Shown: positions 1 through 64,000 of the stretch, in pieces | Numbering within the stretch: the stretch's first letter is position 1 | Layout: the number at the start of each line of letters is the position of its first letter | Assembly: GCA_903900335.1 (NCBI GenBank) | Contig: CAIUMP010000044.1 | Location: 98,686 to 162,685, forward strand | Source of the DNA: an uncultured Ignavibacteriota bacterium | GTDB taxonomy: Bacteria > Bacteroidota > Ignavibacteria > Palsa-1295 | Length of the DNA stretch: 64,000 bases | Direction of reading: 5' to 3' | Notes under the pieces: model-generated | What the model saw: the letters and a program-made list of their open reading frames with translations, nothing else | What the model was told of the DNA's origin: nothing | Database searches by the model: none | Translations under genes and position numbers: made by a program

Positions 1-32
1 TTGAATAGATTGAAGTTATTAACGTCGAACCT

Positions 33-1298
33 ATGAAGAGCTTCTCGCGATCAACCGTAAAAGCGTGGCTGCGGCGCAACAGCCACATGATGTTCCTGTT
101 GTTTGTCGGCATCGTTGCCGTCCGCGAGGCGGGCTGCGGGTATCGTGTCGACTCCCCAGTCACTGGCTCAACGCCAAGCCTGAGGATCACTGTAACTCCA
201 AAGGCCGCAACGATCGCGACCGGAGCCACACTGAATCTCTCCGCCTCCGTCACCGGATGGAAGAGTGATAGCACAGTACAATGGTCTATTTCCGGCACAA
301 ACGTGGGTGCGTTGACTGCGGCAGGCTCAAGTGCAACCTACACTGCACCGGCGACACTCGTATCGAGTCCAGTGATCGTAACGGTCATGGTCCGCTCGAA
401 CGAAGACACTTCACGAGTTGCGTATTCATCAATCACGATCGCAAAGCCGGTTGACACAACGCAGCAGGTTCAAATCCTGTTGACGCCGCTCACCGTTTCG
501 TTACAGGTTGGCAAGACGCAACCTTTCACGGCCACCGTCACGGGAAGCTCCAACACGGCTGTTACGTGGGCGCTTATCAGCGGTCCGGGTTCGATCTCCA
601 GCACTGGCCTTTACACAACGCCCGCATCGATTACAGGCACTTCGGCTGTTGCGGTCATCAAGGCGACTGCCGCAGCGAACGTCTTGGTCTCAGCTCAAGC
701 AACGATCACTATTCTTCCTCCGCCGGACACGACACCGTGTTTCACTCGCGACATACAGCCCATCATCAACAGCAATTGCACGATGGCTGGATGTCACGTA
801 AGCGGTGGCGGTGAAGCACGCGACCTGACAACATATAATGGCATCATGAGCTATGTGCGCGCTGGAACGGCAACGTCGAGCAAGCTCTATACCGTGCTCA
901 GTGCGTCGGGCGAAAACTTTATGCCCCGCGGTAAGGCTTCCCTCACTGCGGCGCAGAAATCACTTATCGCTCGATGGATCAACGCTGGTGCCAAGAACAC
1001 TGCGTGTCCGGTCGATACGAGCGGTGGCTGCGACACCAGCACGGTGTTATACTCCGGCTTCGTTGCGCCAACGCTTCAGAACTACTGCCTCGGATGTCAC
1101 TCGGGCACGAACCCATCCGGTGGGATCAACCTAGCCACCTATTCTGGTGTGCAAACGGTTGCGCTAAATGGACAATTGGTTGGCAGCCTGAATGGGACCC
1201 CGCCAAACTTCATCATGCCACAGACCGGTGCACCGCTTGACGCTTGTACGATCGCGAAGATCCGGGCGTGGGTAAATCACGGCGCTCTCAACAATTGA
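33..1298 (+). CDS. Secreted/lipoprotein c-type cytochrome: two Ig-like (Big_2) domains followed by two PSCyt1-like haem-binding domains
   Basis: N-terminal hydrophobic signal (MMFLLFVGIVAV..AGC). Two Big_2-like repeats (ITVTPKAATIATGATLNLSASVTG; TVSLQVGKTQPFTATVTGSS). Two repeats of the pattern C-x(2-4)-CH ... MP ... W(I/V)NxGA (CTMAGCH...NFMPRG...ARWINAGA; CLGCHSG...NFIMPQ...RAWVNHGA), typical of planctomycete-type cytochrome c domains. Confidence 0.5.
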   Translation: MKSFSRSTVKAWLRRNSHMMFLLFVGIVAVREAGCGYRVDSPVTGSTPSLRITVTPKAATIATGATLNLSASVTGWKSDSTVQWSISGTNVGALTAAGSSATYTAPATLVSSPVIVTVMVRSNEDTSRVAYSSITIAKPVDTTQQVQILLTPLTVSLQVGKTQPFTATVTGSSNTAVTWALISGPGSISSTGLYTTPASITGTSAVAVIKATAAANVLVSAQATITILPPPDTTPCFTRDIQPIINSNCTMAGCHVSGGGEARDLTTYNGIMSYVRAGTATSSKLYTVLSASGENFMPRGKASLTAAQKSLIARWINAGAKNTACPVDTSGGCDTSTVLYSGFVAPTLQNYCLGCHSGTNPSGGINLATYSGVQTVALNGQLVGSLNGTPPNFIMPQTGAPLDACTIAKIRAWVNHGALNN

Positions 1299-1307
1299 AA
1301 TACCACT

Positions 1308-1961
1308 GTGATGGGCACGCTGTACAAGGTTGTAACCGGCTTCACTCACCTCCCGGGACACCCCCGGGCAGGCGCGTACGAAGCGCTCGGCAGCCGTCTT
1401 CTGGAAATTTGCGGAGGGTACAATTTTTATCGGGGAGAGCTTGAAGATACCTGGTTATTCCAAATGCTTCGCGAGATCGGCGGAGAATTCACGCATTCCG
1501 TTTCAGACAACCCTCAAAAGAATACCATCGAGTACCAATGCGTGACTCATGAGAAGTTCCGCTGGCTTGCCAGAGCACGTGAGGAGGATAGCCAATCCGA
1601 GGTGTTCATCTGGATCGACTACGGTGTCCTACACAATCCTCGAATCACCCCGGAGCACATCCAAACCTTCCTGAACAGAATAACAGATCAGCGGTTTGCC
1701 ATTCCCGGTTGTTGGGCAGAGAAATATGTTGATTATGAGCAGCACCCAAATTGGCGCTTTTGCGGCGCAGTGATGGTTGTTCCCAGGGCCTGGGTGCTGC
1801 CGTTCTATGAAGCGGCCCGTGAAAGCGTACGGGAATACATCCTTCGAACGCGCAACATTTCCTGGGACGTCAACACCATGGCACGGGTGGAACTTGCTGG
1901 AAAAATTCCAATAGAGTGGTATCAGGCCGACCATGACGAAACGATGTTCACCGCATACTGA
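1308..1961 (+). CDS. Hypothetical protein (217 aa), translationally coupled to the downstream Cyc2-like gene
   Basis: Clean ORF with no recognisable motifs. Its stop overlaps the next start (TGATG at 1959-1963). Lies inside the cytochrome cluster. Confidence 0.3.
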   Translation: MMGTLYKVVTGFTHLPGHPRAGAYEALGSRLLEICGGYNFYRGELEDTWLFQMLREIGGEFTHSVSDNPQKNTIEYQCVTHEKFRWLARAREEDSQSEVFIWIDYGVLHNPRITPEHIQTFLNRITDQRFAIPGCWAEKYVDYEQHPNWRFCGAVMVVPRAWVLPFYEAARESVREYILRTRNISWDVNTMARVELAGKIPIEWYQADHDETMFTAY

Positions 1962-3247
1962 TGGCCACCTCCTTCCCACAATCGGAGCCTCCCACCCGAC
2001 TCCGCTCTACTACTCCCCTTCCTATGATTCATTCCTCGTGTAACTCTCTCTCCAAGCAGCATACTGCGAAAATTGGCGTAGTCTGGTTTGCTCTTATGCT
2101 CTTCGCACTCGGAGCGTCAACGGCAGCCGCGATCCCCCGCTTCTCCCTGTTGACGGGCACGCGTTGCTCTGTCTGCCACTTCAACCCGCAAGGCAGCGGG
2201 TTGCGCACGCAACTTGGGTGGGAGATGATGAACGAGACCGGGCTACTCAAGTGGCATGATGTTTCGCTGGATACGTCAGGCATTAGCCCGACGAACGGGC
2301 TATTCGGCAACGTGCTCTTCCCGGGGTTTGATGGAAGATTGCAGCAGGTGCGGCTATCGCGTACAGGTGAGTCGAAGTTGATACCGATGCAGATGTCGGT
2401 AGGCCTTGGGTTGCAGTTTGGGCAGCAGCTTTCGCTCTCGACGAATGTCAACATCGCGAGTGTTGCGGAGCGCGCACGTGGTGGATCGCTCTATCCCGGT
2501 GAGACGGATTACGATCTCGCGTTGCAGTATCAGCCGGATGTCACACTTCCCTCTATCCGCGCCGGTATGATCGAACCAAGCTTTGGCGTGCGGCAGGATG
2601 ACCACACCATCTTCACCAACGAGGAGGCTGCGATACAAGGCACCGAGCTAATCCCCCCATACTACAACGAACTTGGTGTCGAAGTAACGTACGAAGGGAT
2701 GCGCTGGATAACGGTCAATGCCGGTGTCTTCAACTCATACAATCTCGCGCTGATCGACCCGACGATCGGCACGGTGAATTCCATGACGGACTTTTCGCAC
2801 CCGACGCTCGCGGCGCGCGTGATGTTCTGGCCGCAGTTGTTAGAGCAAGGGATCAATATGGAAGTCGGTGGTTCGGTTATTTCGAACGGCTCTTTCCGAT
2901 TGCTCAACGGCTTCGCCGGCTTCGGGCTGGCGGACAAGTCCTCCCTGTTCTTCGAAACGCTGTATGGCACGAACTCCGACCAGCGTATCATCCGCAATTT
3001 CAGTGTGATCGGCAGCTATGAACTTGCCGCGTGGCTGGCCGCCGAGTGGCGCTATGACTGGGGACAGACCGAACTCTATCCGAACATCGGGCTAAGCTTT
3101 GCGCAAGGCTTTCTTATTGGGTTGGAGTTCTTCCCCGCACCGTTTATCGAGATCCGCCCCGAGTATCGCGTCCTCCACAAAACGCCATACGGGTCGGACG
3201 GCACTTTCACCGGCCAATGGACCGGACAGATCCATGTGTTTTATTGA
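1961..3247 (+). CDS. Cyc2-like fused cytochrome-porin (outer-membrane beta-barrel with an N-terminal CXXCH haem motif)
   Basis: Signal peptide (VVWFALMLFALGASTAAA). Single CSVCH about 11 residues into the mature protein. About 400 aa with alternating hydrophobic beta-strand pattern and an aromatic girdle. C-terminal ...QIHVFY matches the OMP terminal signature. At 428 aa it is the right size for Cyc2 family iron oxidases. Alternative start at 2024 (MIHSS). Confidence 0.5.
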   Translation: MATSFPQSEPPTRLRSTTPLPMIHSSCNSLSKQHTAKIGVVWFALMLFALGASTAAAIPRFSLLTGTRCSVCHFNPQGSGLRTQLGWEMMNETGLLKWHDVSLDTSGISPTNGLFGNVLFPGFDGRLQQVRLSRTGESKLIPMQMSVGLGLQFGQQLSLSTNVNIASVAERARGGSLYPGETDYDLALQYQPDVTLPSIRAGMIEPSFGVRQDDHTIFTNEEAAIQGTELIPPYYNELGVEVTYEGMRWITVNAGVFNSYNLALIDPTIGTVNSMTDFSHPTLAARVMFWPQLLEQGINMEVGGSVISNGSFRLLNGFAGFGLADKSSLFFETLYGTNSDQRIIRNFSVIGSYELAAWLAAEWRYDWGQTELYPNIGLSFAQGFLIGLEFFPAPFIEIRPEYRVLHKTPYGSDGTFTGQWTGQIHVFY

Positions 3248-3253
3248 TCGCGG

Positions 3254-3469
3254 ATGAGCAGAGCATTTGTAAAGGAATCAGAGGGTGAATGGCTCGGAGA
3301 TGTTGCTCCGGAAATTGCCGCACTCGAGCGCTTCCTCACGCGTGAGAGTGGTGAGAAGATCTACCAACTTGAGTTGACCATCGAAACCGCAACAGGCCGC
3401 GAGATTCACGAGATGAACAACGGTGATCGCTATGCGCTGGATATGGATCGGCGGTGGCGGAAGCTTTAA
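3254..3469 (+). CDS. Small hypothetical protein (71 aa)
   Basis: ORF begins 7 nt after the Cyc2-like stop. No recognisable motifs. Confidence 0.25.
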   Translation: MSRAFVKESEGEWLGDVAPEIAALERFLTRESGEKIYQLELTIETATGREIHEMNNGDRYALDMDRRWRKL

Positions 3470-3625
3470 GAGCGCAGGGTTTGGGAAGCAGGCGCTTCCC
3501 GAACCCTGTCCAAAGCGCGGGGACGTCTGTCACGGGGATGATTGTCGAACTCCTCAGTCCCGATACGCACGAAGTGGAGTTGAGCGACGCGTCGTGCGAG
3601 GAGACTCGACCAATGCACTGCATCC

Positions 3626-3826
3626 TTATCTCAGGCCTGCGGGTTCGCTGAGATTAGCGGGTTTTGAATCGGATTGACGTCGTTGCTCTCGGGCGTATTT
3701 CTCACGGTTCGCTTTGATAATTTGGCTCAATCGCTTATGCTCCTCTTCGGTAAGGGGCGTACTTTGGACATAGATATCGAAATCGTCGAGTCGAGCAAAA
3801 TCAGGTGTTTTTTTGTGTCCCATCAA
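3626..3826 (-). CDS. Small hypothetical protein (66 aa), lysine/arginine-rich
   Basis: ORF overlaps the upstream 187-aa ORF by 26 nt, suggesting a two-gene unit. Local GC is lower than in the flanks. Confidence 0.3.
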   Translation of the reverse strand: MMGHKKTPDFARLDDFDIYVQSTPLTEEEHKRLSQIIKANREKYAREQRRQSDSKPANLSEPAGLR

Positions 3827-4364
3827 AATTCTCGCTATCGAAATCGTTGAAATATTGCCGTGTTAGAATAAGCGCTTCCGGTGTGTTTATCAACATCCGA
3901 ATGCCCCATAATAGTTGTGCTCCTATCGTCTCTTGGTAGTGAGGAATCAGAGCGGTTTTAGATTCGAATGCCACTGTGCCTCCATACCCGTTTTCGAAGG
4001 CCAGTTTAGATGCGAATGCAAAAAGATTACCGGGTACTCCGACAAAGAGCTTTTGTTGGCCTTTGTTGAATTCCGAACTCTCGATGAGGTGAACGAAGAC
4101 GTGATCCCCGAGGTCTTCGATGCTGATCAACCCCTGAATAATAGTCGGGTTCTCGCGGGTCGTCAATTTATAGACCTCCCGTTGCTGTTGGCGGAGTTCA
4201 AACGTCCAATCGAATTGCCACGCACCGTCGTCCAGCAATTTTGAGTCCGATGGATAAATTTGTTCGATAATCGTGTCGAATCTCTCACCGGAGATGCGGA
4301 GTTCGATAGACCTCGTGAGCTTATCGATTTTGACATTGAGACGGCTCGTTCGGGTGGTCTTCAT
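3801..4364 (-). CDS. Hypothetical protein (187 aa), possible acyltransferase-like fold
   Basis: ORF sits in a lower-GC stretch. Weak GNAT-like central segment (VGVPGNLFAFASKLAFENGYGG). No confident family call. Confidence 0.3.
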   Translation of the reverse strand: MKTTRTSRLNVKIDKLTRSIELRISGERFDTIIEQIYPSDSKLLDDGAWQFDWTFELRQQQREVYKLTTRENPTIIQGLISIEDLGDHVFVHLIESSEFNKGQQKLFVGVPGNLFAFASKLAFENGYGGTVAFESKTALIPHYQETIGAQLLWGIRMLINTPEALILTRQYFNDFDSENFDGTQKNT

Positions 4365-4716
4365 TGTTCAAAGTTAATATTTCTTGCCGGAAACCTTGTG
4401 AAATCCTTTCCATGCGTACCTGTCGCGGAATGCGAGCGGGATGTCGAGCGAGGTCGCTCGACTTACTCCAGCAATTCCGGGTCTTTGGAAATTGGGGGAA
4501 CCGCAAAATAATTATGGAAATCGCTTTCTGTCCCAAAGACAAAATTCCGTAAGTTATTGATTTCATTGAAGAGTTCATGAAGCACAAACCGCACAAACGA
4601 ATCGTGCACGTAATTTCAGGAGAGTGAGCACGGGTTTGCACAAAGACAACTTTCCAAGAAAACGTGTGCCTTTATCAAGCCCAAATCAAAAACACACGAA
4701 TTATAGCTTTCTCCCT

Positions 4717-4790
4717 GTCATTCCGAGCTGGCGAGGAATAGCGCGCGGAGGTGCTCCTTGACGAGGGATTCCTCGCAGGCTCGGAATGAC
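4717..4790. repeat. 74-bp imperfect palindrome (GTCATTCCGAGC-TGG-CGAGGAAT ... ATTCCTCG-CAG-GCTCGGAATGAC) in the atpD upstream region
   Basis: Arms are exact reverse complements (12+8 bp each side) around a GC-rich centre containing a smaller ggag/ctcc hairpin. Confidence 0.8.
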
Positions 4791-4810
4791 GTTTTCTGCG
4801 AGCGGCATGA

Positions 4811-6358
<1,548 letters not shown>

Positions 6359-6387
6359 GAGCGTTGTTGAAAGTTGCTTGCAAGGGA

Positions 6388-6420
6388 GCCGCTTCAGAAA
6401 TGAGGCGGCTTTTGAGTTTT
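6388..6420 (+). terminator. Rho-independent terminator after atpD
   Basis: 10-bp stem agccgcttca/tgaggcggct with GAAA loop, followed by TTTGAGTTTT. Confidence 0.7.
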
Positions 6421-6715
6421 GGGGAACTCGCCTCGGATCGATCTTAAGGTCACAAATATTTCCCCTTTGGTTTGTATTGGGTTGATTTGAGTAGGGACAG
6501 ATTTGTGCATAGTTTGTCGCGAACAATTGAGTTACGCCAACTGTCCGTTGAACATGCGGTGCTGTGGTGGCATCGTCTTAGGGTCAAGCGATTCTCGTAC
6601 GCTCCTCTATGAGCTTGGTGATCGGACATTAGGTCATGAGATACCCCTCCGTTGCATTGTAGCGCTGGGCTACATCTCATCGTCCATTCTATCAGCTATT
6701 GCGACTTGAGTACGC

Positions 6716-8026
6716 TTGCCCATCCACTCGAATGAAGTCAACGTCGATATTCAATACTTGGGGGGTGGAAGAGACATGGGAACTCGTAACTCGTTCATCG
6801 CGCATACCATCGGACTCGAACGGCAAGTGCCGACAATCCGACAAAGCGCAAGATCAGAATCTTTCCTCTATGCAAATCGGTACATAGCCTCCACAGCGGT
6901 GGGGGCGATCGTGTTCGCACCGATGGCATGGCACGTCGTGCTTGATCCTGTGCCGGGTTCGGACTTTAGCATGCATCTCGGCCTGGCAACGCGCATGTGG
7001 CAGGAAGGAGCCATCGGCCTTCCTCATTTCCTGTATCATTTTCTCATTCTGCTCATGTCCAACTGCATGGGCATGACTCTGAAACTGGCAAGTCTATTGC
7101 TGACAACGGCAGGGTTGGCTGCCATCCTGCCACTGTCCCAGCTTGTGATCTTCCGGGAGCGTGGCGGCCTGTCAGCCTTGTCAATTGTGCTCGTTACTTC
7201 TATCGCCTCATCCATCACAATTTGGACGATCCCGTCGCATCACCTCTATTTCGGCTATATCCCGCTTGCCGTTTACCACAGCCCAACGATGACACTCATG
7301 AAACCGCTGGCGCTGTGGAATTTCCTTCTCCTATCAAGAGGATTGACCGTGCGGATCAGCTCCGCCAGGGTACAAAGGTGGAGTGTTATTTCCCTCATTC
7401 TCTGTGGGCTTGCTAAACCAAGCTACGTCTTGATACTTTTGCCAGCTGCCATCGTGTTCGTCTGTATTCGAAAACTTCTCCGGGCGGAAGCTTCGTGGTG
7501 GTTCTTGCTTCACTGTGTGGTTGTTCCGAGTCTCGCTCTGTTGATATGGCAGTACTGTTTCACGTATCTTTCAAATTCCGCCTTCTATTGCGAGAGGGGT
7601 GAGACGGGAATCGAGTTTGCACCGTTGCTGGCAGTCAGGACGGTTAGTGGCAATCTGCTGATCAAACTCCTTGGTTCCATCGCCTTCCCGCTCAGCGTGT
7701 CCTGCGTGCATTGGAATCGGCTACGTGCGTATCCTGAATACAACTTTGCTCTGCTGCTCTTCAGCTTCGGTGCGCTGTGCTTTTACCTACTTGCCGAACG
7801 AGGCATGCATTTGACCCATCTAAATTTTCTTTGGAGCGCTTCAATCGGCCTGTTGCTCTGGTTTTTGTGCTGTGTTCGAATTCTTGTTGTAGAGACCAGA
7901 AACTCGGAGCGCGAGATGGGGTCGATGGGTACCCTCATTTGCTGTTTCGTGCTAGCCCTGCATATTATCTGCGGGGCGCTATGGTACGCGGTCGAAGTTA
8001 CCCGCTCGTTTGCTGCTGGATGGTGA
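6716..8026 (+). CDS. Polytopic membrane protein of unknown function (about 10 or more TM helices)
   Basis: Long ORF dominated by hydrophobic helices. Start uncertain; internal Met candidates at 6776 and 6929. Confidence 0.35.
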   Translation: MPIHSNEVNVDIQYLGGGRDMGTRNSFIAHTIGLERQVPTIRQSARSESFLYANRYIASTAVGAIVFAPMAWHVVLDPVPGSDFSMHLGLATRMWQEGAIGLPHFLYHFLILLMSNCMGMTLKLASLLLTTAGLAAILPLSQLVIFRERGGLSALSIVLVTSIASSITIWTIPSHHLYFGYIPLAVYHSPTMTLMKPLALWNFLLLSRGLTVRISSARVQRWSVISLILCGLAKPSYVLILLPAAIVFVCIRKLLRAEASWWFLLHCVVVPSLALLIWQYCFTYLSNSAFYCERGETGIEFAPLLAVRTVSGNLLIKLLGSIAFPLSVSCVHWNRLRAYPEYNFALLLFSFGALCFYLLAERGMHLTHLNFLWSASIGLLLWFLCCVRILVVETRNSEREMGSMGTLICCFVLALHIICGALWYAVEVTRSFAAGW

Positions 8027-9819
8027 GGATGCGTGCTCGGCATGAGGAGTGCCCTGATTGCTTTGCTGCACGGAGCAAATCCACTACCCAAACGGAACTG
8101 ACAACACAGCTCGAAAATCCATGCGGCGTGATCGTTGATGTGCACTCTCGCGCCGGCGACAAACTGTTCTTCATTCGTGTTGAAGTTGGTATGCCATCAT
8201 TTGCTACTAGCCCATCTTACCAGAATCCCGCTCTCCACCGCTTCGCAAGTGAGCTGACTCATCAGCTTGGGCTGAGTAAGGAGTTGGAGCGCCTCCATAC
8301 TCAAGTAGCCAGGATCCCACTCTTCGTCACATTGTACTCGGATGAGACGCTCTATGATGTGCTCGCCTACTGGAAGACACTTCGGGAGTCGTACGATATC
8401 CAATCCACATATATCACCGCGTTGAGTGCCTGGAATTCACGCGACTCCATTAAACGTACCGTTGCTTCCTTGAGGGTTGCCGATCTGCTGGAGCGGGTTA
8501 GTTGCTGGGAAGGGGCCATTGAAGTGCTCCGCGAACAGATCGCTGATTGCGTTGAGCGTGGAGATAGAATTGTTGAGGCCAAGTCACGAGCCGCTCTTGC
8601 AAAGTTATTCGGTCGGCGAGCGCAGCATAAACTAGCGCTGATCGAATATGAGTTGGCAAAGCAAGTCTTCCAGGAGTTTGGCGACAACGAAGGGATCAGA
8701 GCGGTTCTTGAGGGCATGGCAAACGTCCGGTTGAATCTCGGACAGATGGAAGAGGCGCAAGCGCACTGGCGTCAGTTGAAGGTCCTTTGCACGGATGCGG
8801 GTGATGAGAGCGGCCTTGCGTCGCTCTATCACAACAGTGCTACTCTGGACTTGTATCAGGGCAAGTTTGAGGTAGCTTTAGAGAATCTCGATCGAGCCAT
8901 GGAGATAAATAGGCGGACTGGCAATCGTACTTGGCTCGGCAATAATGCCAGCTCCCTCGCTTCCGCTTACTACTTTCAAGGTGACTTCCGAAAGTCCTTA
9001 ATCGAATTCACCCGCAGCAAAGAGATTCGAGAAGGTCTTGGAGACCGTCAAGGAGCCGCTGCAGCGATGGGAAATATTGCAGGGGTGTACTACGAATTGG
9101 GTGAGTTCGATTTGGCGCTTGAGAGTTCACGAAAGAACTACGCTATCCGAGTTGAGATCGGTGATCGTGATGGCGCGTCTAGCGCGATACTAAATATGGG
9201 CAACATCCTCACGGAACTTGGTGACTGGGAAGCAGCGATAAAGAGCATTGTCATCGCCGAGGCGGAAAATCGGGACACGGGCGCACGTGTCTCACTTGCG
9301 TATAGCTTATTTGGGGCTGCCTTATCGTTTTACAAGGTTGTTCCCAACCACACTGCAATGCCTGAATGGCTGCCACTTCATGTAACCGGTGCGAATCCCG
9401 ACAATTGGCGTGTGCGGACTCTCGCGCTTTCAGAAGCAAAGGCACGGGAATGCGTCGAACTCTCCAAGGAGATGAACCTGAGCGGCCCTCTCTTTTCTGC
9501 TCAAGTCCATTTGGCGACCATTGCCAATGAGGAAGCAGACTATCCTGGTGCATACGCAATGTTGGAGGCACTGCTCCACGGCAACTCCGACGAAGCCCAA
9601 CTTGCCAACATACACTTTGAGCTTTGGGGTACTTTTTCCAGGGCTGCTGAACGAGCGGTGCTATTGCTCGACGATCATGAAGCAGATGCGGCAGCGAAAT
9701 TGCATCATTTCGACGAAGCTCTTTCACGCTACACCCAACTTTGTGAGAACTCGGCAAGCATCGAGCATAGGAGACGACTCAATGAGCTGGAGAGCAAGCG
9801 TCATATGTTCGCAGAGTAA
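8020..9819 (+). CDS. TPR-repeat protein
   Basis: Multiple 34-aa TPR-like repeats (e.g. ...ASAYYFQGDFRKSLIEF..., ...AGVYYELGEFDLALES...). The track ORF starts at 7777 inside the upstream gene. Start chosen at the first Met after the membrane-protein stop (8020/8029). Confidence 0.45.
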   Translation: MVRMRARHEECPDCFAARSKSTTQTELTTQLENPCGVIVDVHSRAGDKLFFIRVEVGMPSFATSPSYQNPALHRFASELTHQLGLSKELERLHTQVARIPLFVTLYSDETLYDVLAYWKTLRESYDIQSTYITALSAWNSRDSIKRTVASLRVADLLERVSCWEGAIEVLREQIADCVERGDRIVEAKSRAALAKLFGRRAQHKLALIEYELAKQVFQEFGDNEGIRAVLEGMANVRLNLGQMEEAQAHWRQLKVLCTDAGDESGLASLYHNSATLDLYQGKFEVALENLDRAMEINRRTGNRTWLGNNASSLASAYYFQGDFRKSLIEFTRSKEIREGLGDRQGAAAAMGNIAGVYYELGEFDLALESSRKNYAIRVEIGDRDGASSAILNMGNILTELGDWEAAIKSIVIAEAENRDTGARVSLAYSLFGAALSFYKVVPNHTAMPEWLPLHVTGANPDNWRVRTLALSEAKARECVELSKEMNLSGPLFSAQVHLATIANEEADYPGAYAMLEALLHGNSDEAQLANIHFELWGTFSRAAERAVLLLDDHEADAAAKLHHFDEALSRYTQLCENSASIEHRRRLNELESKRHMFAE

Positions 9820-9913
9820 ATAAACCTTACCTGTTCCGTGAGAAGAGCGGAAAATTAGCCGCCTGACCGTCAATAAATCTTACGATTGGGCAATTGGGTC
9901 AATTGATTGAGTA

Positions 9914-10606
9914 TTGGAATTCCGCGGAATCGAGCGAAATTCCGTAGCTGGCAAGAATCTGGTACTTCGCGCGGGTATGTTTGAAATCCGCATACATGGT
10001 CGCGGCGGACAGGGTGTTGTCACTGCGGCTGAACTACTATCTATTGCAGCCTTTCGCGAGGGCCGACACGCGCAGGCATTCCCGAGTTTCGGTTCCGAAC
10101 GTACCGGTGCGCCGGTCATGGCCTTCTGCCGCATAGACGAGAAGCCCATCCGTTCCCGCGAGCCGATCGCTCGGCCCGACGCGCTCATCATCCAGGATCC
10201 AACCTTGCTTCTAATGGAGGGATTGTTCACGGGCCTCCGCAGTGATGGATACGTTCTGATCAATTCGAAGAAGACCCCTACCGAGCTTGGACTGGCCAGT
10301 CTGGAGCACAAACTTCCCGCCGGACATATCATCACCGTTCCAGCCACCGACCTGGCGATGAAATTCATTGGCAGGCCCATCCCGAATGCCGCGTTGCTTG
10401 GAGCCTTTGCCGCCCTGACCGAAGTGGTTAGCATCAATGCCGTATCGCTTGCCATTCGGGAGAAATTCAAGGGTGATATAGCCGAGAAAAATATTCTCGC
10501 AGCGACCGCAGCGAGTGAAGCTGCACGGCAGGAGCGGGTGCAGGAGATTGAAATGCTTCAAGACGAACAACGAGAATCCACTATGCTGCAGGAGGAAATT
10601 TGCTGA
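9914..10606 (+). CDS. porG: 2-oxoacid:ferredoxin oxidoreductase subunit gamma
   Basis: IHGRGGQGVVTAAELLS motif typical of POR/KOR gamma. Likely true start at 9977 (MFEIRIHG). Overlaps next gene by 7 nt. Confidence 0.75.
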   Translation: MEFRGIERNSVAGKNLVLRAGMFEIRIHGRGGQGVVTAAELLSIAAFREGRHAQAFPSFGSERTGAPVMAFCRIDEKPIRSREPIARPDALIIQDPTLLLMEGLFTGLRSDGYVLINSKKTPTELGLASLEHKLPAGHIITVPATDLAMKFIGRPIPNAALLGAFAALTEVVSINAVSLAIREKFKGDIAEKNILAATAASEAARQERVQEIEMLQDEQRESTMLQEEIC

Positions 10607-11817
10607 AACAGATCGAAGGCTCTCGCGCTGTCGCCGAGGCCGTTGGGCTGTGCAGACCCAAAGTCATCTGCGCCTATCCAATCACTCCGCAAACGCATAT
10701 CGTCGAAGGGCTCGGCGAGATGGTGCGAATGGAAGAGCTTGTGGACTGCGAGTTTATCAATGTCGAAAGTGAGTTCGCCGCGATGAGCGTGGCTATCGGC
10801 TCCTCGGCAACAGGCGTGCGAACGTACACGGCTACTTCCTCACAAGGTTTGCTCTATATGACCGAAGCGGTTTATAATGCAAGCGGCATGGGGCTTCCAA
10901 TCGTAATGACGCTTGGTACCCGGGCCATCGGTGCTCCAATCAATATTTGGAATGACCACTCGGACGCAATGGCCATTCGCGACGCCGGATGGATAATGCT
11001 CTTTGCGCAATCGAATCAGGAAGCGATCGATCTGCACATTCAAGCCTTCAGGATTGCGGAGACGCTTGGCGCTCCGGTTATGGTTTGTGTAGATGGCTTC
11101 ATCCTCACACACGCCTATGAACGCCTTGATATACCAGAACAAGCACAGGTTGATGCATTCGTTGGGCAGTTCATGCCTGCGTACGAACTCGACCCCAAGC
11201 ACCCAGTAACCATCGGTGCGCTTGTTGGGCCGGAGGCATACAGCGAAGTTCGCTATCTCGCACATCGCAAGCAGTTGGAAGCGCTGGAGCTTGTGCCGCA
11301 GGTTGCGGTCGAATTCGAAGCCATGTTTGCCCGCGATTCTGGCGGTCTCGTTCACACGTTTGCAACCGAAGGCGCGAAGACGATCGTCGTCGCGATGGGC
11401 TCCGTGATCGGGACCATACTCGATGTTGTCGAGGAATTGCAGCAGGACGGGCACCCCATCGGCACAATGGCTATCGCCTGTTATCGCCCATTCCCAGTAG
11501 AGGCCGTACGAGATGCGCTACTCCACGCCGAGCGCGTAATCATCATTGAAAAGAGCATCACACCTGGAATGGGTGGGCCGCTAACGGCGGATGTTCGCCT
11601 CGCACTGCATGACACTCCGATCAACATCGTGAGCGTCGTGGCGGGGCTTGGAGGTCGAGCCATCATGAAGGACTCGCTCCGTGCGCTTCTGTTACGGGCG
11701 CAGCATGACGAACAACCGGACATCACATTTCTCGATCTTAACTGGGACATGATCAGCAGCCCTCTCAATGATCTGGAATCGCGTGCTAATTACAAACGAT
11801 TGGGAACCGCGTCATGA
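10600..11817 (+). CDS. porA: 2-oxoacid:ferredoxin oxidoreductase subunit alpha
   Basis: N-terminal GSRAVAEAV...VICAYPITPQT and overall POR alpha domain architecture. 4-nt overlap with the beta subunit gene. Confidence 0.8.
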   Translation: MLKQIEGSRAVAEAVGLCRPKVICAYPITPQTHIVEGLGEMVRMEELVDCEFINVESEFAAMSVAIGSSATGVRTYTATSSQGLLYMTEAVYNASGMGLPIVMTLGTRAIGAPINIWNDHSDAMAIRDAGWIMLFAQSNQEAIDLHIQAFRIAETLGAPVMVCVDGFILTHAYERLDIPEQAQVDAFVGQFMPAYELDPKHPVTIGALVGPEAYSEVRYLAHRKQLEALELVPQVAVEFEAMFARDSGGLVHTFATEGAKTIVVAMGSVIGTILDVVEELQQDGHPIGTMAIACYRPFPVEAVRDALLHAERVIIIEKSITPGMGGPLTADVRLALHDTPINIVSVVAGLGGRAIMKDSLRALLLRAQHDEQPDITFLDLNWDMISSPLNDLESRANYKRLGTAS

Positions 11818-12824
11818 TCGAATCAACACAGAAGATCAAGTTCTATCAGACCGGCACATTCACTGCCGGAAACCGTCTCCTGGATCTCGAACAGCGCACC
11901 GTTCAATCTTCCGACGAACGAACGAACGCCATCACGTGCGGACACCGCGCGTGTCAGGGATGCGGCGAAGCACTCGGCGCACGATACGCGCTTGATGCGG
12001 CGATGCGTGCGACGAATGGCAACGTGATCGCTGTCAATGCGACGGGATGTCTGGAGGTGTTTTCGACCCCCTACCCGGAAACATCCTGGCAATTGCCGTG
12101 GCTGCACTCGCTCTTTGGCAATGCGGCTGCCGTTGCCTCCGGTGTTGCGGCGGCCTTGCGCCGTCAAGGCCGAGAGGATGTCCGTGTTATCGCACAAGGC
12201 GGTGACGGCGGCACGACGGACATCGGTTTTGCCTGCCTGAGCGGAATGTTCGAGCGCAACGACGACGTGCTCTATATCTGCTATGATAATCAGGGCTACA
12301 TGAACACTGGCGTGCAGCGATCCAGCGCGACACCACCTGCCGCACGAACAGCGACGACACCTGCCATGGGCTCGGCTCCAGGCAACCCATTCGGAATTGG
12401 CAAAGATGTTCCGCGCATCGCGATGGCGCACGAAATTCCCTATGTAGCAACAGCGACCGTGGCAGATCTGCACGATCTTGAAGAGAAAGTTACTCGTGCG
12501 ATGTCCATGCGAGGTGCGCGGTACATCCACATTTTTGTGCCATGTCCTCTTGGATGGGCACATGCGACACGGGACACGATTCGTGTTGCGCGGCTCGCTG
12601 TGGAGTCCGGCACATTTCCTGTATTCGAGGCCGAGCATGGCGAGATCGTGCGGTCGAATCCGATCCGCCGCCAAATACCCGTTGAAGAATATCTTAAGAC
12701 GCAAGGGCGCTTTGCGCATTTGTTCAAACCGACGCGCGATGACGTTCGCCTGGAAGCTCTCCAAGCCATCGCCGACAAGAATATCAAGAAGTTCAATCTT
12801 ATCCGAGAGGAGGCTGCAATATGA
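11814..12824 (+). CDS. porB: 2-oxoacid:ferredoxin oxidoreductase subunit beta (TPP-binding)
   Basis: CxGCG...GGDGG TPP-binding signature (HRACQGCGE; AQGGDGGTTDIGF). 4-nt overlap with the downstream gene. Confidence 0.8.
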   Translation: MIESTQKIKFYQTGTFTAGNRLLDLEQRTVQSSDERTNAITCGHRACQGCGEALGARYALDAAMRATNGNVIAVNATGCLEVFSTPYPETSWQLPWLHSLFGNAAAVASGVAAALRRQGREDVRVIAQGGDGGTTDIGFACLSGMFERNDDVLYICYDNQGYMNTGVQRSSATPPAARTATTPAMGSAPGNPFGIGKDVPRIAMAHEIPYVATATVADLHDLEEKVTRAMSMRGARYIHIFVPCPLGWAHATRDTIRVARLAVESGTFPVFEAEHGEIVRSNPIRRQIPVEEYLKTQGRFAHLFKPTRDDVRLEALQAIADKNIKKFNLIREEAAI

Positions 12825-14446
12825 ACGAGCATTTTGCCGTTTCGCTACCTGTCGGGACAAGCCTTGCCAATCACACCGGCGCGTGGCGCACGGAACGACC
12901 GAACTACATTGACCGACTGCCACCATGCAACAACGCGTGTCCTGCCGGTGAGAATATCCAGCAGTGGCTGTATCATGCTGAGGAAGGAAACTATCAGGCG
13001 GCATGGGAAGAGATCATGAAGAACAATCCCTTCCCCGCGATCATGGGACGGGCCTGTTATCATCCGTGCGAGACCTCCTGTAACCGCGCGCAACTTGACG
13101 AACCGGTCAGCATTCACGCGGTGGAGCGTTTCCTTGGTGACCGAGCACTCTCTGAAGGGTGGCGCGTATCGGTTAGCGCAGAGGCGAGCGGCAAGAAGGT
13201 GTTAGTGGTTGGCGCAGGCCCGAGTGGGCTTTCCGCGGCATATCATCTTGCGCGAAAGGGCCATGCAGTTACAATCGTCGAGGCGGGGCCTGTTGCCGGT
13301 GGCATGATGCGATTTGGAATTCCCGCGTATCGACTTCCGCGCAATGTTGTCAATGCTGAGATCGAGCGCATTCTTTCGCTTGGCGTGACACTTCGCTTGA
13401 ACGAGAAAGTTGAGGACATTCCTGCGCTCATGCAGCGCGAAGGCTTCGACGCTTGCTTCGTCGCGATCGGTGCCCATCTTTCCAAGCGCGTTGACATCCC
13501 CTCCCCTGATGCTGGCCGCATTCTCGATGCGCTTGGTGTGCTCCGAACGATGGAAAGTGATGCCCCAGCGCAGCTTGGACGACGCGTGATCGTTTATGGC
13601 GGCGGCAATACCGCGCTGGATGTTGCACGCACGGCGCGACGCATGGGCAACGAGGCGATCATCGTCTATCGGAGAACGCGAGACAAGATGCCCGCGCATG
13701 ATTTCGAAGTAGAAGAAGCTGTCGAAGAAGGTATCCAATTCCGATGGCTGGAGACGATCAAACACATGTCGGGAGAGTCCATCACTGTCGAGAAGATGGC
13801 ACTTGATGAGAAGGGTTTCCCGCAACCAACCGGGGAGTTCGAGGTGATCGAAGGCGACATGGTCGTGCTCGCGCTTGGGCAGGATGTGGATACTGCCGTG
13901 CTGGACACCATACCAGGGATCGAGCATGATAAGTCAGGCGTGGTGAAGGTTGGCACCAACATGATGACGGGACATCCTGGCATCTTCGCCGGAGGCGATA
14001 TGGTGCCATCAGAGCGAACCATCACCGTAGCAGTCGGTCACGGCAAAAAGGCGGCATCTAATATTGACGCTTACCTCAAAGGGATCACGATCGCACCGAA
14101 GGAAAAGCATCCTGTTGCAACAGCCGACAAACTCAATACGTGGTACTATTCGGACGCAGACAAAACCGTCCAGCCGATGCTGGATATGCTGCGCCGAAAG
14201 ACGACATTCGGCGAGGTTGTTGGCGGACTCGACGAAACGAATGCGCTTTTCGAGGCTCGGCGCTGCATGTCCTGCGGGAATTGCTTTGAGTGCGACAACT
14301 GCTTCGCCGTCTGCCCGGATAACGCGGTAATCAAACTTGGTGCTGGAAATAGATTCAAATTCAATTACGATTACTGCAAAGGATGTGGCGTTTGCGTCGC
14401 CGAGTGCCCCTGCGGGGCGATCGAAATGGTTTTGGAAGATATCTGA
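12821..14446 (+). CDS. GltD-like NAD(P)H-dependent FAD/Fe-S oxidoreductase fused to a C-terminal delta-type 2x[4Fe-4S] ferredoxin
   Basis: N-terminal Cys-rich region (CNNACPAGENIQ; CYHPCETSC). Two Rossmann GxGxxG motifs (VVGAGPSGLSAAYHLA; VYGGGNTALDVA). C-terminal CMSCGNCFECDNC...CKGCGVCVAECPCG. Sits where porD normally does. Confidence 0.7.
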   Translation: MNEHFAVSLPVGTSLANHTGAWRTERPNYIDRLPPCNNACPAGENIQQWLYHAEEGNYQAAWEEIMKNNPFPAIMGRACYHPCETSCNRAQLDEPVSIHAVERFLGDRALSEGWRVSVSAEASGKKVLVVGAGPSGLSAAYHLARKGHAVTIVEAGPVAGGMMRFGIPAYRLPRNVVNAEIERILSLGVTLRLNEKVEDIPALMQREGFDACFVAIGAHLSKRVDIPSPDAGRILDALGVLRTMESDAPAQLGRRVIVYGGGNTALDVARTARRMGNEAIIVYRRTRDKMPAHDFEVEEAVEEGIQFRWLETIKHMSGESITVEKMALDEKGFPQPTGEFEVIEGDMVVLALGQDVDTAVLDTIPGIEHDKSGVVKVGTNMMTGHPGIFAGGDMVPSERTITVAVGHGKKAASNIDAYLKGITIAPKEKHPVATADKLNTWYYSDADKTVQPMLDMLRRKTTFGEVVGGLDETNALFEARRCMSCGNCFECDNCFAVCPDNAVIKLGAGNRFKFNYDYCKGCGVCVAECPCGAIEMVLEDI

Positions 14447-14475
14447 AGTAAGAAGAATGAAGTGACTGACAGGAG

Positions 14476-14510
14476 GCCGCCTCGGGATGAGGCGGCTTTC
14501 GTGCTTTTGG
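14476..14510 (+). terminator. Rho-independent terminator after the POR/KOR operon
   Basis: gccgcctc-gggat-gaggcggc stem-loop followed by TTTCGTGCTTTTGG. Stem sequence nearly identical to the atpD terminator. Confidence 0.7.
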
Positions 14511-14599
14511 GTTGTATATTTGCACGGGAGTGGTTGAAATGTCGCCCTCGAAATTCAACCACGGTGTACGATCAACAATGACTAACATCTAATATTATT

Positions 14600-15106
14600 A
14601 TGTCCAAGATCATCAAGCAACGAATGCACGCGAAGATCGAAGGGGATTTTGTCGTCTTCATCATTGGAATGCGCGTGAACAAGCTTTGGAAGATTCACAA
14701 ATGGCTTCCGGTTGCAACCGCGATGCCGAAGATGATCGCGGAGCTTTCGAAGAATCCGGAGTCGGGGTTCCTCGGTGCTCGGCAGTCAGGGCTTTGGCTT
14801 GTACAGTACTGGCGAAGTTTCGAGCATCTCGTCGCTTATGCACGCAACCGCGACTCAAAGCACTTCCCTGCATGGGTGAAATTCAACAAGCGCGTTGGTT
14901 CGTCCGGCGATGTAGGCATCTGGCACGAGACGTTCCTTATCAAGGATGGGCAGTACGAAACCGTCTATAACAACATGCCACCCGGCGGACTCGGTAAGAT
15001 AGGTACACTCATTCCTGCAAGTGGCAAGTACGGCAGTGCCATGAGCAGAGCCGGGAGAGTGCAGAACGACGACGCGCCGATTACACCGGATGGCAGCGTT
15101 TCATAG
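14600..15106 (+). CDS. DUF4188-family protein
   Basis: 168-aa ORF. Pattern (FIIGMRVNKLW...WLVQYWRSFEHL...) recalled as DUF4188. Confidence 0.45.
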   Translation: MSKIIKQRMHAKIEGDFVVFIIGMRVNKLWKIHKWLPVATAMPKMIAELSKNPESGFLGARQSGLWLVQYWRSFEHLVAYARNRDSKHFPAWVKFNKRVGSSGDVGIWHETFLIKDGQYETVYNNMPPGGLGKIGTLIPASGKYGSAMSRAGRVQNDDAPITPDGSVS

Positions 15107-15143
15107 TGGAGCAATCTGGACACGAGTTTCGTTTGAGGCCACA

Positions 15144-16106
15144 ATGAAAACTTACCTCACCCTACTTCTCGCCATCCTTCTCGTTTCGTGCTCATCGAAG
15201 GATAATCCGAATGAGATCACCGCGTCCGGCACCATCGAGGCGACAGACGTAAACGTTGCTGCGAAAGTACCAGCTCAAATTGCCGTACTTTACGTAGATG
15301 AAGGCGCGAAGGTGGATTCCGGGAGCCTCATTGCGCTGCAGGATCATAGTTCGCTGGATATTCAGCTTCGCGAAGCAGATGCGGCAGTAAACGCTGCTCG
15401 CTCGCAGTTCGCACTGACCGAAAAAGGGGCGCGCTCGGAGGATATCAAGCAATCAGAAGAGGCTGTCAGCCAAGCACAATCGAATCGCAAGCTTGCCGCA
15501 GACGATCTTGAGCGAACGCGCAATCTCGTTAAAGGCAACGCAGCACCCACACAGCAGTTGGATATGGCGGAGAACCGCTTCCGTGTCGCGCAGAGCCAGT
15601 TGGATCAGGCGGAACAGAACGTCGAGAAGGTAAAACATCTCGCGCGCCCCGAGGACATCTCCACCGCTAGCGCTCACGTCCAGCAACTCGAAGCTACGCG
15701 AGACCGTGTGAGAAAGATGATCGATGATTCGTATATTACTTCCCCAGTGAAGGGCACGATCACCCACCGCGTTCTGGAGCAAGGGGAGCTCGCTGGCGCG
15801 GGGTCAAATGTCGTGACCGTCACCGATCTCTCGAAGGTCTATCTCATGATCTATGTTGCTGAAGGAGAACTTCCGCACATTCACCTTGGGGAGAAGGTAG
15901 ATGTAAAGGTGGATGGGTTGCCGAATAAGTCGTTCATAGGTTCGGTAACATACATCTCGCCGGAAGCCGAGTTCACGCCGAAGAATATCCAAACGAAGGA
16001 TGACCGTGTGAAGCTGGTGTTTGGTGTGAAAGTAGAGATCCCGAATCCGACGGGAGAATTGAAGAAGGGTCTACCTGCGGATGCAACAATCCATTTGAAG
16101 GGATAA
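15144..16106 (+). CDS. HlyD-family membrane-fusion lipoprotein
   Basis: Lipoprotein signal (LLAILLVSCSS). Long coiled-coil (QLREADAAVNAARSQF...). C-terminal beta-barrel/lipoyl-like segment typical of membrane fusion proteins. Track ORF starts at 15090. Confidence 0.6.
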   Translation: MKTYLTLLLAILLVSCSSKDNPNEITASGTIEATDVNVAAKVPAQIAVLYVDEGAKVDSGSLIALQDHSSLDIQLREADAAVNAARSQFALTEKGARSEDIKQSEEAVSQAQSNRKLAADDLERTRNLVKGNAAPTQQLDMAENRFRVAQSQLDQAEQNVEKVKHLARPEDISTASAHVQQLEATRDRVRKMIDDSYITSPVKGTITHRVLEQGELAGAGSNVVTVTDLSKVYLMIYVAEGELPHIHLGEKVDVKVDGLPNKSFIGSVTYISPEAEFTPKNIQTKDDRVKLVFGVKVEIPNPTGELKKGLPADATIHLKG

Positions 16107-16114
16107 GTGACGTC

Positions 16115-16576
16115 ATGATCCGGTCTGTTACTGAGGCGGATGCTGATGTTTGGGAACACCTGCGCGAGTTGTTCTGGCCGACTGATGCAGGAGAGCATGG
16201 CAGGGAGAAAGGCGAACATTCAAGAGACATTGCGAAGTACTTTAATGGGGATCGAAGAGAGCCCGCCGAGGTGCTGCTCGCCATCAATCATGCGGGGCGG
16301 GTCGTTGGGTTCACAGAACTATCGATTCGGAATATTGTCGATGGGTGCTCGACTGGGCGTGTTGCATATCTGGAAGGTTGGTTCGTTGAGGAAGAGGAGC
16401 GCGGAAAGGGATTCGGCGCAGCTCTGATGCGCGCAAGTGAGGATTGGGGACGAGCGCAAGGCTGTACGGAATTCGCATCGGATACGGAGATCACAAACGA
16501 GTTGAGTATTTCGATGCACACACGTCTGGGTTTTGAAGAGACGGGTCGCGTTGCGCAGTTTAGGAAAGAACTCTGA
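16115..16576 (+). CDS. GNAT N-acetyltransferase, AAC(6')-like
   Basis: N-terminal ...VWEHLRELFWP... and GNAT motif A (EEERGKGFGAALM), reminiscent of aminoglycoside 6'-N-acetyltransferases. Confidence 0.6.
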   Translation: MIRSVTEADADVWEHLRELFWPTDAGEHGREKGEHSRDIAKYFNGDRREPAEVLLAINHAGRVVGFTELSIRNIVDGCSTGRVAYLEGWFVEEEERGKGFGAALMRASEDWGRAQGCTEFASDTEITNELSISMHTRLGFEETGRVAQFRKEL

Positions 16577-16679
16577 GGGATCTACAAACGGGGAAGCGCT
16601 CTGGTGGGCGCGCCGAACGCGCCACATCTTGGGATTTGTCATCCCTCGTTACTCGTTACCCGTCCACCTAACGCAGAGT

Positions 16680-18410
16680 ATGCCCGACATCTTTATTTCC
16701 TACTCCCGCAAAGACTCCGCGCAAGCACTTGGGCTTGCTGATCGACTGCGTGCATCTGGGATGGATGTGTGGATCGATCAACATGGTATTGAAGCGGCAA
16801 CCGCCTGGTCGAAGGAGATCGTTGACGCGATCGACACTGCCAATGTGTTCATCCTGCTGCTCTCGGCTTCCTCGATCGGGAGTGTTAATGTCGTGCGTGA
16901 GCTTGCCATCGCCAGTGAGTCCGATAAGCCCATTTTGCCCATCGAACTCGAATCGGTTGTGCTGCCAAGCGAGTTCAAGTACCAACTTTCGGGTGTGCAG
17001 CGCGCACACTATTCTGATTTTGCGGGAATACTTCGAGCCGTAACAAGACTCATTACCTCGCAGAGGAATCCGTCAGATTCCCCTATACCGTCCCAGCATG
17101 AACCGAGTCTCGAGCCTAATGATACGCGAAAGAGCCTCATGGTTCTTCCTTTCGAAGATCTCTCCCCCGGTGCCGACAATGCCTGGTTCGCAGATGGATT
17201 GATGGGCGAGTTGATTTCATCACTCTCTCACATCAAATCCTTACGTCTCATAGACCAGCGCACATCGAGAGACTTTAAGGATGTAAAAGTTAAGCTTACT
17301 GATATTGCGAAGGAGTACGCTATTCGATACTTCATCGAAGGCTCTGTTCGCAAATTTGGTGACCAGATCAAGGTCTCTCTGACACTCCTCGATATAATAA
17401 CGGGGGATCATCTCTGGCAGTACTCTCATCGCGGGGATTTCTCTGACATCTTCGATGTGCAGGAGCAGCTTGCAGCGAAGACGGTAGAGGGGTTGCGACT
17501 TCATCTCACGTCTGACGAAGAAGTAAAACTAAAGGAGCGCGGGACAGACAATGCCGAAGCATACGAGCTGTACCTCAAAGGCAATGAGTATTATGATCGG
17601 CATACGAAAGCGACGTTTGGATATGCACTCTCCGTCTTTCGTGATGCTATTGATCTCGATCCGAAATTCGCTGAAGCCTACGTCGGCGCGGCGGACACAC
17701 TTTCAGAGACCTGGCGTGTATATGACCGTAATCCAGCCATGCTCGAAGAGGCTGAGCAACTCCTTGAGACTGCTCGAGGGCTTAAGCCATCGCTGACACG
17801 TATCCTTGATATTCTCGCTCACATTCGGCTTCGGCAGGGGCGATTTGAAGAAGCGGAGGAGTTGGCGAAGAAGTTTGTCGAGTTGGAGCCGGAGAGTCGT
17901 CTCAGCCATTTTACCCTCGGCTTTTTGTACATGGAAATCGGGCAACCCACCCGCGCGATTCCCGCCTTCGAGGCGTGTATTCGTGTTCAGCCCGACTACC
18001 TCACCGCGCGCTGGAATCTCGTGCTAACGTTCGATCGCGCTGGTGATACTGCGGGACGAATTCGAGCGGCCGAAGAAGCGATTCCACTCTTCGAAAAGCG
18101 ACTCCGCCAATTCCCGGATGACGAGGACACGCGATGCCAACTACCGAATCTACTTTTCCACGCTGGACGCAAGGTGGAGGCAAGCGTGGCGCTGGCGACC
18201 GTCACGGGACTAAAAGACGCGGGTTCATTCTATAATCTTGCGTGTCTGGCGTCGAATCTCGGAAAACACGAACTTGCAGTTCGCTACCTCAGGAACGCAC
18301 TGGAAGGTGGGTTCGCCCACAAAGAGATCTTTCGTGTAGATCCTGATCTTGAGGCGATTCGGAATCGGGATGACTTTCGAGAACTAATGGCAGAATTTCA
18401 CGTACACTAG
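16680..18410 (+). CDS. TIR-domain protein with central TolB-N-like domain and C-terminal TPR repeats
   Basis: Begins MPDIFISYSRKDS...WIDQ (bacterial TIR_2). Central LMVLPFEDLSP...WFADGLMGEL...RYFIEGSVRKFGDQIKVSLTLLDIITGDHLW block. Then TPRs. Track ORF starts at 16533, but the paralogue at 60977..62752 starts at the equivalent MPDIF. Confidence 0.65.
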   Translation: MPDIFISYSRKDSAQALGLADRLRASGMDVWIDQHGIEAATAWSKEIVDAIDTANVFILLLSASSIGSVNVVRELAIASESDKPILPIELESVVLPSEFKYQLSGVQRAHYSDFAGILRAVTRLITSQRNPSDSPIPSQHEPSLEPNDTRKSLMVLPFEDLSPGADNAWFADGLMGELISSLSHIKSLRLIDQRTSRDFKDVKVKLTDIAKEYAIRYFIEGSVRKFGDQIKVSLTLLDIITGDHLWQYSHRGDFSDIFDVQEQLAAKTVEGLRLHLTSDEEVKLKERGTDNAEAYELYLKGNEYYDRHTKATFGYALSVFRDAIDLDPKFAEAYVGAADTLSETWRVYDRNPAMLEEAEQLLETARGLKPSLTRILDILAHIRLRQGRFEEAEELAKKFVELEPESRLSHFTLGFLYMEIGQPTRAIPAFEACIRVQPDYLTARWNLVLTFDRAGDTAGRIRAAEEAIPLFEKRLRQFPDDEDTRCQLPNLLFHAGRKVEASVALATVTGLKDAGSFYNLACLASNLGKHELAVRYLRNALEGGFAHKEIFRVDPDLEAIRNRDDFRELMAEFHVH

Positions 18411-18508
18411 GTAAATGCTGGCGCGGAACTCCATGATTCCTCATGAGCCGCGAATCACAATCTCCTCCCGAAAGCCAGTTGTTCTGAGATTCTCATTGAC
18501 ACACCACT

Positions 18509-18955
18509 ATGAAAGAATTTACCTTTAGCGCATCGCTCTGGTTGCCGGCTCCCTTGGAGCAAGTCTTCGAATTCTTCTCAGACGCCAAGAATCTCCAGCG
18601 CATCACTCCACCCTGGGTGGGCTTCGAGGTCCTGACGCCAGCTCCAATCACGTTGCAGGTGGGCACGATAATTGACTATCGAATTAAGATTCACGGCTTT
18701 CCAGTCCGTTGGCGGACAGAGATCCGTAACTGGGCTCCTCCCCACCGATTCTCGGACGTTCAACTTCGTGGACCGTATCGATTGTGGGATCATACGCACA
18801 CATTCGAGGCGGTCGACGGAGGAACATTGTGCAAGGATGAAGTTCGCTACAGACCACTCGGAGGCGCGCTGGTAAACGCACTCTTCGTGCGGCGAGATGT
18901 GGAAAAGATCTTTGCCTACCGTACAGAAGCACTTTCAAAGATCTTCAAGAATTGA
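18509..18955 (+). CDS. SRPBCC-superfamily (cyclase/dehydrase-like) ligand-binding protein
   Basis: 148 aa. N-terminal FTFSASLWLPAPLEQVFEFFSDAKNL typical of the Bet v1-like fold. Confidence 0.5.
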   Translation: MKEFTFSASLWLPAPLEQVFEFFSDAKNLQRITPPWVGFEVLTPAPITLQVGTIIDYRIKIHGFPVRWRTEIRNWAPPHRFSDVQLRGPYRLWDHTHTFEAVDGGTLCKDEVRYRPLGGALVNALFVRRDVEKIFAYRTEALSKIFKN

Positions 18956-19040
18956 ACGGGGCGGCCCATACGCGTAACAGGTACGAAGGCGTTGAGGTAC
19001 CCACGTCAGGTATTGCTGGTACCACATTCTGATCACACTT

Positions 19041-19577
19041 ATGGCAACCATTCCGGGCACACTTCTCGTGAGTTGCATCGTAGTTCTTACGTTTTGGGGC
19101 TGCTCTACGTCGAACAGGGCGCTCCCCGTCGTGCCGTCAGTAGACCTTGAGAAGTACTCCGGGCAGTGGTACGAAATCATGCGGCTACCGCACGGTTTCG
19201 AATCAGGTTTGAAGTGCGTAACTGCAACTTACTCCCTCAAGCCCAACGGTGACATCAACGTGTTGAACTCAGGGCACAAGATCTACGAACCTTCGCAAGT
19301 TAAGACCGCGACCGGGACAGCATGGATACCCGACGCTTCCGAGCCAGCAAAATTAAAAGTACGATTCTTTTGGCCGTTCTCGGGCAATTACTGGATCATT
19401 GCGCTCGACCCTAATTACCGCCATGTTATGATCGGGGATCCATCGAGAGAGTACCTCTGGATCTTATGTCGAGAGAAAATGCTCCCAGACTCAACTCTTC
19501 AGTTGCTACTCTCACAGGCAACCGCGCAGGGTTTCGACGTCTCCAAGCTCGAACGCGTCTCCCAAGATTGCAATTGA
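19041..19577 (+). CDS. blc: Bacterial lipocalin (Blc-like) lipoprotein
   Basis: Lipobox FWGCS. Lipocalin SCR1 motif YSGQWYEIMRLP. Confidence 0.7.
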   Translation: MATIPGTLLVSCIVVLTFWGCSTSNRALPVVPSVDLEKYSGQWYEIMRLPHGFESGLKCVTATYSLKPNGDINVLNSGHKIYEPSQVKTATGTAWIPDASEPAKLKVRFFWPFSGNYWIIALDPNYRHVMIGDPSREYLWILCREKMLPDSTLQLLLSQATAQGFDVSKLERVSQDCN

Positions 19578-19740
19578 CTCTCCACGGGAGCCCATTTGAG
19601 TACTCGGCGGGGTGTAATCCAAGGATCCGTGTCTGGCGCGGCGCACTTATTACGGTCGAAACATTGTTCGTCGAAACGAGCAGTGATCGGCGTTCGTCGC
19701 CGTGACATTCATACAAATAACTAAAAGAACGTAAGATAAA

Positions 19741-20691
19741 ATGGCCGATAAGAAGATAATCGTGGTTTTTGGAGCTACTGGAGCTCAAGGCGGAGGGCTG
19801 GTGCGAGCTATTTTGAATGATAAGGAGAGTGAGTTCGCCGTACGCGCTGTAACGCGCGAGCCGAACTCGGACAAAGCAAAGGCGCTCGCCTCGATGGGTG
19901 CCGAGATCATCACTGCAGATATTGATGACGTCGATAGCATAAAGCGCGCGCTGCAGGGCGCCTACGGCGCATACGTCGTGACATTTTTCTGGTCCCATTT
20001 TTCGCCCGAGAGGGAAATGGCGGAAGTGGCGAACATGGCCGAAGCTGCGAAGGCTACTGGGCTGAAGCACGCAATCTGGTCAACGTTGGAGGATGTTCGT
20101 AAGACGGTGCCGTTGACAGACAGCTCGATTCCGACTATTGGAGACAAGTGGAAAGTCCCGCACTTCGATGGCAAGGGCGCATCGGATCGTTACTTTGAGG
20201 ACGCTGGAGTGCCCGTAACCTATTTACTCGCATCATACTACTGGGACAATCTCATCTACTTCGGGATGGGACCAAAGCGCGGTCCAGATGGCAAACTCGC
20301 CATCACATTCCCTATGGGAAAGAAGAAAATGGCAGGTATCGGCGCAGAAGATATCGGAAAGTGTGCGTACGGAATCTTCAAGAAGGGCACGTCAATGGTC
20401 GGGAAGCGCGTGGGTATTGCCGGTGATCAGCTCACGCTTTCCGAAATGGCGACTGCGATGGGTAAGGCACTCGGAGAAGAAGTGGGCTACAACGAGATCA
20501 CACCAGATATCTATCGGAGCTTTGGATTCCCCGGGGCAGATGATCTGGCTAACATGTTCCAATTCTATCGCGACTACGACGAACTGTGCAACAACACTCG
20601 CGACGTGAAGTTCTCACGTGAGTTGAATCCGGAATTGCAGTCCTTCGAGATGTGGCTTGGTGACAATGCCAAGCGTATACCGCTTCAGTAG
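19741..20691 (+). CDS. NmrA-family NAD(P)-binding protein
   Basis: KIIVVFGATGAQGGGLV Rossmann N-terminus and NmrA-like length. Confidence 0.65.
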   Translation: MADKKIIVVFGATGAQGGGLVRAILNDKESEFAVRAVTREPNSDKAKALASMGAEIITADIDDVDSIKRALQGAYGAYVVTFFWSHFSPEREMAEVANMAEAAKATGLKHAIWSTLEDVRKTVPLTDSSIPTIGDKWKVPHFDGKGASDRYFEDAGVPVTYLLASYYWDNLIYFGMGPKRGPDGKLAITFPMGKKKMAGIGAEDIGKCAYGIFKKGTSMVGKRVGIAGDQLTLSEMATAMGKALGEEVGYNEITPDIYRSFGFPGADDLANMFQFYRDYDELCNNTRDVKFSRELNPELQSFEMWLGDNAKRIPLQ

Positions 20692-20778
20692 ACCCTGTAA
20701 GGGTTTCAATTTGAATGCCGCAAGCTCAAGATTGAGTTTGCGGCGTTCTGATTCTTGCAGGTTGAATTCGTCCTGACA

Positions 20779-21219
20779 TCATTTCGAAGTCCCTTCTGCT
20801 CTCATTTTCAAATGCAGATTCATCGCCTCGAACCCAGCCCGAGTCTGCTTTCCGATGAGCGCGAGCACCAGTGCCACAAGCGCTCCCGTGAAACGCTCTC
20901 GATGAATGAACCGAGTAGCACCGCTTCCATCTGGTTCCAGTTCGAAGATGTGCTCTCCATCGAAGAGTCCTTTTACGCCTAACGATCCCCGCCATCGAAC
21001 TATGCGAAGCTCTGCTCGCTCCAGGCAGGTGGGCCGAACGATCATTGGTCGGCTGTTGGGGGCCTGAATAGTTACGGCGAGTCTTGCACCTGCTTCGAAC
21101 GCACCTTCGATCCGGATCAAGAATGGATTCCAGTCCGGATAAAACCCGGTATCGGTGAGGATGCGCCAAACCGCTTCGGGGGAAGCGTTGATCATGATTT
21201 CCGTTCTAATTTCTCGCAT
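20779..21219 (-). CDS. SRPBCC-superfamily protein
   Basis: INASPEAVWRILTDTGFYPDWNP, a typical SRPBCC/polyketide-cyclase-like N-terminus. Confidence 0.55.
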   Translation of the reverse strand: MREIRTEIMINASPEAVWRILTDTGFYPDWNPFLIRIEGAFEAGARLAVTIQAPNSRPMIVRPTCLERAELRIVRWRGSLGVKGLFDGEHIFELEPDGSGATRFIHRERFTGALVALVLALIGKQTRAGFEAMNLHLKMRAEGTSK

Positions 21220-21393
21220 ATGTTTTGAAGACGATTAGGAGCCCAGGAAATTGCCACACTAAACCTTAACGAAGGGAAATACTCGACCTTGCCACGCACC
21301 GGCAAGACCCTCGAAGCTGGCTACTATCACACGGCCGCGCGGTGACATATTTCACCCGTTGCTCGTTACCTCGGAATCATCCATTTCCACTCC

Positions 21394-22356
21394 ATGAAAA
21401 GCGCGATACATGTCACGGGCCTTACCAAAACCTTCGGGGAAACAAAAGCGCTTCGCGGTGTAGATCTCTCGATCTCTACCGGGGAGATGTTTGGTATCGT
21501 GGGCCCGGATGGTGCTGGGAAGACAACGCTTATTCGCATCCTGTGTGGCATCATCAAGCCCGACGCCGGCGCGGCAACAATTCTCGGTCTCGATCTCGCA
21601 ACGGAGAAGGAGAAGATCAAGCCACGCATTGGCTATCTTTCACAGCGATTCAGCCTGTATCCTGATCTTTCGATCGACGAGAATATCGAGTTCTTTGCTG
21701 AGATACATGAAGTTGAGGGCTACAAAGCGCGGCGAGACGAGCTTCTTGAATTTACTCGACTAACACCTTTTAGGACGAGACTTGCGGACAAGCTCTCCGG
21801 CGGGATGAAGCAAAAGCTGGCGCTTGCTTGTACACTCATTCACAAGCCCGAAATCATATTCCTGGACGAACCCACAACCGGTGTCGATCCGGTTTCCCGC
21901 CGAGATTTTTGGAAGATCCTCTCGTCGCTTCTAAAAGAAGGGATCACTATCGTGATGACCACCCCCTATCTCGACGAAGCCGAACGATGCTCCCGCGTAG
22001 CCTTGATGGAACACGGCGCGCTCCTCGTGGTCGATGAGCCTCGAAACCTGAAAATGCAGATGAGTGGGACGGTGATCGAGGTCATTCCAACCGATTTGCA
22101 GGCAATGTACGCTGCTCTTCAACAGGAGCCGTGGGTGCTTGATGTGCAGGCTTTCGGCGACCGGCTAAATGTAATTGTCGGAACTGAGAGTGCCGCCGGC
22201 GGAAGAACTGGTACTGCCCGTGGCGTTGATACAGAGCTTCGGCGATTGGGGCTTGGGGTGAAGAATTTACGAATTGTCCAGCCTTCTCTTGAGAACGTCT
22301 TTATTTCCTTGTTGAAGCGGGAAAATGCTGAAATCACGGAAGCGGTGTCCCGCTGA
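21394..22356 (+). CDS. ABC transporter ATP-binding protein (ABC-2/GldA-like, no adjacent permease)
   Basis: Walker A GPDGAGKTT, signature LSGGMKQKLALA, Walker B IIFLDEPTTGVD, plus about 100-aa C-terminal extension. Confidence 0.85.
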   Translation: MKSAIHVTGLTKTFGETKALRGVDLSISTGEMFGIVGPDGAGKTTLIRILCGIIKPDAGAATILGLDLATEKEKIKPRIGYLSQRFSLYPDLSIDENIEFFAEIHEVEGYKARRDELLEFTRLTPFRTRLADKLSGGMKQKLALACTLIHKPEIIFLDEPTTGVDPVSRRDFWKILSSLLKEGITIVMTTPYLDEAERCSRVALMEHGALLVVDEPRNLKMQMSGTVIEVIPTDLQAMYAALQQEPWVLDVQAFGDRLNVIVGTESAAGGRTGTARGVDTELRRLGLGVKNLRIVQPSLENVFISLLKRENAEITEAVSR

Positions 22357-22470
22357 ACGGAATGGGGTGAACGGGGTTTATGTTCATCAAACAAGAAGCG
22401 GATTTTTAATCCGCCTTTACCTTGTGTTTTTAGCAATTTGTAATTACACCACCGGTACGTTCGAGAGACT

Positions 22471-22968
22471 ATGGCTTCTGAAATGAAACTCTCCATCACC
22501 CTGATCGATGACGATGTGGCACTCTGTGAGATGCAGAAGGACTCGTTGCTGAGAAAATTCCCCGATGCACAGATCGCGATGTACCACACCGGCGAGGATG
22601 CCCTGGCACGTATCGTGGATCAGCCGGACATCGTCGTGCTCGATTATCAGCTGGATTCCGTCCGTGCGGACGCGATGAACGGTATCCAGATCCTCAGCAA
22701 GTTGAAGGAGAAGTTTCCCGAGTTGCCGGTAATCTTCATGAGCAGTCAGGACCGCATGGAGGTGGCTTCAAACACCATCAAGTATGGTGCGTATGACTAC
22801 ATCGTCAAGAACGAAACGGCATTCCACAAGTTGCAACTCGCCGTTACGCAGCTCGCCGCGCTGCATGAGATCAAGAAGTCGCATGGCTTCCAGAAGTCCC
22901 TCAACCTATTCTTCTGGGCACTTGTGTTCGCACTGATCGGATACGTGATCTACCTGCGCGTGCATTAG
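22471..22968 (+). CDS. Receiver-domain response regulator with C-terminal transmembrane anchor
   Basis: CheY-like receiver (ITLIDDD...DIVVLDYQLD). Ends in hydrophobic helix LNLFFWALVFALIGYVIYL. Confidence 0.6.
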   Translation: MASEMKLSITLIDDDVALCEMQKDSLLRKFPDAQIAMYHTGEDALARIVDQPDIVVLDYQLDSVRADAMNGIQILSKLKEKFPELPVIFMSSQDRMEVASNTIKYGAYDYIVKNETAFHKLQLAVTQLAALHEIKKSHGFQKSLNLFFWALVFALIGYVIYLRVH

Positions 22969-22992
22969 CGCAGGCCCTACGAGGGCCTGCTG

Positions 22993-25900
22993 ATGCGATT
23001 GCCAAAACACCTAATGAGCGATGAACGGGAACGTGTGCGTGTGTATATTATGATGAAACGAGTAGTTTGTCTTTGCCTTGTCTTTCTGCTTCAGCAATGG
23101 TCGTTCTCTCGCTCCGCTCACGCACAGGATCAGCACCTGTTCGATAGTCTTCATGCAGCCTTCGCGTTTGCAACCCAGGACACCACCCGCAGTGACATTC
23201 TCGGCAAGCTCGCTGGTGCGTTAGAGGACATCGATACGGCGACCGCGATGAGCTACGCGACGCAGTCGATGCATTTCGCCGAAGCTGCGCACGACAGTCG
23301 CCGCATTGCACGATTCGACTTGTTCCTTGCACATCGTTACTCGAACGCGGGCCTTTATGATAGCGCTCGCTCACGTTTACTCGATGCGCTGAAGCATGCC
23401 GAAGAGCTGAACGACTCCACTATCATGGCGACGGTCTTCAGTCAATTGGGTCGGAATGACATGGAGGTTGGGAAGTATCAGGAAGCCCTCAACTACTTCC
23501 TAAAGGATCTTGACTTTGCATTGCATCGTCGAGACGCCGCAGCGATCGGAAATGCCTACAACGATCTCGGCTGCATCTACTTGTATCAGTTCATGCCGAC
23601 AAATGCATTACGCTATCTCCGGCTTGCATTGCAATACGCAGAGCGCACGAAAGACACGCGCTTGGCCGCCCACATTTACAACAATATCGGGCTTAGCTTC
23701 AACGATACGATCGGCGTCATTCTGCATTACAAAGAGAATCTAGACAGTTCTCTGCTCTATTTCCGCAAGGCGGTTGCACTGTATTCTGAGACAGACGAGC
23801 ATTACACTCGTGCCCGCGTACTCGGAAATATGGGCGATATTTTCGAAAGGCAACACCTGCTGGACAGTGCCCTCTCGTATGATCGGCAGGCGATCTACAT
23901 GCACGAGAGTGTTGGGATCGCATCTACCTACATGGCAGCAGCGTATGCACAGCTGGGCAACCTATTCCTACGAATTCGCCATACCGATAGCGCATTCCAC
24001 TACTTGCTATTGGCCCGTGACATTGACCAACGGATCGGAGCGCGTCGGGGGTTATACTACCATTATATTGATCTTTCGAGAGCCTACGCTCAATCGGGCG
24101 ACTATAAGCAGGCATACGAGTACCTCGGGCTCGGTGCATCGCTGCACGACTCTCTATACAATGTAGATAAGAGCCGTGTGTTCTCCGAGATGGAGACAAA
24201 GTACCAGACCAGCAAGAAGGAGAAGGAAATTGCCGCCCAGGATCAGGAGATCCGTCAGCAGCGAGTAGTAAACTACGCGGTGATGGGAATCGCCGGGGTG
24301 TTGTGTCTTGTCGCACTCATCATTTATCGTAATGATCGGCACAAGCAGCGGGTCAACCGTGAGCTTGCCAAGGCAAAGGAACGCGCGGAAGCTAGCGAGT
24401 TGCTCGAGAAGCAATTCCTCGCGAATATGAGTCACGAGATTCGAACGCCGATGAACGCCGTGCTGGGGATGACTACGCTCCTGCTCGAAACCACTCTGAC
24501 CACAAAGCAACGCGATTATCTGGAAGCAATTGCCGCTTCGGCCGATAACCTGCTCATCATTATTAACGACATTCTTGATCTCTCCAAACTTCAAGCTGGA
24601 AAAATGGAGTTGGAGCGTATCCCATTCCGATTACACGACGTAACTCGTCATGTCGTGGACATGATGCATTTCAAAGCGGAGGCCAAGCACCTCGATCTCA
24701 CAGAGGATTTTGACGAGTCCATGCCAGCTGTTGTTATCGGTGATCCCGCGAGACTCACTCAGATACTGGTGAATTTGGCAGGCAATGCGATCAAATTCAC
24801 CCCGAATGGCTCCGTGACGATCCACATATCAGCAACCGCGGTAGGCGCAGATCGTAAAATGAATGTCCGAATCGCCGTTCGCGACACTGGTATCGGTATT
24901 GCTGCCGAGAAGCTCTCCACCATTTTCGACTCCTTCTCACAGGCGGATGCCGAGACTTCGCGAAAGTACGGCGGTACCGGCCTGGGTCTCGCAATATCCA
25001 GAACGCTCGTTGAGCTGCAGGGCGGAAGCATCGGCGTGACCAGCGAACTCGGCAAAGGATCGGAATTCGCGTTCACAATACCTTACGAGGTTACCAGCGA
25101 GGAAGTGCTGACGGAGAGTGAAACACCACCTGTTACCGAGACCATCTCATTAGAGGGCCTCCGCGTCCTACTGGTGGAGGACAACGAGTATAATCAGATC
25201 GTCCTTGCGGACACGCTCCGCAATGTCATTCCTGACGTCGCGCTAGAGATCGCATCAAACGGCCGCGAAGCCATCGCGATCATTCACACGCTTCCATTCG
25301 ACATCGTCCTCATGGATGTTCAGATGCCGGAAATGGATGGAATCGAAGCAACGAAGTATATCCGGGCCCATTTGGGCCGCGGCAAACGGGATGTGCCTAT
25401 CATTGCGCTAACCGCGAGCGTGATTAAGTCCGAAATCGACCGCTGCTTCGAAGCGGGAATGAATGATTACGTTCCTAAGCCTTTCCGAAAGGATGAACTT
25501 TTGAGCGTCATCGCGAAATATTACAAGGGGCAGCCTGGGCGTGCTCCTGCAATCCCTGCGCATGCACCCGCACCTGCCGGTCCGACGGTAGTTCCGGAGG
25601 CGAAACCGGAGACTCCTAAGGCGAAGCCGGAGACTCCTAAGGCGAAACCCGTGAGCTCGGAGCCCGTACCAATTTCAGCTGCGCCGGCACCAAAGCCACC
25701 AGAACCGACCGAAACTACTTCAGCTATGCCACAACCGGAGAAGCCATCCAGTCCTGTCGCCGATCTTACTGCACTCTCAGACATCACTGGTGGTGATGCG
25801 CAGCAGTTAAAGAAGTACATTAAGATGTTCTTGGATGGCGTTCCAGGGCAACTCGAGACGGTCGCGGTCGCGCTTGAGGCTAACGATTACGATAGTGCTC

Positions 25901-26085
25901 GAAGAAGGATGCATGCAATGAAACCGCATCTGAAATTTATGGGTATGAAGGTCGCTGCCGGATTTGCCGACTCGATCGAGCAACTCTGCGCTGAGCAACG
26001 CGAACCGGAACGCATCAATCATGAATTTGCGCAGGTCAAGCAACAGTGTGAGTGGGCGTTCGAGGAATTGAAGGCGAAGCTGTAG
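22993..26085 (+). CDS. Hybrid sensor histidine kinase/response regulator with TPR sensor region, Pro/Lys-rich linker and C-terminal Hpt domain
   Basis: TPR-like N-terminus. TM helix (VMGIAGVLCLVALIIY). H-box SHEIRTPMNAVLGM. HATPase (DTGIGI...GGTGLGLAIS). Receiver (VLLVEDNEYNQ...DIVLMDVQMPEMDG). Hpt (HAMKPHLKFMGM). Probable start at 23050 (MMKRVV). Confidence 0.85.
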   Translation: MRLPKHLMSDERERVRVYIMMKRVVCLCLVFLLQQWSFSRSAHAQDQHLFDSLHAAFAFATQDTTRSDILGKLAGALEDIDTATAMSYATQSMHFAEAAHDSRRIARFDLFLAHRYSNAGLYDSARSRLLDALKHAEELNDSTIMATVFSQLGRNDMEVGKYQEALNYFLKDLDFALHRRDAAAIGNAYNDLGCIYLYQFMPTNALRYLRLALQYAERTKDTRLAAHIYNNIGLSFNDTIGVILHYKENLDSSLLYFRKAVALYSETDEHYTRARVLGNMGDIFERQHLLDSALSYDRQAIYMHESVGIASTYMAAAYAQLGNLFLRIRHTDSAFHYLLLARDIDQRIGARRGLYYHYIDLSRAYAQSGDYKQAYEYLGLGASLHDSLYNVDKSRVFSEMETKYQTSKKEKEIAAQDQEIRQQRVVNYAVMGIAGVLCLVALIIYRNDRHKQRVNRELAKAKERAEASELLEKQFLANMSHEIRTPMNAVLGMTTLLLETTLTTKQRDYLEAIAASADNLLIIINDILDLSKLQAGKMELERIPFRLHDVTRHVVDMMHFKAEAKHLDLTEDFDESMPAVVIGDPARLTQILVNLAGNAIKFTPNGSVTIHISATAVGADRKMNVRIAVRDTGIGIAAEKLSTIFDSFSQADAETSRKYGGTGLGLAISRTLVELQGGSIGVTSELGKGSEFAFTIPYEVTSEEVLTESETPPVTETISLEGLRVLLVEDNEYNQIVLADTLRNVIPDVALEIASNGREAIAIIHTLPFDIVLMDVQMPEMDGIEATKYIRAHLGRGKRDVPIIALTASVIKSEIDRCFEAGMNDYVPKPFRKDELLSVIAKYYKGQPGRAPAIPAHAPAPAGPTVVPEAKPETPKAKPETPKAKPVSSEPVPISAAPAPKPPEPTETTSAMPQPEKPSSPVADLTALSDITGGDAQQLKKYIKMFLDGVPGQLETVAVALEANDYDSARRRMHAMKPHLKFMGMKVAAGFADSIEQLCAEQREPERINHEFAQVKQQCEWAFEELKAKL
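25600..25641 (+). repeat. Tandem 21-bp coding repeat (gcgaa[ag]ccggagactcctaag x2) encoding (AKPETPK)x2 in the kinase linker
   Basis: Two adjacent near-identical 21-mers in the sequence. Confidence 0.8.
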
Positions 26086-26221
26086 TAGCCAAGTGCGGTG
26101 CTGGGGAATCGGATTGCTGTAGTCTGATCCGCCGACGAACAGTGATGAATTCTTACTGCTTATTCAGGCCGACAACCTCCGGGACAAACCCACTCCCTAA
26201 TACGTTTCGGTCATCCAACAG

Positions 26222-28114
26222 ATGCCGAATATCGCCGTATCCCCCGACACCCAACCCCACGAAGGCCGCTTCAGCGCGCGCCTTCGTGACGCCGTATCGC
26301 GCCCAATCCTGACGGACGGCTCCATGTCCGCCACGCTCCATGCGGCGGGACTGACCGAGCAGCCCATCGAGCGCTACAATCTCACGCAGCCAATCGCCGT
26401 AGAGCATGTTCACCGCAGCTTCGCCGATGCCGGCGCGGAGTTGTTGATGACGAACACGGAGCACGCGAATCCGCTCACCCTTGCGCGACATTACTCGGCG
26501 GACAAAACCTACGAGATCAATCGCAAAGGCGTGTGGCTTGCACGAACTGTTGCGAACGATAACGGACTTCTCGTCGCTGCTGCGGTCGGTCCCATAGGCA
26601 AATTCCTCGCACCAATCGGCTCGCTGAAGCATGTGGATGTCCGCCGAGCATTCAACGAACAGATCCTCGCTCTCCTTGATGGCGGACCGGACTGCATCAT
26701 CCTTAAGAGCTTTATTGATCTCACCGAATTGGAGATCGCAATCGAAGAAGCACAGCGCATAGCTCCCAATCTTCCACTCATCGCACAGAAGACCTTTCCC
26801 GAGGATGGTGCTCTGCTCGCAACAGACTTCGCGCGCAAAGTTGCAGAGCGATTAAAGTCCTTCGGCTTGGCCGCCATTGGGACCAATGGCACCGTCGGTC
26901 CGAACCGGATGCTCTCGATCATTCAAGCATTCGCAATTCCCGGAATCGCAATCACCGCACAGCCGGATATTGGTATCCCGACGCTCGTTGATGGACGACC
27001 AACCTATCATGCAACGCCGGAATATCTCGGGCAGAGCACGAAGCGCCTTGTCGAGGCAGGTGTGTCGATCATCGGTGCGTATGGCGGTGCAACGCCGGAG
27101 CACATCCGCGCGATTCGTGATGCTATTGCGGGTGTGAGTGCTGGTGAGATCAAGGTGCAAGAGATTACCGTCAAAGCTGAGGTGAAGAGCGGTCACGCGA
27201 GCGCAGAGAAGTATTCGCAATTCAAGCAGAACCTCGGCAAGAAATTCTTATCTACCGTCGAACTTGATGTCCCGCGCGGACTCGATATGTCCAGCGTGCT
27301 AGAAGGCGCATCCTATCTCGCGAAGGCTGGTATTGACGCCGTGAATATCTCTGATGGTGCCCGTGCGCGTCTGCGCATGAGTCCGATAACGATCAGCCAT
27401 CTCGTGCAAACGACGTGCGGCATTGAAGCCATAAGTCACTTCGCCTGTCGCGATAGGAATATGGTCGGGCTGCAATCCGAGTTGCTGGGCGCGGAAGCAC
27501 TTGGCGTTCGCAATATCCTCTGCGTCACTGGCGACCCTGCGCAGATCGGCGATTACCCGTATGCCACAAGCGTCTATGATATCGATGCTATCGGTCTCAT
27601 CCGTGCCGTCAAGTCCATGAACGAAGGCTGCGATTTGATGGGCAACCCAATCTCCGGCGGCACTCTCAATTGCACGCACTTCATGATCGCCTGCGGATCG
27701 AATCCTGTTGCGGAAGATATGGAGCGCGAACTCAGTCGCATGGAGCGCAAGATCGGTGAAGGCTGCGAGGTTATCTTCACGCAACCTCTCTTCGAGATCG
27801 AATCGCTCGCCAAGTTTGTCGATGCTATACGTCCGTTTCGCGGATCATCGCGCATCATGCTTGGCATCCTGCCGCTTCGAAGCAAGCGCCACGCGGAATT
27901 CTTGCATTATGAAGTGCCGGGCATGTCCATCCCCGATTGGATTCACGCGCGCATTAGCAGGAAGACGAGCATTGAAGAGCAGAGCAAGGAAGGTATCGCC
28001 ATCTGTGTGGAGTTCTTGAAAGAAGCCAAGTCGCTTGTCGATGGCGTGTATCTGATGCCGCCGTTTAAGAAGTATGACATGGCGGTGGACATCCTTGAAA
28101 AGATAGGAGCATAA
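26222..28114 (+). CDS. Bifunctional homocysteine S-methyltransferase / 5,10-methylenetetrahydrofolate reductase
   Basis: N-terminal HMT/Pterin-independent methyltransferase region (ILTDGSMSATLHAAGL). C-terminal MTHFR region (...STVELDVPRGLDM...GVRNILCVTGD...). Single ORF with no internal stop. Confidence 0.7.
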   Translation: MPNIAVSPDTQPHEGRFSARLRDAVSRPILTDGSMSATLHAAGLTEQPIERYNLTQPIAVEHVHRSFADAGAELLMTNTEHANPLTLARHYSADKTYEINRKGVWLARTVANDNGLLVAAAVGPIGKFLAPIGSLKHVDVRRAFNEQILALLDGGPDCIILKSFIDLTELEIAIEEAQRIAPNLPLIAQKTFPEDGALLATDFARKVAERLKSFGLAAIGTNGTVGPNRMLSIIQAFAIPGIAITAQPDIGIPTLVDGRPTYHATPEYLGQSTKRLVEAGVSIIGAYGGATPEHIRAIRDAIAGVSAGEIKVQEITVKAEVKSGHASAEKYSQFKQNLGKKFLSTVELDVPRGLDMSSVLEGASYLAKAGIDAVNISDGARARLRMSPITISHLVQTTCGIEAISHFACRDRNMVGLQSELLGAEALGVRNILCVTGDPAQIGDYPYATSVYDIDAIGLIRAVKSMNEGCDLMGNPISGGTLNCTHFMIACGSNPVAEDMERELSRMERKIGEGCEVIFTQPLFEIESLAKFVDAIRPFRGSSRIMLGILPLRSKRHAEFLHYEVPGMSIPDWIHARISRKTSIEEQSKEGIAICVEFLKEAKSLVDGVYLMPPFKKYDMAVDILEKIGA

Positions 28115-28124
28115 ATAGATCACG

Positions 28125-29066
28125 ATGGATGCTCCGCGAATAGGGATAGTGTTAGTTAACCTCAATAGTTATGAGGATACTGCCGTTTGCCTTCGCTCGT
28201 TAGCAACGATCTCGTATTCGAACTTTGAAGTCATCGTCGTCGATAACGGCTCGAGAGATAACTCCGGCGCTCGATTGCGCGAGGAATTTCCGGCAGTCAC
28301 ACATATCCGCGCGGAAGAGAACTTGGGCTTCACTGGCGGGAATAACATTGGCGTCACCCACGCGGTAGAGAACAAGTGCGATCATGTTCTCTTGCTGAAC
28401 AATGATACAATTGTTACTCCCGGCTTCTTAGAGCCGCTGGTTGCAAGGCTTGAATCGGATAAGAAGATCGCAGCCGTTAGTGGAAAGATTTACTACGCAC
28501 CTCAAGCACGCGGCGGGCAATCGGATGTATTGTGGTACGCCGGTTGTTTCCGCAAGTGGCACATGGGGTATCATCACTATGGCGTCGAGGAGAAGGACGC
28601 AGGCAAGTATGAAACGCCGCGGGAGATTCCGTATGCCTCCGGTTGCCTGATGCTCATGCGCGGTGATGTCATTCGACAGATCGGCGCACTCTCCTCCGAG
28701 TTCTTCATCTACTGGGAAGAAGCCGATTGGTGCCACCGTGCGCGCGATGCCGGGTACATCTGCATGTACGAACCGAAGAGCATCATCTATCATAATTTCA
28801 AAAGCGCCGCGCTCGGACACGAGACGCCGTTCCACATGTACATGCAGTATCGCAACGCGTTCATCTATGCGAAGAAGCATTATCATGGACTCGAAGCGTT
28901 GCAGTATTGGCTGTTCTATCCGATCTATATCGCGAACCGCATCTACCTCGATCTCCGCGCAAGGAACTTCCGCGCCGCGCGAGCAACGCTCTGGGGCGTG
29001 ATAGATTACTTCAAAGGCTATCGCGGAATGCAAGGCCTAAAAGAGCGCGGCTTCTTGAAGGGATGA
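28125..29066 (+). CDS. Family 2 glycosyltransferase
   Basis: IGIVLVNLNSYEDTAVCLRSL...FEVIVVDNGSRDNS GT-A signature. Confidence 0.8.
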   Translation: MDAPRIGIVLVNLNSYEDTAVCLRSLATISYSNFEVIVVDNGSRDNSGARLREEFPAVTHIRAEENLGFTGGNNIGVTHAVENKCDHVLLLNNDTIVTPGFLEPLVARLESDKKIAAVSGKIYYAPQARGGQSDVLWYAGCFRKWHMGYHHYGVEEKDAGKYETPREIPYASGCLMLMRGDVIRQIGALSSEFFIYWEEADWCHRARDAGYICMYEPKSIIYHNFKSAALGHETPFHMYMQYRNAFIYAKKHYHGLEALQYWLFYPIYIANRIYLDLRARNFRAARATLWGVIDYFKGYRGMQGLKERGFLKG

Positions 29067-29072
29067 CCCCCT

Positions 29073-29100
29073 TCATCATTCATAATTCATCATTCATAAT
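29073..29100 (+). repeat. Tandem 2 x 14-bp motif TCATCATTCATAAT immediately upstream of the epimerase start codon (copy 1)
   Basis: Exact tandem duplication followed by TTCCCC, 11 nt before the ATG at 29112. Same element found inverted at 47931..47958. Confidence 0.85.
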
Positions 29101-29111
29101 TTCCCCGTTCG

Positions 29112-30107
29112 ATGCCCACAACACTCGTCACTGGCGCTGCCGGATTTATCGGTTCTCATGTCGTCGATGCACTGATCGAACGCGGACACGATGTCGTCGC
29201 GCTCGACGATCTATCCGGCGGCTTCGTCGATAATGTCAATCCGCGCGCGACGTTCGTCGAAGCGAGTTGTGTCGATCATGCGCGGCTTGCGGCGCTCTTT
29301 AACGAGCACGCGTTCGATTACGTGTATCATCTCGCCGCGTATGCCGCCGAGGGCTTGTCGCATTTTATCAAGCGATTCAATTACACGAACAACGTCATCG
29401 GCTCCGTCAATCTCATCAACGAGGCGGTGAAGCACGACGTGAAGCGGTTTATCTTCACGAGTTCGATTGCCGTCTATGGCAAAAACCAACTGCCGATGCG
29501 CGAGGACCTCGTGCCTGCGCCGGAGGATTCGTATGGCATCGCGAAGTACGCTGTCGAACTCGATCTCAAGGCATCGCACGAAATGTTCGGATTGGATTAC
29601 GTGATTTTTCGCCCGCATAATGTCTATGGCGAGCGGCAGAACACCGGCGATAAGTACCGCAACGTCATCGGCATTTTTATGAACCAGTCGCTGGCCGGTG
29701 AACCGTACACTATCTTCGGCGACGGCGAGCAAAAGCGCGCGTTCTCCTACATCGGCGACATCGCGCCTATCCTTGCTGACAGCGCAACGCACGATGGTGC
29801 GCGCAACGAAATCTTCAACGTCGGCGCGGACTCCGTCTATACCGTGAACCAACTCGCAACGGAAGTGATGACCGCGATGGGTGTGCAAACGGAGATCAAG
29901 CATCTCCCCGCCCGCAACGAAGTAGTCGATGCCTGGAGCGACCACTCGAAAGTCCAGCGCGTCTTCGGCACCAGCGCCGAAACGCCGCTCTCTGTTGGAC
30001 TCAAACGCATGGGCGATTGGGTTCGCGCCTCCGGCGTGCGCGCCTCGAAGCCCTTCGAGGGGATCGAGATTGTAAAGAATTTGCCGGGAAGTTGGAAAGT
30101 TTCATAA
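29112..30107 (+). CDS. NAD-dependent epimerase/dehydratase (UDP-sugar 4-epimerase-like)
   Basis: LVTGAAGFIGSHVVDAL Rossmann motif. YxxxK (YGIAKY) catalytic motif. Confidence 0.8.
   Translation: MPTTLVTGAAGFIGSHVVDALIERGHDVVALDDLSGGFVDNVNPRATFVEASCVDHARLAALFNEHAFDYVYHLAAYAAEGLSHFIKRFNYTNNVIGSVNLINEAVKHDVKRFIFTSSIAVYGKNQLPMREDLVPAPEDSYGIAKYAVELDLKASHEMFGLDYVIFRPHNVYGERQNTGDKYRNVIGIFMNQSLAGEPYTIFGDGEQKRAFSYIGDIAPILADSATHDGARNEIFNVGADSVYTVNQLATEVMTAMGVQTEIKHLPARNEVVDAWSDHSKVQRVFGTSAETPLSVGLKRMGDWVRASGVRASKPFEGIEIVKNLPGSWKVS
30005..30098 (+). repeat. Direct repeat DR-L: 3' end of epimerase gene, duplicated at 30705..30798
   Basis: First 36 nt identical, remainder about 88 % identical to 30705..30798. 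Brackets the BrnT/BrnA cassette. Confidence 0.85.
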
Positions 30108-30123
30108 CCACCACATTGATCGA

Positions 30124-30447
30124 GTGATGTCCGAGGCTGAATTATATCGGTTAGTTGAGCAGTGCGACGGATTCGACTGGGACGAGGGAAATTCCACGAA
30201 GAATTGGATCAAGCACCGCGTCTCGATGGACGAATGCGAACAGGCATTCGGAAACGCGCCTCTTCTCGCCCCCGATTACTCTCATTCCATCGAAGAGCGG
30301 AGACTTGTTGCACGCAGCAAAACCGATTCAGGCCGATGCCTGTTCATATCATTTACAGTGAGAGGTACGCTGATTCGCGTCATCTCCGCACGACCGATGG
30401 ATAGAAGGGAACGAGCAGACTATGAAGAAATTGAAAGAGCATCCTAA
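30124..30447 (+). CDS. brnT: BrnT-family (DUF497) type II toxin
   Basis: FDWDEGNSTKNWIKHRVSMDECEQAF...IRVISARPMDRRERADYEE matches the BrnT pattern. Confidence 0.75.
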   Translation: MMSEAELYRLVEQCDGFDWDEGNSTKNWIKHRVSMDECEQAFGNAPLLAPDYSHSIEERRLVARSKTDSGRCLFISFTVRGTLIRVISARPMDRRERADYEEIERAS

Positions 30448-30703
30448 ATTCAAGAGCGAAGACGAGGAACGGGAGTTCTGGTCCACGCACTCTTCTATGG
30501 ATTACATCGATTGGAGCAAAGCAAAACGTGCTGTGCTCCCGAAACTTGCTCGCACCGAACGTGTGATTCCCCTCCGCGTTTCCGAGAAGACGTACCAGCA
30601 GCTTACTACTCTTGCAAACCGACAAAAAAAGCCGCTCCAAAATCTCGCCAAACAACTCATTCGCGACCGCGCAAATGAGTTAGTAGCCGGAGCGAAGGCC
30701 TGA
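30422..30703 (+). CDS. brnA: BrnA-family antitoxin (ribbon-helix-helix)
   Basis: Overlaps brnT by 26 nt. EDEEREFWSTHSSMDYIDWSKAK...IPLRVSEKTYQQLTTLANRQKKPLQNLAKQLI matches the BrnA pattern. Confidence 0.7.
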   Translation: MKKLKEHPKFKSEDEEREFWSTHSSMDYIDWSKAKRAVLPKLARTERVIPLRVSEKTYQQLTTLANRQKKPLQNLAKQLIRDRANELVAGAKA

Positions 30704-30704
30704 T

Positions 30705-30798
30705 ACGCATGGGCGATTGGGTTCGCGCCTCCGGCGTGCGTGCATCGAGGCCCTTCGAGGGCATCGAGATCGAGAAGAATTTGCCGGGGAGTTGGAAG
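30705..30798 (+). repeat. Direct repeat DR-R: degenerate copy of the epimerase 3' end
   Basis: See 30005..30098. Would encode RMGDWVRASGVRASRPFEGIEIEKNLPGSWK but is not part of an ORF. Confidence 0.85.
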
Positions 30799-30853
30799 AG
30801 AACCTGAACCGGGATTTTGAGATTGATGGGATGGCTACACTTCGACACCAGCA

Positions 30854-31591
30854 ATGAACAAGACTGAAATAATATCTGAGATTAGGAGAATTGCCTCGGA
30901 GTTGGCTGCCCAAGGGAAGCCTCTCGGCAAGGCTAAGTTCGAATCCATGTCTGGGATTAAATTTCATGATTGGTACCCACACTTTTGGGTTCGTTGGGGT
31001 GACGCATTGAAGGAGGCGGGCTATACGGCCAACGCCTTCCAGGTCCGCATTGAAGACGAAGCGCTGATTCCTTTTTACGCATTGCTAATACGCGATCTTG
31101 GTCATTGGCCCGTTACTGGGGAAGTGCGTAAACGTTGTGAGGATGACTCAGCTTTTCCTTCTCACTCTGTCATGGGATTCGCACGTTTAGGAGGAAAGAG
31201 TGAGCTGGCGAGAATGCTTGTTGCCTTTTGTGAAGCCAATTCAGGGTGGAACGACGTAAGAGAAATTGCTGAGAAACAAGTTGAGGATAGAATCCAGCCT
31301 ATTGAAGACCGTTCGAATCGAACAGACGATCAAATTGATGGACACGTCTATCTGATTAAGTCAGGGAAACACTACAAGATTGGCAAAACGAACGATCTTG
31401 GGAGGAGGGGCAAAGAAATTGCATTAGAGTTACCTGAAGCCAGCAGTGTTATCCATTCCATTCAGACAGACGATCCGAGCGGAATCGAATCGTACTGGCA
31501 TCGGCGATTCAATGATCGACGGAAAAACGGAGAGTGGTTTGAATTAAGTGCGGCTGACGTTCGCGCTTTCCGACGAAGAAAGTTTATGTAG
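30854..31591 (+). CDS. Protein with two homing-endonuclease-associated (HNH_repeat-like) repeats and a C-terminal T5orf172/GIY-YIG-like domain
   Basis: N-terminal repeats ending ...WGDALKEAGY and ...ARLGGKSELARML. C-terminal GHVYLIKSGKHYKIGKTNDLGRRGKEI...GEWFELSAADV typical of T5orf172 (MUG113) domains. Confidence 0.6.
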   Translation: MNKTEIISEIRRIASELAAQGKPLGKAKFESMSGIKFHDWYPHFWVRWGDALKEAGYTANAFQVRIEDEALIPFYALLIRDLGHWPVTGEVRKRCEDDSAFPSHSVMGFARLGGKSELARMLVAFCEANSGWNDVREIAEKQVEDRIQPIEDRSNRTDDQIDGHVYLIKSGKHYKIGKTNDLGRRGKEIALELPEASSVIHSIQTDDPSGIESYWHRRFNDRRKNGEWFELSAADVRAFRRRKFM

Positions 31592-31596
31592 ACAGA

Positions 31597-32403
31597 TTAG
31601 TACCGCTCTTTTTCAAAAGTTAGATCGAAGCAATTGAATTTTGGTCGAGCCCGAAATAAGTCGACAGGGTACTTTCGGCTTCGAATTTTATTGAGTAGTA
31701 ATTCTTCATCAGCCTTGCTGATTCTCATTCCGAGGTAGATTGACTCGATTGCATTTTCCGGAATGGGGATGATCTCACTTGCTCCTTTCAGCAATATGAG
31801 CCTCCATTCCTTCTCATATGCCCAATCGGAATGTTTAACTTTGAAGGGGCCAAACCAGTCATCTATCGACAGGTTCGGATCATATGGATTGATCACGGGG
31901 CATTCCTTGTGATATTCGATTGGTGTAAGAACCACCTGCGCATGACTTCGCAAAGCCTCATAAAGGACATTCGTCCTATAGCCTATGCAGAACCCAGAAT
32001 GATTGAGCCCATAGTGGGACCACATCAGGATGTTGGACTCCTGAGCAGCGAGTGAGAATGCCCCTGTTTCTTTAGCATTCGTTTCGGCTTGCTTCTGATC
32101 GATCGCTTGGGCTTCTATCAGATTTATAGAAATCTTTTCTATAAACTTCTTCCAATCCTGCACTATCTGGCTATCCGGTCGAGGAGGAGAAAACAATACT
32201 GAGTTTTGTCTTCTCATGTGTTCAAGTATTTGATCGGGCGTACTGTTGCTACTATGGTACAATACCGGCAGTGCAGTGTCGAAGGGGTCATTGAATTTTT
32301 CAGGAGGAGTAAAATACATCTCTTCGAGCGACTTGAGATGGTAACCAGCACTATCGAAGTGCCTATACTTAAATAAGACTCGAGGTTCCTTATTCTTTCC
32401 CAT
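31597..32403 (-). CDS. DUF2971-family protein
   Basis: N-terminal VLFKYRHFDS...LEEMYFTPPEKFNDPFD matches the DUF2971 signature. Low-GC gene convergent with the T5orf172 gene. Confidence 0.55.
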   Translation of the reverse strand: MGKNKEPRVLFKYRHFDSAGYHLKSLEEMYFTPPEKFNDPFDTALPVLYHSSNSTPDQILEHMRRQNSVLFSPPRPDSQIVQDWKKFIEKISINLIEAQAIDQKQAETNAKETGAFSLAAQESNILMWSHYGLNHSGFCIGYRTNVLYEALRSHAQVVLTPIEYHKECPVINPYDPNLSIDDWFGPFKVKHSDWAYEKEWRLILLKGASEIIPIPENAIESIYLGMRISKADEELLLNKIRSRKYPVDLFRARPKFNCFDLTFEKERY

Positions 32404-32432
32404 TGCTTTCTTCCATAACTACGTGGACTGCC

Positions 32433-33193
32433 CTACACCACCACCAACTCAATCGGGCAGTGATCGCTGCCCAGGATGTCGGGGAGGATCGTGGCGTTGC
32501 GGATGCGGGGGACGAAGCCTTCGGTCACCATGAACATGTCGATGCGCCAGCCCACATTGCGATCGCGTGATTTGCTGATTTGATCCCAGTAGGTGTATTG
32601 CTCCGGCTCCTGATTGTACGTGCGGAAAATATCGACGTAGCCCATGTCGGTGATCTTGTCGAGCCACGCGCGCTCCTCCGGCAAGAAGCCGGAGGTCTTC
32701 GACCACTCCTTTGGCTTTGCCACATCAATCTCACGATGCGCGGTGTTGTAATCGCCGCAGATGACAAGCTCTCGTCCGTCGGCGCGGAGGTCCTGCCATT
32801 GCTCGAGCAGGTGATCGTACAAATCGAGTTTATACCGAACGCGCTCCGGCCCGCGACCGCCGTTGGGGAAGTAAATGTTGTAGAGAATGAAATCGCCGTA
32901 GTCGGCAGAGATAACGCGACCTTCTGAGTCGAAGCGCGTTGCGCCGCAACCAGCGGTGATACTGACGGGCTTCTGCTTCGTGTAGATCGCAACACCAGAG
33001 TAACCCTTCTTCTCAGCACTTACAAAGTGCGACTGATACCCGGCGATATCAAGCAGCTCCGGCCCGAGCTGTTCGCGCTGAGCTTTCGTCTCCTGCAAAC
33101 ACATCACATCGGGATTTTCCCGCGCGATAAAATCGAGAAACCCCTTCTTCTGAGCGGCACGAATACCGTTAACATTCCAACAGAGAATACGCA
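32433..33193 (-). CDS. xthA: Exodeoxyribonuclease III
   Basis: MRILCWNVNGIRA start and conserved ExoIII motifs (LQETK; GDYNTAHREIDV; SDHCPIE). Track ORF extends to 33284, but the conserved start Met is at 33193. Confidence 0.85.
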
Positions 33194-33261
33194 TGGGTTG
33201 GTCAACTCTCCGCCGCGCCGTTTTGTTCGAGCCTCTACTTCTTCGCCGAAACAAATCACCC

Positions 33262-34464
33262 GTGAACTTCGCACTACTCCACACGCACCCCCGGTTCCGC
33301 CGCCTTTGGCTGGCGGATATTCTGTCGCAGACGGGTTCGCAGGTGTCGTCCGTTGCGTTGCTTATCGTCGTCTTCCGCTTGCACTCTTCGACAGCGGAAG
33401 TAGCGGGCCTTGTTTTTTGCCAAACGATACCAGCGGTGATCTTTGGTCTCTATGCCGGAGCAATCATTGACAGGTTTTCGAAGAAGCCGCTTTTGGTTGG
33501 GTCCGATCTGATACGCGCTATCACCATCGCATCAATTCCATTCGTGTCGGACTTGTGGGCAATTTATCTGCTCGCGTTTCTTACCTCAACCGCAACCGCT
33601 GTTTTTCAGCCGGCGCGGCAAGCCGTCATACCAGAGTTGGTTGAGGAAAGTGAGCGCGTGAATGCCAACGCGCTTTCGAGCCTTACGTTCGGCACGATGC
33701 TCTTTCTCGGGCCAGCGATCGGGGGTGCCATTGCTGGCTTCTGGAGCGTCAGTGCAGCCTTCTACATTGATAGCATTACCTTCCTAACGAGCGCCCTGTT
33801 CCTTAGCGGGATTCCGTTGCCTCACATGAAAACAGAGAGCACATCTACGCTGAAGAGTCTGACGAAAGATATTGGCCTGGGTATGCGGTATGTTTGGGCG
33901 CACCCCGTCATCTCCTATGTCTTCCTGCTGATGTTCGTTGGGAATGTGTCGCTGGGGTTCTGGTTTCCTGTGCTCCCCTCGTTCAACGCAAGCTTTTTGC
34001 ATGGCGACAATTTCACATTTGGCCTGATCTATTCCGCCTTCGGTCTTGGAAGTCTGCTTGGCGGACCGTTTGCACCTTCGGTTGTGAAGCGTTTTACGAA
34101 GGGGCGTATCCTATACGCGACTATCGCACTCGACGCATTGTGCTTCATCGTATTCAGCAGGAGTCCTTCGCTATATTTCGCACTCGGCATCTCGGTTATC
34201 TGGGGAATGGTCGTCGTGGTGATGTTTGTGGTCTATGAAACGATGATGCAGAACATCGTCGAACCGGACTTTCGTGGACGAGTATTCAGCATGGGCTCGA
34301 TTCAATTTAACGGAGGGATCTTGAGCGCACAGTTGATAGCAATTAAGGTAGCGGGCGTGCTCCGGCCAGAGGAGATCTTTCTGTACACAGGCTCCATTTA
34401 TTTGTCGGTCGTGCTGTTGGCGTCGGCTCGGAAGAGTTTTCGGGTATTGATGGACGTCGAGTAA
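33262..34464 (+). CDS. MFS transporter
   Basis: 12-TM pattern. N-terminal FRRLWLADILSQTGSQV typical of MFS. The track's ATG at 33193 overlaps xthA, so the start is probably an alternative codon near 33262. Confidence 0.55.
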   Translation: MNFALLHTHPRFRRLWLADILSQTGSQVSSVALLIVVFRLHSSTAEVAGLVFCQTIPAVIFGLYAGAIIDRFSKKPLLVGSDLIRAITIASIPFVSDLWAIYLLAFLTSTATAVFQPARQAVIPELVEESERVNANALSSLTFGTMLFLGPAIGGAIAGFWSVSAAFYIDSITFLTSALFLSGIPLPHMKTESTSTLKSLTKDIGLGMRYVWAHPVISYVFLLMFVGNVSLGFWFPVLPSFNASFLHGDNFTFGLIYSAFGLGSLLGGPFAPSVVKRFTKGRILYATIALDALCFIVFSRSPSLYFALGISVIWGMVVVVMFVVYETMMQNIVEPDFRGRVFSMGSIQFNGGILSAQLIAIKVAGVLRPEEIFLYTGSIYLSVVLLASARKSFRVLMDVE

Positions 34465-34477
34465 GGTCTCGCACGGA

Positions 34478-35125
34478 CTATGCTGCAATTGCAAGTGCCG
34501 CAAGATCGAGGTATGCGGAACCAACTTCGCATATGTTTTCAATCCAACCCACGCGGAGCATCCACGCAAACCGAGCCTGCCAATATTTTGCTAAATCGTG
34601 ATGTGGACTCTCGCCTTCTTGCCGCGCCTTCTCGTTGCATGCGAATAGCGCCTCAGCAAGGGGCGGCAAACCAACGCCCGCACGAAGCTCATCAACGTGC
34701 GCCTCGTCTTGAATGGGACTTGTGGTGAGAACCCCGTCGGCATTCATATCCATCTGAGTGCCATAGCGTTGGCGCTTACCGGAGAATACTAATACACGGT
34801 CTTCGAGCATCGCGATGTGCGATAGGGGGACACCGCGCGAATCCGACTGCAGAAGAGCCACTACCATCCTTTGAAGTTGGGGCATCGAGATCGAATGCAT
34901 CACGATGTACCATGCCGCCCGCTGGATGGCCTCACCATCTCGATCGCGATCGGGCCATCCATGCTCATCCAATAGTCTCTCAAGGACGGCCCCATTGCGA
35001 TTGTGCAACGCTTCCATTTCGGGATCGTAGCCACCGAACAACTTGCCCGCAACCCTGAGCTTTTCCCGAAGTGCGAAATCCTCCGCGAAAAGCACAGGAA
35101 GTTCTGCAAATGGACTCACCTGCAC
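34478..35125 (-). CDS. Hypothetical protein (215 aa)
   Basis: Clean ORF with no recognised motif. Confidence 0.35.
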   Translation of the reverse strand: MQVSPFAELPVLFAEDFALREKLRVAGKLFGGYDPEMEALHNRNGAVLERLLDEHGWPDRDRDGEAIQRAAWYIVMHSISMPQLQRMVVALLQSDSRGVPLSHIAMLEDRVLVFSGKRQRYGTQMDMNADGVLTTSPIQDEAHVDELRAGVGLPPLAEALFACNEKARQEGESPHHDLAKYWQARFAWMLRVGWIENICEVGSAYLDLAALAIAA

Positions 35126-35133
35126 TTAAATTG

Positions 35134-36489
35134 TCAATGTTCCGACGATCGCTTACCGAGCACGACCGGCACATCTACCGCCACGCCAGCGCGCATCACC
35201 TTCATGATCACCTTATCTCCCGGATGATGCTTGGCAAGTGCATTCGTGTAATCGTAGATGTTCTTGATCGCCATCTCATCGAACTTGATCACGATGTCTC
35301 CCTTTTGAAGACCTGCTGCTTTGGCCGGAGAGTTGTCGCGAATTTCGTCGATGCGAAGGCCATCTCCATCATAACCGTAATCCGGAACGCCACCGACATA
35401 CACGCCAAATGACGCAGCCTTCTGTTCTGTATCACCGGCAGGGCGCGTAAATGCGATCTTATCCGGACGATTCGCGAGATTCAAAACCACTGACTCTGCG
35501 AACTGCGCAACCTTTGCTTCGCCAACCACATTGATCTTATCGCGTGTGTCGGTGGCCTTGTGATAGTCATCATGGAAGCCCGTGAAGAGGAAGAGCACAG
35601 GAACATCCTTCGCATAGAATTTCGCGTGGTCGCTTGGGCCCGTTCCGGTCTGGAAGTATTTCAAGTGAAGCGGCTTCGATTCCGGAAGCGATGTAATGAG
35701 ATCCTTCCACGAAGGCGAAGTCCCCATCCCCTGCACGATGAGCGTGTTGCTGTCATTCATTCGCCCGATCATGTCCATGTTGACCATCGCTTGAACATTC
35801 TTGAGCGGCACAAGCGGGTGTTCAGTGAAATATGCGCTGCCAAAGAGACCTTCCTCTTCGCCAGAGAAGGCGATGAAGAGAACACTTCGTTTGAGGGTAT
35901 ATCGCTCTTTCGAAAGATGTTCGGCGATCTCGAGCAACCCGGATGTTCCGCTTGCATTGTCGTCAGCGCCGTAGTGGATCGCATGGACTTTATCGAGGGC
36001 AAATGGACCTCCCATCCCCAGGTGATCGTAGTGCGCACCAATAATGACCGTTTGGTCCGCAAGCTGCGGATCTTCACCACGAATGTAGCCGACAATGTTC
36101 ATTCCATGCGTGAAGCCATGCTTGGTTGTGTCCATGGCGTGTTCGGAGAAATCGAACGGCTGCATGAACACATGTGCGGAGTCGATAGGGGAAAGCTGCA
36201 AGCGATGGAATTCGGATGCGATGTACCGCGCCGCTTTTGAAGCCCCCGGTTCACCTGTGCGTCGCCCTTCGAGCGAATCGCTGGCAAGAATGTCGAGCCT
36301 CTCGCCAATATCCTTAGCAGTAATGGACCATACGGTCTTCGCTCCTCCAGAGGATGCCGTCTCTTGCGCACGCGCTGTGAGCGTAAATCGAAGATTTAGA
36401 ATGCCTGCCGCCGCGACGACCAAGAGGATGGTGGTTCGGCGGAGAGTCCTGGTGCGCGACCGATTAGTGTTGTCCATTGTGCGCTGCAA
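35134..36489 (-). CDS. Secreted M28-family aminopeptidase with C-terminal PDZ domain
   Basis: Signal peptide. M28 motifs (IGAHYDHLG; AFSGEEEGLFGS). C-terminal PDZ-like GLQKGDIVIKFDEMAI. Confidence 0.7.
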   Translation of the reverse strand: MQRTMDNTNRSRTRTLRRTTILLVVAAAGILNLRFTLTARAQETASSGGAKTVWSITAKDIGERLDILASDSLEGRRTGEPGASKAARYIASEFHRLQLSPIDSAHVFMQPFDFSEHAMDTTKHGFTHGMNIVGYIRGEDPQLADQTVIIGAHYDHLGMGGPFALDKVHAIHYGADDNASGTSGLLEIAEHLSKERYTLKRSVLFIAFSGEEEGLFGSAYFTEHPLVPLKNVQAMVNMDMIGRMNDSNTLIVQGMGTSPSWKDLITSLPESKPLHLKYFQTGTGPSDHAKFYAKDVPVLFLFTGFHDDYHKATDTRDKINVVGEAKVAQFAESVVLNLANRPDKIAFTRPAGDTEQKAASFGVYVGGVPDYGYDGDGLRIDEIRDNSPAKAAGLQKGDIVIKFDEMAIKNIYDYTNALAKHHPGDKVIMKVMRAGVAVDVPVVLGKRSSEH

Positions 36490-36973
36490 TATCCGTGAGC
36501 AGTTCGGCGCTATGCGTGCGAGGATCGACTTTGTGGTAGATCTTCATGATCTTACCATCTTTGCCGATCAGGAAGGTCCAGCGGCGGGGCCAGGAAACAT
36601 CGATCGGCACTCCGTAGGCCTTACAAATAGTGGTGTCCGAATCAACCAGCAGGGGGAAATTCAAGCTATCCTTCTTGGTGAACTCCTCGTGCTTCTTGCG
36701 GTCATCCAAGGAGACTCCAAGCACGACCGTATTCGCAGCAATAAACTTGGGGTAATCATCGCGGAATTTGCACGCTTCGATCGTGCAGCCGTGTGTCATA
36801 TCCTCTGGATAAAAGTAGAGGACAACGTTTTGCTTGCCGAGGTACTGACTAAGCGAAATATGAGAACCATCCGTCGCTTCTGCCTTAAAATCCGGAGCCT
36901 TATCTCCTACGTGGAGTTCAACTGCTACTGCCATGAGTAATATGAGAATTGATTGAATCATTGTTGATAACAA
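36464..36973 (-). CDS. bcp: Peroxiredoxin (Bcp/thiol peroxidase-like)
   Basis: HVGDKAPDF...VVLYFYPEDMTHGCTIEAC peroxidatic Cys motif. True start possibly at 36934. Confidence 0.75.
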   Translation of the reverse strand: MLSTMIQSILILLMAVAVELHVGDKAPDFKAEATDGSHISLSQYLGKQNVVLYFYPEDMTHGCTIEACKFRDDYPKFIAANTVVLGVSLDDRKKHEEFTKKDSLNFPLLVDSDTTICKAYGVPIDVSWPRRWTFLIGKDGKIMKIYHKVDPRTHSAELLTDIAAHNGQH

Positions 36974-36984
36974 AACTTGTTGTA

Positions 36985-37566
36985 TTAGACTTCTTCCATG
37001 CCACTGACATCGATGATGCCAGCAACAATGAGTTTGGAAAACTTTGCGACATCCCCACCAAGCTTAAGTAGCCTCTCGTGCATTGGGGAGTCCGTCTCTT
37101 CGTTGATCCTTCGAAGCGCTGCGTCGGTATTCGCAATGGAGACCTGGTGCGGCACGACCCATGCGCCGACGCTTCGCATTACAATTCGCAGGTGATTGAT
37201 TGCGTTCACAGCACTGATCGCGCCACCCGCAACGCCGATGAGGCCCACCATTTTGTGTTCGAAATCTGCCCCGCTACAGAGGTCTAGCGCATTCTTGAGC
37301 GCACCCGTCATGCTGTTATGATACTCCGGCGTGCCAAGAATTATTCCATGAGCGCTGCGGATCAGTCCACGAAAGGCTTGTACCGATTCGGGGTAGGAAT
37401 CCTCATCGGAGCGACCATCGCAGAAGGGCAGCTCGATCCGACTTAGATCAAGGTACTGAGTATGGGCTCCTGCTCGTTCGGCACCCCGCAGGGCGACTTC
37501 CACTGCTTCCCCCGTCTCCGAAGGATAACGCATGCTGCCGGAAATACCGAGGACACTAACGGACAT
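36985..37566 (-). CDS. NADPH-dependent FMN reductase family protein
   Basis: VLGISGSMRYPSETGEAVEVAL flavodoxin-like N-terminus typical of NAD(P)H-dependent FMN reductases. Confidence 0.65.
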   Translation of the reverse strand: MSVSVLGISGSMRYPSETGEAVEVALRGAERAGAHTQYLDLSRIELPFCDGRSDEDSYPESVQAFRGLIRSAHGIILGTPEYHNSMTGALKNALDLCSGADFEHKMVGLIGVAGGAISAVNAINHLRIVMRSVGAWVVPHQVSIANTDAALRRINEETDSPMHERLLKLGGDVAKFSKLIVAGIIDVSGMEEV

Positions 37567-38420
37567 TACTTCGTTACAGTATAGTCGTAAAAACCCTTCC
37601 CCGTCTTTTTTCCAAGCAGATTCGCTTCGACCATCTTTTGCTGAATCAGATGCGGGCGAAAACGCGGCTCTTGAAAGTACTGATCATAAACGGACTGCGT
37701 CACGGCAAGATTCACGTCTATACCGATCAGATCCATTAGTTCGAACGGTCCCATCGCGAATCCATTCGCCTTCATGATACGATCTATCTGCGAGATATCG
37801 GCGATGCCATCATTGGCGGCCCGAAGCGATTCACCATAAAAATTTCTCGCCACGCGGTTGACGATGAACCCGGGAGTGTCCTTCGCCAGCACGGGCGTCT
37901 TTCCGAGCTGTTTGATATAGCCCTCCGCGCGATACATCATGTCGTCGGTTGTTTGCTGTCCGCGCACGATTTCTACCAACTTCATGATATGGGCCGGGTT
38001 GAAGAAATGCAGGCCGAGTACACGCTCCGGCCGTTTTGTTGCACTGGCAATAGCCGTTATGGAAAGCGATGAGGTATTGCTCGCCAGAATACATTCCTCG
38101 GAACACATTTCACTGAGCTTCGCGAATAGCTCTTGCTTCGTATCCAACTTTTCAATAGCGGCCTCAATGACAAGGTCGCACGTCTTCAGATGGTCAAAAT
38201 GTGACGTCGTGCGGATGCGCATGGCCGCCTTATTGGCCTCCTCCGTGCTGAGTTTGCCGCGTTCGATGGATTTGTCCATCGTCTCGCCAAGCTTTTTGTA
38301 GGCGATTTGTAAGTAGGCGTCGGCTACGTCGTGTAACACGACATCGTAGCCCGCGAGTGCGCTGGAAAGGGCGATGCCGGAACCCATGGTTCCAGCGCCG
38401 ATGATACCGATTGTGGTCAT
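37566..38420 (-). CDS. hbd: 3-hydroxyacyl-CoA (3-hydroxybutyryl-CoA) dehydrogenase
   Basis: IGIIGAGTMGSGIA Rossmann motif. Conserved HFFNPAHIMKLVEIV. Length about 284 aa. Confidence 0.8.
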   Translation of the reverse strand: MTTIGIIGAGTMGSGIALSSALAGYDVVLHDVADAYLQIAYKKLGETMDKSIERGKLSTEEANKAAMRIRTTSHFDHLKTCDLVIEAAIEKLDTKQELFAKLSEMCSEECILASNTSSLSITAIASATKRPERVLGLHFFNPAHIMKLVEIVRGQQTTDDMMYRAEGYIKQLGKTPVLAKDTPGFIVNRVARNFYGESLRAANDGIADISQIDRIMKANGFAMGPFELMDLIGIDVNLAVTQSVYDQYFQEPRFRPHLIQQKMVEANLLGKKTGKGFYDYTVTK

Positions 38421-38580
38421 TCGTAAGACTAATTGCGATTGTTGGGTTCAAACAGTCAGACGGGCAAAATCAGCCCCAGTGACTGAACGCGGATTCATCG
38501 GATTTGGAGGATTTCGGGGATTCAGAAGAGAAAGAGTCGCGTTTTCGCTTACTCCAATTCGAGCGCTATAACTTACGAGC

Positions 38581-38946
38581 ATGAAAAAGATCGGAATCCT
38601 CCTCCTACTCTCCTTCCTCTGTCTTGGATCAAGAGCATCCTTTGCGAATCAGCAGTTCCACGCCGCGGCACCAGTGATTCAGGCCGACACCGTAACGGAC
38701 ACGATTAAAGTGCATGACCTGCGCTGCGGACAGTGCGAGTCGCGGGTTCACCGGGCCATGAAGAAGGTTGCCGGCATCGTGGATGGGTACGCGGATGTCG
38801 AGACACAGACAGTGGTGGTGACATACCTTCCTGCCGTGACGACACGCGCAAAGATCGAGGACATGATCGTTAACACCGGCTATGGTGTTGGCAAAAGGAA
38901 CGGCGACCCCGCCTCGCGGAAGGCATTGCCTTCGTGCTGTAAGTAA
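38581..38946 (+). CDS. Secreted heavy-metal-associated (HMA) domain protein
   Basis: Signal peptide. HMA-like fold region (KVHDLRCGQCESRVHRAMKKVAGI...VVVTY). Confidence 0.55.
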   Translation: MKKIGILLLLSFLCLGSRASFANQQFHAAAPVIQADTVTDTIKVHDLRCGQCESRVHRAMKKVAGIVDGYADVETQTVVVTYLPAVTTRAKIEDMIVNTGYGVGKRNGDPASRKALPSCCK

Positions 38947-39149
38947 TATTGAAGCGCGGGGCGACGCGCGTTGCGCTGCCTGGTTTTTTCTGAGACCTAA
39001 GACCTGTGCGTCCCGCTCAGGCCGCGTTTGAGTGCGAAGTAGATGTGTTCCGCATCCGCCACTTCCATGCAACCGCGGAGCGGCCTTGTGCTGTTGTCGC
39101 ACATCGTATATTTCCTTTGGTCGTCAACAGAACTTAGCAGAATCTCCAA

Positions 39150-40979
39150 TTGAACCCATTTCGCTACTTCCGGACATGCCTTGCGACGATCGCAATGGTT
39201 TTGCTCACTAGCCTCCCCGCCGCCTCGCAGACAAAGACCTACTTCAAGGATGTCCGCGTATTTGACGGCTTGAATCTTCTTCCCTCGACCAACGTGCTTG
39301 TCGAAGGAGAGAAGATCACTCGGATGGGCCACAGCATCGATGTGCCCTCGGACGCGACGGTCATCGATGGGGCCGGAAAGACACTAATGCCCGGTCTCAT
39401 AGACGCACACTGCCATGTTTATGGCTCCGCGCTTGAAGATGCTATCGAAACTGGTGTGACAACAGAACTTGACATGTTCACTGACGCAAAGATGGCGGAG
39501 AGCGTTCGAACAGAACAGGAAGCAGGCAGGATGCTTGATCGAGCCGATCTCTACTCGGCCGGCACGCTGGTTACCGCGCCCGGTGGTCACGGCACGGAAT
39601 ATGGCTTTGCAATCCCGACTCTCTCGTCACCCGACTCCGCGCAGATCTTCGTGGATGCTCGGTTAGCAGAGGGATCGGATTATATCAAGATCGTCCTGGA
39701 CAACGGCGGAATATTTGGAAGGAAGATCCCTACACTAAGCATTGCGACGGTGCGTGCTGTTGTAGAAGCCGCGCACAAACGAGGCCGCCTCGCGGTAGCG
39801 CACATCGGGTCGCTTCAGGAGGCGCGGGAAGCAATCGAAGCGGGCGTGGATGGCCTAATGCACGCGCCGTCCGATGTCGTCCCGGATAAGGCATTCATCA
39901 AGCTTGCACGAGAGCATGGAGTCTTTGTTTGCCCAACGCTTTCCGTTATCAATTCCGCGACAGGTGGTAGCAATGCGGCGATCGTCACCGATACCAACGT
40001 CGTACGGTACGCAACGAAAGCGAACATTGAAAATCTGGAGAAGTCATTTCCCCACTCCGCCACTGCTACGGCAAATTACAATGCGGCCTCAGCAGCCACG
40101 AAGATGCTTCAGCTCGGCCACGTTCCGATCCTCGCCGGAACAGACGCCCCGAACCCGGGGACTGCACATGGTGTGGGACTTCATCGTGAGTTAGAGCTTT
40201 TGGTGCAGGCAGGCCTTACACCCGTTCATGCACTTGCGGCTGCCACCGGTAATGCGGCAGATGCCTTCCATCTGCGGGATCGAGGTCACATCGGAGTTGG
40301 ATTCCGTGCAGATCTCCTGTTGGTGAAAGGTGATCCAACAACGAACATCACGGATAGCCGGGCAATCGTTGGTGTATGGAAACGCGGACACGCACTGGAT
40401 CGAACGGCCTACCTTGCAGCCGTGGCGAACGAACAAAGTAGTGCGACACCCAAGCCCGCAGCGTCTATTCCGGCCGGCTTTGGAGATGGTCTTATCAGCA
40501 ACTTCGAGGACGGAACGACAGCCGCTCACTTTGGCGCTGGGTGGTCGGTTTCGACCGACGCCATTGCCGGCGGCAACTCTGTCGCGGTGGACACCGTCAT
40601 CAACGACGGTGCCGATGGTAGCAAGAAATCACTCTTGGTGAAGGGTGAGATCAAGACCGTGTTTCAATATCCCTGGGCAGGGGTGATGTTCTCACCTGGG
40701 ATCGGAGTCATGAAACCAGCAGACCTCTCCTCAAAGAAGAGTCTCAATTTTTGGTGCAAGGGAGACGGAGCGACCTATCGCATAATGATATACACAAAGC
40801 GAGGTGGCTATATCCCCGCGGTCAAAGGTATTCAGATGGTACCGAAGTGGAAGCAATATTCGCTGCCATTCGCGAGTTTCGACGGTGTTGATAGCAAAGA
40901 GATCATGTCGATCATTTTCTGCGCAGGCACGGACCCAGGATTGTTTCAGTTTCAACTGGATGAGGTCAAGTTGAACTGA
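39150..40979 (+). CDS. Secreted amidohydrolase-family protein with C-terminal beta-sandwich (CBM/CIA30-like) domain
   Basis: Signal peptide. Metal-binding LIDAHCHV and amidohydrolase fold. About 180-aa C-terminal extension of unknown function. Confidence 0.6.
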   Translation: MNPFRYFRTCLATIAMVLLTSLPAASQTKTYFKDVRVFDGLNLLPSTNVLVEGEKITRMGHSIDVPSDATVIDGAGKTLMPGLIDAHCHVYGSALEDAIETGVTTELDMFTDAKMAESVRTEQEAGRMLDRADLYSAGTLVTAPGGHGTEYGFAIPTLSSPDSAQIFVDARLAEGSDYIKIVLDNGGIFGRKIPTLSIATVRAVVEAAHKRGRLAVAHIGSLQEAREAIEAGVDGLMHAPSDVVPDKAFIKLAREHGVFVCPTLSVINSATGGSNAAIVTDTNVVRYATKANIENLEKSFPHSATATANYNAASAATKMLQLGHVPILAGTDAPNPGTAHGVGLHRELELLVQAGLTPVHALAAATGNAADAFHLRDRGHIGVGFRADLLLVKGDPTTNITDSRAIVGVWKRGHALDRTAYLAAVANEQSSATPKPAASIPAGFGDGLISNFEDGTTAAHFGAGWSVSTDAIAGGNSVAVDTVINDGADGSKKSLLVKGEIKTVFQYPWAGVMFSPGIGVMKPADLSSKKSLNFWCKGDGATYRIMIYTKRGGYIPAVKGIQMVPKWKQYSLPFASFDGVDSKEIMSIIFCAGTDPGLFQFQLDEVKLN

Positions 40980-41067
40980 GATGCTCGTTCATCCGAGTGG
41001 ACTTCCCCTCCAACTGGCAGAGATCATCTTCTGAAATAGTCACGCCACTTCAAACCAGAACACCATT

Positions 41068-41625
41068 ATGTTCGACGTCACACCTGCTCACCTGCATCTA
41101 CTCGTTAACCACGTGCCAGTTATCGGTAGCGTCGCGGCGCTCATGCTTTTAGTATGGGCCATGATTCGAAACAACGCCGAGCTAAAAAGGACGGCCCTGA
41201 TCGGATTCGTACTGGTTGGAATTTCTGCTTTCGTTGCGGATGCCACTGGAGATGGGGCCGCCCACATGATCAAAGGACTGCCTGAAATAGAGCGTGCGAA
41301 GGTGCATGAACACGAAGAAGCTGCGGATTATGCGAAAATGGCGTCGGGCGTACTGGCCGCAGTCTCTCTCGTTGGGCTGATCCTCGCTACGCGAAAGAAG
41401 GATGCACCTGGTGCCACTTCCGCCGACGAATACGCACGCCACCACCACGAGCCGAACAAGTGGATCATGATTATTGTACTGTTGATCGGCCTTTTCGATC
41501 TATCCGTACTCTCACGCGTAGCCTATCTCGGCGGCGCCATCCGTCATCCGGAGATCGTGAACGGCTATCAAGCCCCGCCTGCAGGGACCGCAGCGGATTC
41601 TCACCATTCGGAGGAGTCGCACTAA
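41068..41625 (+). CDS. Membrane protein of unknown function (4 TM)
   Basis: Hydropathy pattern. His-rich C-terminus. Confidence 0.4.
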   Translation: MFDVTPAHLHLLVNHVPVIGSVAALMLLVWAMIRNNAELKRTALIGFVLVGISAFVADATGDGAAHMIKGLPEIERAKVHEHEEAADYAKMASGVLAAVSLVGLILATRKKDAPGATSADEYARHHHEPNKWIMIIVLLIGLFDLSVLSRVAYLGGAIRHPEIVNGYQAPPAGTAADSHHSEESH

Positions 41626-41664
41626 GCGACCCGTTCTCGTTCGAACGTCCTCGTTTTCGCTCGA

Positions 41665-43041
41665 TTAGCTCGACATCGAGCGCATGAACTCCTTGTTGTT
41701 CTTGGTGCCGCGCATGCGATCCAAGAGGAATTCCATTGCTTCGACTGGGCGCATATCTGCCAGCAGTTTTCGGATGATCCACGTCCGGTTTAAGTCTTCA
41801 GCGCTAAGAAGAAGCTCCTCGTGGCGAGTGCCGGAGCCATTGACATTGATAGCCGGAAAAATTCTGCGATTGGACAGTTCGCGGTCGAGCTGTACTTCCA
41901 TATTGCCAGTGCCCTTGAACTCCTCGAAGATAACTTCGTCCATGCGCGAGCCTGTCTCAACAAGTGCTGTGGCGATAATGGTAAGTGATCCCCCCTCTTC
42001 GATATTTCGCGCAGCACCAAAGAAGCGCTTCGGACGGTGAAGCGCCATTGCGTCCACACCACCGGAAAGGATCTTGCCAGAGTGCGGCACTACCGTGTTG
42101 TGCGCGCGCGCAAGGCGTGTAATGGAGTCGAGCAGAATGATAACATCTACTTTTGCTTCTGTCAGGCGCTTGGCTTTCTCGATAGCCATATCAGCCACCT
42201 GCACGTGACGCTCCGGCGGTTCATCGAATGTCGATGCAACAACCTCGGCCTTGACCGAGCGCTCCATGTCGGTGACTTCTTCCGGACGCTCATCAATGAG
42301 CAGAACGATCAGCTTTGCCTCGGGATGATTGCGAGAGATCGAGTTCGCAATCTTTTGAAGGATGACCGTCTTACCTGACTTTGGAGGAGAAACGATCAAT
42401 CCGCGCTGGCCGAACCCGATCGGACATACGATGTCCATGATACGCATGGTGTACTCACCTGGCGAGGTTTCCAGCGTCAGGTGGCGGTTCGGATAGAGTG
42501 GCGTGAGATTGTCAAAGAGCGGACGATCCTTCGCAAAGTCGCTCGGCATATAGTTGAGCTTGTCCACGCGAAGCAGTGCGAAGAAACGCTCGCCTTCCTT
42601 TGGAGGGCGAACAGCGCCCTCAATGGTGTCACCCGTTCGGAGATTGAACTTCTTGACTTGCGATGGGGAGACGTAAATATCGTCGGGGGAAGGAAGATAG
42701 TTATAGTCCGGTGAACGGAGAAAGCCATAACCATCTGGAAGGAGTTCGAGAACTCCGCCGGCAGGGGTGCCACCGTCATCTTCTTTCGGCTGGGAGGTGC
42801 CGTTCATGCCGACCGGCATCGACTGCCGCTTGGTTGCGTCGGACTCAAGGATACGAAATATGAGCTCTTGCTTACGCATGTCTGCGTAACCTTCGATCCC
42901 GAGATGTTTTGCAAGATCGTTCAATTCGACGATCTTCTTGCTTTTCAGTTCAGCTGCATTGAGTGCTGCCATGGTTCTGTAAATAGACGTTGCTATAGGG
43001 ATTGGTGCCATTCGAAGGCCTGTGGAAGAGCATTCAACCAC
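41665..43041 (-). CDS. rho: Transcription termination factor Rho
   Basis: RNA-binding and ATPase motifs ([17 protein letters not shown], etc.). Extended N-terminus. Conserved start probably at 42972 ([12 protein letters not shown]). Confidence 0.9.
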
Positions 43042-43587
43042 GTTAGACTTCGAAAGCCGAAAATATCAGAGCGTCTCGTTGTCCCACGGAGCGGGGCAAG
43101 AAGGAGGCTTAGAATGAGGTAACGGTACCTAGAAACGATGAATACTAAAAATTAGCGGTGTCCCGTCCGGCGTGGTGCTAGGCACAATGCCGAATGTGAG
43201 GCGCAACCCAGTGGATTGCCGAAGAAACGTTGATCAGCCTGGACCGCACTGCCCAGGGTGCATATTCAAATGGGTGTCAGCAAAGGATTGCATTCGTAAT
43301 CAGAGAGTGGCGGTCATCTCGAAGTACGAAGGCCCGATCCGAATGATTCAAATTCCTGGCGTGCCAGCCACCGTGAATGGGATAGTCCTATAGCTACAAG
43401 GAGATTCTCTCTTTGGCTGACCACCATCAAACTGTTGGATCATCCACGAAGCGACCGGAGGTATAGGCGTATGAGCCTCAGGGGACAGAACTATGCTGTC
43501 TAGAACACAAACAGACTGCGTAATTAGCCAATATCGAGCAATTTCGCAGATTTTGGGCTTTGTGTTCCATGTTAGAACCCAGCTACT

Positions 43588-44820
43588 TTAGGTAAAGTTC
43601 TTAAGAAATTCCCCCACAACATAATGCGATCCGCTTACTAACACAACACCTCCATCGGTCGCATTGGCCAGAGCCCATGACACTCCATCCATTACACCGC
43701 CAGCGTCGACCGTACAGATCGCTTGCCGTTGTGCTGCGTCAAAGAGCTCGCGACTCGACAGCGCGCGGGGTGTCTCCGCATTGACCGCTACTAATTCGGA
43801 GACAAATTCCCCCAAAGTAACGAGAGCTGCCGTTACATCTTTATCTCGCATGATTCCGAATACCGTGATAGGACGGAGGTGCAACTCCTGAAAGAATTTC
43901 TTGACCTCTTCCAGAGCATCTGCATTGTGCCCAACATCGAGGAAGAGACGAATTCCACGAGATTCTAGATCGGGTGCGAAAAACTCCTCCATTCGACCTC
44001 GGAGTCCTGTTAAGATCGAAGTCCTTGCTATGCCATCCTGTACTGCTTTCTGGGACGGCGGATGCGGAAGGACAGAACACGCCGCGAGGACCGTCCGAAG
44101 ATTAGACTCCTGGAATTCACCAAGCAACGAAGGCCGCAGTGTGGCAAAGACTTCTGGTGCCTCAAACTCTCTCACGAACTGGATGGTGGCCCCCACTTCC
44201 GTGGCTCTCTCCGCGAATACCTTTTCCAACTCCGGTAAGCATTGCACGACGGCGGGCACGGTGGCCTTTAATATTCCGGCCTTCTCCGTAGCGATCAATG
44301 GCAGGGTATCCCCAAGTTGCTGCTGATGGTCGAGCCCGATAGATGTAATGACCGCGACCAGTGGCCGTTCAAGCACATTGGTAGCGTCGAGCCTTCCACC
44401 CAGCCCGGTCTCAATGACCGCTATGTCCACCCCGTGACGAGCAAAGTGGTCGAAAGCCATGGCTGTAGTCACTTCGAAGAAAGTTGCCTTCAGCTCCTCA
44501 ATCTTCGACCAACAACGACTCAGAAATTCCCCCACTTCGGCCTCAGTGATCACCTCACCATCAATTCGGATCCGCTCACGAAATTCAACCAAGTGAGGGG
44601 AGGTGAAGAGTCCCGTCTTTTTGCCATCTGCCGTATGAATGGCCGCCAGCATTGAGGATACGCTCCCCTTCCCATTCGTGCCTGCAACGTGGATGGATGG
44701 GACTTTTCGGTCGGGTCTTCCAAGGAATTCGAGCAGGCTCGAAATATTTTCCAGCCCGAGCTTCATTCCGAAGAACTCGAGTTGGAAGAGATCGTGGAGA
44801 CGGGAGGAGTAAGGATTCAT
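43588..44820 (-). CDS. folC: Bifunctional folylpolyglutamate synthase / dihydrofolate synthase
   Basis: P-loop VAGTNGKGS and Mur-ligase family architecture. Confidence 0.75.
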   Translation of the reverse strand: MNPYSSRLHDLFQLEFFGMKLGLENISSLLEFLGRPDRKVPSIHVAGTNGKGSVSSMLAAIHTADGKKTGLFTSPHLVEFRERIRIDGEVITEAEVGEFLSRCWSKIEELKATFFEVTTAMAFDHFARHGVDIAVIETGLGGRLDATNVLERPLVAVITSIGLDHQQQLGDTLPLIATEKAGILKATVPAVVQCLPELEKVFAERATEVGATIQFVREFEAPEVFATLRPSLLGEFQESNLRTVLAACSVLPHPPSQKAVQDGIARTSILTGLRGRMEEFFAPDLESRGIRLFLDVGHNADALEEVKKFFQELHLRPITVFGIMRDKDVTAALVTLGEFVSELVAVNAETPRALSSRELFDAAQRQAICTVDAGGVMDGVSWALANATDGGVVLVSGSHYVVGEFLKNFT

Positions 44821-45245
44821 GAGTTTGGGTCGATAGCTTCGGTTTCGAAAGCGACTTCGTAAGTCCTCGCGTATAGCCTGGAAAACATTAATCCCAGAAC
44901 GGATCCCATCACGAGTATCAAGAGGAATTCGAAATTATCGAACGCGTCCTTTAGTCCAATTGTCGCTTTTGCCATTAACCAAAATGCGAACGCCTCGACT
45001 ACACCGGTGATTGCACTCTGGACAATTAACGCCCTTCTCGAAGTGGGTTGCAAAACTCTCCGGATGCCTTCACACCCAAATGTAGCCAACATGTATAGTG
45101 GGACCATGACAAGAAGTATCACCTGCCATCCCCATATCAGCATAAGCATGAGATCTCCCCAAGAACCAACGATGACCCAAGAGATAATTAGAGAAAGCAG
45201 GGTCATGCGAATAGCCACCTTACATGCTAATTCGAGCATATTCAA
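44817..45245 (-). CDS. Small membrane protein (4 TM) of unknown function
   Basis: Hydrophobic ORF overlapping the folC start by 4 nt. Confidence 0.35.
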   Translation of the reverse strand: MNMLELACKVAIRMTLLSLIISWVIVGSWGDLMLMLIWGWQVILLVMVPLYMLATFGCEGIRRVLQPTSRRALIVQSAITGVVEAFAFWLMAKATIGLKDAFDNFEFLLILVMGSVLGLMFSRLYARTYEVAFETEAIDPNS

Positions 45246-45457
45246 AGATCGTCCGTCAATTGATTTGCGAAAATTTCAGCCATTATGTCCCCTTCCCCAT
45301 CACCGCTTCGATCCAAGCAGCCTAACGATATTGCAGAGCATCGTCCTCCAACTGGAGTGGGATCCATTGGGCCGAGTCTCCAAAAGCTAGGGTCACGGGC
45401 TACGCGCTCATTTGGGGCTCCTGGCGCTGTTGAAGTACCGCGCGTCGGTCGGCAGAG

Positions 45458-46168
45458 TCAATCCCATGACAGTTTCCTACGCCTGGCGAGCGTCCAACCG
45501 CCCTCAGAGAAGTTGCCGCCTTCCACCTTGTCGTTGAAATACTCGGAATTTGCCGGATAGCTGTGGCGGTTGCGTGCCGCGTAACCGCCAGCGGCGAGTG
45601 TGCTGGAGTTGTCGTGTCGCACCGGGATCTCGGTGCGCTCGATGCGTGCGTCGGCTTTTTCGCAGCGACGTTGGTAGTCGTTGTCCTCAAAGTAGGCTGG
45701 GTGGAAAGCCTCGTCAAACAGACCGACGGTGTCCACGATCTTGTCCCCGATCGTAAAGGCCGACCACGCGGGCTCGCAAGCCGTCAAAGTAAGAGCTGAC
45801 GAGCTGCTGGCCTCGGCCAAACGTTGCAGACTGCCAGCAGGCCAGACCAGGTCAAAGTTGGCAATTAGCCACCACGGCGCGAACGGCGTGGACTTGATTC
45901 CCAGATTCCAAGACCCCGCCACGCCAAAGTTCACGGGCATCGATAGGAGGTGCCTGGTCCGCGCGTAAGGGGTCTGCGCTTGCCGCGGATCCACGACGCG
46001 GCCGTTGTCAATGATCACCAGCTGCTCGACAGGAAAGTCTATGCTGTCAATCATTCTGTAGAGTAGCTCGGGGCGAGCCAGCACCGGCACGATCATCACT
46101 GGGATCACAGGGACGCCTGCGTCTCGGGTAGGAACGTCCTCGTACTTGTCAATCAATTTCATGTACAT
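45458..46168 (-). CDS. GT-A fold (family 2-like) glycosyltransferase
   Basis: VIPVMIVPVLARPELLYRMIDSI...QLVIIDNG resembles the GT2 N-terminal motif. Locally higher GC. Confidence 0.45.
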   Translation of the reverse strand: MYMKLIDKYEDVPTRDAGVPVIPVMIVPVLARPELLYRMIDSIDFPVEQLVIIDNGRVVDPRQAQTPYARTRHLLSMPVNFGVAGSWNLGIKSTPFAPWWLIANFDLVWPAGSLQRLAEASSSSALTLTACEPAWSAFTIGDKIVDTVGLFDEAFHPAYFEDNDYQRRCEKADARIERTEIPVRHDNSSTLAAGGYAARNRHSYPANSEYFNDKVEGGNFSEGGWTLARRRKLSWD

Positions 46169-46209
46169 CGAACATCACATTTTCCCCCTCTGGTTCAAGT
46201 TCAGACCTC

Positions 46210-47925
46210 CTACCCCATCGCCTCATCAATCAACGCCCGCGCGTTTTGCAGTGAACTCCTCGAGACCTCCGCACCAGAAATTAAGCGAGCCACCTCCTCA
46301 GCATGTTCCTTCTCGCTTAGTCTGCGAAGTCGTGACGAAGTGGAGCCCTTATCTGAGAGTTTCTCCGCAAGAAAATGAGCATCTCCAAAGGCAGCGATCT
46401 GTGCAAGATGCGTGATGGAGATGATCTGATGATCGGCGGCGAGGTTCTTCATTGCACGCCCGACACGCTGCGCGACGCGGCCCGATATGCCAATATCTAT
46501 CTCGTCAAAGACGAGTAGCGGAAGTTTGTCCGACTTTGCGAGAATAGTTTTGAGAGCAAGCATGATGCGGGAGATCTCTCCGCCGGAGGCCACTCGTGCG
46601 AGCGGCTTTGGCTTCTCTCCGGCATTTGTGGAAATGAAGAACTCGATATCATCAACACCTCGCGAGTTTGCGGCGAAGTTCGTTCCGTTAATAGCAAGCG
46701 CAATGTCGCTGCTTTCGGATGCAACAGCGCGTTCGATCTTCACCTCAAACGCAGAGTGCTCAATTCCGAGTGTCTTTAGTATCTCCACGATCTGTGGCCC
46801 GATCTGCTCCGAGACTTTCGCGCGTGCCTTCGAGAGCTTCTTCGCAATCCCGGCAAGCGCCGTTCGTCGCTTTTCGATCTCGCGCTGCTTCTCCGAGATG
46901 ATGGCATCGAATTCCTCTTCGAAAGATAACTTCGCTTCAAGCTCCGATTTCTTAAGAAGCACAGCATCCAGCGTTCCACCGAATTTCTTCTTGAGTCGCT
47001 GAATTTGATGGGCGCGATCTCGGAATCCGTCCAGCTTTTCGGGATCAAGTTCCACGCGTTCGGCATAGCGGCTGATCCATGTCGATAGTTCGGCAACAAT
47101 TGCGAGCGCGGATTGCGCCTCTGTGAGTGGCTCCGTTAACGTTGCATCAATATCCCGAAGCTTCGTAAGCTGCTCTTTGACAAGACCGAGCCGCTCATAC
47201 GCCGAACCATCAATCTCGTATAGCGCCTCGTGAATCTTGAGCGCGGAGTCACGCAACTCCTCGGCATTCTCCAGAACGAGAAGCTCCTGCTCGATCTTCG
47301 TGTCTTCGTCTGCTTCTGGATCAATTGTGAGGATCTCCTGCAATTGAAACTCATACAGATCGTGCTCCTCGCTGAGCTTCGCTTCTCTGCTCTTCAATTC
47401 TCTAAGCTCACTAACAAGAGAAAGCAAGACCGTGCGTTCAACTTGGTAGCGTTCGACATCAGCAACCAATCCCCCGAACTCATCGAGCATTCGAATGTGA
47501 TGGTGGGGATGTAGCAGTGATTGGTGCTCGTGTTGGCCATGAAGATCAACGAGATAATTACCCAGCTCTTTAAGCAGAGTAGTGCTTGCGGGTGAATCGT
47601 TGACATATCCGCGCGAAGACGCCTTCGTTGTAACCTCACGCCGCAGGACAATTGCATCGCCGTTAGGCTCGATCTCTTTCTCGGCGAGGAATTTTACCAG
47701 GTTAGGATTTCCGGCAATATCAAACTCCGCTTCAACGATCGCCTTATCCGCGCCAGTGCGAATGAAATCCGGGACCGCCCGCTCGCCGATGAGCAACCCA
47801 AACGCGCCCAGTACAATGGACTTGCCCGCTCCGGTCTCACCGGTAATAATATTGAGTCCACGCTCGAAGGTGACGGTGAACTCCTCGATGAGCGCGTAGT
47901 TCTTGATGTAGAGCGAGCGGAGCAC
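46210..47925 (-). CDS. recN: DNA repair protein RecN
   Basis: Walker A GETGAGKSI. Long coiled coil. C-terminal signature/Walker B region. GTG start at 47925. Confidence 0.85.
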   Translation of the reverse strand: MLRSLYIKNYALIEEFTVTFERGLNIITGETGAGKSIVLGAFGLLIGERAVPDFIRTGADKAIVEAEFDIAGNPNLVKFLAEKEIEPNGDAIVLRREVTTKASSRGYVNDSPASTTLLKELGNYLVDLHGQHEHQSLLHPHHHIRMLDEFGGLVADVERYQVERTVLLSLVSELRELKSREAKLSEEHDLYEFQLQEILTIDPEADEDTKIEQELLVLENAEELRDSALKIHEALYEIDGSAYERLGLVKEQLTKLRDIDATLTEPLTEAQSALAIVAELSTWISRYAERVELDPEKLDGFRDRAHQIQRLKKKFGGTLDAVLLKKSELEAKLSFEEEFDAIISEKQREIEKRRTALAGIAKKLSKARAKVSEQIGPQIVEILKTLGIEHSAFEVKIERAVASESSDIALAINGTNFAANSRGVDDIEFFISTNAGEKPKPLARVASGGEISRIMLALKTILAKSDKLPLLVFDEIDIGISGRVAQRVGRAMKNLAADHQIISITHLAQIAAFGDAHFLAEKLSDKGSTSSRLRRLSEKEHAEEVARLISGAEVSRSSLQNARALIDEAMG

Positions 47926-47930
47926 GGGGA

Positions 47931-47958
47931 ATTATGAATGATGAATTATGAATGATGA
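47931..47958 (-). repeat. Tandem 2 x 14-bp motif TCATCATTCATAAT (copy 2, minus orientation) immediately upstream of the recN GTG start
   Basis: Reverse complement of the 29073..29100 element, again followed by (T)CCCC and then the start codon. Confidence 0.85.
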
Positions 47959-48067
47959 GAAGAAAGAGGATTGCCACATCACTTCGTTCCGAATTTAATT
48001 CTACAATGCGAAGAAGGGAAGCTTTCGCCTCCCTTCATAACCCAAAATTCCTAATTCATCATTTCCC

Positions 48068-48409
48068 TTAGGTTGTCTTGCGACGCACGTCCTTCGAACC
48101 GAGGGCGCGGAGATGATAGAGTTTCGCGCGGCGAACCTTACCAGCCTTCACGAAATCGAGCTTTGCGATGCGTGGCGAGTGAAGCGGGAAGATACGCTCA
48201 ACCCCTACACCATTGGAGATCTTGCGAACGGTAAACGTCTCGTTGACGCCCGAACCACGGCGGGAAATGACGATTCCTTCGAAATGCTGGATACGCTCCT
48301 TGTCACCCTCAACGACGCGAACGGAGACGTTCACGGTGTCACCGGCGCGGAATTGCGGTACGTCCTGACGTAACTGGGCGCTCGTAAGAGCATTGATGAT
48401 CTGTTCCAT
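48068..48409 (-). CDS. rplS: 50S ribosomal protein L19
   Basis: Conserved L19 sequence (…[22 protein letters not shown]…). Confidence 0.85.
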
Positions 48410-48533
48410 ATTATTTGTCGTTTCTTTGCGTTTTCTATGTCAGGATAGCGATTTCGCTTTTGATTTGAGTGGGCCGATAACCACGAGCGGGGTTAAGAAG
48501 TTCGCAAATTTGGTTAGAATGTCGGTTGCGCGG

Positions 48534-49352
48534 CTAATACCTCAGTTTCAAGCTCTTTGTCGTCTTATAGACATCACTGCCTCGATGCGTTTCGGTTGTG
48601 GCCTCATACCCAGCGATCATTCCAGTCGCTTCCTCGAAGGAGTAATAGCCCTTAGTTGTCTCTGAGAAGTCTTTCCCGTCTGGCTTACCATTGCGGGCCA
48701 TGTCGTAGTTCAAGCTCCAAATGATCTTAGGATCAGCATCGGTGCCAGCGGACACTACGTAGTTCGCGATCGTCTGCATTTGTTGGGTCTGCGGAGCGCC
48801 GGGTCTAGAGTTCTTTGCTGCGCTTACCGGGCGACCCTGCACAGGAATCGTATCGTGCCAGGAGTAGCCGTCATAGAATGATTCACGCTGTGGGAAGCGA
48901 TAAAGAGTTTGTCGTAACGTGCGTTCAAGGATTTGCTCTTGATTAAGCTTCTGAACACTCGCGTCATAGCTGGTGTCATCTCGGATAATTTTACCGGAGA
49001 TCATCGCGCCCGTTGGATCAACGGTTATCTCACACTCGGGCACCAAAATTACGTGAGCCGGGGACCAATCTCCTTGCTTCTTGAACGTCGAAAGAATATT
49101 CGAGGCCTTTAACGCGAGTACGAAATTCCCCTGCTTTTCAATGCGTGTTACCGTGACCACAACATCCGCATCGAACGTCTGCTCCATGCCAGAGTTCGGT
49201 GTTCCGGCCTTTGCCTCGGACTTGTACGAAAAATGGTATGCATAACTTTTACCCTGCGGAAGATGATAGCTCCACTTCGGCGATGGCTTTGCTGGGAAGA
49301 GCAACAGTAGTGAAAGCAGTGTGGGAAGAAGGGAAACGCAAAGGCTTATCAT
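48534..49352 (-). CDS. Secreted hypothetical protein
   Basis: Signal peptide at internal Met (MISLCVSLLPTLLSLLLLFPA). Track ORF extends to 49442. Confidence 0.4.
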   Translation of the reverse strand: MISLCVSLLPTLLSLLLLFPAKPSPKWSYHLPQGKSYAYHFSYKSEAKAGTPNSGMEQTFDADVVVTVTRIEKQGNFVLALKASNILSTFKKQGDWSPAHVILVPECEITVDPTGAMISGKIIRDDTSYDASVQKLNQEQILERTLRQTLYRFPQRESFYDGYSWHDTIPVQGRPVSAAKNSRPGAPQTQQMQTIANYVVSAGTDADPKIIWSLNYDMARNGKPDGKDFSETTKGYYSFEEATGMIAGYEATTETHRGSDVYKTTKSLKLRY

Positions 49353-49649
49353 GGGAATTATGACGTTGGATGTAGGCGCCGTACAGTCACGATCGCCAAC
49401 AATTATCTTGCCTAAACCACAACGGTATGTTCTGAGCAACAAGCGGACATGAATATTGTTCCAGACCTTGAGTGGAGGCGGGAGGGCAGGTGCGGTACAG
49501 ATTTTTCATGCGACCCGATTTTTCGTGTTATATTCGTAGTGACGATTTGATACAGGTGGTCTATTCCCTTCAAAAACAGTGATTCTCGAAGTTTTTGAGA
49601 AAATATTGTCAAAGCACTTGCATCTCGAAGATTTATTGCTTAATTTTGA

Positions 49650-49920
49650 AGGAATCGAAACCAACCCGTTTTGAGCGGCTGTTATGCCAAGCGAATTGAT
49701 GAACGCAGGTTCACATTCGCATAGGATTGAAAACTGATTTTAGCCTGATGCCGATTGTAGTACCGAACGGTTCTATTGCGGCGAGAAGCTACCTGAGTTG
49801 CCCCACTGACCATGGGGCATATTGAACGAGAGGGGCGCTTCGGAGGTCTCGCGATGTTTCACAAAAAGGGAGGACCAATTTCTCTTGCCACATCCGACGA
49901 CGCCGAAGCGCTTTTTTTTG
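49650..49920 (+). ncRNA. Candidate small structured RNA (promoter-like TTG..N20..TAATTTTG upstream, strong U8-tailed terminator at the 3' end)
   Basis: TTG at 49618-20 and TAATTTTG at 49641-48, a Bacteroidota-type -33/-7 arrangement. Several internal hairpins (e.g. gcgaat..tgaac-gcag-gttca..attcgc). Closing stem ggcgcttcgg (49834-43) / ccgaagcgc (49903-11) followed by TTTTTTTT. The only ORF in the interval runs through the terminator. Confidence 0.3.
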
Positions 49921-50081
49921 CCCTGACCGAATTTTGGCTGTATTCGAATCCAACACTATCAACTCCTTTCGCAAACACCGTACTATCACCGAACTAACCG
50001 CCCCCCAGTCCAGTTATACGGCCCGCTTACCTGATTTCCCGACACACGCGTCAGGGCCAAGCTAGTTTGATGGATAGTAAT

Positions 50082-50156
<75 letters not shown>

Positions 50157-50167
50157 ATACGTAGGAG

Positions 50168-50222
50168 TAACGGGTAATGAGTACCGAGTAACGAGCGCGT
50201 TACCGTTCTTCATTACCCGTTA
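50168..50222. repeat. Nested inverted repeat downstream of tRNA-Pro (TAACGGGTAATGA ... TCATTACCCGTTA with inner GTAACG/CGTTAC) and flanking GTAACG/TACCCGT short repeats
   Basis: 13-bp perfect inverted repeat plus inner 6-bp inverted repeat. Tandem tacccgt x2 immediately after. Confidence 0.7.
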
Positions 50223-50273
50223 CCCGTTTATACCAGCCAACTTCGTTTCTGATCACTCGTAATCCTCCCGCGA

Positions 50274-53171
50274 ATGAACCACCTGCTTACGAACTCTGAG
50301 CAATTCCAGAACCGCCACAATGGTCCAGATGAAGCGGACCAATTGCTGATGCTTAAGGCACTCGGCGTACAGTCGCTTGATGACCTCGTTGCCGAGACAG
50401 TGCCCCGCTCCATACGGTTGAAGGAGCCGATGCTGATGAAGCCTGCGATGTCAGAGTCGGAGTTCCTCGATCATGCGGCCGCACTTGCTTCGAAGAACAA
50501 GCTCTTCAAGTCCTACATCGGTATGGGCTACTACGATACGGTGACGCCGCCGGTCATCCTTCGCAACGTGCTGGAGAACCCGGGTTGGTACACTCAGTAC
50601 ACGCCGTATCAAGCGGAGATCTCCCAGGGTCGGCTTGAATCGCTTTTGAACTTTCAAACGGTAATTGTTGACCTGACGGGTTTAGAGATCGCGAATGCAT
50701 CCCTTCTCGACGAAGGCACTGCGGCAGCCGAGGCGATGCACCTAATGCACGCGGTTCACAGGAAGGCGAACAAAGCGGCTCGCACGCTCTTTGTTGACGA
50801 GAATATCTTTCCGCAAACGCTCGATGTGCTTCGCACACGCGCAGCAGTGCTCAACATCCATGTGATGGTTGGTGACCACCGCACTATGGAATGGAATGAT
50901 GACATCTTCGGGGCCGTGGTTCAGTATCCGGCGGGCGATGGAGAAATTTACGATTACAAGAATTTCTGCGAAGCGGCGCACAGTTGCGGCGCATTAGTAA
51001 CTGTTGCGTGCGATCTCATGAGTTTGCTTCTACTGACACCTCCCGGTGAGTTTGGAGCGGATGTGGCGGTCGGATCAGCACAGCGGTTTGGCGTGCCGCT
51101 TGGATATGGTGGACCACATGCTGCCTTCTTTGCAACACGCGACGAGTTCAAACGCTCGATGCCTGGCCGCATCATCGGTCTTTCCATTGATAGCCACGGA
51201 AACCCTGCCTATCGGATGGCACTGCAAACACGCGAGCAGCACATACGCCGCGACAAAGCGACAAGCAACATCTGCACGGCGCAGGCACTGCTTGCGAACA
51301 TCACCGCGATGTTCGCCGTCTATCACGGGCCACGCGGGCTCCGTGCGATCGCCGAACGTATTCATGCAATGACCTGCCTGCTGGCGGAAGGCCTTAAGGA
51401 CATCGGCTTTGCAACGCAGAACGAGCGTTACTTCGACACGTTGAAGGTGGAAGTAAGCAGCATCGCGATGCTGGAAGGTATCCGACGTGAAGCACTGGCC
51501 GCGAATATCAATTTCCGATACTTCGATGAACGAGCTGTTGGCATCTCGCTCGACGAGACAACAACGATCCACCATGTCACCGCGATTCTCAATGTCTTCC
51601 ACCGTGCGAACTCAAGCAAGGCCGTCGAGAGCTATATTCCTCTTCTTGAAAAGAAGATCACAACAGAGTTCGACGCGCCATTTGCACGGCACTCATCCTA
51701 TCTAACACATCCCGTATTCAACAAGCACCACTCCGAGACAGAGATGCTTCGCTATCTGAAGTTCTTGGAGAACAAGGATTTCTCGCTTGCACACGGCATG
51801 ATCCCGCTCGGCTCCTGCACGATGAAGCTCAACGCAACGGCGGAGATGATCCCGATCACGATGCCGAACTTCGGGAAGTTGCATCCCTTTGTACCGCTCG
51901 ATCAGGCCGAGGGCTATTTGGAGATGTTCGCAGAGTTAGAGGGAATGCTCAAGACGGTCACGGGCTTCCACGCGATCTCGCTTCAACCAAATGCGGGTGC
52001 GCAAGGAGAGTACGCTGGACTGCTTGTCATTCGCGAGTATCATAAGAATCGCGGCGAGAACCATCGCGATGTCGTGCTTATTCCGGCCTCTGCTCATGGC
52101 ACAAACCCGGCAAGCGCAGTGATGGCAGGCATGAAGGTCGTCGTCGTGAAGACGGATGAGAAGGGCAATGTGGATATGGCAGATCTTCACGCCAAAGTTG
52201 AAGAGTATAAGGCTTCGCTCGGCGCGTTCATGGTGACCTACCCTTCCACTCACGGTGTGTTCGAGGAGAGCATCAAAGATATTTGCAAACTCATTCACGA
52301 GGCGGGTGGGCAAGTCTATATGGACGGTGCGAACATGAATGCGCAGGTTGGCCTCACGAGTCCGGCCTCCATCGGTGCTGACGTGTGCCACCTCAATTTG
52401 CACAAGACATTCTGCATTCCGCATGGCGGCGGCGGCCCTGGAATGGGACCGATCGGTGTTGCACAGCATCTCGCGCCATTTCTTCCGGGACATACTGTCA
52501 TCCGCACCGGGGGCGATCGCGCTATAGGCGCCGTTAGCGCAGCACCCTGGGGAAGCGCGAGTATTCTGCTCATCTCCTATGCGTACATTGCTATGATGGG
52601 CGCAGAGGGTTTGACGCTCGCAACGAAGATCGCAATACTCAATGCCAATTACATCGCTGCGGCACTGGAGGAATATTATCCTACTCTTTATCGTGGTACG
52701 CATGGTAGGGTCGCTCATGAGATGATCCTCGACATGCGCGGCTTCAAGACGCTGGGCGTTGAAGTCGAAGACATTGCGAAGCGCCTGATGGATTACGGCT
52801 TCCACGCGCCGACGCTTTCCTTCCCTGTCGCGGGCACGCTGATGGTTGAGCCAACCGAGAGCGAGCCAAAGGAAGAACTTGACCGCTTCATTGACGCGAT
52901 GATTGCAATTCGTCAGGAGATCGAGGAGATCGCCTCCGGCGCGACGGACGCGAAGGATAACGTCCTGAAGAATGCGCCGCACACTGCGGAGTCGGTCATC
53001 GCGGATAACTGGGCGCATCCATACTCACGAGAAAAGGCGGCATACCCCGTTCGCTCATTGCGCACCAACAAATTCTGGCCGAGCATTGGCCGCGTCAACA
53101 ACGCCGTTGGAGACCGCACGCTCATCTGCACCTGTCCGCCAATGGAGGCGTATGAGCATCACGCGGTTTAA
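50274..53171 (+). CDS. gcvP: Glycine dehydrogenase (decarboxylating), single-chain P protein
   Basis: 965 aa. Conserved GcvP N- and C-terminal halves. PLP-Lys region ([19 protein letters not shown]). Confidence 0.9.
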
Positions 53172-53386
53172 TCGCAGCGCAATTGACAGCACCTTAGTCG
53201 CGGCCCGCTTGTAGCAACGACAAAATGGTTTAATGTCCTCAAGCTCCTTAGGCGTGGCCCGTTCACCAATCAACGGACCGCGCCTACCACGCAGTCATTC
53301 TCACCTCCTCAGACTGCTCGTCGCATACCCACAAGAATTACCCCACCACCCCGGAACGAGACTGCCGCGCGTTTTGCTGTTCTGGC

Positions 53387-55504
53387 ATGGTGAAACGGGC
53401 TTCGCGCAGGGGTTCTGTCAGGCTCTCGTGGATGCGCGGGAGAGTTACTGTTTTTGTGGCGGTGGTTGGGATGATGGTGGCGGGTGCGGAGAGGAGTGAG
53501 GCGCAGTGGGTCAAGCTGACTGGACAAGGCGGATTTGAAGTGACTTCCTTCGCAGGGAGCGGCTCAATGTTCTTTGCTGGGACCTATGGAGGAGGCGTTG
53601 TTCGTAGCACCGACAGTGGGGCAAGTTGGAAGTCTGTAAATAGCGGATTGGCTAACAGGCTGGTTCTGTCTCTTTTGGGAAACGGGAATAACCTCTATGC
53701 CGGGACTGACAGCGGGCTTTATCTTTCAACAGACAACGCATCCTCTTGGCATCCTATTAATTTTGGCCTGCAGTACCTTCACATTGAGGCTCTTGCATTA
53801 CGGGGCACAACTCTATTTCTTGGAACATATGGTGGAGTCTTTCTCTCATCCGACAGTGGTACAAGTTGGACTCCGGCGAACAACGGTCTCACAAACCAAG
53901 CTGTTCGAACCCTCGCAGTAAGTGGTAACAATTTATTCGCGGGTACTACTGGTAGCGGAAATGGTGGCGTCTTTCTATCCACTAACAATGGCGCTTCGTG
54001 GACACGTGTAAACACTGGGTTAACGAATACTTTTGTCAACACGCTCGTTGCAAGCGGCTCTACAGTTTTCGCTGGGACTGAGGGCGATGGTGTGTTTCGG
54101 TCCACCGATAATGGAACCAGTTGGAAGATGGTCAGCTCTTCACTTAGAGGTGATCTCATCTATACCATGGCAGCGCGCGGCACAGAGGTATTCGTAGGTT
54201 GCGATTATGGGATTTATCGGACTACAAATAATGGTGCGACATGGCAGGATGTTAATAATGCTCTTGGTATGCCATACGTCTTCGCGTTGGCTACATTTGG
54301 CACAAACCTCTATGCTGGCGTTCTCGGAGGAATCGTTCGCTCGTTGGACACATGCAAGACTTGGTCTGAAGTCACTCCTCCTCTCCCTGAATACACATTT
54401 GGTCGCGCACTTGCCGTGAGTGGAGGCACTCTAATTGCCGGCACAACCCGTGGCCTGTTTCGTACCACAGACGATGGACAGAGTTGGAATACTGAAGCAC
54501 AAGACTTAGCGGTATCGGACGTCAATACGCTCCTCTTTAGAGGCAAGAATTTGTTGGCTGGCACTGCAAACGGCATATTGTTATCACCTGACGACGGCAT
54601 GCATTGGTTCTCTTTGGATACGAGTTTCCATGCGTCTGTCCAGACTCTTGTCATGGGTAACTCAAATTTGATAGCCGGAGCCAAAGAAGGCATTTATCTA
54701 TCCAGCAATGACGGTAAAAACTGGAAGCTGGCCAAAACGGGGGTTTTCAATGCAAGTGTTACTGCATTGGCCGTCAACGGTAGTATTATTTACGCAGGGA
54801 CTACCCGCAACGTCGTATATCGCTCCACTGATGATGGTGATACTTGGGAAGCTATCCACACTTTCACTGAGTTAAATGGGCTTACTGCCTATTCTCTCTG
54901 TCTTTACGGCACAAAGCTTTATCTCGGGACGAACGGGGGTGTTTTTCGAACGGACGATAGCGGCACAACTTGGAATCCGGTCAACACTGGTATGGCGGGA
55001 AATCATATCCTAACATTTTTGCCCAGCGGCAAGAAATTGTTTGCTGGTGGGTACGTCGGTGTCTCACTTTCAATAGACAGCGGTTCAAACTGGACACCCG
55101 TTAATAATGGCTTGCCTTACACGGCTGTGTATGCCCTCGCTGCAGCGGGCGCTTACTTCTTTGCAGGAACCGATACTGGCATCTGGCGTCGTCCCCTCTC
55201 CGAAATGATCCCCACCAACGCCGTCGCACCCGCACGGCCTGTTGCGCGGAGCATCGCCGCCTATCCCAACCCCTTCACATCATCCGCGACGATCAGCTTC
55301 ACAGCCACCGAGAGCGGCGCGGCGCAGGTGCGGGTGGTGAATATGCTTGGGGAGGAAGTTGCGCGGTTGTTCGAGGGGGAGATTGCGGTGGGGGAGAGGC
55401 AACTCACATGGAATGCCAAGCTCATGCCACCGGGAATCTACTGGAGCGAGGTGTGGACAAATGGGCAAGCGCCGGAGAGGGTTGCATTGAGATTGGAGCG
55501 GTAG
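53387..55504 (+). CDS. Secreted BNR/Asp-box repeat (Ycf48/sortilin-like beta-propeller) protein with T9SS C-terminal sorting domain
   Basis: Many S-x-D-x-G-x-(S/T)-W repeats (STDSGASW, STDNASSW, SSDSGTSW ...). C-terminal YPNPFTSSATISF...VVNMLGEEV...LMPPGIYWSEV typical of Por/T9SS CTD. Likely start 53432. Confidence 0.55.
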   Translation: MVKRASRRGSVRLSWMRGRVTVFVAVVGMMVAGAERSEAQWVKLTGQGGFEVTSFAGSGSMFFAGTYGGGVVRSTDSGASWKSVNSGLANRLVLSLLGNGNNLYAGTDSGLYLSTDNASSWHPINFGLQYLHIEALALRGTTLFLGTYGGVFLSSDSGTSWTPANNGLTNQAVRTLAVSGNNLFAGTTGSGNGGVFLSTNNGASWTRVNTGLTNTFVNTLVASGSTVFAGTEGDGVFRSTDNGTSWKMVSSSLRGDLIYTMAARGTEVFVGCDYGIYRTTNNGATWQDVNNALGMPYVFALATFGTNLYAGVLGGIVRSLDTCKTWSEVTPPLPEYTFGRALAVSGGTLIAGTTRGLFRTTDDGQSWNTEAQDLAVSDVNTLLFRGKNLLAGTANGILLSPDDGMHWFSLDTSFHASVQTLVMGNSNLIAGAKEGIYLSSNDGKNWKLAKTGVFNASVTALAVNGSIIYAGTTRNVVYRSTDDGDTWEAIHTFTELNGLTAYSLCLYGTKLYLGTNGGVFRTDDSGTTWNPVNTGMAGNHILTFLPSGKKLFAGGYVGVSLSIDSGSNWTPVNNGLPYTAVYALAAAGAYFFAGTDTGIWRRPLSEMIPTNAVAPARPVARSIAAYPNPFTSSATISFTATESGAAQVRVVNMLGEEVARLFEGEIAVGERQLTWNAKLMPPGIYWSEVWTNGQAPERVALRLER

Positions 55505-55965
55505 GTTCCTCGCATTAACACCGCAACTACTGCGCTACAGAAAGTGCTCTCCCTAAGAAGCGGTAAGGATGCTTAACTCAACCGAACATTCTTGTTTACT
55601 ACAACCAAAATGCAACTGGCACTTGCATGCATTAGGAGTGAAAAACGCGGTTGGCGCGTGACTTGCAATCGGAACCAGTACCTGGGATAATCTTAGCCGA
55701 CAGAATATTTCATCCCACATCAACCGCATCAACTCCGGCGCGTGAGTGCATGATCGTTATGGCATTCCGATCACAGGTTGCCACTCTCACAGAGTCACAG
55801 ATACGATGAAGCACGCGAAAAGCTGAAGCTCTACGGTGGCAAGAATTCGGGGAGTATTCTTTGCCAGAACTTTCACTGTGGGATGCATCTCGGTGCAGAC
55901 ACAGCGGGGAGTTCTTTGCCTTCCCTCATTGCAGACAGTTACTTCACCTTATTTGAATTACTCTC

Positions 55966-57723
55966 ATGCACACACTCAACAATTCCACTTCAGGCCACAT
56001 CACGCCGATGAGTCATCATCTGCATCGTGGAATGGCCATCATGCTCGGTACTTTACTGAGCATTCTCATTCATAGCGGTTCAGCTCTTGCACAACTGCCG
56101 CGGACGATCTCCTATCAGGGCACTCTGAAGCAAGGTCAAAACGCCATGACCGGCACCGTTGACCTGCGAGTGAATTATTACTTGTCCGGTTCGACTACCG
56201 CTGTATACGACGAGACATTCAGCAGTGTGCCGGTGGTAAATGGTGTGTTCTCGATCGAACTCGGATCGGTGATGGGTTCGCTGCCAGCGGCAGTGGATCT
56301 GAGCCGAGCGGTTGAGATCGGCGTGCAAGTCAACGGAAGTGCGGAGCTAACACCACATGCAAAGTTGATGGCAGCACCATATGCATTCACCGCGTACTCG
56401 CTGAATGGCGTACGGGGCAGTCTCGTGCCAGTCAATAATACCATCTTCCCTATTCCGTTGGATGCAAATGGAAAGATCGCAGCATCGATACTACCTCCGA
56501 ACCCGATCTCTGGAATACTCGCGGGTCCTGGCCTCATGGGCGGCGGCGTGGCGGGGATGCTCACGATGGGAATTGCCGATGGTGGTATTACCGGGAACAT
56601 GATTCGAGCCGGGACCATCACAGGAAGCATGATCACTGGTCTGGCTGGCACAGCGCTGAATCAGGATGGAAGTGGCTTACTCCATCTTTCGTATGACCCG
56701 GCGAAGTTTGCCATCACGAACAACAAGCTCATGCTTCGCACCGATGTTCCAGTCGTCGGCTCGGAGGCTGCATTCAGTGGCCGGGTTGCTCTTGGTTCTT
56801 CGCCGGATGCGACGGACAACTATTTCGGCACAGCCGACAATGCCAACTACGTCGTGAACTTCATCGGTAGCGCGGGCTACGGTAGTGTGACGATATTCAA
56901 TGGTCAGCTCTACATGGGTGGTCCGCTCGACGCTGGCGGTAACGTGATAAGTGATCTGGCATTTCCAAACTCCCCGACGGATGCAGCGACGAAGGACTAC
57001 GTCGATCAGCGCATTGGGGTCACAGCGCCACTCGGACATGATCTGACGGGGACAATAGGAACTGCAACGCTCGACCCAACAAATCCAGGCATCGGCGACA
57101 GACTGATCCAGGGTATCAATGCAAGCGTTGGCGAGACGGTCATCAGCGGATTGCATGTGGGACGCGTAGCCTGGGCTGACAACGCAGACTTCGCAGGGTC
57201 ATTCCTCGGCCAGCTCGCCGGTGATGTCACCGGACAACAGGCCACGACCGTGGTTGGAGCGATACAGGGAATCGCAGTGAACCCGCAACTTCCACTTGAT
57301 AACCAGGTGCTCGCATTCGAAGGAGAGATGAATCGCTGGACTCCACGAGCACTTCCGCCAGCGGTGACGGCTATCAGCGCGGGCCCTGGAATAACTGTCA
57401 CGGGAGACGATCCGGCACGGCCCATGGTCGAAGTTACTCCTCCGTCTACGATGGGGACATCTGGAAAGGTGTCTCTCTATAACTCTGGTAGCGGATACGC
57501 GGAGGTGGTAGGCGCAACGATCAATAACTCCAACGTGACCTCGAACAGCATCATCATGTGCACCGTCGAAGTGGATGCGCATAGCAATACGGCCGACGAG
57601 TACGTGGTCTATCTTTCCGGTATCACCAATGGCTCCTTTAGGATCAATCTCCATCAGGCGAACGGATTCCTGGGGTTAGGCGTAAACGAGGGAGCGACGG
57701 TGCACTACGTCATCTTCAACTGA
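55966..57723 (+). CDS. Secreted hypothetical protein with tail-fibre-like N-terminal region
   Basis: Signal peptide at internal Met (56032). N-terminus ISYQGTLKQGQNAMTGTVDLRVNYYL...YDETF...VVNGVFSIELG resembles the conserved N-termini of Bacteroidota 'tail fiber domain' proteins. Gly-rich central region. Confidence 0.35.
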   Translation: MHTLNNSTSGHITPMSHHLHRGMAIMLGTLLSILIHSGSALAQLPRTISYQGTLKQGQNAMTGTVDLRVNYYLSGSTTAVYDETFSSVPVVNGVFSIELGSVMGSLPAAVDLSRAVEIGVQVNGSAELTPHAKLMAAPYAFTAYSLNGVRGSLVPVNNTIFPIPLDANGKIAASILPPNPISGILAGPGLMGGGVAGMLTMGIADGGITGNMIRAGTITGSMITGLAGTALNQDGSGLLHLSYDPAKFAITNNKLMLRTDVPVVGSEAAFSGRVALGSSPDATDNYFGTADNANYVVNFIGSAGYGSVTIFNGQLYMGGPLDAGGNVISDLAFPNSPTDAATKDYVDQRIGVTAPLGHDLTGTIGTATLDPTNPGIGDRLIQGINASVGETVISGLHVGRVAWADNADFAGSFLGQLAGDVTGQQATTVVGAIQGIAVNPQLPLDNQVLAFEGEMNRWTPRALPPAVTAISAGPGITVTGDDPARPMVEVTPPSTMGTSGKVSLYNSGSGYAEVVGATINNSNVTSNSIIMCTVEVDAHSNTADEYVVYLSGITNGSFRINLHQANGFLGLGVNEGATVHYVIFN

Positions 57724-57856
57724 CACCATCGCCTTCTCCGAAGCAGGCACAATAGAATATTTTACACTAGCGCAAGAGAGAGTTCAACGCAATCGGGCCT
57801 CAAGATGCAATACACATCTTGGGGCCGATTGACTTTGGGAAGATCAAGATCTGCGC

Positions 57857-60232
57857 TTAGAACTCCACACGGAAGCCACCGTACGGGAACAGCCCGAGTT
57901 GATTGATGTGCGTGATCGAATGTGTTCGGGGGTCGTAAGAATAGATCAGTACATTCGAGTGGTTGATGGCATTTTCAGCAGTGAAGAATCCGACGATGGA
58001 CACGGCTCCGAGGTTCTGCCGGAATTCTACTTTCACGTCGAGCCGCTGATAGGTCGGGTAACGCTCGGAGAATGGCTTTGAGTCATCGAAGTACTGTGGT
58101 CCGAATTCGCCGGAGCTGTTGAACATGCGCGCTCGAACGGTATCAATGGGAGTGTACGGTGCCCCACCAGCGAGGGTGAACTTGCTGGAGAACTCGATGG
58201 AGAACGTCGGCGAGAGTTTCCACTCGTAGCCTGCCAATAGGTTCACGATGTACTGGTTATCGAATGCGCCGTCGTGCCAGATGCCATCAGAGCCTGTGAA
58301 CTGCTGGCGGAAGAGTGAGCCCGTTGCCGTGAAGTAGTAGCCATCCGAGAAGTGCTTCATGAGTGTCAACTCAACACCATAGGATTTTCCGAGACCGTTG
58401 CTGGCAAGAGTCCGATCCGTCGAAACACCACCGAAATTTGCACCAGCGTTCAAGTAACTGAAGCTTGTGGCTGAATCACGATCGACCGGTGCATGGGAGA
58501 TGTCTTTGTAGTATCCTTCCGCTTTGAAGAGGAGATCGGACGCGAAGTGATTCGTGTAACCGAGGATGTAATGGATAGACTGCGTGAAATCGAGTGTACT
58601 GTTCGCAGGATTGCCGAAATAGACTACGAGTGGCTGTGCTTGACGGTGAACACCGAAGCCTACATTTAGCGATTGATCGTCGGCAAACGACCATTGCGCA
58701 CCGAAGCGAGGCTCTAGCGAAGACTTCCCGCTGATGGCGAGATAGTGATAGTGCAGACCCGTGTTGAATGCCAGATCGTTCGTCGGGCGCCATTGCCAAT
58801 TGAGGAAACTGAGCGCCTCCTCCGAAGAACCTGATGCATGGATCGAGAATGGAATTGTCCGGGCATCGCGTGTGGTGGTGCGGGATTCGTTCAGATCATA
58901 ATACGGCAGTCTTACTTCAATGCCTCCGCTAAAGTCATGCGATGTGCTTGCCGAGTAGTTTAGTGAGTACTTGAGGGAATGCGCCGCTTCTTTCGAATCG
59001 CTCGTGTAGAAGAGGTTCTTGTCGAGAAGCTTGTAATCAGGTGTTGAGGTGAGCGAATCTACGGTAGTCTGATAGGTTTGATATACTGTGCTGAGGGCCA
59101 GTGTCCCGATCGCGCGTTCGTTGAATATATGCTTCCATGTTGCTCCGAGCACACCAAGCTCGGAGCCGTTAGTGATATCGAAGTCACCCGTTAGGACAGT
59201 GTCCTGCGTGCTTTGATTGATGGCGATGGTACTGCGTCCACCCAGTCCGATGATACCGAGAGCATCGCTTTGGCCAAGCGGTACATCCGCCTTGATGCTC
59301 AGATCGTCATACTTCGGTACGCCAGCGAAGCCAAAGTCTATGCCGAGTGCATTGAAAATTTGCAGCGTCGATTTACGATAACTAACGATGAACGAACTGC
59401 CCGGAACGAAGAGCGGTCCTTCTGCCATGCCTTCGAACCCAGCGAAGCCCATCTGCGCGACGTATTCAAATCGCTCGGAATTCCCTTTTCGCGTTCGTAA
59501 GTCGAAGACTCCGGAGATCTTGTTGCCGTACTCGGCTGGGAATGCACCAGTAAGAAAATCGCTGTTGCTCAGCAGATTCATATTGATCGCATTGACGGGA
59601 CCGCCAGTAGCCCCTTGCGTTGCGAAGTGGTTCGGGTTCGGGATGTCAATGCCATCGAGCCGCCATAGCAACTCCATTGGTGAGCCACCACGAATGATGA
59701 TGTCATTGCGCTGATCATTTGCGCCAACGACACCGGCGAACGTCTGTGCCATTCGTGCGGGATCTTCCCGGCTTCCAGCAAAGCGCTTGGCCTCATCCAC
59801 ACTGAACGTTGTCGCGCTGACGAGCGCCGCCTCGTTGATCGGGGTAAAGTTATCACCTGAGGTAACTACCACTTCCCCACCCTGCACAACCTTCGCTCGT
59901 ATGCGGAGCTCGATGACAACCTGCTTTCCGCTGGTGACCAAAATATCTTGTCCGGTGGTCTCGTACCCAAAGAGCGAGGCTTCCAATTGATGTCGGCCGA
60001 CCGGTACTCCTTCGATTCGAAATGTGCCATCTGCTTTGGATTTGCCGCCGAGTTTGCTCCCGAGGAGGCGCACCTTCGCCCCAGCCACCGGCTGCTGATC
60101 GTCGAAGTCAATGACAGTACCTTTGACTGTCTGCACAGGTCCCGTGGTCTCCTGAGCCTTAAGCAGCAAAGGAGGCGCGATTGCGGAGATGCACAGTGCG
60201 CATACAACGGTGAGTAGAAAATGAGCTTTCAT
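57857..60232 (-). CDS. TonB-dependent receptor with N-terminal carboxypeptidase-regulatory-like domain
   Basis: Signal peptide. CarbopepD_reg-like segment (VKGTVIDFDDQQPVAGAKVRL...). Plug domain. C-terminal ...YGGFRVEF barrel terminus. Confidence 0.7.
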   Translation of the reverse strand: MKAHFLLTVVCALCISAIAPPLLLKAQETTGPVQTVKGTVIDFDDQQPVAGAKVRLLGSKLGGKSKADGTFRIEGVPVGRHQLEASLFGYETTGQDILVTSGKQVVIELRIRAKVVQGGEVVVTSGDNFTPINEAALVSATTFSVDEAKRFAGSREDPARMAQTFAGVVGANDQRNDIIIRGGSPMELLWRLDGIDIPNPNHFATQGATGGPVNAINMNLLSNSDFLTGAFPAEYGNKISGVFDLRTRKGNSERFEYVAQMGFAGFEGMAEGPLFVPGSSFIVSYRKSTLQIFNALGIDFGFAGVPKYDDLSIKADVPLGQSDALGIIGLGGRSTIAINQSTQDTVLTGDFDITNGSELGVLGATWKHIFNERAIGTLALSTVYQTYQTTVDSLTSTPDYKLLDKNLFYTSDSKEAAHSLKYSLNYSASTSHDFSGGIEVRLPYYDLNESRTTTRDARTIPFSIHASGSSEEALSFLNWQWRPTNDLAFNTGLHYHYLAISGKSSLEPRFGAQWSFADDQSLNVGFGVHRQAQPLVVYFGNPANSTLDFTQSIHYILGYTNHFASDLLFKAEGYYKDISHAPVDRDSATSFSYLNAGANFGGVSTDRTLASNGLGKSYGVELTLMKHFSDGYYFTATGSLFRQQFTGSDGIWHDGAFDNQYIVNLLAGYEWKLSPTFSIEFSSKFTLAGGAPYTPIDTVRARMFNSSGEFGPQYFDDSKPFSERYPTYQRLDVKVEFRQNLGAVSIVGFFTAENAINHSNVLIYSYDPRTHSITHINQLGLFPYGGFRVEF

Positions 60233-60282
60233 TGATTACGATGACTATCTAATGAACAGTGTTAAGTTGACAAGAAAAAAAA

Positions 60283-60897
60283 TTATCGTCTGAGCAGGAG
60301 CAGAAAATTATCCAGGAGGGCTTTGCTCATCCCGTCCGCTACTTCCTCCGGTACGAGCACTCGCTGCTTGATTATCAGGGAGACGATCCCATGGAGCATA
60401 TTCCATATCATCAGCGAGCCGAGCTCTACGTCCTTAACGCGGAGCTTGCCTTCGGAAACGCAGGCGCTGACCACCTGACGGAGGACGTCAAACGACTGGA
60501 GCCCGGTATCCTTGCATTGTTCCTCCGCGATCACCGTCATTGGTACCTCTAGGATAAACATCAGGTCATAGAGCTTTGGGTTAGCCAATCCCCACTCGAT
60601 ATACTGTTTACAACCTGCGTAGAGGCGTTCATACGGATCGAGAATACCGCTGAGTTTGTGCTGCTCCGCTAGGAATTGGCCGAAGGCAAGGCTGTAAAGA
60701 TCGTAGAAGATCTCGTCCTTGTCACGGTAATAGAGGTATATCGTTGCTGGGCTGAACTCTATTTTCTCAGCAATGTTGCGTATGGAAAGGCTCCCCAATC
60801 CCTCAGATAGGTACAACTGCATTGCAGCATCGAGGATCATTCCTCGCATGGACTCCCGTTCTCGCGTCTTTCGTTCTTGAATTCCCATACGGCGCAC
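60283..60897 (-). CDS. TetR/AcrR-family transcriptional regulator
   Basis: TetR HTH (LSIRNIAEKIEFSPATIYLYYRDKDEIF). Confidence 0.75.
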   Translation of the reverse strand: MRRMGIQERKTRERESMRGMILDAAMQLYLSEGLGSLSIRNIAEKIEFSPATIYLYYRDKDEIFYDLYSLAFGQFLAEQHKLSGILDPYERLYAGCKQYIEWGLANPKLYDLMFILEVPMTVIAEEQCKDTGLQSFDVLRQVVSACVSEGKLRVKDVELGSLMIWNMLHGIVSLIIKQRVLVPEEVADGMSKALLDNFLLLLRR

Positions 60898-60976
60898 ATT
60901 AACTAAACGGTGTTCAGTTTGGTTTCGCTTCTACAAATCTTTGCTAGGTCTCTAGCTGATTCTCTTATATTCTGGG

Positions 60977-62752
60977 TTAAGCCTGGGGAAGCTCCACGAC
61001 AGAAGCTTCACGCCTTTCAATATCCTCGATCAGTTGCTTGTACTCCGGCATTTCGAGAATAGGGCCTTCGAACATCCGGAAGAGATCATAGCGTTGGAAT
61101 CCCAAGTCAAAGGCCTTGCGGACGGCCATGATCGCTTCATCCGGGCGATCCATTTGCACCCAGAGGCAACCGATGTTGAATTCCGTCATCGCGTCGCGGA
61201 TGTTGTGCAGCGAGCGAAGGTAGGTTGTCGCCCGCTCTACGTCCCCGGACCAATGCAACAGAACCGCGTAGTCTACTTTTCCTCGCTCATCGTCGGGTCG
61301 CAGACGCAGAAGGCGTTCGTATTTTGGCAACCCCGCGTTCGACCAGAACTTTAACTTGTCCCACTCCTGCGCCTTTTCGCAGCATTGACAAAGATTGAAG
61401 TAGGTGCGCGCTGCGTTGGGATCGAGCGCCAAGCACGCTTCGAACGGTGGGATCGCCAGATCGAACTGAAAACTCTCCGCATAGACAAAACCCAGGACGC
61501 TGTGACCATCCGCGCTCGTTGGCTCGCGCCGTATATACTCGTTCGCATGCGTGACAGCAGCGGCGATGTCCCCTCGGGCAAGCGCGATACGACTGCGCGT
61601 TGCTAGTGCCTCCGAGAGTGAAGGCTTCAGCGTGAGTGCCGTTCGCACCAACGCTTCTGCGTCATCGAGCAGCACGTTGCTATGATCATACGAACGGTAA
61701 AGCAACGCGAGGCAATTTGCTTTATGATTATACGCTTCAGCAAAGTCAACATCCAACTTGAGCGCTTCGGACTCCAGCGCGATAGCGTGTTCCAATCCTT
61801 CCTTCGAACCACCGCGTTGATATTCGCGGGCCTTGAGGTAGAGCTCGTAGGCTTCCGCATTTTCGGTCGACTTTGCGTTGAGAAGCGATCTACGCTCCTC
61901 GGAGCTAAGCGTAAGCGTTAGCCCGTCCACTACTTTTGCCGCAACTGCCTCCTGAATTTCGAAGATCTCCGAAAAGACGCCTTTGTGAGAGTCCTGCCAG
62001 AGATACTCGCCGCGCTCGATGTCGAGCAATGCTGCAGAGATCTTGATCTGTTCGCCGAATTTTCGAACGGAGCCTTCGATGAAGTAACGGACGTCCAGCT
62101 CGCGAGCAATCTCTGAAGTCTTCAGACTTATGTTCTTGAACTCTCGAGATGTTTTTTGGTCTATGAGCCGAAGCGATTTGATACGGCTGAGCGCACCAAT
62201 CAGCTCGGACATGAGTCCATCTGCAAACCACTCATTGTCCTTCGTAGGAGACAGATCTTCGAATGGAAGCACCATGAGCGATTTCCGCTGGTCAGACGAA
62301 CGTGCGCTGTTAGGATATTGGGTTTGTTTTGCGCTGCGATCTGAGTCCGTTGCCGGAGTTGGAGCGAAGCTTCCGACGCCGAGCTTCGTTAATGCTCGTA
62401 GGATTCCATCGAAGTTCTCGATCTTGACCCGTTGAAGGCCTGCGAGTTGGTAGTGGAAGTCATCTGTTACTTCGACTTTTTCCAATTCGATCGGGACAAT
62501 CGAACGCCTGAACTGGCTTGCTAGAGAAACTTCCTTTATGACATTCCGCGATGCGAGCGAGCGCGAGGAAAGCAAAAGACAAAACGCCCAGCACTCCTTG
62601 ATCGCACCCACGATCTCTTTGCCCCAATTCGTGGCCGCCTCGATGCCGGTCTGATCCATCCATATCTCCATTCCAGCAGCACGTAGTTTCTCGGCAAGCG
62701 CGATGGCGTGCGGAGAATCTTTGCGGGAATAGGAGATAAAAATGTCAGGCAT
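60977..62752 (-). CDS. TIR-domain protein with TolB-N-like domain and TPR repeats (paralogue of 16680..18410)
   Basis: MPDIFISYSRKDS...WMDQ TIR N-terminus. SLMVLPFEDLSP...WFADGLMSEL...RYFIEGSVRKFGEQIKISAALLDIERGEYLW block. C-terminal TPRs. About 45-50 % identity by eye to the first copy across domains. Confidence 0.65.
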   Translation of the reverse strand: MPDIFISYSRKDSPHAIALAEKLRAAGMEIWMDQTGIEAATNWGKEIVGAIKECWAFCLLLSSRSLASRNVIKEVSLASQFRRSIVPIELEKVEVTDDFHYQLAGLQRVKIENFDGILRALTKLGVGSFAPTPATDSDRSAKQTQYPNSARSSDQRKSLMVLPFEDLSPTKDNEWFADGLMSELIGALSRIKSLRLIDQKTSREFKNISLKTSEIARELDVRYFIEGSVRKFGEQIKISAALLDIERGEYLWQDSHKGVFSEIFEIQEAVAAKVVDGLTLTLSSEERRSLLNAKSTENAEAYELYLKAREYQRGGSKEGLEHAIALESEALKLDVDFAEAYNHKANCLALLYRSYDHSNVLLDDAEALVRTALTLKPSLSEALATRSRIALARGDIAAAVTHANEYIRREPTSADGHSVLGFVYAESFQFDLAIPPFEACLALDPNAARTYFNLCQCCEKAQEWDKLKFWSNAGLPKYERLLRLRPDDERGKVDYAVLLHWSGDVERATTYLRSLHNIRDAMTEFNIGCLWVQMDRPDEAIMAVRKAFDLGFQRYDLFRMFEGPILEMPEYKQLIEDIERREASVVELPQA

Positions 62753-63164
62753 CAGTTGAGAGTAGAAGAGACCGGATATCGCTCCGAAATCCTGTTGCGA
62801 TTCTCAGAGCGGCGACGGCGTCCTTTTCATTGGCCCATTCACCGGGGTACCGAAACTCTGCGGCGTACTGTGTTAGGCCGGCGAATGAGCTTCGCCACGC
62901 CTCCCATATCGGTTGCTTGTCAATGGCGAGATCGAGCAGGTCTTCGAGGTCGTGAGTTTTAGGAAACCGAATATCGTGCTCCTGCAAATAGCCTTTGAGA
63001 TATTTCTCCACACACTGCTGTGAAAGAAAGCAGACCAAATCTACGCTCAATCGTTCGGCATGTGCGTCGGAAAAATCGGACTCCGCCTTCTTAATCCACT
63101 CTTCGGTGATCTGCTTCATACAGTGTGCTGCCTCGATGAAGGATGTCTCCAATGAATGAATCAC
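62745..63164 (-). CDS. HEPN-domain protein (putative toxin of a HEPN/MNT pair)
   Basis: All-alpha roughly 130-aa protein downstream of and overlapping a minimal nucleotidyltransferase gene. Probable start at 63119 (MKQITEEW). Confidence 0.5.
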   Translation of the reverse strand: MIHSLETSFIEAAHCMKQITEEWIKKAESDFSDAHAERLSVDLVCFLSQQCVEKYLKGYLQEHDIRFPKTHDLEDLLDLAIDKQPIWEAWRSSFAGLTQYAAEFRYPGEWANEKDAVAALRIATGFRSDIRSLLLSTDA

Positions 63165-63420
63165 CGATTTCTAAACGGTGAGCGATGTCCACCGGTCTTC
63201 TGACGAACAGGTCGAGCGGAAATGGGCGACGGATCGCGCTGCGGATTTCGATCGCCTTCTCCACATTACGCTCGGCGTGATCCATAATGACTAAAAGATC
63301 CACATCGGAATCGGGGGTAGGCGTCCCATAGGCATACGAGCCGAAGAGGATGATCTTCCGCGGGGAGAATTGCTGCGCAACTGCACGGACGAATGTGTCG
63401 ATGTCGGCTCTGCTGGTCAT
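63091..63420 (-). CDS. Minimal nucleotidyltransferase (MNT) domain protein (putative antitoxin)
   Basis: ILFGSYAYGTPTPDSDVDLLVI matches the GSx9-13Dx(D/E) NTase motif. Confidence 0.65.
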   Translation of the reverse strand: MTSRADIDTFVRAVAQQFSPRKIILFGSYAYGTPTPDSDVDLLVIMDHAERNVEKAIEIRSAIRRPFPLDLFVRRPVDIAHRLEIGDSFIGDILHRGSTLYEADHRRVD

Positions 63421-63503
63421 GCTAATTCAACGAATCGAGTGGAGTGAAAATTTCACCGCAAACACGTAGATTGGGATAGTCGCTTGAATATGAGACCGAG
63501 ATG

Positions 63504-64000
63504 TCAGGCATGCGCAGTCGCCTCCTCCGTGTTTGACGCAGCCGCCGCGAGTTGCTCGGCTTCAATCTTCTCCACCATCAGTTTTACTTCTTCGTATTCG
63601 GGGGTTTGTCTCAACTTGCCGATTCCGGTATTATCCTCATCATTGAGGAACGAGCGCATCCCCTCAAGATTTACGAAACCTGATTCAATAGCTTTGCGGA
63701 ATGTCTTTAGTGATGATTCATAGTCCTTCAGTTCAGCTCGCAAGACTGCCATGTTAAATAGAGAATTCCCGTCCCGGACATTTGACAACAAACCCAATAC
63801 TTTGAGCGCATCTTCATCTCGCCCGAGCCAATGCAGAAGCATTGCTTGACAAACAATCCATGCTTCCTCGTCAGGATGAATCTTGATGTACCGCTCAAGC
63901 ACTGGGAGCGCAACCGAAGCCCAGTAAATAACGCGTTGTGGTTCATTAGCCGTATGGCAGGAAAGTGCTACGTTCACGAGGCTTGGCAAATAGTCTGACT
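63504..64000 (-). CDS. TPR-containing C-terminal fragment related to the TIR/TPR paralogues (gene continues beyond window edge)
   Basis: C-terminus (FNMAVLRAELKDYESSLKTFRKAIESGFVNLEGMRSFLNDED...) parallels the C-terminus of 16680..18410 (YNLACLASNLGKHELAVRYLRNALEGGFAHKEIFRVDPDLEAIRNRDDF). N-terminus would lie past position 64000. Confidence 0.4.
   Translation of the reverse strand, partial: SDYLPSLVNVALSCHTANEPQRVIYWASVALPVLERYIKIHPDEEAWIVCQAMLLHWLGRDEDALKVLGLLSNVRDGNSLFNMAVLRAELKDYESSLKTFRKAIESGFVNLEGMRSFLNDEDNTGIGKLRQTPEYEEVKLMVEKIEAEQLAAAASNTEEATAHA

Follow-up and report, generated by a model that had tools for sequence, protein, structure and literature searches.

At the left edge of the 64,000-nucleotide stretch of DNA analysed here (the window), from an uncultured Ignavibacteriota bacterium of the Kapaibacteria type, lies a gene cluster that suggests an undescribed route for electrons across the outer membrane. 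The best explanation of this locus, one in which we place about even confidence when it is taken as a whole, is a conserved outer-membrane redox module, comprising a haem-porin from a sister branch of Cyc2, a Rieske protein and a c-type cytochrome, that conducts electrons from Fe(II) inward. The three tightly packed, same-strand genes described in the earlier note are borne out by the open reading frames (Table 1). Genes 1 and 2 are 9 nt apart, and genes 2 and 3 overlap by 1 nt, unless the start of gene 3 is M22, in which case 62 nt separate them. The operon order here would be the Rieske gene (just beyond the left edge), gene 1, gene 2 as an unrelated insertion, and gene 3.

Table 1. Features of the locus in window coordinates
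Feature	Position	Strand	Remarks
Upstream Rieske [2Fe-2S] gene, 3′ tip	1..4	+	T-TGA: last base of the final Val codon and stop
Gene 1, 421-aa lipoprotein cytochrome	33..1298	+	Signal peptide, Cys35, two Ig-like (Big_2) domains, two PSCyt1/FoxE-type haem domains
Gene 1 signal peptide and lipobox (…VAVREAG-C35)	33..137	+	AlphaFold2 helix at residues 6-35; C35 invariant in alignment
Gene 1 tandem Ig-like β-sandwich domains, residues about 51-137 and 147-228	183..716	+	Pfam Big_2, DSSP on AlphaFold2 model, Foldseek
Gene 1 haem domain 1	741..992	+	CX4CH site CTMAGCH 777-797; Met297-Pro 918-932; WINAGA 975-992
Gene 1 haem domain 2	1050..1286	+	CXXCH site CLGCH 1086-1100; IMPQT 1212-1226; WVNHGA 1269-1286
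Gene 2, 217 aa	1308..1961	+	Weak HtrL_YibB resemblance; found only in the window's lineage (L004-L006)
Gene 3, fused monohaem cytochrome-porin	1961..3247	+	Start probably M22, nt 2024
Gene 3 probable signal peptide (M22-A57)	2024..2131	+	n-, h- and c-regions; cleavage between AAA and IPRF
Gene 3 haem-binding peptide IPRFSLLTGTRCSVCHFNPQGSGLRTQLGWEMMN	2132..2233	+	CSVCH 2165-2179; nearly invariant across family
Gene 3 16-strand β-barrel, residues about 119-428	2315..3244	+	Invariant polar motifs IPMQ 2384-2392, DDHT 2597-2608, RPEYR 3155-3169 and C-terminal Q-x-H-x-F-Y
Gene 4, 71-aa open reading frame	3254..3469	+	Begins 7 nt past gene 3

The haem-porin and its relation to Cyc2

The product of gene 3 displays the Cyc2 architecture that the earlier note recognised, in which a signal peptide and one N-terminal CXXCH precede a fused 16-strand, OprP-like barrel. 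Its open reading frame specifies 428 aa, of which 407 remain with a start at M22, and at about 371 aa even the mature protein exceeds the minimum of 365 aa set for Cyc2; the starts of homologues fall 18-60 residues ahead of the haem motif. Judged by inspection, the signal peptide from M22 (MIHSSCNSLSKQHTAKIGVVWFALMLFALGASTAAA, followed by IPRF) has a basic n-region and a hydrophobic core, and the lone CSVCH (residues 69-73) resides at position 12 of the mature protein, in agreement with the secretion signal and single N-terminal motif proposed earlier. Exactly one CXXCH (median position 36) is found in 177 of 180 family members, each at least 365 aa long. The motif is therefore not a chance occurrence, and its conservation as a single site among orthologues upholds this part of the reading offered in the earlier note.

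An AlphaFold2 model built with 76 homologues (mean pLDDT 82) contains the anticipated barrel, with 16 β-strands and a pLDDT above 90 over most of residues 119-427. The protein does end in VFY (...HVFY), as had been noted, but the barrel occupies about 310 rather than roughly 400 residues. Conservation of the barrel within the family is unusually high, amounting to about 34 invariant residues, most of them charged. The family has no Pfam or NCBIfam match; its 1049 cluster representatives all derive from uncultured bacteria, and the only name found in the databases is "hypothetical protein". We infer that gene 3 specifies an outer-membrane porin bearing a c-type haem covalently attached to an N-terminal peptide of about 35 residues. 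Because this peptide (pLDDT below 50 in the model) is too small to have a fold of its own, it would have to pack in or against the barrel, as proposed for Cyc2.

Membership in Cyc2 was judged by the criteria of Keffer et al. 2021 (PMC8406198), with an HMM built from a reference set of 81 motif-positive sequences as a stand-in for the FeGenie Cyc2 cluster HMMs. Gene 3 shares the fused 16-strand porin of OprO/OprP-like fold that figures among these criteria. The motif P.FAR[QK][TY] ahead of CXXCH occurs in none of the 180 family members (the window protein reads AIPRFSLLT and has only A, P, F, T and the spacing in common with it), and P-x-L shortly after CXXCH is likewise present in 0 of 180, as against 76 of the 81 Cyc2 reference sequences. 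True Cyc2 proteins score at least 184 bits with the HMM, whereas the window protein reaches 19.9 bits (family median 18.8, maximum 45). The motif and HMM results refute membership of gene 3 in Cyc2 proper; strictly speaking, it is not one of the Cyc2-type Fe(II) oxidases whose architecture the earlier note recognised in it.

Homology to Cyc2 at the superfamily level is detectable by profile comparison, in which hhalign aligns the family with the 81 Cyc2 sequences over 336 collinear columns (probability 97.8%, E=1.2e-12). A specific similarity of the haem peptides is supported by the comparison of the mature peptide with that of Cyc2 (score 43.4, E=2e-10), since 30 shuffles with CxxCH held fixed score at most 29.9 and unrelated haem domains 20-22. 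The barrel alone gives E=1.2e-3 at a probability of 20%, with reversed decoys at 0.3-0.65, and is not significant by itself. From these alignments we place gene 3 not among the canonical Cyc2 proteins but in a deeply branching, unannotated family that is sister to them.

Conserved partners and lineage-specific neighbours

Related modules were compared in a census of 66 species-level loci, all from MAGs with no cultured host and labelled Kapaibacteria, Ignavibacteria, Bacteroidota, Myxococcota, Bradymonadia, Armatimonadota or Candidatus Didemnitutus. The most constant partner of the haem-porin is a Rieske [2Fe-2S] protein without cytochrome b, predicted to be a Tat-exported lipoprotein, whose gene lies beside the porin on the same strand in at least 59 of the 66 loci (65 of 68 by BLAST clustering), at a median gap of 22 nt. 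The "minimal" arrangement of a cytochrome-porin and a dihaem cytochrome put forward earlier missed this partner, as well as two other frequent ones, a YceI-like protein (27 of 66 loci) and a small single-TM protein (43 of 66). A cytochrome partner with one or two haems is encoded in 40-48 loci. At one locus (L060), a cytochrome P460-like gene resides immediately upstream.

The edge of the window cuts off all but the tip of the Rieske gene, which in the contigs of the window's lineage (L004-L006) encodes 154 aa and stops 29 nt ahead of gene 1. In this lineage the protein combines the Tat motif TRREF with a lipobox-like Cys and the cluster boxes CTHQNC...CACHLSHF, and it matches the Pfam Rieske family at E=6.5e-12. 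Both boxes (CxHxxC … CxCH, including the two disulfide cysteines) are present in 59 of 66 partners and are of the bc1/b6f type; the Tat motif is found in 59 of 59 Rieske partners and the lipobox-like Cys in 58 of 59. The possibility that the protein is a subunit of a Rieske/cytochrome b complex was considered and rejected, as no cytochrome b family is present among the recurrent neighbour families of the haem-porin loci.

Gene 1 conforms to the earlier description of a secreted protein with two Ig-like domains followed by two PSCyt1-type haem domains, which is corroborated by its AlphaFold2 model, Foldseek and sequence motifs. The model (pLDDT 85.8) comprises two β-sandwiches and small helical domains at about residues 237-317 and 340-415; Foldseek returns tandem Ig/cadherin domains (E about 1e-8 to 1e-9), and Pfam Big_2 exceeds its cut-off in two stretches. 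Almost every partner cytochrome has a Cys after its signal peptide. The unusual CX4CH spacing of the first haem site (CTMAGCH, residues 249-255) is real, being kept in 46 of 48 module partner cytochromes. In the alignment, C249, C254, H255, M297, W315 and G319 are invariant in haem domain 1, as are C352, G354, C355 and H356 in haem domain 2, which contains the CLGCH site (residues 352-356) and a nearly invariant M395. The MP motifs around the two Met residues and the WINAGA/WVNHGA motifs are likewise conserved. Haem domain 1 matches NCBIfam LIC11213_lipo (E=7.5e-11) over residues 231-321. PSCyt1 (PF07635) scores 15.4 bits on gene 1, below its cut-off of 22, and Cytochrome_CBB3 also falls below its cut-off. 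Homologues of gene 1 do pass PSCyt1, among them P0112 with 39.4 bits in two stretches and many others with precomputed matches. For haem domain 2, profile searches additionally retrieve FoxE (5mab) at E=9e-4 and, at E=5e-4, HZS-alpha (5c2v).

Gene 2, one of the three tightly packed genes of the earlier note, is no member of the module but a lineage-specific interloper. None of the 66 related loci contains it, and the next-best of its 143 homologues is 50% identical. These homologues occupy phage-like neighbourhoods, positioned between GT2 glycosyltransferase and amidase/PG-binding genes and adjoining an SU10-type portal. Gene 2 itself has no Pfam, PHROG or PDB assignment. Gene 4 is also lineage-specific, being present only in loci L004-L006; it lacks a Pfam, NCBIfam or PHROG match, and its membership in the module is doubtful.

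Predicted electron flow and alternative readings

The likeliest function predicted for the module is oxidation of Fe(II), in favour of which stands the relationship of the gene 1 haem domains to FoxE, although at the level of the domain family. A reductant that is small and soluble (Fe(II) being the most plausible) would enter the barrel and be oxidised at the haem, from which the electron may pass to the periplasmic Rieske [2Fe-2S] protein, predicted to be exported by Tat and anchored through a lipid. It would then proceed (or, alternatively, pass directly) to the lipoprotein cytochrome, whose CX4CH and CXXCH sites are expected to bind PSCyt1/FoxE-type haems, and onward to the respiratory chain. 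No terminal oxidase or cytochrome b is present within the window to mark an electron sink. The host lineages are apparently in large part heterotrophs of soils, groundwater and lakes, which counts against iron oxidation. In addition, the missing Cyc2 motifs and the low HMM score make any transfer of function from Cyc2 a long extrapolation, and many canonical Cyc2 homologues themselves occur in organisms without known iron oxidation (PMC8406198). It is in this qualified sense that we infer extracellular electron transfer or iron oxidation by the module. The analysis establishes architecture, fold, conservation of the haem motifs, similarity to Cyc2 and linkage of the genes; cofactor loading, the location of the proteins, the path and direction of the electrons and the substrate are predictions.

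Conceivably, the same hardware could operate outward, with electrons moving from a periplasmic Rieske protein or cytochrome c through the porin haem to an oxidant outside the cell or within reach of the pore (for example Mn(III/IV), chelated Fe(III), humic quinones or reactive oxygen species), or it could oxidise something other than iron, for example Mn(II), sulfide or an organic reductant. The sequence itself leaves direction and substrate unconstrained, most hosts belong to non-lithotrophic lineages, and the P460-like gene of L060 and the co-occurring YceI-like and small TM proteins are compatible with such a role. YceI domains bind isoprenoid quinones and lipids, which would fit a connection with the quinone pool whichever way the electrons move. 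However, bc-type Rieske centres are of fairly high potential; at neutral pH they donate poorly to most Fe(III) minerals and serve better as acceptors. A single haem within a narrow 16-strand pore, moreover, cannot touch solid acceptors, according to the argument of PMC8406198, and Fe(II) oxidation is the activity of Cyc2 and FoxE, the only relatives that have been characterised (PMC8406198, PMC10654088). Outward flow or another substrate appears unlikely.

That the locus encodes a canonical Cyc2-type Fe(II) oxidase, forming a minimal two-component system with the dihaem cytochrome, seems very improbable. The overall architecture matches, the haem peptide is significantly similar, and the adjacent c-type cytochrome has a counterpart in the 59 of 125 canonical-motif Cyc2 loci with another CXXCH open reading frame nearby. 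Against this stand the motif and HMM results given above and a different set of conserved partners, namely the stand-alone lipoprotein Rieske protein, the CX4CH cytochrome, YceI and the small TM protein. Neither YceI nor the small TM protein occurs in any of the 125 canonical-motif loci, and the seven that contain a Rieske gene are complete Rieske/cytochrome b operons.

We give similarly little credence to a solute porin in which the haem has a structural, regulatory or sensory role (e.g., a redox-gated channel) and the redox neighbours are only loosely related to it. The invariant, mostly charged barrel residues could reflect a specific solute pathway, and the family falls outside Pfam and NCBIfam. 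A functional redox partnership is favoured, however, by the near-universal, closely spaced same-strand linkage to the Rieske gene in MAGs labelled as several phyla, and the haem site is retained almost throughout the family.

Comparison with known systems

The best PDB match of the Rieske protein is 5cxm (E=4.6e-11), an entry titled "cytochrome b6/f complex iron-sulfur subunit", which we take to be PetC3, a Rieske lipoprotein that stands alone in the periplasm of Synechocystis PCC 6803. PetC3 is exported by Tat, carries a lipid anchor and is located outside any Rieske/cytochrome b complex. Both 5cxm and the module Rieske proteins have bc/b6f-type cluster boxes with disulfide cysteines, and a Phe replaces the Tyr165 equivalent in 53 of 59 module proteins as well as in the aligned 5cxm sequence. 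In the module, the Rieske gene sits close beside that of an outer-membrane haem-porin, whereas no such partner is known for PetC3.

With MtrAB, MtoAB and PioAB, the gene 3 module would share the combination of an outer-membrane β-barrel and c-type haem(s) for electron passage across the outer membrane. Those complexes enclose a decahaem protein, itself a separate chain, in a barrel of 26 strands (PMC8406198), unlike the 16-strand barrel of gene 3 with its single, covalently fused haem peptide. A complex of that type was rejected on these grounds, together with the one or two haems of the partner cytochrome. The phosphate-selective porins OprP and OprO, for their part, are 12% identical to gene 3 in sequence and have neither haem nor redox partners.

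FoxE of Rhodobacter ferrooxidans SW2 (5mab), described in the literature as drawing electrons from Fe(II), resembles gene 1 in its paired PSCyt1 haem domains with the pattern ILP…C-xn-CH…MPP…WIxxGA, and in conserved Met residues that may be distal ligands; the domain of FoxE itself scores above the threshold of PSCyt1. Gene 1 differs in being a lipoprotein, in its two N-terminal Ig-like domains and in its first haem site, where CX4CH takes the place of CXXCH. A FoxE-type dihaem cytochrome with two CXXCH sites was rejected on the basis of that first site. Neither foxY (PQQ protein) nor foxZ is found among the window neighbours (Rieske, gene 2, haem-porin and gene 4) or in the neighbour-family census. 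As judged from sequence, the similarity of gene 1 to FoxE is at the level of the PSCyt1 domain family and not one of orthology.

The closest comparison for gene 3 is with Cyc2, represented by Cyc2 of Acidithiobacillus ferrooxidans, Cyc2PV-1 of Mariprofundus, Cyt572 of Leptospirillum and clusters 1-3 (McAllister 2020, Keffer 2021). The FAR[Q/K] core of Cyc2 is replaced by F-[SA]-L-x in the gene 3 family, which in place of PxL has its own signature after the haem, N-P-x-G-[GS]-G-x-R-[TN]-x-L-G-[WF], in 176 of 180 members. The barrel is strongly conserved in the gene 3 family but poorly in Cyc2. The labelled taxa (Kapaibacteria, Ignavibacteria, Bacteroidota and Myxococcota) also contrast with the mainly proteobacterial Cyc2, as do the partners discussed above. 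Proteins of both families are about 400 aa long and have in common a signal peptide, a lone CXXCH within a short N-terminal peptide directly past the cleavage site, a fused 16-strand barrel with OprP as best structural match, a C-terminal aromatic residue, c-type cytochromes encoded nearby, and the register A-x-P-x-F-x3-[T/Y]-G-x2-CxxCH, in which the gene 3 family has T.

The haem-porin and the CX4CH cytochrome

Gene 3 encodes a monohaem cytochrome fused to a porin (the haem-porin) and is the third of three same-strand genes at the left edge of the window (see the table). It has no match in Pfam, NCBIfam or a PDB sequence search. About 90 close homologues were found in a 5.8-billion-protein collection, all from Kapabacteria or Bacteroidota MAGs, and “hypothetical protein” is the sole database name across the family. 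An exhaustive profile search returned 1049 cluster representatives (clustering at 50% identity) at E<=1e-3, 139 of them at E<=1e-30. Translation likely starts at M22 (nt 2024), giving a classical signal peptide that ends in AAA and is followed by IPRF; from this start CSVCH, the only such site (residues 69-73), would lie 12 residues into the mature protein. Of the 180 family members that reach 365 aa, 177 contain a single CXXCH, in the same position, which bears out the conservation of this site among orthologues; the P-x9-C register is kept in 166 and the C-terminal residue is aromatic in 172.

Gene 1 encodes a protein with a signal peptide and an invariant lipobox cysteine (Cys35). Its AF2 model (pLDDT 85.8) comprises two Ig-like beta-sandwiches and two small helical domains. 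The tandem Ig-like folds are borne out by Foldseek, in which Ig-domain matches dominate the list and give no information on the haem domains. The haem sites read CTMAGCH and CLGCH, each domain then displaying a conserved Met-Pro and a WIxxGA motif. When solved structures were searched with a profile made from the dihaem half, meaningful matches were confined to FoxE (5mab, E=9e-4) and to hydrazine synthase alpha, in its C-terminal haem domain (5c2v, E=5e-4). The FoxE segment aligned to gene 1 passes the Pfam PSCyt1 threshold, as do relatives of gene 1, so that the link consists of a common domain family and dihaem layout; the two proteins are not orthologues. Model, Foldseek, motifs and the PSCyt1 matches of relatives together uphold the architecture read by the earlier note from the sequence, namely two Ig-like domains followed by two PSCyt1-like haem domains. 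The unusual CX4CH spacing that it had remarked in the first haem site is likewise real, being common, as C-[GAT]-x-[SG]-G-C-H, to 46 of the 48 cytochromes encoded beside a haem-porin. The second, CXXCH, haem domain is present in just 17 of these 48, and the smallest partner is a monohaem CX4CH lipoprotein of ~130 aa. There are also ~250-aa dihaem lipoproteins in Saprospiraceae and Chitinophagaceae (proteins P0112-P0153 of alignment A4) that have the CX4CH and CXXCH PSCyt1 pair of gene 1 without its Ig-like domains.

Features of the window and of related loci (plain coordinates refer to the window; L-numbers denote related loci)
Feature	Location	Remarks
Rieske gene, stop codon	2-4	Window opens 4 nt before gene end; full gene at L004:766-1230 (window's own lineage)
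Gene 1, lipoprotein cytochrome	33-1298	421 aa
Gene 2	1308-1961	217 aa
Gene 3, haem-porin	1961-3247	428 aa
Gene 4	3254-3469	Putative gene, 71 aa; starts 7 nt after porin gene; only in same species-level contigs
Large TPR protein	7777-9819	Near module
TIR-domain protein fused to TPR repeats	16533-18410	Near module
Homocysteine S-methyltransferase and methylenetetrahydrofolate reductase domains	26222-28114	Single 630-aa ORF
YceI-like and single-TM genes	L017:10515-11427	
YceI-like and single-TM genes	L042:9091-10989	
YceI-like and single-TM genes	L043:9339-10434	
Complete module and extra Rieske and cytochrome c pair	L015:1621-3354 and 7362-10139	The two a few kb apart
Cytochrome P460-like gene	L060:7227-7790	Distant locus; directly upstream of haem-porin

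Partners of the haem-porin

In the source contigs a Rieske gene lies directly upstream of gene 1, its stop codon 29 nt before it and its body beyond the view of the earlier note, and across related loci a Tat-lipoprotein Rieske is the most conserved partner of the haem-porin. The census covered 66 loci of species-representative genomes, every one of them a MAG. The labels are Kapaibacteria, Ignavibacteria, Bacteroidota or Chlorobiota, in some cases Myxococcota or Bradymonadia, and in one case each Armatimonadota and Candidatus Didemnitutus. Counting genes that adjoin the porin on the same strand, a Rieske partner is present at no fewer than 59 of the 66 loci (65 of 68 by unbiased BLAST clustering; median gap 22 nt), a single-TM protein of ~110 aa at 43, a CX4CH cytochrome at 40 (48 of 68 by clustering) and a YceI-like protein at 27. 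The earlier note had regarded a cytochrome-porin beside a dihaem cytochrome as the minimal arrangement, a view at odds with these frequencies. There are 117 Rieske family members over 65 loci, often more than one per locus. Four gene orders recur. At 15 loci the order is cytochrome c, porin, TM protein, Rieske; 11 loci run Rieske, porin, cytochrome c; and two further orders, Rieske, porin, cytochrome c, YceI, TM protein and Rieske, porin, YceI, TM protein, are found at 10 loci each. In loci with the Rieske gene upstream of the porin, the median distance from its stop codon to the codon for the first haem Cys of the porin is 146 nt, so that the two genes abut or overlap.

These Rieske proteins are of the bc1/b6f/arsenite-oxidase type, with both disulfide cysteines present; a Tat motif is found in 59/59, a lipobox-like Cys in 58/59 and Phe as the Tyr165-equivalent residue in 53/59. 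Their best PDB match is 5cxm (E=4.6e-11), which we take to be PetC3 of Synechocystis, a periplasmic Rieske lipoprotein of the stand-alone kind. No cytochrome b family recurs at haem-porin loci in the neighbour-family census. As a control, 125 canonical-motif Cyc2 loci were inspected: YceI and TM genes are found at none of them, and a Rieske gene lies within 4 kb at just seven, in each case encoding the membrane-anchored subunit of a complete Rieske, 4Fe-4S, cytochrome b and multihaem operon. The idea that Rieske proteins are general partners of Cyc2 was rejected on these grounds. On four metagenome contigs (L104, L133, L174 and L176) a canonical-motif Cyc2 gene is directly followed by a complete operon for Rieske, 4Fe-4S, cytochrome b and multihaem cytochrome (4-8 CXXCH) proteins, Cyc2 and a bc-type complex being joined in one compact locus.

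A YceI-like periplasmic protein and the ~110-aa single-TM protein, the latter with a conserved “LFGT” stretch, accompany the porin-Rieske pair at the three tabulated loci and at 40+ others; neither gene occurs within the 64 kb of the window. Other loci display further variety. One MAG (Chersky.7_45) contains two paralogous modules with different gene orders (L007 and L008), another locus has an extra Rieske and cytochrome c pair, and at a distant one the gene preceding the haem-porin resembles cytochrome P460 (Pfam E=2.4e-5, just under the cut-off).

Gene 2 is found in no related locus, and L001 and L007 run Rieske, cytochrome c, porin with nothing between. It has no Pfam, PHROG or PDB assignment and resembles HtrL/YibB weakly (E=0.011); identity among its 143 homologues falls directly from 100% to 50%. 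On two other contigs, homologues reside between GT2 glycosyltransferase and amidase or peptidoglycan-binding genes, beside an SU10-type portal gene. On the basis of synteny and of this phage-like context, the possibility that gene 2 is part of the module, for instance as a maturation or glycosylation factor, was rejected. Of the three tightly packed genes remarked by the earlier note, the middle one is an interloper inserted into the redox operon. The gene 2 family is unannotated, ~220-250 aa in length, and has a large GT2 glycosyltransferase as a neighbour elsewhere. The putative gene 4 has no family match, and a promoter and terminator scan of bases 1-5000 performed no better than on shuffled sequence. 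The TIR-TPR gene of the window also has a counterpart after the module in L001.

A possible route for electrons

The haem peptide of gene 3, at ~35 residues, is too small for an independent cytochrome fold and must pack in or against the barrel. In Cyc2 the haem peptide has been argued to pack likewise, and the proposal there is that dissolved Fe2+ enters the pore (PMC8406198). In the most economical model, the haem of the porin would first oxidise a soluble reductant, Fe(II) being the most plausible one. Either the lipid-anchored Rieske centre or the CX4CH cytochrome, or the two together, would then accept the electron, which in a third step would move inward, possibly via YceI and the TM protein at loci that have them. 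Fe(II) is favoured as the substrate because Cyc2 and FoxE, the two characterised relatives, oxidise Fe(II), and because bc-type Rieske centres have potentials at which a haem near +200 mV would be a suitable electron donor to them. The haem of Cyc2PV-1 was measured near that value (PMC8406198).

The same hardware could conceivably serve the opposite direction of flow or another substrate. The survey of the window revealed neither an oxidase nor a cytochrome b to anchor the pathway. The host lineages of the module appear to be largely heterotrophs. In addition, many Cyc2 homologues occur in organisms not known as iron oxidisers (PMC8406198). Returning to inward oxidation, we put forward only tentatively, as a possibility that may well prove wrong, a widespread and undescribed outer-membrane system in which a deep-branching Cyc2-like haem-porin would be the electron donor to a Rieske protein, lipid-anchored in the periplasm, and to a FoxE-like cytochrome of the CX4CH kind, often accompanied by YceI and a small membrane protein, for the oxidation of Fe(II) or another dissolved metal in uncultured Kapaibacteria, Ignavibacteria, Bacteroidota and Myxococcota.

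Relation to Cyc2 and other known systems

Cyc2 has been defined by a signal peptide, one CXXCH, a length of at least 365 aa and a 16-strand OprO/P-like porin, together with AxPxFAR[Q/K][T/Y] upstream of the haem site and PxL downstream (Keffer et al. 2021; PMC8406198). A reference set of 81 sequences was assembled: five from chromids or plasmids of Caballeronia, Ralstonia, Methylocystis, Ideonella and Polymorphobacter, obtained by tblastn with a typed consensus against plasmids, and 76 full-length, motif-positive, single-haem sequences from a back-translated motif scan of metagenome contigs. The references read A-[LVI]-P-x-F-A-R-[QK]-[TY]-G-x-x-C-x-x-C-H-…-F-P-x-L-[NT]-x-[FY]-G, and the haem peptide of gene 3 reads A-I-P-R-F-S-L-L-T-G-T-R-C-S-V-C-H-F-N-P-Q-G-S-G-L-R-T-Q-L-G-W. 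The register is identical, from cleavage site through Pro, Phe and Thr-Gly to the haem cysteines, but the AR[QK] core and PxL of Cyc2 are both replaced. Neither the FAR motif nor PxL occurs in any of the 180 family members (PxL is present in 76/81 references), and the family has its own G-[GS]-x-R signature (176/180).

A Cyc2 HMM built from the motif-positive references as a stand-in for the published cluster HMMs gave gene 3 19.9 bits (family median 18.8, maximum 45), as against at least 184 for Cyc2 members. In the reverse direction, hmmsearch with the family HMM aligned the signal peptide and haem motif alone of five Cyc2 homologues (10-16 bits), a signal too weak by itself, and hhalign comparisons with controls were therefore made. 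At full length, the family and Cyc2 align over 336 collinear columns (97.8% probability, E=1.2e-12). The mature haem peptide alone scores 43.4 (E=2e-10), compared with at most 29.9 (median 21.3) for 30 column shuffles with CxxCH fixed and 20-22 for an unrelated haem-domain profile. The barrel alone gives E=1.2e-3 (probability 20%, 238 columns), against 0.3-0.65 for reversed decoys. At the level of sequence profiles, the similarity derives mainly from the haem peptide; the barrel beats decoys and is not significant by itself. The family is, with reasonable confidence, homologous to Cyc2. Of the proposal that gene 3 is Cyc2-type, the haem-peptide register and the architecture stand, and the defining motifs and HMM score do not; our reading is of a family with ancestry and architecture in common with Cyc2 that lies outside Cyc2 as published.

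Full-text literature searches returned no description of the gene 3 family, nor of a Rieske partner for a Cyc2-like protein, and work on Chlorobi describes Cyc2 as restricted to Chlorobium, its non-phototrophic relatives having none (PMC9342728). Neutrophilic iron oxidation is recognised in genomes mainly by Cyc2, which is found by an N-terminal motif filter and HMMs. Lacking the motif and scoring 20 bits on the stand-in HMM, the gene 3 family has probably been overlooked in surveys; if it is Fe(II)-active, iron-cycling potential would be under-counted in Kapaibacteria, Ignavibacteria and Myxococcota of soils, groundwater, peat and lakes. If homology holds, the family would be an outgroup that deepens the Cyc2 tree and could root it, and such a deep sister clade is relevant to a recent study, according to which the common ancestor of the Cyc2 diversity sampled so far is surprisingly young (PMC12442345). 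The Rieske protein would be, as far as literature searches showed, the first to serve as direct periplasmic partner of an outer-membrane cytochrome. Its near-constant pairing with the porin, as a stand-alone Tat-lipoprotein, would offer a testable new route for periplasmic electron hand-off and may supply a function for “orphan” Rieske proteins of the PetC3 kind; the CX4CH haem site conserved in these PSCyt1 domains is likewise uncharacterised so far. Gene 3 is classed here as a haem-porin of the Cyc2 superfamily whose signature and conserved set of partners are both new.

Follow-up and report, generated by a model that had tools for sequence, protein, structure and literature searches.

Research on bacterial TIR proteins has dealt almost exclusively with their place in mobile antiphage systems. 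Among the described systems closest to the family analyzed here is TIR-II of E. coli, a single-protein TIR+TPR antiphage system in which defence needs the TIR active site; an ATPase is not obligatory, being carried by only ~30% of systems, and TIR-II occurs widely, shows a horizontal distribution and is present in Caudoviricetes as well (Nat Commun 2024, PMC11350192). Since TIR-II defence depends on the TIR active site, a TIR–TPR protein without an NTPase can be a complete sensor-effector. A second point of comparison is provided by the regulator CadC, the periplasmic domain of which is its signal-sensing part.

We compared with these systems a gene encoding a TIR domain, a TolB-N-like domain and TPRs, referred to below as copy 1. 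It lies in the window, by which we mean the whole 64,000-nucleotide stretch of DNA that was analyzed, and the window is core chromosome. The gene and its parts are as follows:

16680..18410, + strand: copy 1, a complete TIR/TolB-N-like/TPR gene (ATG start, 576 aa plus stop)
16689..17054, + strand: TIR domain, aa 4–125 (Pfam TIR_2; family profile against PDB)
16899..16901, + strand: codon GAG for E74, the putative catalytic glutamate (motif S68-V-N70-V-V-R-E74; codon checked)
17055..17123, + strand: hydrophilic, disordered, non-membrane linker, aa 126–148
17124..17504, + strand: TolB-N-like alpha/beta domain, aa 149–275 (model, Foldseek, motif)
17505..18407, + strand: helical hinge and TPR array, aa 276–576 (Pfam TPR models, NCBIfam)

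A database search returned a 100%-identical protein (P0001) and 1163 homologs of copy 1, and the full-length model had a pLDDT of 90.5. The TIR/TolB-N-like/TPR architecture described in the first-pass annotation was borne out by Pfam, Foldseek and the AlphaFold model, and so was its statement that an NTPase module is missing: no P-loop/NTPase domain was found in copy 1 with Pfam, NCBIfam or PADLOC. None of 64 family members had a transmembrane segment, none reached a Kyte–Doolittle value of at least 1.9 in a 19-residue window, and the product of copy 1 is a cytoplasmic protein. The 150 residues between the TIR and TPR parts are made up of the linker, which had a mean pairwise identity of 19% and a pLDDT below 50 at aa 131–144, and the TolB-N-like fold. 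Many Pfam TPR models matched between ~aa 316 and 545, and a 'TPR end-of-group' domain was detected at aa 517–570 (NCBIfam TPR_END_plus, 66.8 bits against a cutoff of 32).

Compared by domain architecture, copy 1 resembles TIR-II in that an N-terminal TIR and C-terminal TPRs are carried on one polypeptide with no required ATPase. By contrast, no TolB-N-like domain has been reported for TIR-II, and the family found in the window has a restricted lineage range, forms arrays and is missing from phage and viral collections. No description of the TIR + TolB-N-like + TPR architecture was found in the literature searched. The initial view that this is not a characterized system holds insofar as PADLOC models matched the TIR part only, but it has to be tempered by the published TIR-II, a single-protein TIR+TPR system (PMC11350192); the accompanying suggestion of a sensor-effector in a single polypeptide may be regarded as a reasonable reading of the sequence.

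The other TIR defence systems share less of the protein. Thoeris ThsB, SPARTA TIR-APAZ, SAVED-TIR and STAND/Avs-type proteins have in common with it a TIR_2-type domain with a catalytic-type Glu, and the PADLOC models of these families matched aa 2–115 only (E 6e-11 to 6e-3); unlike them, the window protein has no ThsA partner, APAZ, Argonaute, SAVED or NTPase. Pfam ThsB_TIR scored 17.1 bits against a cutoff of 21.2 and NCBIfam ThcB4 33.6 bits against a cutoff of 220, and no ThsA-type effector (SIR2, Macro, SLOG) was found beside copy 1 or copy 2 (a paralog described below) or among the top families at 22 other loci of the family. As for SPARTA, the PADLOC Aga_TIR models covered only aa 4–102, and there was no pAgo neighbour. 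The central P-loop NTPase (NACHT, NB-ARC) of STAND/Avs/NLR-like TIR proteins was absent from the window protein.

Pfam TIR_2 (PF13676) matched aa 4–115 with an E value of 2.2e-20 (73.8 bits against a cutoff of 28), and the family TIR profile matched PDB chains of Cat1, SARM1, AbTIR and TIR-APAZ at 1e-9 to 1e-5. E74 was invariant among the aligned relatives (64/64) and was also kept in all 16 sequences of an array alignment composed of 14 array genes and the two window copies. In the profile-to-PDB alignment it corresponded to SARM1 E642 and to the Glu of the Cat1 WCWDE motif. The catalytic Glu, singled out at the first pass as the residue whose conservation mattered, is therefore present in both window copies, invariant in the family and aligned with that of SARM1. 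The predicted BB-loop (~aa 33–44) had a pLDDT below 50 at aa 37–41 of the full-length model, according to which the loop of copy 1 is flexible. The Trp located four residues before the Glu in SARM1 (W638) and in Cat1 is Asn70 here, an Asn conserved in at least 90% of members, and this replacement makes NADase activity and its product uncertain. The TIR domain of copy 1 is probably NAD+-cleaving.

The missing Trp near the Glu would also suit a purely structural role, in which translationally coupled paralogs co-assemble into a large cytoplasmic scaffold with no catalysis. The TIR would serve for assembly only, like the TIRs of animal adaptors, and rings or oligomers would be formed by the TolB-N-like domain. 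PelC and CsgG, structural relatives of the middle domain, do form rings, and the 8-nt gene overlaps described below imply that expression is coupled and coordinated across arrays of up to at least 8 genes. We nevertheless consider a scaffold improbable, because paralogs with 45–50% identity all keep the Glu and ~14 further TIR positions unchanged, a degree of conservation difficult to account for if there is no active site, and because the best PDB matches of the TIR profile (Cat1, SARM1, AbTIR and TIR-APAZ) are enzymatically active TIRs. When PDB was searched with the full-length family profile, only generic TPR proteins were returned. Separately, PDB entries 9m0n and 9umd contain an 824-aa 'tetratricopeptide repeat protein' with an N-terminal TIR match to the family profile, for which we traced no paper.

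No Pfam model matched aa 149–275. The AlphaFold model of this middle domain (pLDDT 87) gave Foldseek matches to the TolB N-terminal domain, GNA1162, PelC, LpoB and the periplasmic domain of CadC (E 4e-6 to 3e-5), with FlgT also among the matches. Its conserved motif, LPFEDLSP..DN.WFADG..E.I ... RYFIEGSVRKFG, was common to cyclase- and wHTH-linked homologs in the alignment, and the TolB-N-like + TPR part is a recurring module. The periplasmic sensor domain of CadC (3ly7, 3lya) matched this module in Foldseek with a TMt of 0.63–0.67 over ~305 columns, and NCBIfam detected HilA/EilA on aa 146–444 (E 2e-8) and CadC on aa 170–445 (E 3e-5), both matches being far below the family cutoffs. Since its N-terminus is a TIR instead of the winged-helix DNA-binding output domain of those proteins, and since Pfam gave no Trans_reg_C match, the window protein is not a CadC/HilA-type regulator and shares the module only. 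Moreover, the CadC module is periplasmic, whereas that of the window protein is cytoplasmic, as in HilA.

A homologous module was also found in class III adenylate/guanylate cyclase–TolB-N-like–TPR proteins of rhizobia and Chitinophagaceae, which share the motif LPF..S....(Y/W)F.DG..E.I / EGSVR with the window family. Like the window family these proteins are multi-copy, occupying up to 12 places per rhizobial replicon, and their output domain is N-terminal and dimerisation-dependent, as proposed here for the TIR; they differ in that the output makes cAMP or cGMP, there is no TIR, and the module is just ~27–35% identical. Pfam analysis of module homologs showed fusions to Guanylate_cyc or Trans_reg_C domains. 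The earlier remark that the TolB-N-like module is known from cyclase-type regulators was thus confirmed, with the addition that winged-helix regulators also carry the module together with TPRs. Many family members bear the JGI name 'adenylate cyclase', but the Guanylate_cyc catalytic domain, present in the module homolog L023, was absent from the window protein by Pfam; the name therefore appears to have been carried over via the shared module and is probably a mis-annotation. One Nitrospinia locus (L027), suggested as a TIR + TolB-N-like + Sel1 member by a tblastn match to aa 2–212, was dropped from the family: its Lys/Glu-rich middle part failed to align with the TolB-N-like domain.

That the module is common to Guanylate_cyc proteins, Trans_reg_C proteins and HilA/CadC regulators, and that multi-copy sensing families built on it exist, with up to 12 cyclase versions in rhizobial replicons, argues for housekeeping or environmental signalling. 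The family would then correspond, with TIR as its output, to the multi-copy regulators in which the module is linked to a cyclase or wHTH domain. It would have no role in phage defence, and each paralog would sense a different cellular or environmental cue, its TIR making an NAD-derived second messenger or tuning NAD+ levels. We found no precedent for non-immune bacterial TIR signalling in the literature searched, and we regard this alternative as somewhat doubtful; further evidence on both of its sides came from the paralogs and from the genomic setting.

Toward the end of the window, the minus strand carries two further copies and, between them, a pair of small genes:

60977..62752, − strand: copy 2, a full-length paralog of 591 aa (tblastn and translation)
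62745..63164, − strand: HEPN gene (Pfam HEPN)
63091..63420, − strand: MNT-type nucleotidyltransferase gene (Pfam NTP_transf_2)
63504..64000, − strand: copy 3, the C-terminal TPR part (164 aa) of a further paralog (tblastn, translation)

Copy 2, the existence of which was implied when the first-pass annotation spoke of 'both copies', is 46% identical to copy 1 over aa 1–553 (tblastn), that is, along the full length, and its Glu74 codon is GAA at 62531–62533 (−). Copy 3 matched aa 439–552 of copy 1 (tblastn, E 3.6e-11), with weak Pfam TPR matches; its TIR domain is outside view because the gene extends past the window end.

The main feature of this little-studied family is its operon-like tandem arrays. 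In Kapaibacterium-like genomes, 2 to at least 8 paralogs follow one another head-to-tail on the same strand, neighbouring genes overlapping at a conserved 8-nt stop/start junction. At least 13 copies of TIR/TolB-N-like/TPR genes are present on a single contig. Array size differs at an orthologous locus, with one copy in the window versus five upstream of the lipocalin ortholog. The array paralogs are translationally coupled, and their TIR and TolB-N-like parts are conserved while the TPRs evolve faster. The TolB-N-like domain was the most conserved part (66% pairwise identity, omega 0.02–0.08), followed by the TIR (58%, 0.04–0.2), and the TPR part was the most variable, the short linker aside (43%, 0.3–0.44). 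All domains are under purifying selection, indicating that the genes are functional. We also detected mosaic or gene-conversion signatures among the array paralogs. Fast TPR evolution, mosaic gene conversion and array-size variation fit receptor diversification better than they fit fixed sensors, and in this respect weigh against the signalling alternative. They recall, by analogy only, the TIR-NLR clusters of plants, to which no evolutionary link is claimed: tandem paralog arrays, a conserved TIR, a faster-evolving repeat sensor and mosaic/gene-conversion signatures occur in both, whereas the window family lacks an NB-ARC/NTPase, has TPRs in place of LRRs and consists of bacterial, operon-like overlapping genes.

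The arrays adjoin groESL, mnmE/mnmG and a lipocalin gene, and they sit amid housekeeping genes, outside defence islands, plasmids and phages. In the window, copy 1 has GNAT, HlyD, SRPBCC and lipocalin genes as neighbours, and copy 2 has TetR and HEPN/MNT genes. Our survey of flanks covered 93 ORFs at the 22 other loci, for which the 25 most frequent Pfam families were considered; it contained a single restriction-modification gene and no recurrent partner gene. Sigma-70 promoter and terminator scans gave nothing exceeding background. No full-length copies were found in phage records or viral contigs, and a plasmid search, made with aa 1–315 only, returned module-only matches except for a single relative with a TIR domain (26% identity). 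Within the 80 best genome loci, members of the soluble family came only from MAGs labelled Kapaibacterium, Ignavibacteriota or Bacteroidota, a distribution that looks vertical rather than horizontally mobile.

The core-genome context, the housekeeping neighbours, the lineage-wide distribution and the absence of the family from phage and viral collections are all points in favour of signalling. On the other hand, no messenger receptor of the SLOG, Macro, SAVED or ThsA-like kind recurs beside the arrays. The possibility acknowledged at the first pass, that these are housekeeping proteins with no defence association, was half borne out: we found no association with defence, but a role in housekeeping is not established either.

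A functional link between copy 1 and the adjacent GNAT gene had also been proposed, which would make a two-gene system of an acetyltransferase working with the TIR protein. The GNAT gene is on the same strand as copy 1, 103 bp away in the window, and a GNAT gene is upstream in L001 too, the orthologous locus used as the synteny reference (ortholog P0002, 75% identical to the window protein). However, the GNAT protein is a homolog of AAC(6')-type aminoglycoside acetyltransferases (NCBIfam, 136 bits against a cutoff of 140), and in L001, the only other locus with this adjacency, the MNT/HEPN pair intervenes between GNAT and the TIR gene. Acetyltransferases are missing from the 25 Pfam families that recur most often in the 93 flanking ORFs, and neither copies 2 and 3 nor the arrays in L083–L086 have a GNAT neighbour. 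Because the adjacency is not conserved, the partnership is effectively refuted, and we give it hardly any weight.

The MNT/HEPN pair (62745..63420, −) is wedged between copies 3 and 2 of the window. The HEPN stop overlaps the copy 2 start by the usual 8-nt junction of the family (ATGCCTGA), and the pair is possibly co-transcribed with copy 2. The same pair occurs upstream of the copy 1 ortholog in L001 and ~6 kb from the L086 array; a blastp screen of the other 21 Kapaibacteria-like loci did not detect it. As an obligatory partner it was rejected, being present at three loci only. L001 further contains a DUF4062 (NIR) + TPR gene 8 kb upstream. Two window candidates for its counterpart were considered and rejected: 7777–9819 is just 24% identical over the TPR part, and 6716–8026 encodes a hydrophobic, probably polytopic membrane protein.

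The explanation that we tentatively favour is a repertoire of sensor-gated TIR NADases, of which copy 1 would be a self-contained cytoplasmic sensor-effector and a member of an immune-like receptor panel. Copy 1 combines a TIR whose Glu is of the catalytic type with a flexible linker and a module of the CadC/HilA type, TolB-N-like domain first and TPRs second. A protein, peptide or small-molecule cue would bind to the variable TPR surface, with a possible contribution from the conserved TolB-N-like domain, and binding would lead to dimerisation or higher-order assembly of the module. The N-terminal TIRs would thereby meet, the BB-loop of one would complete the active site of its neighbour, and NAD+ would be cleaved. 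Such a scheme would explain the attachment of the module elsewhere to class III cyclase or OmpR-type winged-helix domains, since those too work only as dimers. NAD+ depletion or an NAD-derived signal would then result in growth arrest. Copy 1 is one member of a diversified repertoire of the many paralogs encoded by Kapaibacteria-like genomes.

We infer that an immune-like intracellular receptor panel is the most likely biological role. The TIR identity, the invariant E74, the fast TPRs, the arrays, the variation in array size and the TIR-II precedent argue for the immune-like reading, as do the purifying selection on all domains, the flexible BB-loop, the resemblance of the module to CadC and HilA and its fusions to cyclase and winged-helix domains. 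The core-chromosomal location, the housekeeping neighbours, the lack of full-length phage or viral copies and the vertical-looking spread argue against classical defence; Asn70 in place of the Trp also counts against the favoured reading, and no receptor for a TIR-made signal was seen near the TIR genes.

What sets the family apart is a Glu-keeping TIR coupled to a sensor module that CadC/HilA-type regulators and rhizobial cyclases also use, with no NTPase, in many copies at core-genome loci, and in arrays with a fixed overlapping-gene junction. It is conceivable, though rather unlikely, that the Kapaibacteriaceae-like Bacteroidota as a whole lineage keep a germline set of at least a dozen TIR receptors lacking an NTPase at core-genome loci, in coupled arrays diversified through gene conversion and through divergence of the TPRs. 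The set would represent either a prokaryotic counterpart of plant TIR-NLR clusters, with a CadC-type sensor in place of NB-ARC/LRR, or a non-immune second-messenger network based on NAD derivatives, which would be the first of its kind in bacteria; on the same terms, hetero-oligomeric NADase complexes may form. If the proteins are active NADases, they would offer a simple system for studying how a repeat sensor alone gates TIR assembly, and they would show whether TIR enzymes act beyond phage defence.

As the first-pass annotation had claimed, the gene at 16680-18410 encodes a protein with TIR, TolB-N-like and TPR parts, the matches being far beyond chance (TIR_2, E 2.2e-20; TPR models). One database protein (P0001) is 100% identical to it, and 1163 homologs were scored. 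The second copy implied in that annotation also exists, together with part of a third:

16680-18410 (+), copy 1: intact ORF, ATG start, 576 aa
60977-62752 (-), copy 2: 591 aa, 46% identical to copy 1 over its full length
63504-64000 (-), copy 3: last 164 aa only; the gene extends past the window end

The AlphaFold model of full-length copy 1 was confident (mean pLDDT 90.5) and showed four parts, given here with the Pfam matches:

aa 1-128: TIR fold (AlphaFold), with a low-confidence loop at aa 37-41 at the BB-loop position
aa 4-115: Pfam TIR_2 (73.8 bits against a cutoff of 28)
aa 131-144: disordered hydrophilic linker (AlphaFold)
aa 149-275: alpha/beta domain (AlphaFold), without any Pfam model match
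after the alpha/beta domain, to the C-terminus: continuous helical repeat array (AlphaFold)
about aa 316-545: TPR (many Pfam models)

The reported absence of an NTPase module was borne out, as Pfam, NCBIfam and PADLOC gave no NTPase match, and none of the members of a 64-sequence family alignment had a transmembrane-like segment. On these grounds the copy 1 protein is read as soluble and cytoplasmic.

A family TIR profile was compared with the PDB, where it matched Cat1, SARM1, AbTIR, TIR-APAZ and other TIR chains (E 1e-9 to 1e-5). The profile-to-PDB alignment set the family motif S-x-N-V-x-x-E against K-D-W-V-H-K-E642 of SARM1 and S-D-W-C-W-D-E of Cat1, which places E74 of copy 1, the putative catalytic residue, at the position of their catalytic Glu. 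The codon is GAG in copy 1 (16899-16901) and GAA at the equivalent position of copy 2 (62531-62533); the residue does not vary among 64 relatives and is kept in all 16 sequences of an array alignment (14 array genes and the two window copies). Thus, the loss of this glutamate from both copies, which the first-pass annotation had named as evidence against its own proposal, did not occur. SARM1 and Cat1 carry a Trp four residues before the Glu, whereas the copy 1 family has a nearly invariant Asn (N70) there. Because the active-site residues are invariant, it is very unlikely that the family serves as a non-catalytic scaffold.

When aa 143-318 were modelled separately (pLDDT 87), Foldseek matched them to the TolB N-terminal domain, GNA1162, PelC, LpoB, FlgT and the CadC periplasmic domain (E 4e-6 to 3e-5), confirming the 'TolB-N-like' label. 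The CadC sensor domain (3ly7, 3lya) aligned with the full-length model over about 305 columns (TMt 0.63-0.67), spanning the TolB-N-like domain and the helices after it, and two NCBIfam models gave sub-threshold but specific matches, HilA/EilA at aa 146-444 (E 2e-8) and CadC at aa 170-445 (E 3e-5). The motifs LPF..S....(Y/W)F.DG..E.I and EGSVR are common to this module (TolB-N-like domain plus TPR part) in the copy 1 family and in other fusions, in agreement with the earlier remark that it occurs in cyclase-type regulators:

Guanylate_cyc fusion: a Chitinophagaceae MAG
Trans_reg_C fusion: an alphaproteobacterial MAG
rhizobial 'adenylate/guanylate cyclase' genes: hundreds, in up to 12 places per replicon

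Since the same module and motifs are fused to cyclase, winged-helix and TIR outputs, we regard the module as a predicted portable sensor/oligomerisation unit placed on N-terminal outputs that need dimerisation. In an exhaustive representative search, P0121, P0127, P0146, P0153 and other database proteins of 1000-2837 aa each gave 2-7 separate query matches, the best being to the TolB-N-like region.

The copy 1 protein is not a member of the CadC/HilA or cyclase families, because it is without their output domains. The statement that it is not one of the characterised systems held with regard to PADLOC, which recognised only the TIR part; the hallmarks of Thoeris, SPARTA, SAVED-TIR and STAND/Avs are missing. 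Its closest functional analogue is TIR-II of E. coli, a single-protein TIR+TPR system (PMC11350192), but a TolB-N-like domain is not reported for TIR-II and its distribution differs. BcTir/Tpr (bioRxiv 10.1101/2023.05.26.542521) and ThsI, a TPR-bearing Thoeris effector (bioRxiv 10.64898/2025.12.03.692087), share the theme with unlike architectures, and our literature search found no published description of the TIR/TolB-N-like/TPR combination or its arrays. A solved 824-aa 'tetratricopeptide repeat protein' (PDB 9m0n / 9umd) matched the family profile with an N-terminal TIR (E 0.003); it may be an already characterised protein of TIR-TPR type and a useful comparison.

The best 120 homologs of copy 1 were all full-length with the same architecture (46-75% identity); those named were 'TIR domain-containing protein [Candidatus Kapabacteria]', and JGI labels them 'adenylate cyclase' or 'TolB-like protein'. 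In a search of one genome per species, the 80 best loci showed the full architecture only in Kapaibacterium, Ignavibacteriota and Bacteroidota MAGs, and at these loci the genes very often lay head-to-tail on one strand, in pairs, in one row of three and in rows of five or more, partial copies at contig ends included. These tandem arrays of paralogs were not visible to the first-pass annotation. At one locus (L084), at least eight consecutive paralogs adjoin groES/groEL, and a second array of five genes (L085/L086) on the same 1.79-Mb contig brings that contig to at least 13 copies; all relatives come from metagenome-assembled genomes, and copies per genome are a lower bound. The five-gene array sits directly upstream of a lipocalin gene 63% identical to that at window 19041-19577, so that copy 1 apparently represents the one-gene form of a locus with five copies in another genome. 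Neighbouring array genes overlap by exactly 8 nt (A-ATG-NCT-GA), so that the TGA stop of the upstream gene falls within the Met-(Pro/Ser/Ala)-Asp codons of the next. The junction is conserved, which implies that the genes are co-transcribed and probably translationally coupled.

Identity between array members is 48-83%. Among 64 members, identity was 66% in the TolB-N-like domain, 58% in the TIR, 43% in the TPRs and 19% in the linker. Pairwise NG86 estimates, which are confounded by recombination, gave omega values of 0.02-0.08 for the TolB-N-like domain, 0.04-0.2 for the TIR and 0.3-0.44 for the TPRs. Within a single paralog pair dS was sharply unequal between domains, by up to ten-fold (L084 8230-21740, L085 6510-15388); between L084_1 and L084_5 it was 0.09 in the TolB-N-like domain and 1.34 in the TPRs. 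This inequality indicates that the arrays undergo mosaic gene conversion or shuffling of domains.

The window is ordinary core chromosome, with genes for ATP synthase beta, Rho, glycine-cleavage P protein, ribosomal protein L19 and pyruvate:ferredoxin oxidoreductase. No recurrent partner gene was found among 93 flanking ORFs (called by length) from 22 family loci; the commonest families were T9SS sorting tails, FAD oxidases, M16 peptidases and LexA, with only one restriction-modification gene, and the Pfam-annotated neighbours in the array loci L083-L086 were housekeeping genes. Full-length relatives were absent from phage records and IMG/VR contigs, and a plasmid search with aa 1-315 as query gave module-only matches, except for one TIR-bearing Novosphingobium relative. 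This core-genome context speaks for a non-immune signalling role, as do the vertical distribution of the family, its absence from mobile elements and the kinship of the module with regulatory families; we consider such a role only somewhat less likely than an immune-like one.

The Novosphingobium relative (26% identity; L082, Novosphingobium sp. RL4 megaplasmid NZ_CP141945.1, 2329-7935) has a hydrophobic segment preceding the TolB-N-like/TPR module, and its sensor is therefore probably periplasmic. Two genes away is a gene for a CHAT (caspase-like) protease, CHAT being a domain typical of conflict systems; no other relative seen combines a putative membrane-spanning topology with a neighbour of the conflict type.

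The GNAT gene beside copy 1 (16115-16576, +) had been proposed as a functional partner. It recurs only in L001, the locus of the 75%-identical ortholog, where it and the TIR gene flank an MNT/HEPN pair, and the link was rejected. Its NCBIfam match is to AAC(6') group E aminoglycoside 6'-N-acetyltransferase (136.1 bits against a cutoff of 140). This environmental Bacteroidota genome therefore carries a homolog, close to threshold, of a resistance-type enzyme. The GNAT stop and the TIR start are 103 bp apart, and between them lies a perfect 6-bp, all-G/C hairpin (16608-16623, +; GGCGCG-CGAA-CGCGCC), with no T-run after it and not called by a terminator scan.

An MNT-type nucleotidyltransferase and HEPN pair (toxin-antitoxin-like) lies between copies 3 and 2 (62745-63420, -), the HEPN stop overlapping the copy 2 start by the same 8-nt junction as between array paralogs; for the MNT, PADLOC gave a weak match to its candidate PDC-S09. 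The L001 pair (9333-10008) is directly upstream of the copy 1 ortholog (65% identity for MNT, about 70% for HEPN), and a more distant pair (L086 20009-20711) lies about 6 kb from the five-gene array; blastp detected none at 21 further Kapaibacteria-like loci that were screened. L001 also carries, about 8 kb upstream of its TIR gene, a 1066-aa DUF4062 + TPR gene (1-1928), with no ortholog at the corresponding window position; DUF4062 was renamed the NIR NADase domain in a 2026 preprint. The window also encodes a 1030-aa hybrid histidine kinase (22993-26085, +) with TPR-like repeats at the N-terminus; its receiver and Hpt domains flank a tandem peptide repeat rich in Pro and Lys, AKPETPKAKPETPKAKP.

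The family thus joins a TIR with a catalytic-type Glu to a CadC/HilA-type module, both conserved, and to variable TPRs, in a soluble protein encoded in coupled arrays. A ligand or partner binding the TPR/TolB-N-like module would promote self-association, and through it the TIR domains would come together as an active oligomer that cleaves NAD+. Assembly of TIR domains into such oligomers is an established feature of SARM1, AbTIR and plant TIRs, and cyclase and winged-helix outputs are active only as dimers; that the module is swapped onto both of these fits this reading. Considering the diversifying TPRs, gene conversion, variation in array size and the precedent of E. coli TIR-II (PMC11350192), we tentatively favor the view that the family may constitute an immune-like receptor panel.

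What the first reader, a model, noticed from the sequence alone, without database searches (positions are those of the whole stretch)
30005..30798. BrnT/BrnA cassette inserted with a 94-bp duplication of the epimerase 3' end
The last 94 bp of the epimerase gene (30005..30098) recur at 30705..30798 with a handful of substitutions. The 606 bp between the copies are exactly the brnT-brnA pair. The gene pair is lower in GC than the flanks. This is a clear footprint of insertion or recombination that regenerated the host gene's 3' end.
Basis: seen in the sequence. Interest (0 to 1): 0.6.

Follow-up and report, generated by a model that had tools for sequence, protein, structure and literature searches.

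The report
Toxin-antitoxin insert with duplicated gene end
A small toxin-antitoxin gene pair sits just after a sugar-epimerase gene in an uncultured soil bacterium, followed by a spare 100-base copy of that gene's end; this is a real but fairly ordinary scar of horizontal gene transfer, of a kind so far described mainly for restriction-modification genes.

Summary
Window 30005-30098 recurs at 30705-30798 (85/94 identical). It is the only repeat of 40 nt or more in the 64 kb. Both copies read in frame to their own stop codon. Between them lie an intact BrnT toxin and BrnA antitoxin gene.

The closest relative (L162, epimerase 99% aa) has one copy of the gene end and no BrnTA. Copy 2 plus 26 nt downstream aligns to that genome's gene end and flank, so copy 2 is the displaced ancestral end. 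Three independent assemblies share the structure. No integrase, transposase, tRNA or terminal inverted repeats are nearby.

Copy 1 carries six lineage-specific changes, all distal to position 39. This suggests that about 30044-30704 came from another lineage, by one homologous crossover and one illegitimate junction.

The closest known phenomenon is 'insertion with long target duplication' of restriction-modification genes. I found eight more such structures in the fetched loci. Four hold recognised toxin genes. Their borders vary, which argues against site-specific integration.

The exact mechanism is unresolved.

The parts
29112..30107 (+). NAD-dependent sugar epimerase/dehydratase gene (331 aa), intact; left core gene of the variable interval
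   Evidence: PF01370, E 5.7e-55. 99% aa and 93.5% nt identity to L162. The metH-like / GT2 / epimerase order is conserved in L002-L010.
30005..30098 (+). Repeat copy 1, the functional 3' end of the epimerase (reads on to TAA at 30105-30107)
   Evidence: 85/94 identical to copy 2 and 85/94 to L162.
30044..30107 (+). Distal part of copy 1 plus the tail codons: carries all six copy-1-specific substitutions and a different tail (..IVKNLPGSWKVS*). Inferred to come from a donor lineage.
   Evidence: Window-specific changes are 2 in 149 nt upstream against 6 in 55 nt here (Fisher p=0.005; the breakpoint was chosen after seeing the data).
30108..30123 (+). 16-nt spacer between the epimerase stop and the brnT start. 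No terminator and no room for a separate promoter.
   Evidence: Its similarity to the clade-typical flank is not significant (p=0.08).
30124..30447 (+). brnT, ribonuclease-type toxin gene (gene callers start it at ATG 30127, giving 106 aa)
   Evidence: PF04365 BrnT_toxin, 71.3 bits against a cut-off of 34.5, covering the full profile 1-77/77. Weak match to the solved toxin 7vd7. Gene call seen.
30422..30703 (+). brnA, CopG/RHH-type antitoxin gene, overlapping brnT by 26 nt
   Evidence: PF12441 CopG_antitoxin, 67.3 bits against a cut-off of 28, covering profile positions 1-78/79.
30705..30807 (+). Repeat copy 2: relic of the ancestral epimerase 3' end (RMGDWVRASGVRASRPFEGIEIEKNLPGSWKRT*), starting 1 nt after the brnA stop
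   Evidence: 98/103 identical to the L162 gene end. Its tail resembles that of P0001/L162 (..IEKNLPGSWRRT).
30808..30833 (+). Ancestral flank downstream of the epimerase, shared with L162 and L174
   Evidence: Window 30706-30833 aligns to L162 10895-11023 at 94.6%. Alignment A1.
30854..32403 (.). Rest of the variable islet: T5orf172/MUG113 gene (30854-31591, +) and DUF2971 gene (31597-32403, -), low GC and absent from L162
   Evidence: DUF2971 matches the PADLOC defence candidate PDC-S31 (E 2e-49).
32433..33284 (-). Exonuclease III-like gene (xth), the right core gene of the variable interval, convergent with the epimerase
   Evidence: PF03372. 91.5% identical to L162 14115-14895.

Best explanation
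This is the scar of a recombinational acquisition with no mobile-element machinery.

The interval between the convergent core genes epimerase and xth is a variable islet. A DNA tract of about 660 bp entered from another lineage of the same clade. It carried the last 60 nt or so of that lineage's epimerase gene, a 16-nt spacer and an intact brnT-brnA operon.

Its left end recombined homologously inside the 39 nt that both alleles share (30005-30043). Its right end, 1 nt after the brnA stop, had no homologous partner. It was joined illegitimately to the resident chromosome 103 nt upstream of the resident epimerase stop. This most plausibly happened on a sister chromatid or through a one-ended, homology-facilitated event.

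The result adds DNA and replaces nothing. The epimerase keeps a full 331-aa frame with a donor-type tail. The resident gene end and its flank survive downstream as a non-coding relic. BrnTA is probably transcribed from within or through the epimerase 3' end.

Shown:
- the duplication itself;
- an intact TA pair;
- a single-copy empty site in relatives;
- orthology of copy 2 with the sister genome's gene end;
- absence of mobility genes;
- variable borders in independent events.

Inferred:
- the donor origin of distal copy 1;
- the nature of the two junctions;
- how brnTA is expressed.
For: Empty site:
- L162 (epimerase 99% aa) and L001-L010 each have one copy of the gene end and no adjacent BrnTA.
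- Copy 2 plus its flank aligns to the L162 gene end plus flank at 94.6%. Copy 2 matches L162 at 98/103, copy 1 at 88/103.

Distinct histories of the two copies:
- With L162 and L174a as outgroups, copy 1 has 6 private changes, 5 of them at third codon positions and all at or beyond position 40. The relic has 2.
- If the duplication arose in place and the relic then drifted, copy 1 should hold about 20% of the changes. P(6 or more of 8) = 0.0012.
- The 149 nt upstream of 30044 hold only 2 window-specific changes, against 6 in the next 55 nt (p=0.005).
- Both tails stop in the same register (331 aa). That is expected for homologous alleles and has a probability of about 0.04 for random insert sequence.

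No dedicated machinery:
- There is no integrase or transposase within about 15 kb on either side.
- The nearest tRNA is 20 kb away.
- There are no inverted repeats at the cassette borders and no Rfam hit.

Independent events at the same gene end have different borders, at about -103, -60, -50, -36 and -110 nt from the stop (window, L174, L017, L021, L102).

Precedents from the literature:
- Homology-facilitated illegitimate recombination integrates linear DNA by homology at one end only (PMC3240628, abstract seen).
- Donor DNA that integrates across sister chromatids creates duplications (PMC3784515).
Against: - No donor allele (epimerase with the ..IVKNLPGSWKVS tail followed by brnTA and no relic) was found. 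The nearest other BrnT is only 66% identical and sits in an unrelated context without repeats.
- The statistics rest on 8 substitutions and a breakpoint chosen after seeing the data.
- One site (position 93) is a change shared by copies 1 and 2 against both outgroups. This hints at common ancestry within the window's lineage.
- Total divergence of the first 94 nt of copy 1 from L162 (9/94) is not significantly above the gene-body rate. Only when the hypervariable tail is included does it become significant (15/103, p=0.001).
- The data do not exclude the mirror reading, in which TA is resident and the relic arrived with the islet.
- Whether the host is naturally competent is unknown.
Confidence: 0.45

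Rival explanations
1. Mirror reading. BrnTA was already resident next to the epimerase, and copy 1 is native. The incoming DNA was the neighbouring islet (T5orf172-DUF2971), which brought the last 103 nt and the flank of its donor's epimerase as an unused homology arm. It was joined illegitimately just after brnA. Replacement by ordinary double crossover would have deleted the TA pair, and addiction (post-segregational killing) would remove such recombinants. Only additive junctions with a relic would then survive.
For: - It is topologically the simplest one-anchor event.
- Synonymous differences between copy 1 and L162 (5 in 32 codons) equal my estimate of the gene-body rate. Copy 2 is, if anything, closer to L162 than that estimate.
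- In L162 the functional xth tail equals the window's tail, while the relic has a foreign tail (..IELALLRLA*). This fits 'the relic arrived with the islet'.
- It would explain why addictive cargo is common in such structures: 4 of the 8 further cases hold recognised toxin genes.
Against: - Window-specific changes jump from 2 in 149 nt to 6 in 55 nt exactly where copy 1 becomes private. This is not expected if the whole gene is native.
- The flank after copy 2 is the clade-typical one (L162, L174a, L174b). Copy 1 lacks it.
- This reading needs an earlier, separate TA insertion.
- Non-addictive cargo (GNAT, Uma2, an unknown ORF) shows the same architecture.
Confidence: 0.2
2. True 'insertion with long target duplication'. 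Unrelated DNA carrying BrnTA was inserted at a staggered break, or by a replication template switch. This duplicated 94 nt of the resident gene, and both copies were identical at birth.
For: - The architecture is the one described for restriction-modification genes: repeats over 30 bp of variable length, no mobility genes, and a single copy at the empty site (PMC2853133).
- L002 (87 nt, 97.7%) and L174 (99 nt, spanning the stop codon and flank) look like plain target duplications.
- Position 93 is shared by both window copies against both outgroups.
Against: - The functional copy has 6 private changes and the supposedly neutral relic has 2 (P=0.0012).
- Copy 2 groups with L162 rather than with copy 1 (98/103 against 88/103).
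- The insert would have to supply a stop codon in exactly the native register (probability about 0.04). L017 shows the same pattern.
Confidence: 0.12
3. Campbell-type integration. A small non-replicating circle, made of the epimerase 3' segment plus BrnTA, looped out of a donor and integrated by a single homologous crossover within the shared 39 nt. This duplicated the homologous segment.
For: - It predicts exactly what is seen: copy 1 is resident on the left and donor on the right, and copy 2 carries the resident distal part.
- The repeat starts at the circle junction, right after the brnA stop.
- Direct repeats allow the circle to form again.
Against: - Only about 100 bp of 90%-identical homology is available for the crossover.
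- There is no evidence of circles.
- The two copy-2-specific changes at positions 37 and 45 would have to be later mutations.
- The first circle still needs an illegitimate event.
- The same TA was not found with the same gene end anywhere else.
Confidence: 0.12
4. Remnant of a site-specific integrative element that targeted the epimerase 3' end. The repeats would be attL and attR, and everything except the addictive TA pair was later deleted.
For: - Integrative elements are known to regenerate the 3' end of their target gene and to pile up in tandem. This is established knowledge about tRNA-targeting and gene-end-targeting islands.
- L174 has two successive copies of the gene end.
Against: - There is no integrase in the window region or in relatives.
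- Borders differ between independent events at the same gene.
- Only 16 nt and 1 nt separate the TA genes from the repeats, which leaves no room for arm sites.
Confidence: 0.05
5. Assembly chimera of two strains, or a tandem duplication that predates the insertion.
For: The source is a metagenome. A short-read contig (L175) breaks inside the shared 36-nt block.
Against: - The copies differ at 9 of 94 positions.
- The brnA/copy-2 junction lies outside any shared k-mer, and an independently assembled contig reproduces it at 100% identity (L081).
- No relative has two copies at these borders without cargo.
Confidence: 0.02

Closest known systems
[quoted passage not shown] 2000, Gene 259:99; Furuta, Abe and Kobayashi 2010, PMC2853133)
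   Same: - A compact selfish or addictive gene cassette is flanked by direct repeats of tens to about 100 bp.
- The repeat is single-copy at the empty site of a related genome.
- There are no transposase, integrase or inverted repeats.
- Repeat length varies from event to event.
   Different: - The cargo here is a type II toxin-antitoxin pair whose toxin is an RNase. The authors' suggestion that DNA breakage by the restriction enzyme drives the insertion cannot apply.
- The two copies here do not look like one duplicated target. The functional copy carries private substitutions and its own tail.
- I found no paper extending the phenomenon to TA cassettes.
Homology-facilitated illegitimate recombination (PMC3240628) and transformation-triggered interchromatid integration that yields duplications (Johnston et al. 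2013, PMC3784515)
   Same: - One end of the incoming DNA is anchored by homology in a conserved gene, and the other end is joined without homology.
- Donor DNA bridging two chromatids gives a duplication around the donor-specific part.
   Different: - These are laboratory observations in competent model species, and the duplications described were 100-900 kb.
- Here the event is inferred from sequence in an uncultured Kapabacteria/Ignavibacteriota lineage.
- The duplicated segment is only about 100 nt, and the donor is unknown.
Integrative elements that insert into the 3' end of tRNA or protein genes and regenerate it (att duplication; non-autonomous CIME-type remnants). Cited from general knowledge.
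   Same: - The host gene stays intact because the incoming DNA supplies a replacement 3' end.
- The old end remains as a direct repeat.
- Tandem accretion is possible, as in L174.
   Different: - There is no recombinase and no fixed crossover point.
- The borders differ in every independent event.
- The cargo is just one operon.
BrnT/BrnA type II toxin-antitoxin system (Pfam PF04365 / PF12441)
   Same: - Toxin-first order.
- Overlapping genes of about 100 aa.
- Full-length matches to both Pfam families.
   Different: - Only 66% identical to the nearest other BrnT in 5.8 billion proteins.
- There is no space for a promoter of its own downstream of the epimerase stop.
- Activity is untested.
MGE-free 'TA islets' in chromosomes (Belot et al. 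2026, PMC13617665)
   Same: - A TA pair sits alone between core genes with no mobility genes.
- It lies in a small variable spot that takes up cargo repeatedly.
- Spread by homologous recombination at flanking core genes is proposed.
   Different: That study proposes transposon-mediated arrival followed by streamlining, and it reports no long duplication of a flanking gene. Here the junction scar itself is preserved.

Membership tests
BrnT/BrnA type II toxin-antitoxin | First gene encodes a BrnT_toxin (DUF497, PF04365) domain protein of about 100 aa | tested here: met
   71.3 bits against a cut-off of 34.5, profile 1-77/77. Weak match to the solved toxin 7vd7.
BrnT/BrnA type II toxin-antitoxin | An antitoxin gene of the CopG/RHH type (PF12441) follows immediately downstream and overlaps or abuts the toxin gene | tested here: met
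   67.3 bits against a cut-off of 28. The genes overlap by 26 nt, at 30422-30447.
BrnT/BrnA type II toxin-antitoxin | The toxin is a ribonuclease that the antitoxin neutralises, and the operon is autoregulated | not testable with these tools
   Needs expression and toxicity assays.
Insertion with long target duplication (Furuta 2010 criteria) | Direct repeats longer than 30 bp flank an insert of less than 20 kb | tested here: met
   94-101 nt repeats, 606-bp insert.
Insertion with long target duplication (Furuta 2010 criteria) | The repeated sequence is single-copy, and the insert absent, at the same locus of a related genome | tested here: met
   L162 and L001-L010.
Insertion with long target duplication (Furuta 2010 criteria) | No other mobile-element genes or tRNA-type att site are involved | tested here: met
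Insertion with long target duplication (Furuta 2010 criteria) | The cargo contains both R and M genes | tested here: not met
   The cargo is BrnT/BrnA.
Insertion with long target duplication (Furuta 2010 criteria) | Both copies are duplicates of the one target (upstream-target, downstream-target and upstream-downstream identities are about equal) | tested here: inconclusive
   Copy 1 to L162 is 85/94, copy 2 to L162 is 90/94, copy 1 to copy 2 is 85/94. Private changes are 6 against 2. This leans against a simple duplication.
Site-specific integrative element / att duplication | A tyrosine or serine recombinase gene in or next to the element | tested here: not met
   No recombinase family was detected in the ORFs I scanned on either side: 15090-34464 in the window, plus the annotated L162 counterparts further downstream.
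Site-specific integrative element / att duplication | The same crossover border recurs in independent integrations at the same target | tested here: not met
   Borders lie at about -103, -60, -50, -36 and -110 nt from the epimerase stop in the window, L174, L017, L021 and L102.
Transposon / IS / MITE | Terminal inverted repeats and a short (under 15 bp) target duplication; a transposase in cis or trans | tested here: not met
   No inverted repeat at the cassette borders. The repeat is 94 nt or more. No other copy exists in the window.
Integron gene cassette | An attC recombination site at the 3' end of the cassette | tested here: not met
   Only 1 nt lies between the brnA stop and the relic.
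Homology-facilitated illegitimate recombination | A donor tract begins inside a homologous anchor, leaving a mosaic breakpoint in the anchor gene | tested here: inconclusive
   Window-specific changes are 2 in 149 nt against 6 in 55 nt around position 30044 (p=0.005, breakpoint chosen after seeing the data). No donor sequence is available.
Homology-facilitated illegitimate recombination | The second junction lies at a short microhomology | tested here: inconclusive
   GGCCTGAT (brnA end) against GGACTCAA (resident sequence before position -103) shares 5 of 8 bases. The donor's downstream sequence is unknown.
Homology-facilitated illegitimate recombination | The host takes up linear DNA (competence, conjugation or transduction) | not tested
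   Competence genes were not searched for; only 64 kb of the genome is available.

The most novel reading that the evidence does not exclude
Small addictive or selfish cassettes, both toxin-antitoxin pairs and the restriction-modification genes described earlier, may share a general recombinase-independent route into chromosomes. That route would leave a 40-110-nt duplicate of the neighbouring gene's end.

The association with addiction modules could arise because post-segregational killing eliminates recombinants that replace the module. Only additive junctions that leave a relic would then survive. Alternatively, a still-unknown pathway could insert linear DNA at long staggered breaks.

If either holds, these relic gene ends would be a genome-wide, datable record of how TA and RM genes enter chromosomes.
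Probability: 0.2. Interest if true: 0.7.

Novelty: new member of a known kind. Interest (0 to 1): 0.42.

Why it matters
How toxin-antitoxin pairs enter chromosomes when no mobile-element genes accompany them is still described as poorly characterised (PMC13617665). This locus preserves the junction scar. Together with the sister genomes it shows three things:
- the entry was recombinational, not site-specific;
- it kept the host gene intact by supplying or retaining a full 3' end;
- the same spot took up different cargo repeatedly, with different borders.

The same architecture turned up eight more times in only 1.5 Mb of fetched loci. Four of those cases hold recognised TA toxin genes and a fifth is a TA-like two-gene cassette.

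This suggests that the 'long target duplication' footprint known from restriction-modification genes is more general. It also suggests that it does not need a DNA-cutting cargo.

There is a practical point too: relic gene ends get called as tiny 'hypothetical proteins'. One 31-aa relic clusters with the full-length epimerases.

Tried and rejected
Searches for closer relatives or parental alleles that led nowhere:
- Exact look-ups of the epimerase, of BrnT with the GTG start, and of P0242 were not on record.
- Search for the donor: the nearest other BrnT is 66% identical. It lies tightly between a rhomboid gene and gcpE, with no repeat and no shared spacer or border sequence.
- The only homologue with an ..IVKNLP.. 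tail that I looked up (P0013) has no TA downstream.
- Search for the true empty site through T5orf172 homologues: nothing closer than 53% identity.

Ideas tested and dropped:
- That the 19 nt after the copy-1 stop are a diverged copy of the clade-typical flank. This would have made BrnTA cargo at the standard islet border. The similarity is not significant (p=0.08).
- That tail differences alone prove an allelic origin. This is weakened because the 2-4 codons before the stop are hypervariable in every copy and every homologue.

Scans that were uninformative or empty:
- The sigma-70 promoter and terminator scan gave nothing usable, and the lineage may use other promoter types.
- Rfam gave no hit.
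- PADLOC gave no hit for BrnT or BrnA.

Explanations rejected: site-specific att remnant, transposon or MITE, and integron cassette (see the membership tests); also assembly artefact.
Full report
**1. The observation**

The last part of the ORF 29112-30107 recurs 700 nt downstream.
- The ORF is an NAD-dependent epimerase/dehydratase (PF01370, E 5.7e-55).
- The repeat finder reports 29997-30097 vs 30697-30797 (101 nt, 89%).
- Base by base, 30005-30098 vs 30705-30798 is 85/94 identical.
- Both copies stay in frame and reach a stop codon at the same distance: TAA at 30105-30107 and TGA at 30805-30807. The second copy still reads RMGDWVRASGVRASRPFEGIEIEKNLPGSWKRT*.
- It is the only direct repeat of 40 nt or more in the 64-kb window.

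Between the copies lie a 16-nt spacer and two genes.
- brnT runs from 30124 or 30127 to 30447 (PF04365, 71.3 bits).
- brnA runs from 30422 to 30703 (PF12441, 67.3 bits).
- The two genes overlap by 26 nt, and brnA ends 1 nt before copy 2.

The GC argument is weak.
- BrnTA has GC 0.513, against 0.566 for the epimerase and 0.533 for the window.
- The genes just downstream are far lower, at 0.437-0.473.

The structure is reproduced at 100% identity in other assemblies.
- An ENA contig (L081, 3209 bp) spans both copies.
- A Logan contig (L175) starts inside the 36-nt block that both copies share.

**2. Organism and locus**

The nearest genomes are MAGs labelled Ignavibacteriota or Candidatus Kapaibacterium. 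No GTDB species representative has an epimerase more than 89% identical. The upstream order, metH-like gene, GT2 glycosyltransferase and epimerase, is conserved in L002-L010. What follows the epimerase differs in every genome.

The protein search found a much closer relative. P0001 is 99% identical and lies on a 341-kb ENA contig, of which 21 kb around the gene was fetched as L162. Aligning the window to L162 gives four blocks of homology:

| Window | L162 | Identity |
|---|---|---|
| 26176-30096 | 7072-10985 | 88.4% |
| 30706-30833 | 10895-11023 | 94.6% |
| 32432-33212 (xth) | 14115-14895 | 91.5% |
| 33261-38477 | 15081-20298 | 74.7% |

The interval between the convergent core genes epimerase and xth is therefore a variable islet.
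- In the window it holds BrnTA, the relic, T5orf172 and DUF2971.
- In L162 it holds five unrelated ORFs.

L162 has one epimerase 3' end and no BrnTA. So do L001-L010.

**3. Which copy is which**
- Copy 2 matches the L162 gene end at 98/103, and its flank continues the homology for 26 nt.
- Copy 1 matches L162 at 88/103 and copy 2 at 88/103.
- The P0001/L162 protein ends ..IEKNLPGSWRRT, like the relic (..IEKNLPGSWKRT). The window's functional tail is ..IVKNLPGSWKVS.
- Copy 2 is therefore the displaced ancestral end, still at its old junction with the downstream flank. Copy 1 now completes the gene.

**4. Are the copies a duplicated target, or two alleles?**

A third lineage was found by accident. 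A 31-aa 'hypothetical protein' (P0241) in the epimerase cluster turned out to be part of a 5'-truncated epimerase 3' fragment on the contig L174. That fragment is used below as the outgroup L174a.

With L162 and L174a as outgroups, the 94-nt repeat shows the following:
- 6 changes private to copy 1, at positions 40, 58, 67, 69, 85 and 94. Five are third codon positions.
- 2 changes private to copy 2, at positions 37 and 45.
- 1 change shared by both copies, at position 93.

Suppose the duplication arose in place and the relic then drifted neutrally while copy 1 stayed under selection. Copy 1 should then hold about a fifth of the changes. P(6 or more of 8) is 0.0012.

The 110 nt immediately upstream of the repeat hold only 2 window-specific changes. 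Counting 2 in 149 nt before 30044 against 6 in 55 nt after it gives p=0.005. That breakpoint was chosen after seeing the data.

Both tails stop in the same register. This has a probability of about 0.04 if the tail of copy 1 were random insert sequence.

There are caveats.
- Few sites are involved.
- The last codons are hypervariable in all homologues.
- Divergence of the first 94 nt of copy 1 from L162 is not by itself above the gene-body rate.

On balance, the tract from about 30044 through brnA looks like DNA from another lineage of the same clade.

**5. Mechanism**

Nothing points to dedicated machinery.
- No integrase or transposase lies in the ORFs scanned on either side.
- The only tRNA in the window is 20 kb away.
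- There are no terminal inverted repeats.
- There is no room for an attC site.
- There is no Rfam match.

The best-supported reading has three parts.
- The left crossover was homologous, inside the 39 nt that the two alleles share.
- The right junction was illegitimate. It lies 1 nt after the brnA stop, at position -103 of the resident gene.
- The 8 nt before each junction partner share 5 bases (GGCCTGAT against GGACTCAA).

This is homology-facilitated illegitimate recombination in outline (PMC3240628). The duplication is the expected by-product if the two ends engage different sister chromatids. That has been shown experimentally for transformation-induced merodiploids (PMC3784515).

A Campbell-type integration of a circle made of the gene end plus the TA pair predicts the same sequence pattern. 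It cannot be separated from the reading above.

The mirror reading also cannot be excluded. In it, the TA pair is resident, and the relic arrived with the T5orf172 islet. It has the attraction of explaining an association with addictive cargo. It fits the clustering of copy-1-specific changes less well.

**6. Recurrence**

Two agnostic scans of everything fetched (163 sequences, 1.5 Mb) found eight more structures of the form 'gene end, compact cassette, relic of the same gene end'. One scan worked on nucleotides. The other searched the terminal 36 aa of 1970 ORFs.

| Locus | Duplicated gene end | Repeat | Cargo |
|---|---|---|---|
| L162 | xth, 3' end | 44 nt, 98% | RelB-like + ParE |
| L017 | epimerase, 3' end | 42-47 nt | HicB-like + DUF433/DUF5615 |
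| L002 | LptF/G gene, 5' region | 87 nt, 97.7% | antitoxin-like ORF + ParE |
| L005 | BNR-repeat gene, 3' end | 109 nt, 74% | RelE-like ORF + 80-aa ORF |
| L045 | glycosyltransferase, 5' end | 92 nt, 93.5% | two overlapping unknown ORFs |
| L021 | epimerase, 3' end | 41 nt | unknown 155-aa ORF |
| L102 | epimerase, 3' end | 96 nt, 72% | GNAT acetyltransferase |
| L174 | epimerase, 3' end + stop + 35-nt flank | 99 nt | Uma2 nuclease-like gene |

- In L174, the second copy of the gene end is followed by an L162-type islet.
- The borders at the epimerase differ in every case, so the process is not site-specific.
- L174a also has a divergence breakpoint near -100 to -130 (14 private changes in 110 nt against 2 in 94 nt, p=0.007). 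Crossovers evidently pile up in the last 130 nt or so of this gene.
- The sample is biased, because the loci were chosen for containing this epimerase. The proportion of TA cargo is only indicative.

**7. Comparison with what is known**

[quoted passage not shown] The Kobayashi group described it for restriction-modification gene complexes. The repeats exceed 30 bp, there are no mobility genes, and the site is single-copy in the empty genome. The mechanism is unknown, and the authors tentatively tie it to DNA breakage by the restriction enzyme (PMC2853133).

My literature searches found no report of this for toxin-antitoxin cassettes. A 2026 study of TA acquisition calls the integration mechanisms poorly characterised. 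It proposes transposon-mediated arrival followed by streamlining and homologous spread (PMC13617665).

The TA pair itself is an ordinary, if divergent, BrnT/BrnA member.

**8. Verdict**
- It is a well-preserved scar of recombinational, machinery-free acquisition of a TA cassette at a hot variable spot.
- It is a new member, with TA cargo, of a known kind of footprint.
- It is informative for how addiction modules enter chromosomes, but not in itself surprising.
- Still unresolved: which of the two partners was incoming, whether the second junction used microhomology, and how brnTA is transcribed.

Noticed in passing
L162:13567-14170: Mirror case in the sister genome. A 44-nt copy of the xth 3' end (13567-13610, 98% to 14127-14170) lies beyond a 516-bp insert that holds a RelB-like antitoxin ORF (13674-13856) and a ParE toxin gene (13831-14103). 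The relic has its own, different tail (..IELALLRLA*), while the functional tail equals the window's.
   Followed up: yes
L017:6948-7931; L021:6958-7569; L102:5891-7596: In three unrelated MAGs (two labelled Flavobacteriales, one unlabelled metagenome contig) the orthologous epimerase also has a relic of its 3' end downstream of a small insert. The cargo is HicB-like + DUF433/DUF5615 in L017, an unknown 155-aa ORF in L021 and a GNAT acetyltransferase in L102.
   Followed up: partly
L174:271-1260: A JGI contig of the same clade has a 5'-truncated epimerase fragment (271-480). Then come a Uma2 (PF05685) nuclease-like gene and a second, frameshifted copy of the last 60 nt of the epimerase with its stop and a 35-nt flank (99-nt repeat, 86%). 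An L162-type islet follows. The first fragment was called as a 31-aa 'hypothetical protein' that clusters with the full-length epimerases.
   Followed up: partly
L002:978-1719; L005:10356-11166; L045:7353-8317: Three further cassettes are flanked by 87-109-nt direct repeats of a neighbouring gene's end. They are ParE + antitoxin-like ORF upstream of an LptF/G gene, a RelE-like pair after a BNR-repeat gene, and two overlapping unknown ORFs upstream of a glycosyltransferase. In two of these it is the 5' end of the gene that is duplicated.
   Followed up: partly
window:30854-32403: A low-GC (0.44-0.47) two-gene islet. The T5orf172/MUG113 (GIY-YIG-like) gene has no relative above 53% identity. The convergent DUF2971 gene matches the PADLOC defence candidate PDC-S31 (E 2e-49). 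This may be a small anti-phage locus.
   Followed up: partly
window:30808-30833; L162:10997-11036; L174:481-515 and 1226-1260: The flank just downstream of the epimerase stop is conserved across the clade. It consists of 3-4 roughly 10-nt units of the form ATGGGATnn. Cargo begins right after it in each allele. Whether it is a recombination or regulatory site is unknown.
   Followed up: no
window:26176-38477 vs L162: Similarity between the two sister genomes is mosaic: 88% upstream, 93.5% in the epimerase, 91.5% in xth and only 74.7% from the MFS gene onward. Synteny breaks completely upstream of 26176. Recombination among lineages appears to be pervasive here.
   Followed up: no
window:16533-18410: A 625-aa protein with an N-terminal TIR_2 domain and many TPR repeats. 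It may be defence- or signalling-related and is unconnected to the finding.
   Followed up: no
L162:1377-1985 and 6457-7046: The sister genome has two DUF433/DUF5615 pairs (TA-like) within 7 kb. One sits between DsbD and the metH-like gene, in sequence that has no counterpart in the window.
   Followed up: no
L022:7189-7259 and 10265-10335: A perfect 71-nt direct repeat 3 kb apart in an Elusimicrobia MAG, plus a third 31-nt copy. I did not examine it.
   Followed up: no
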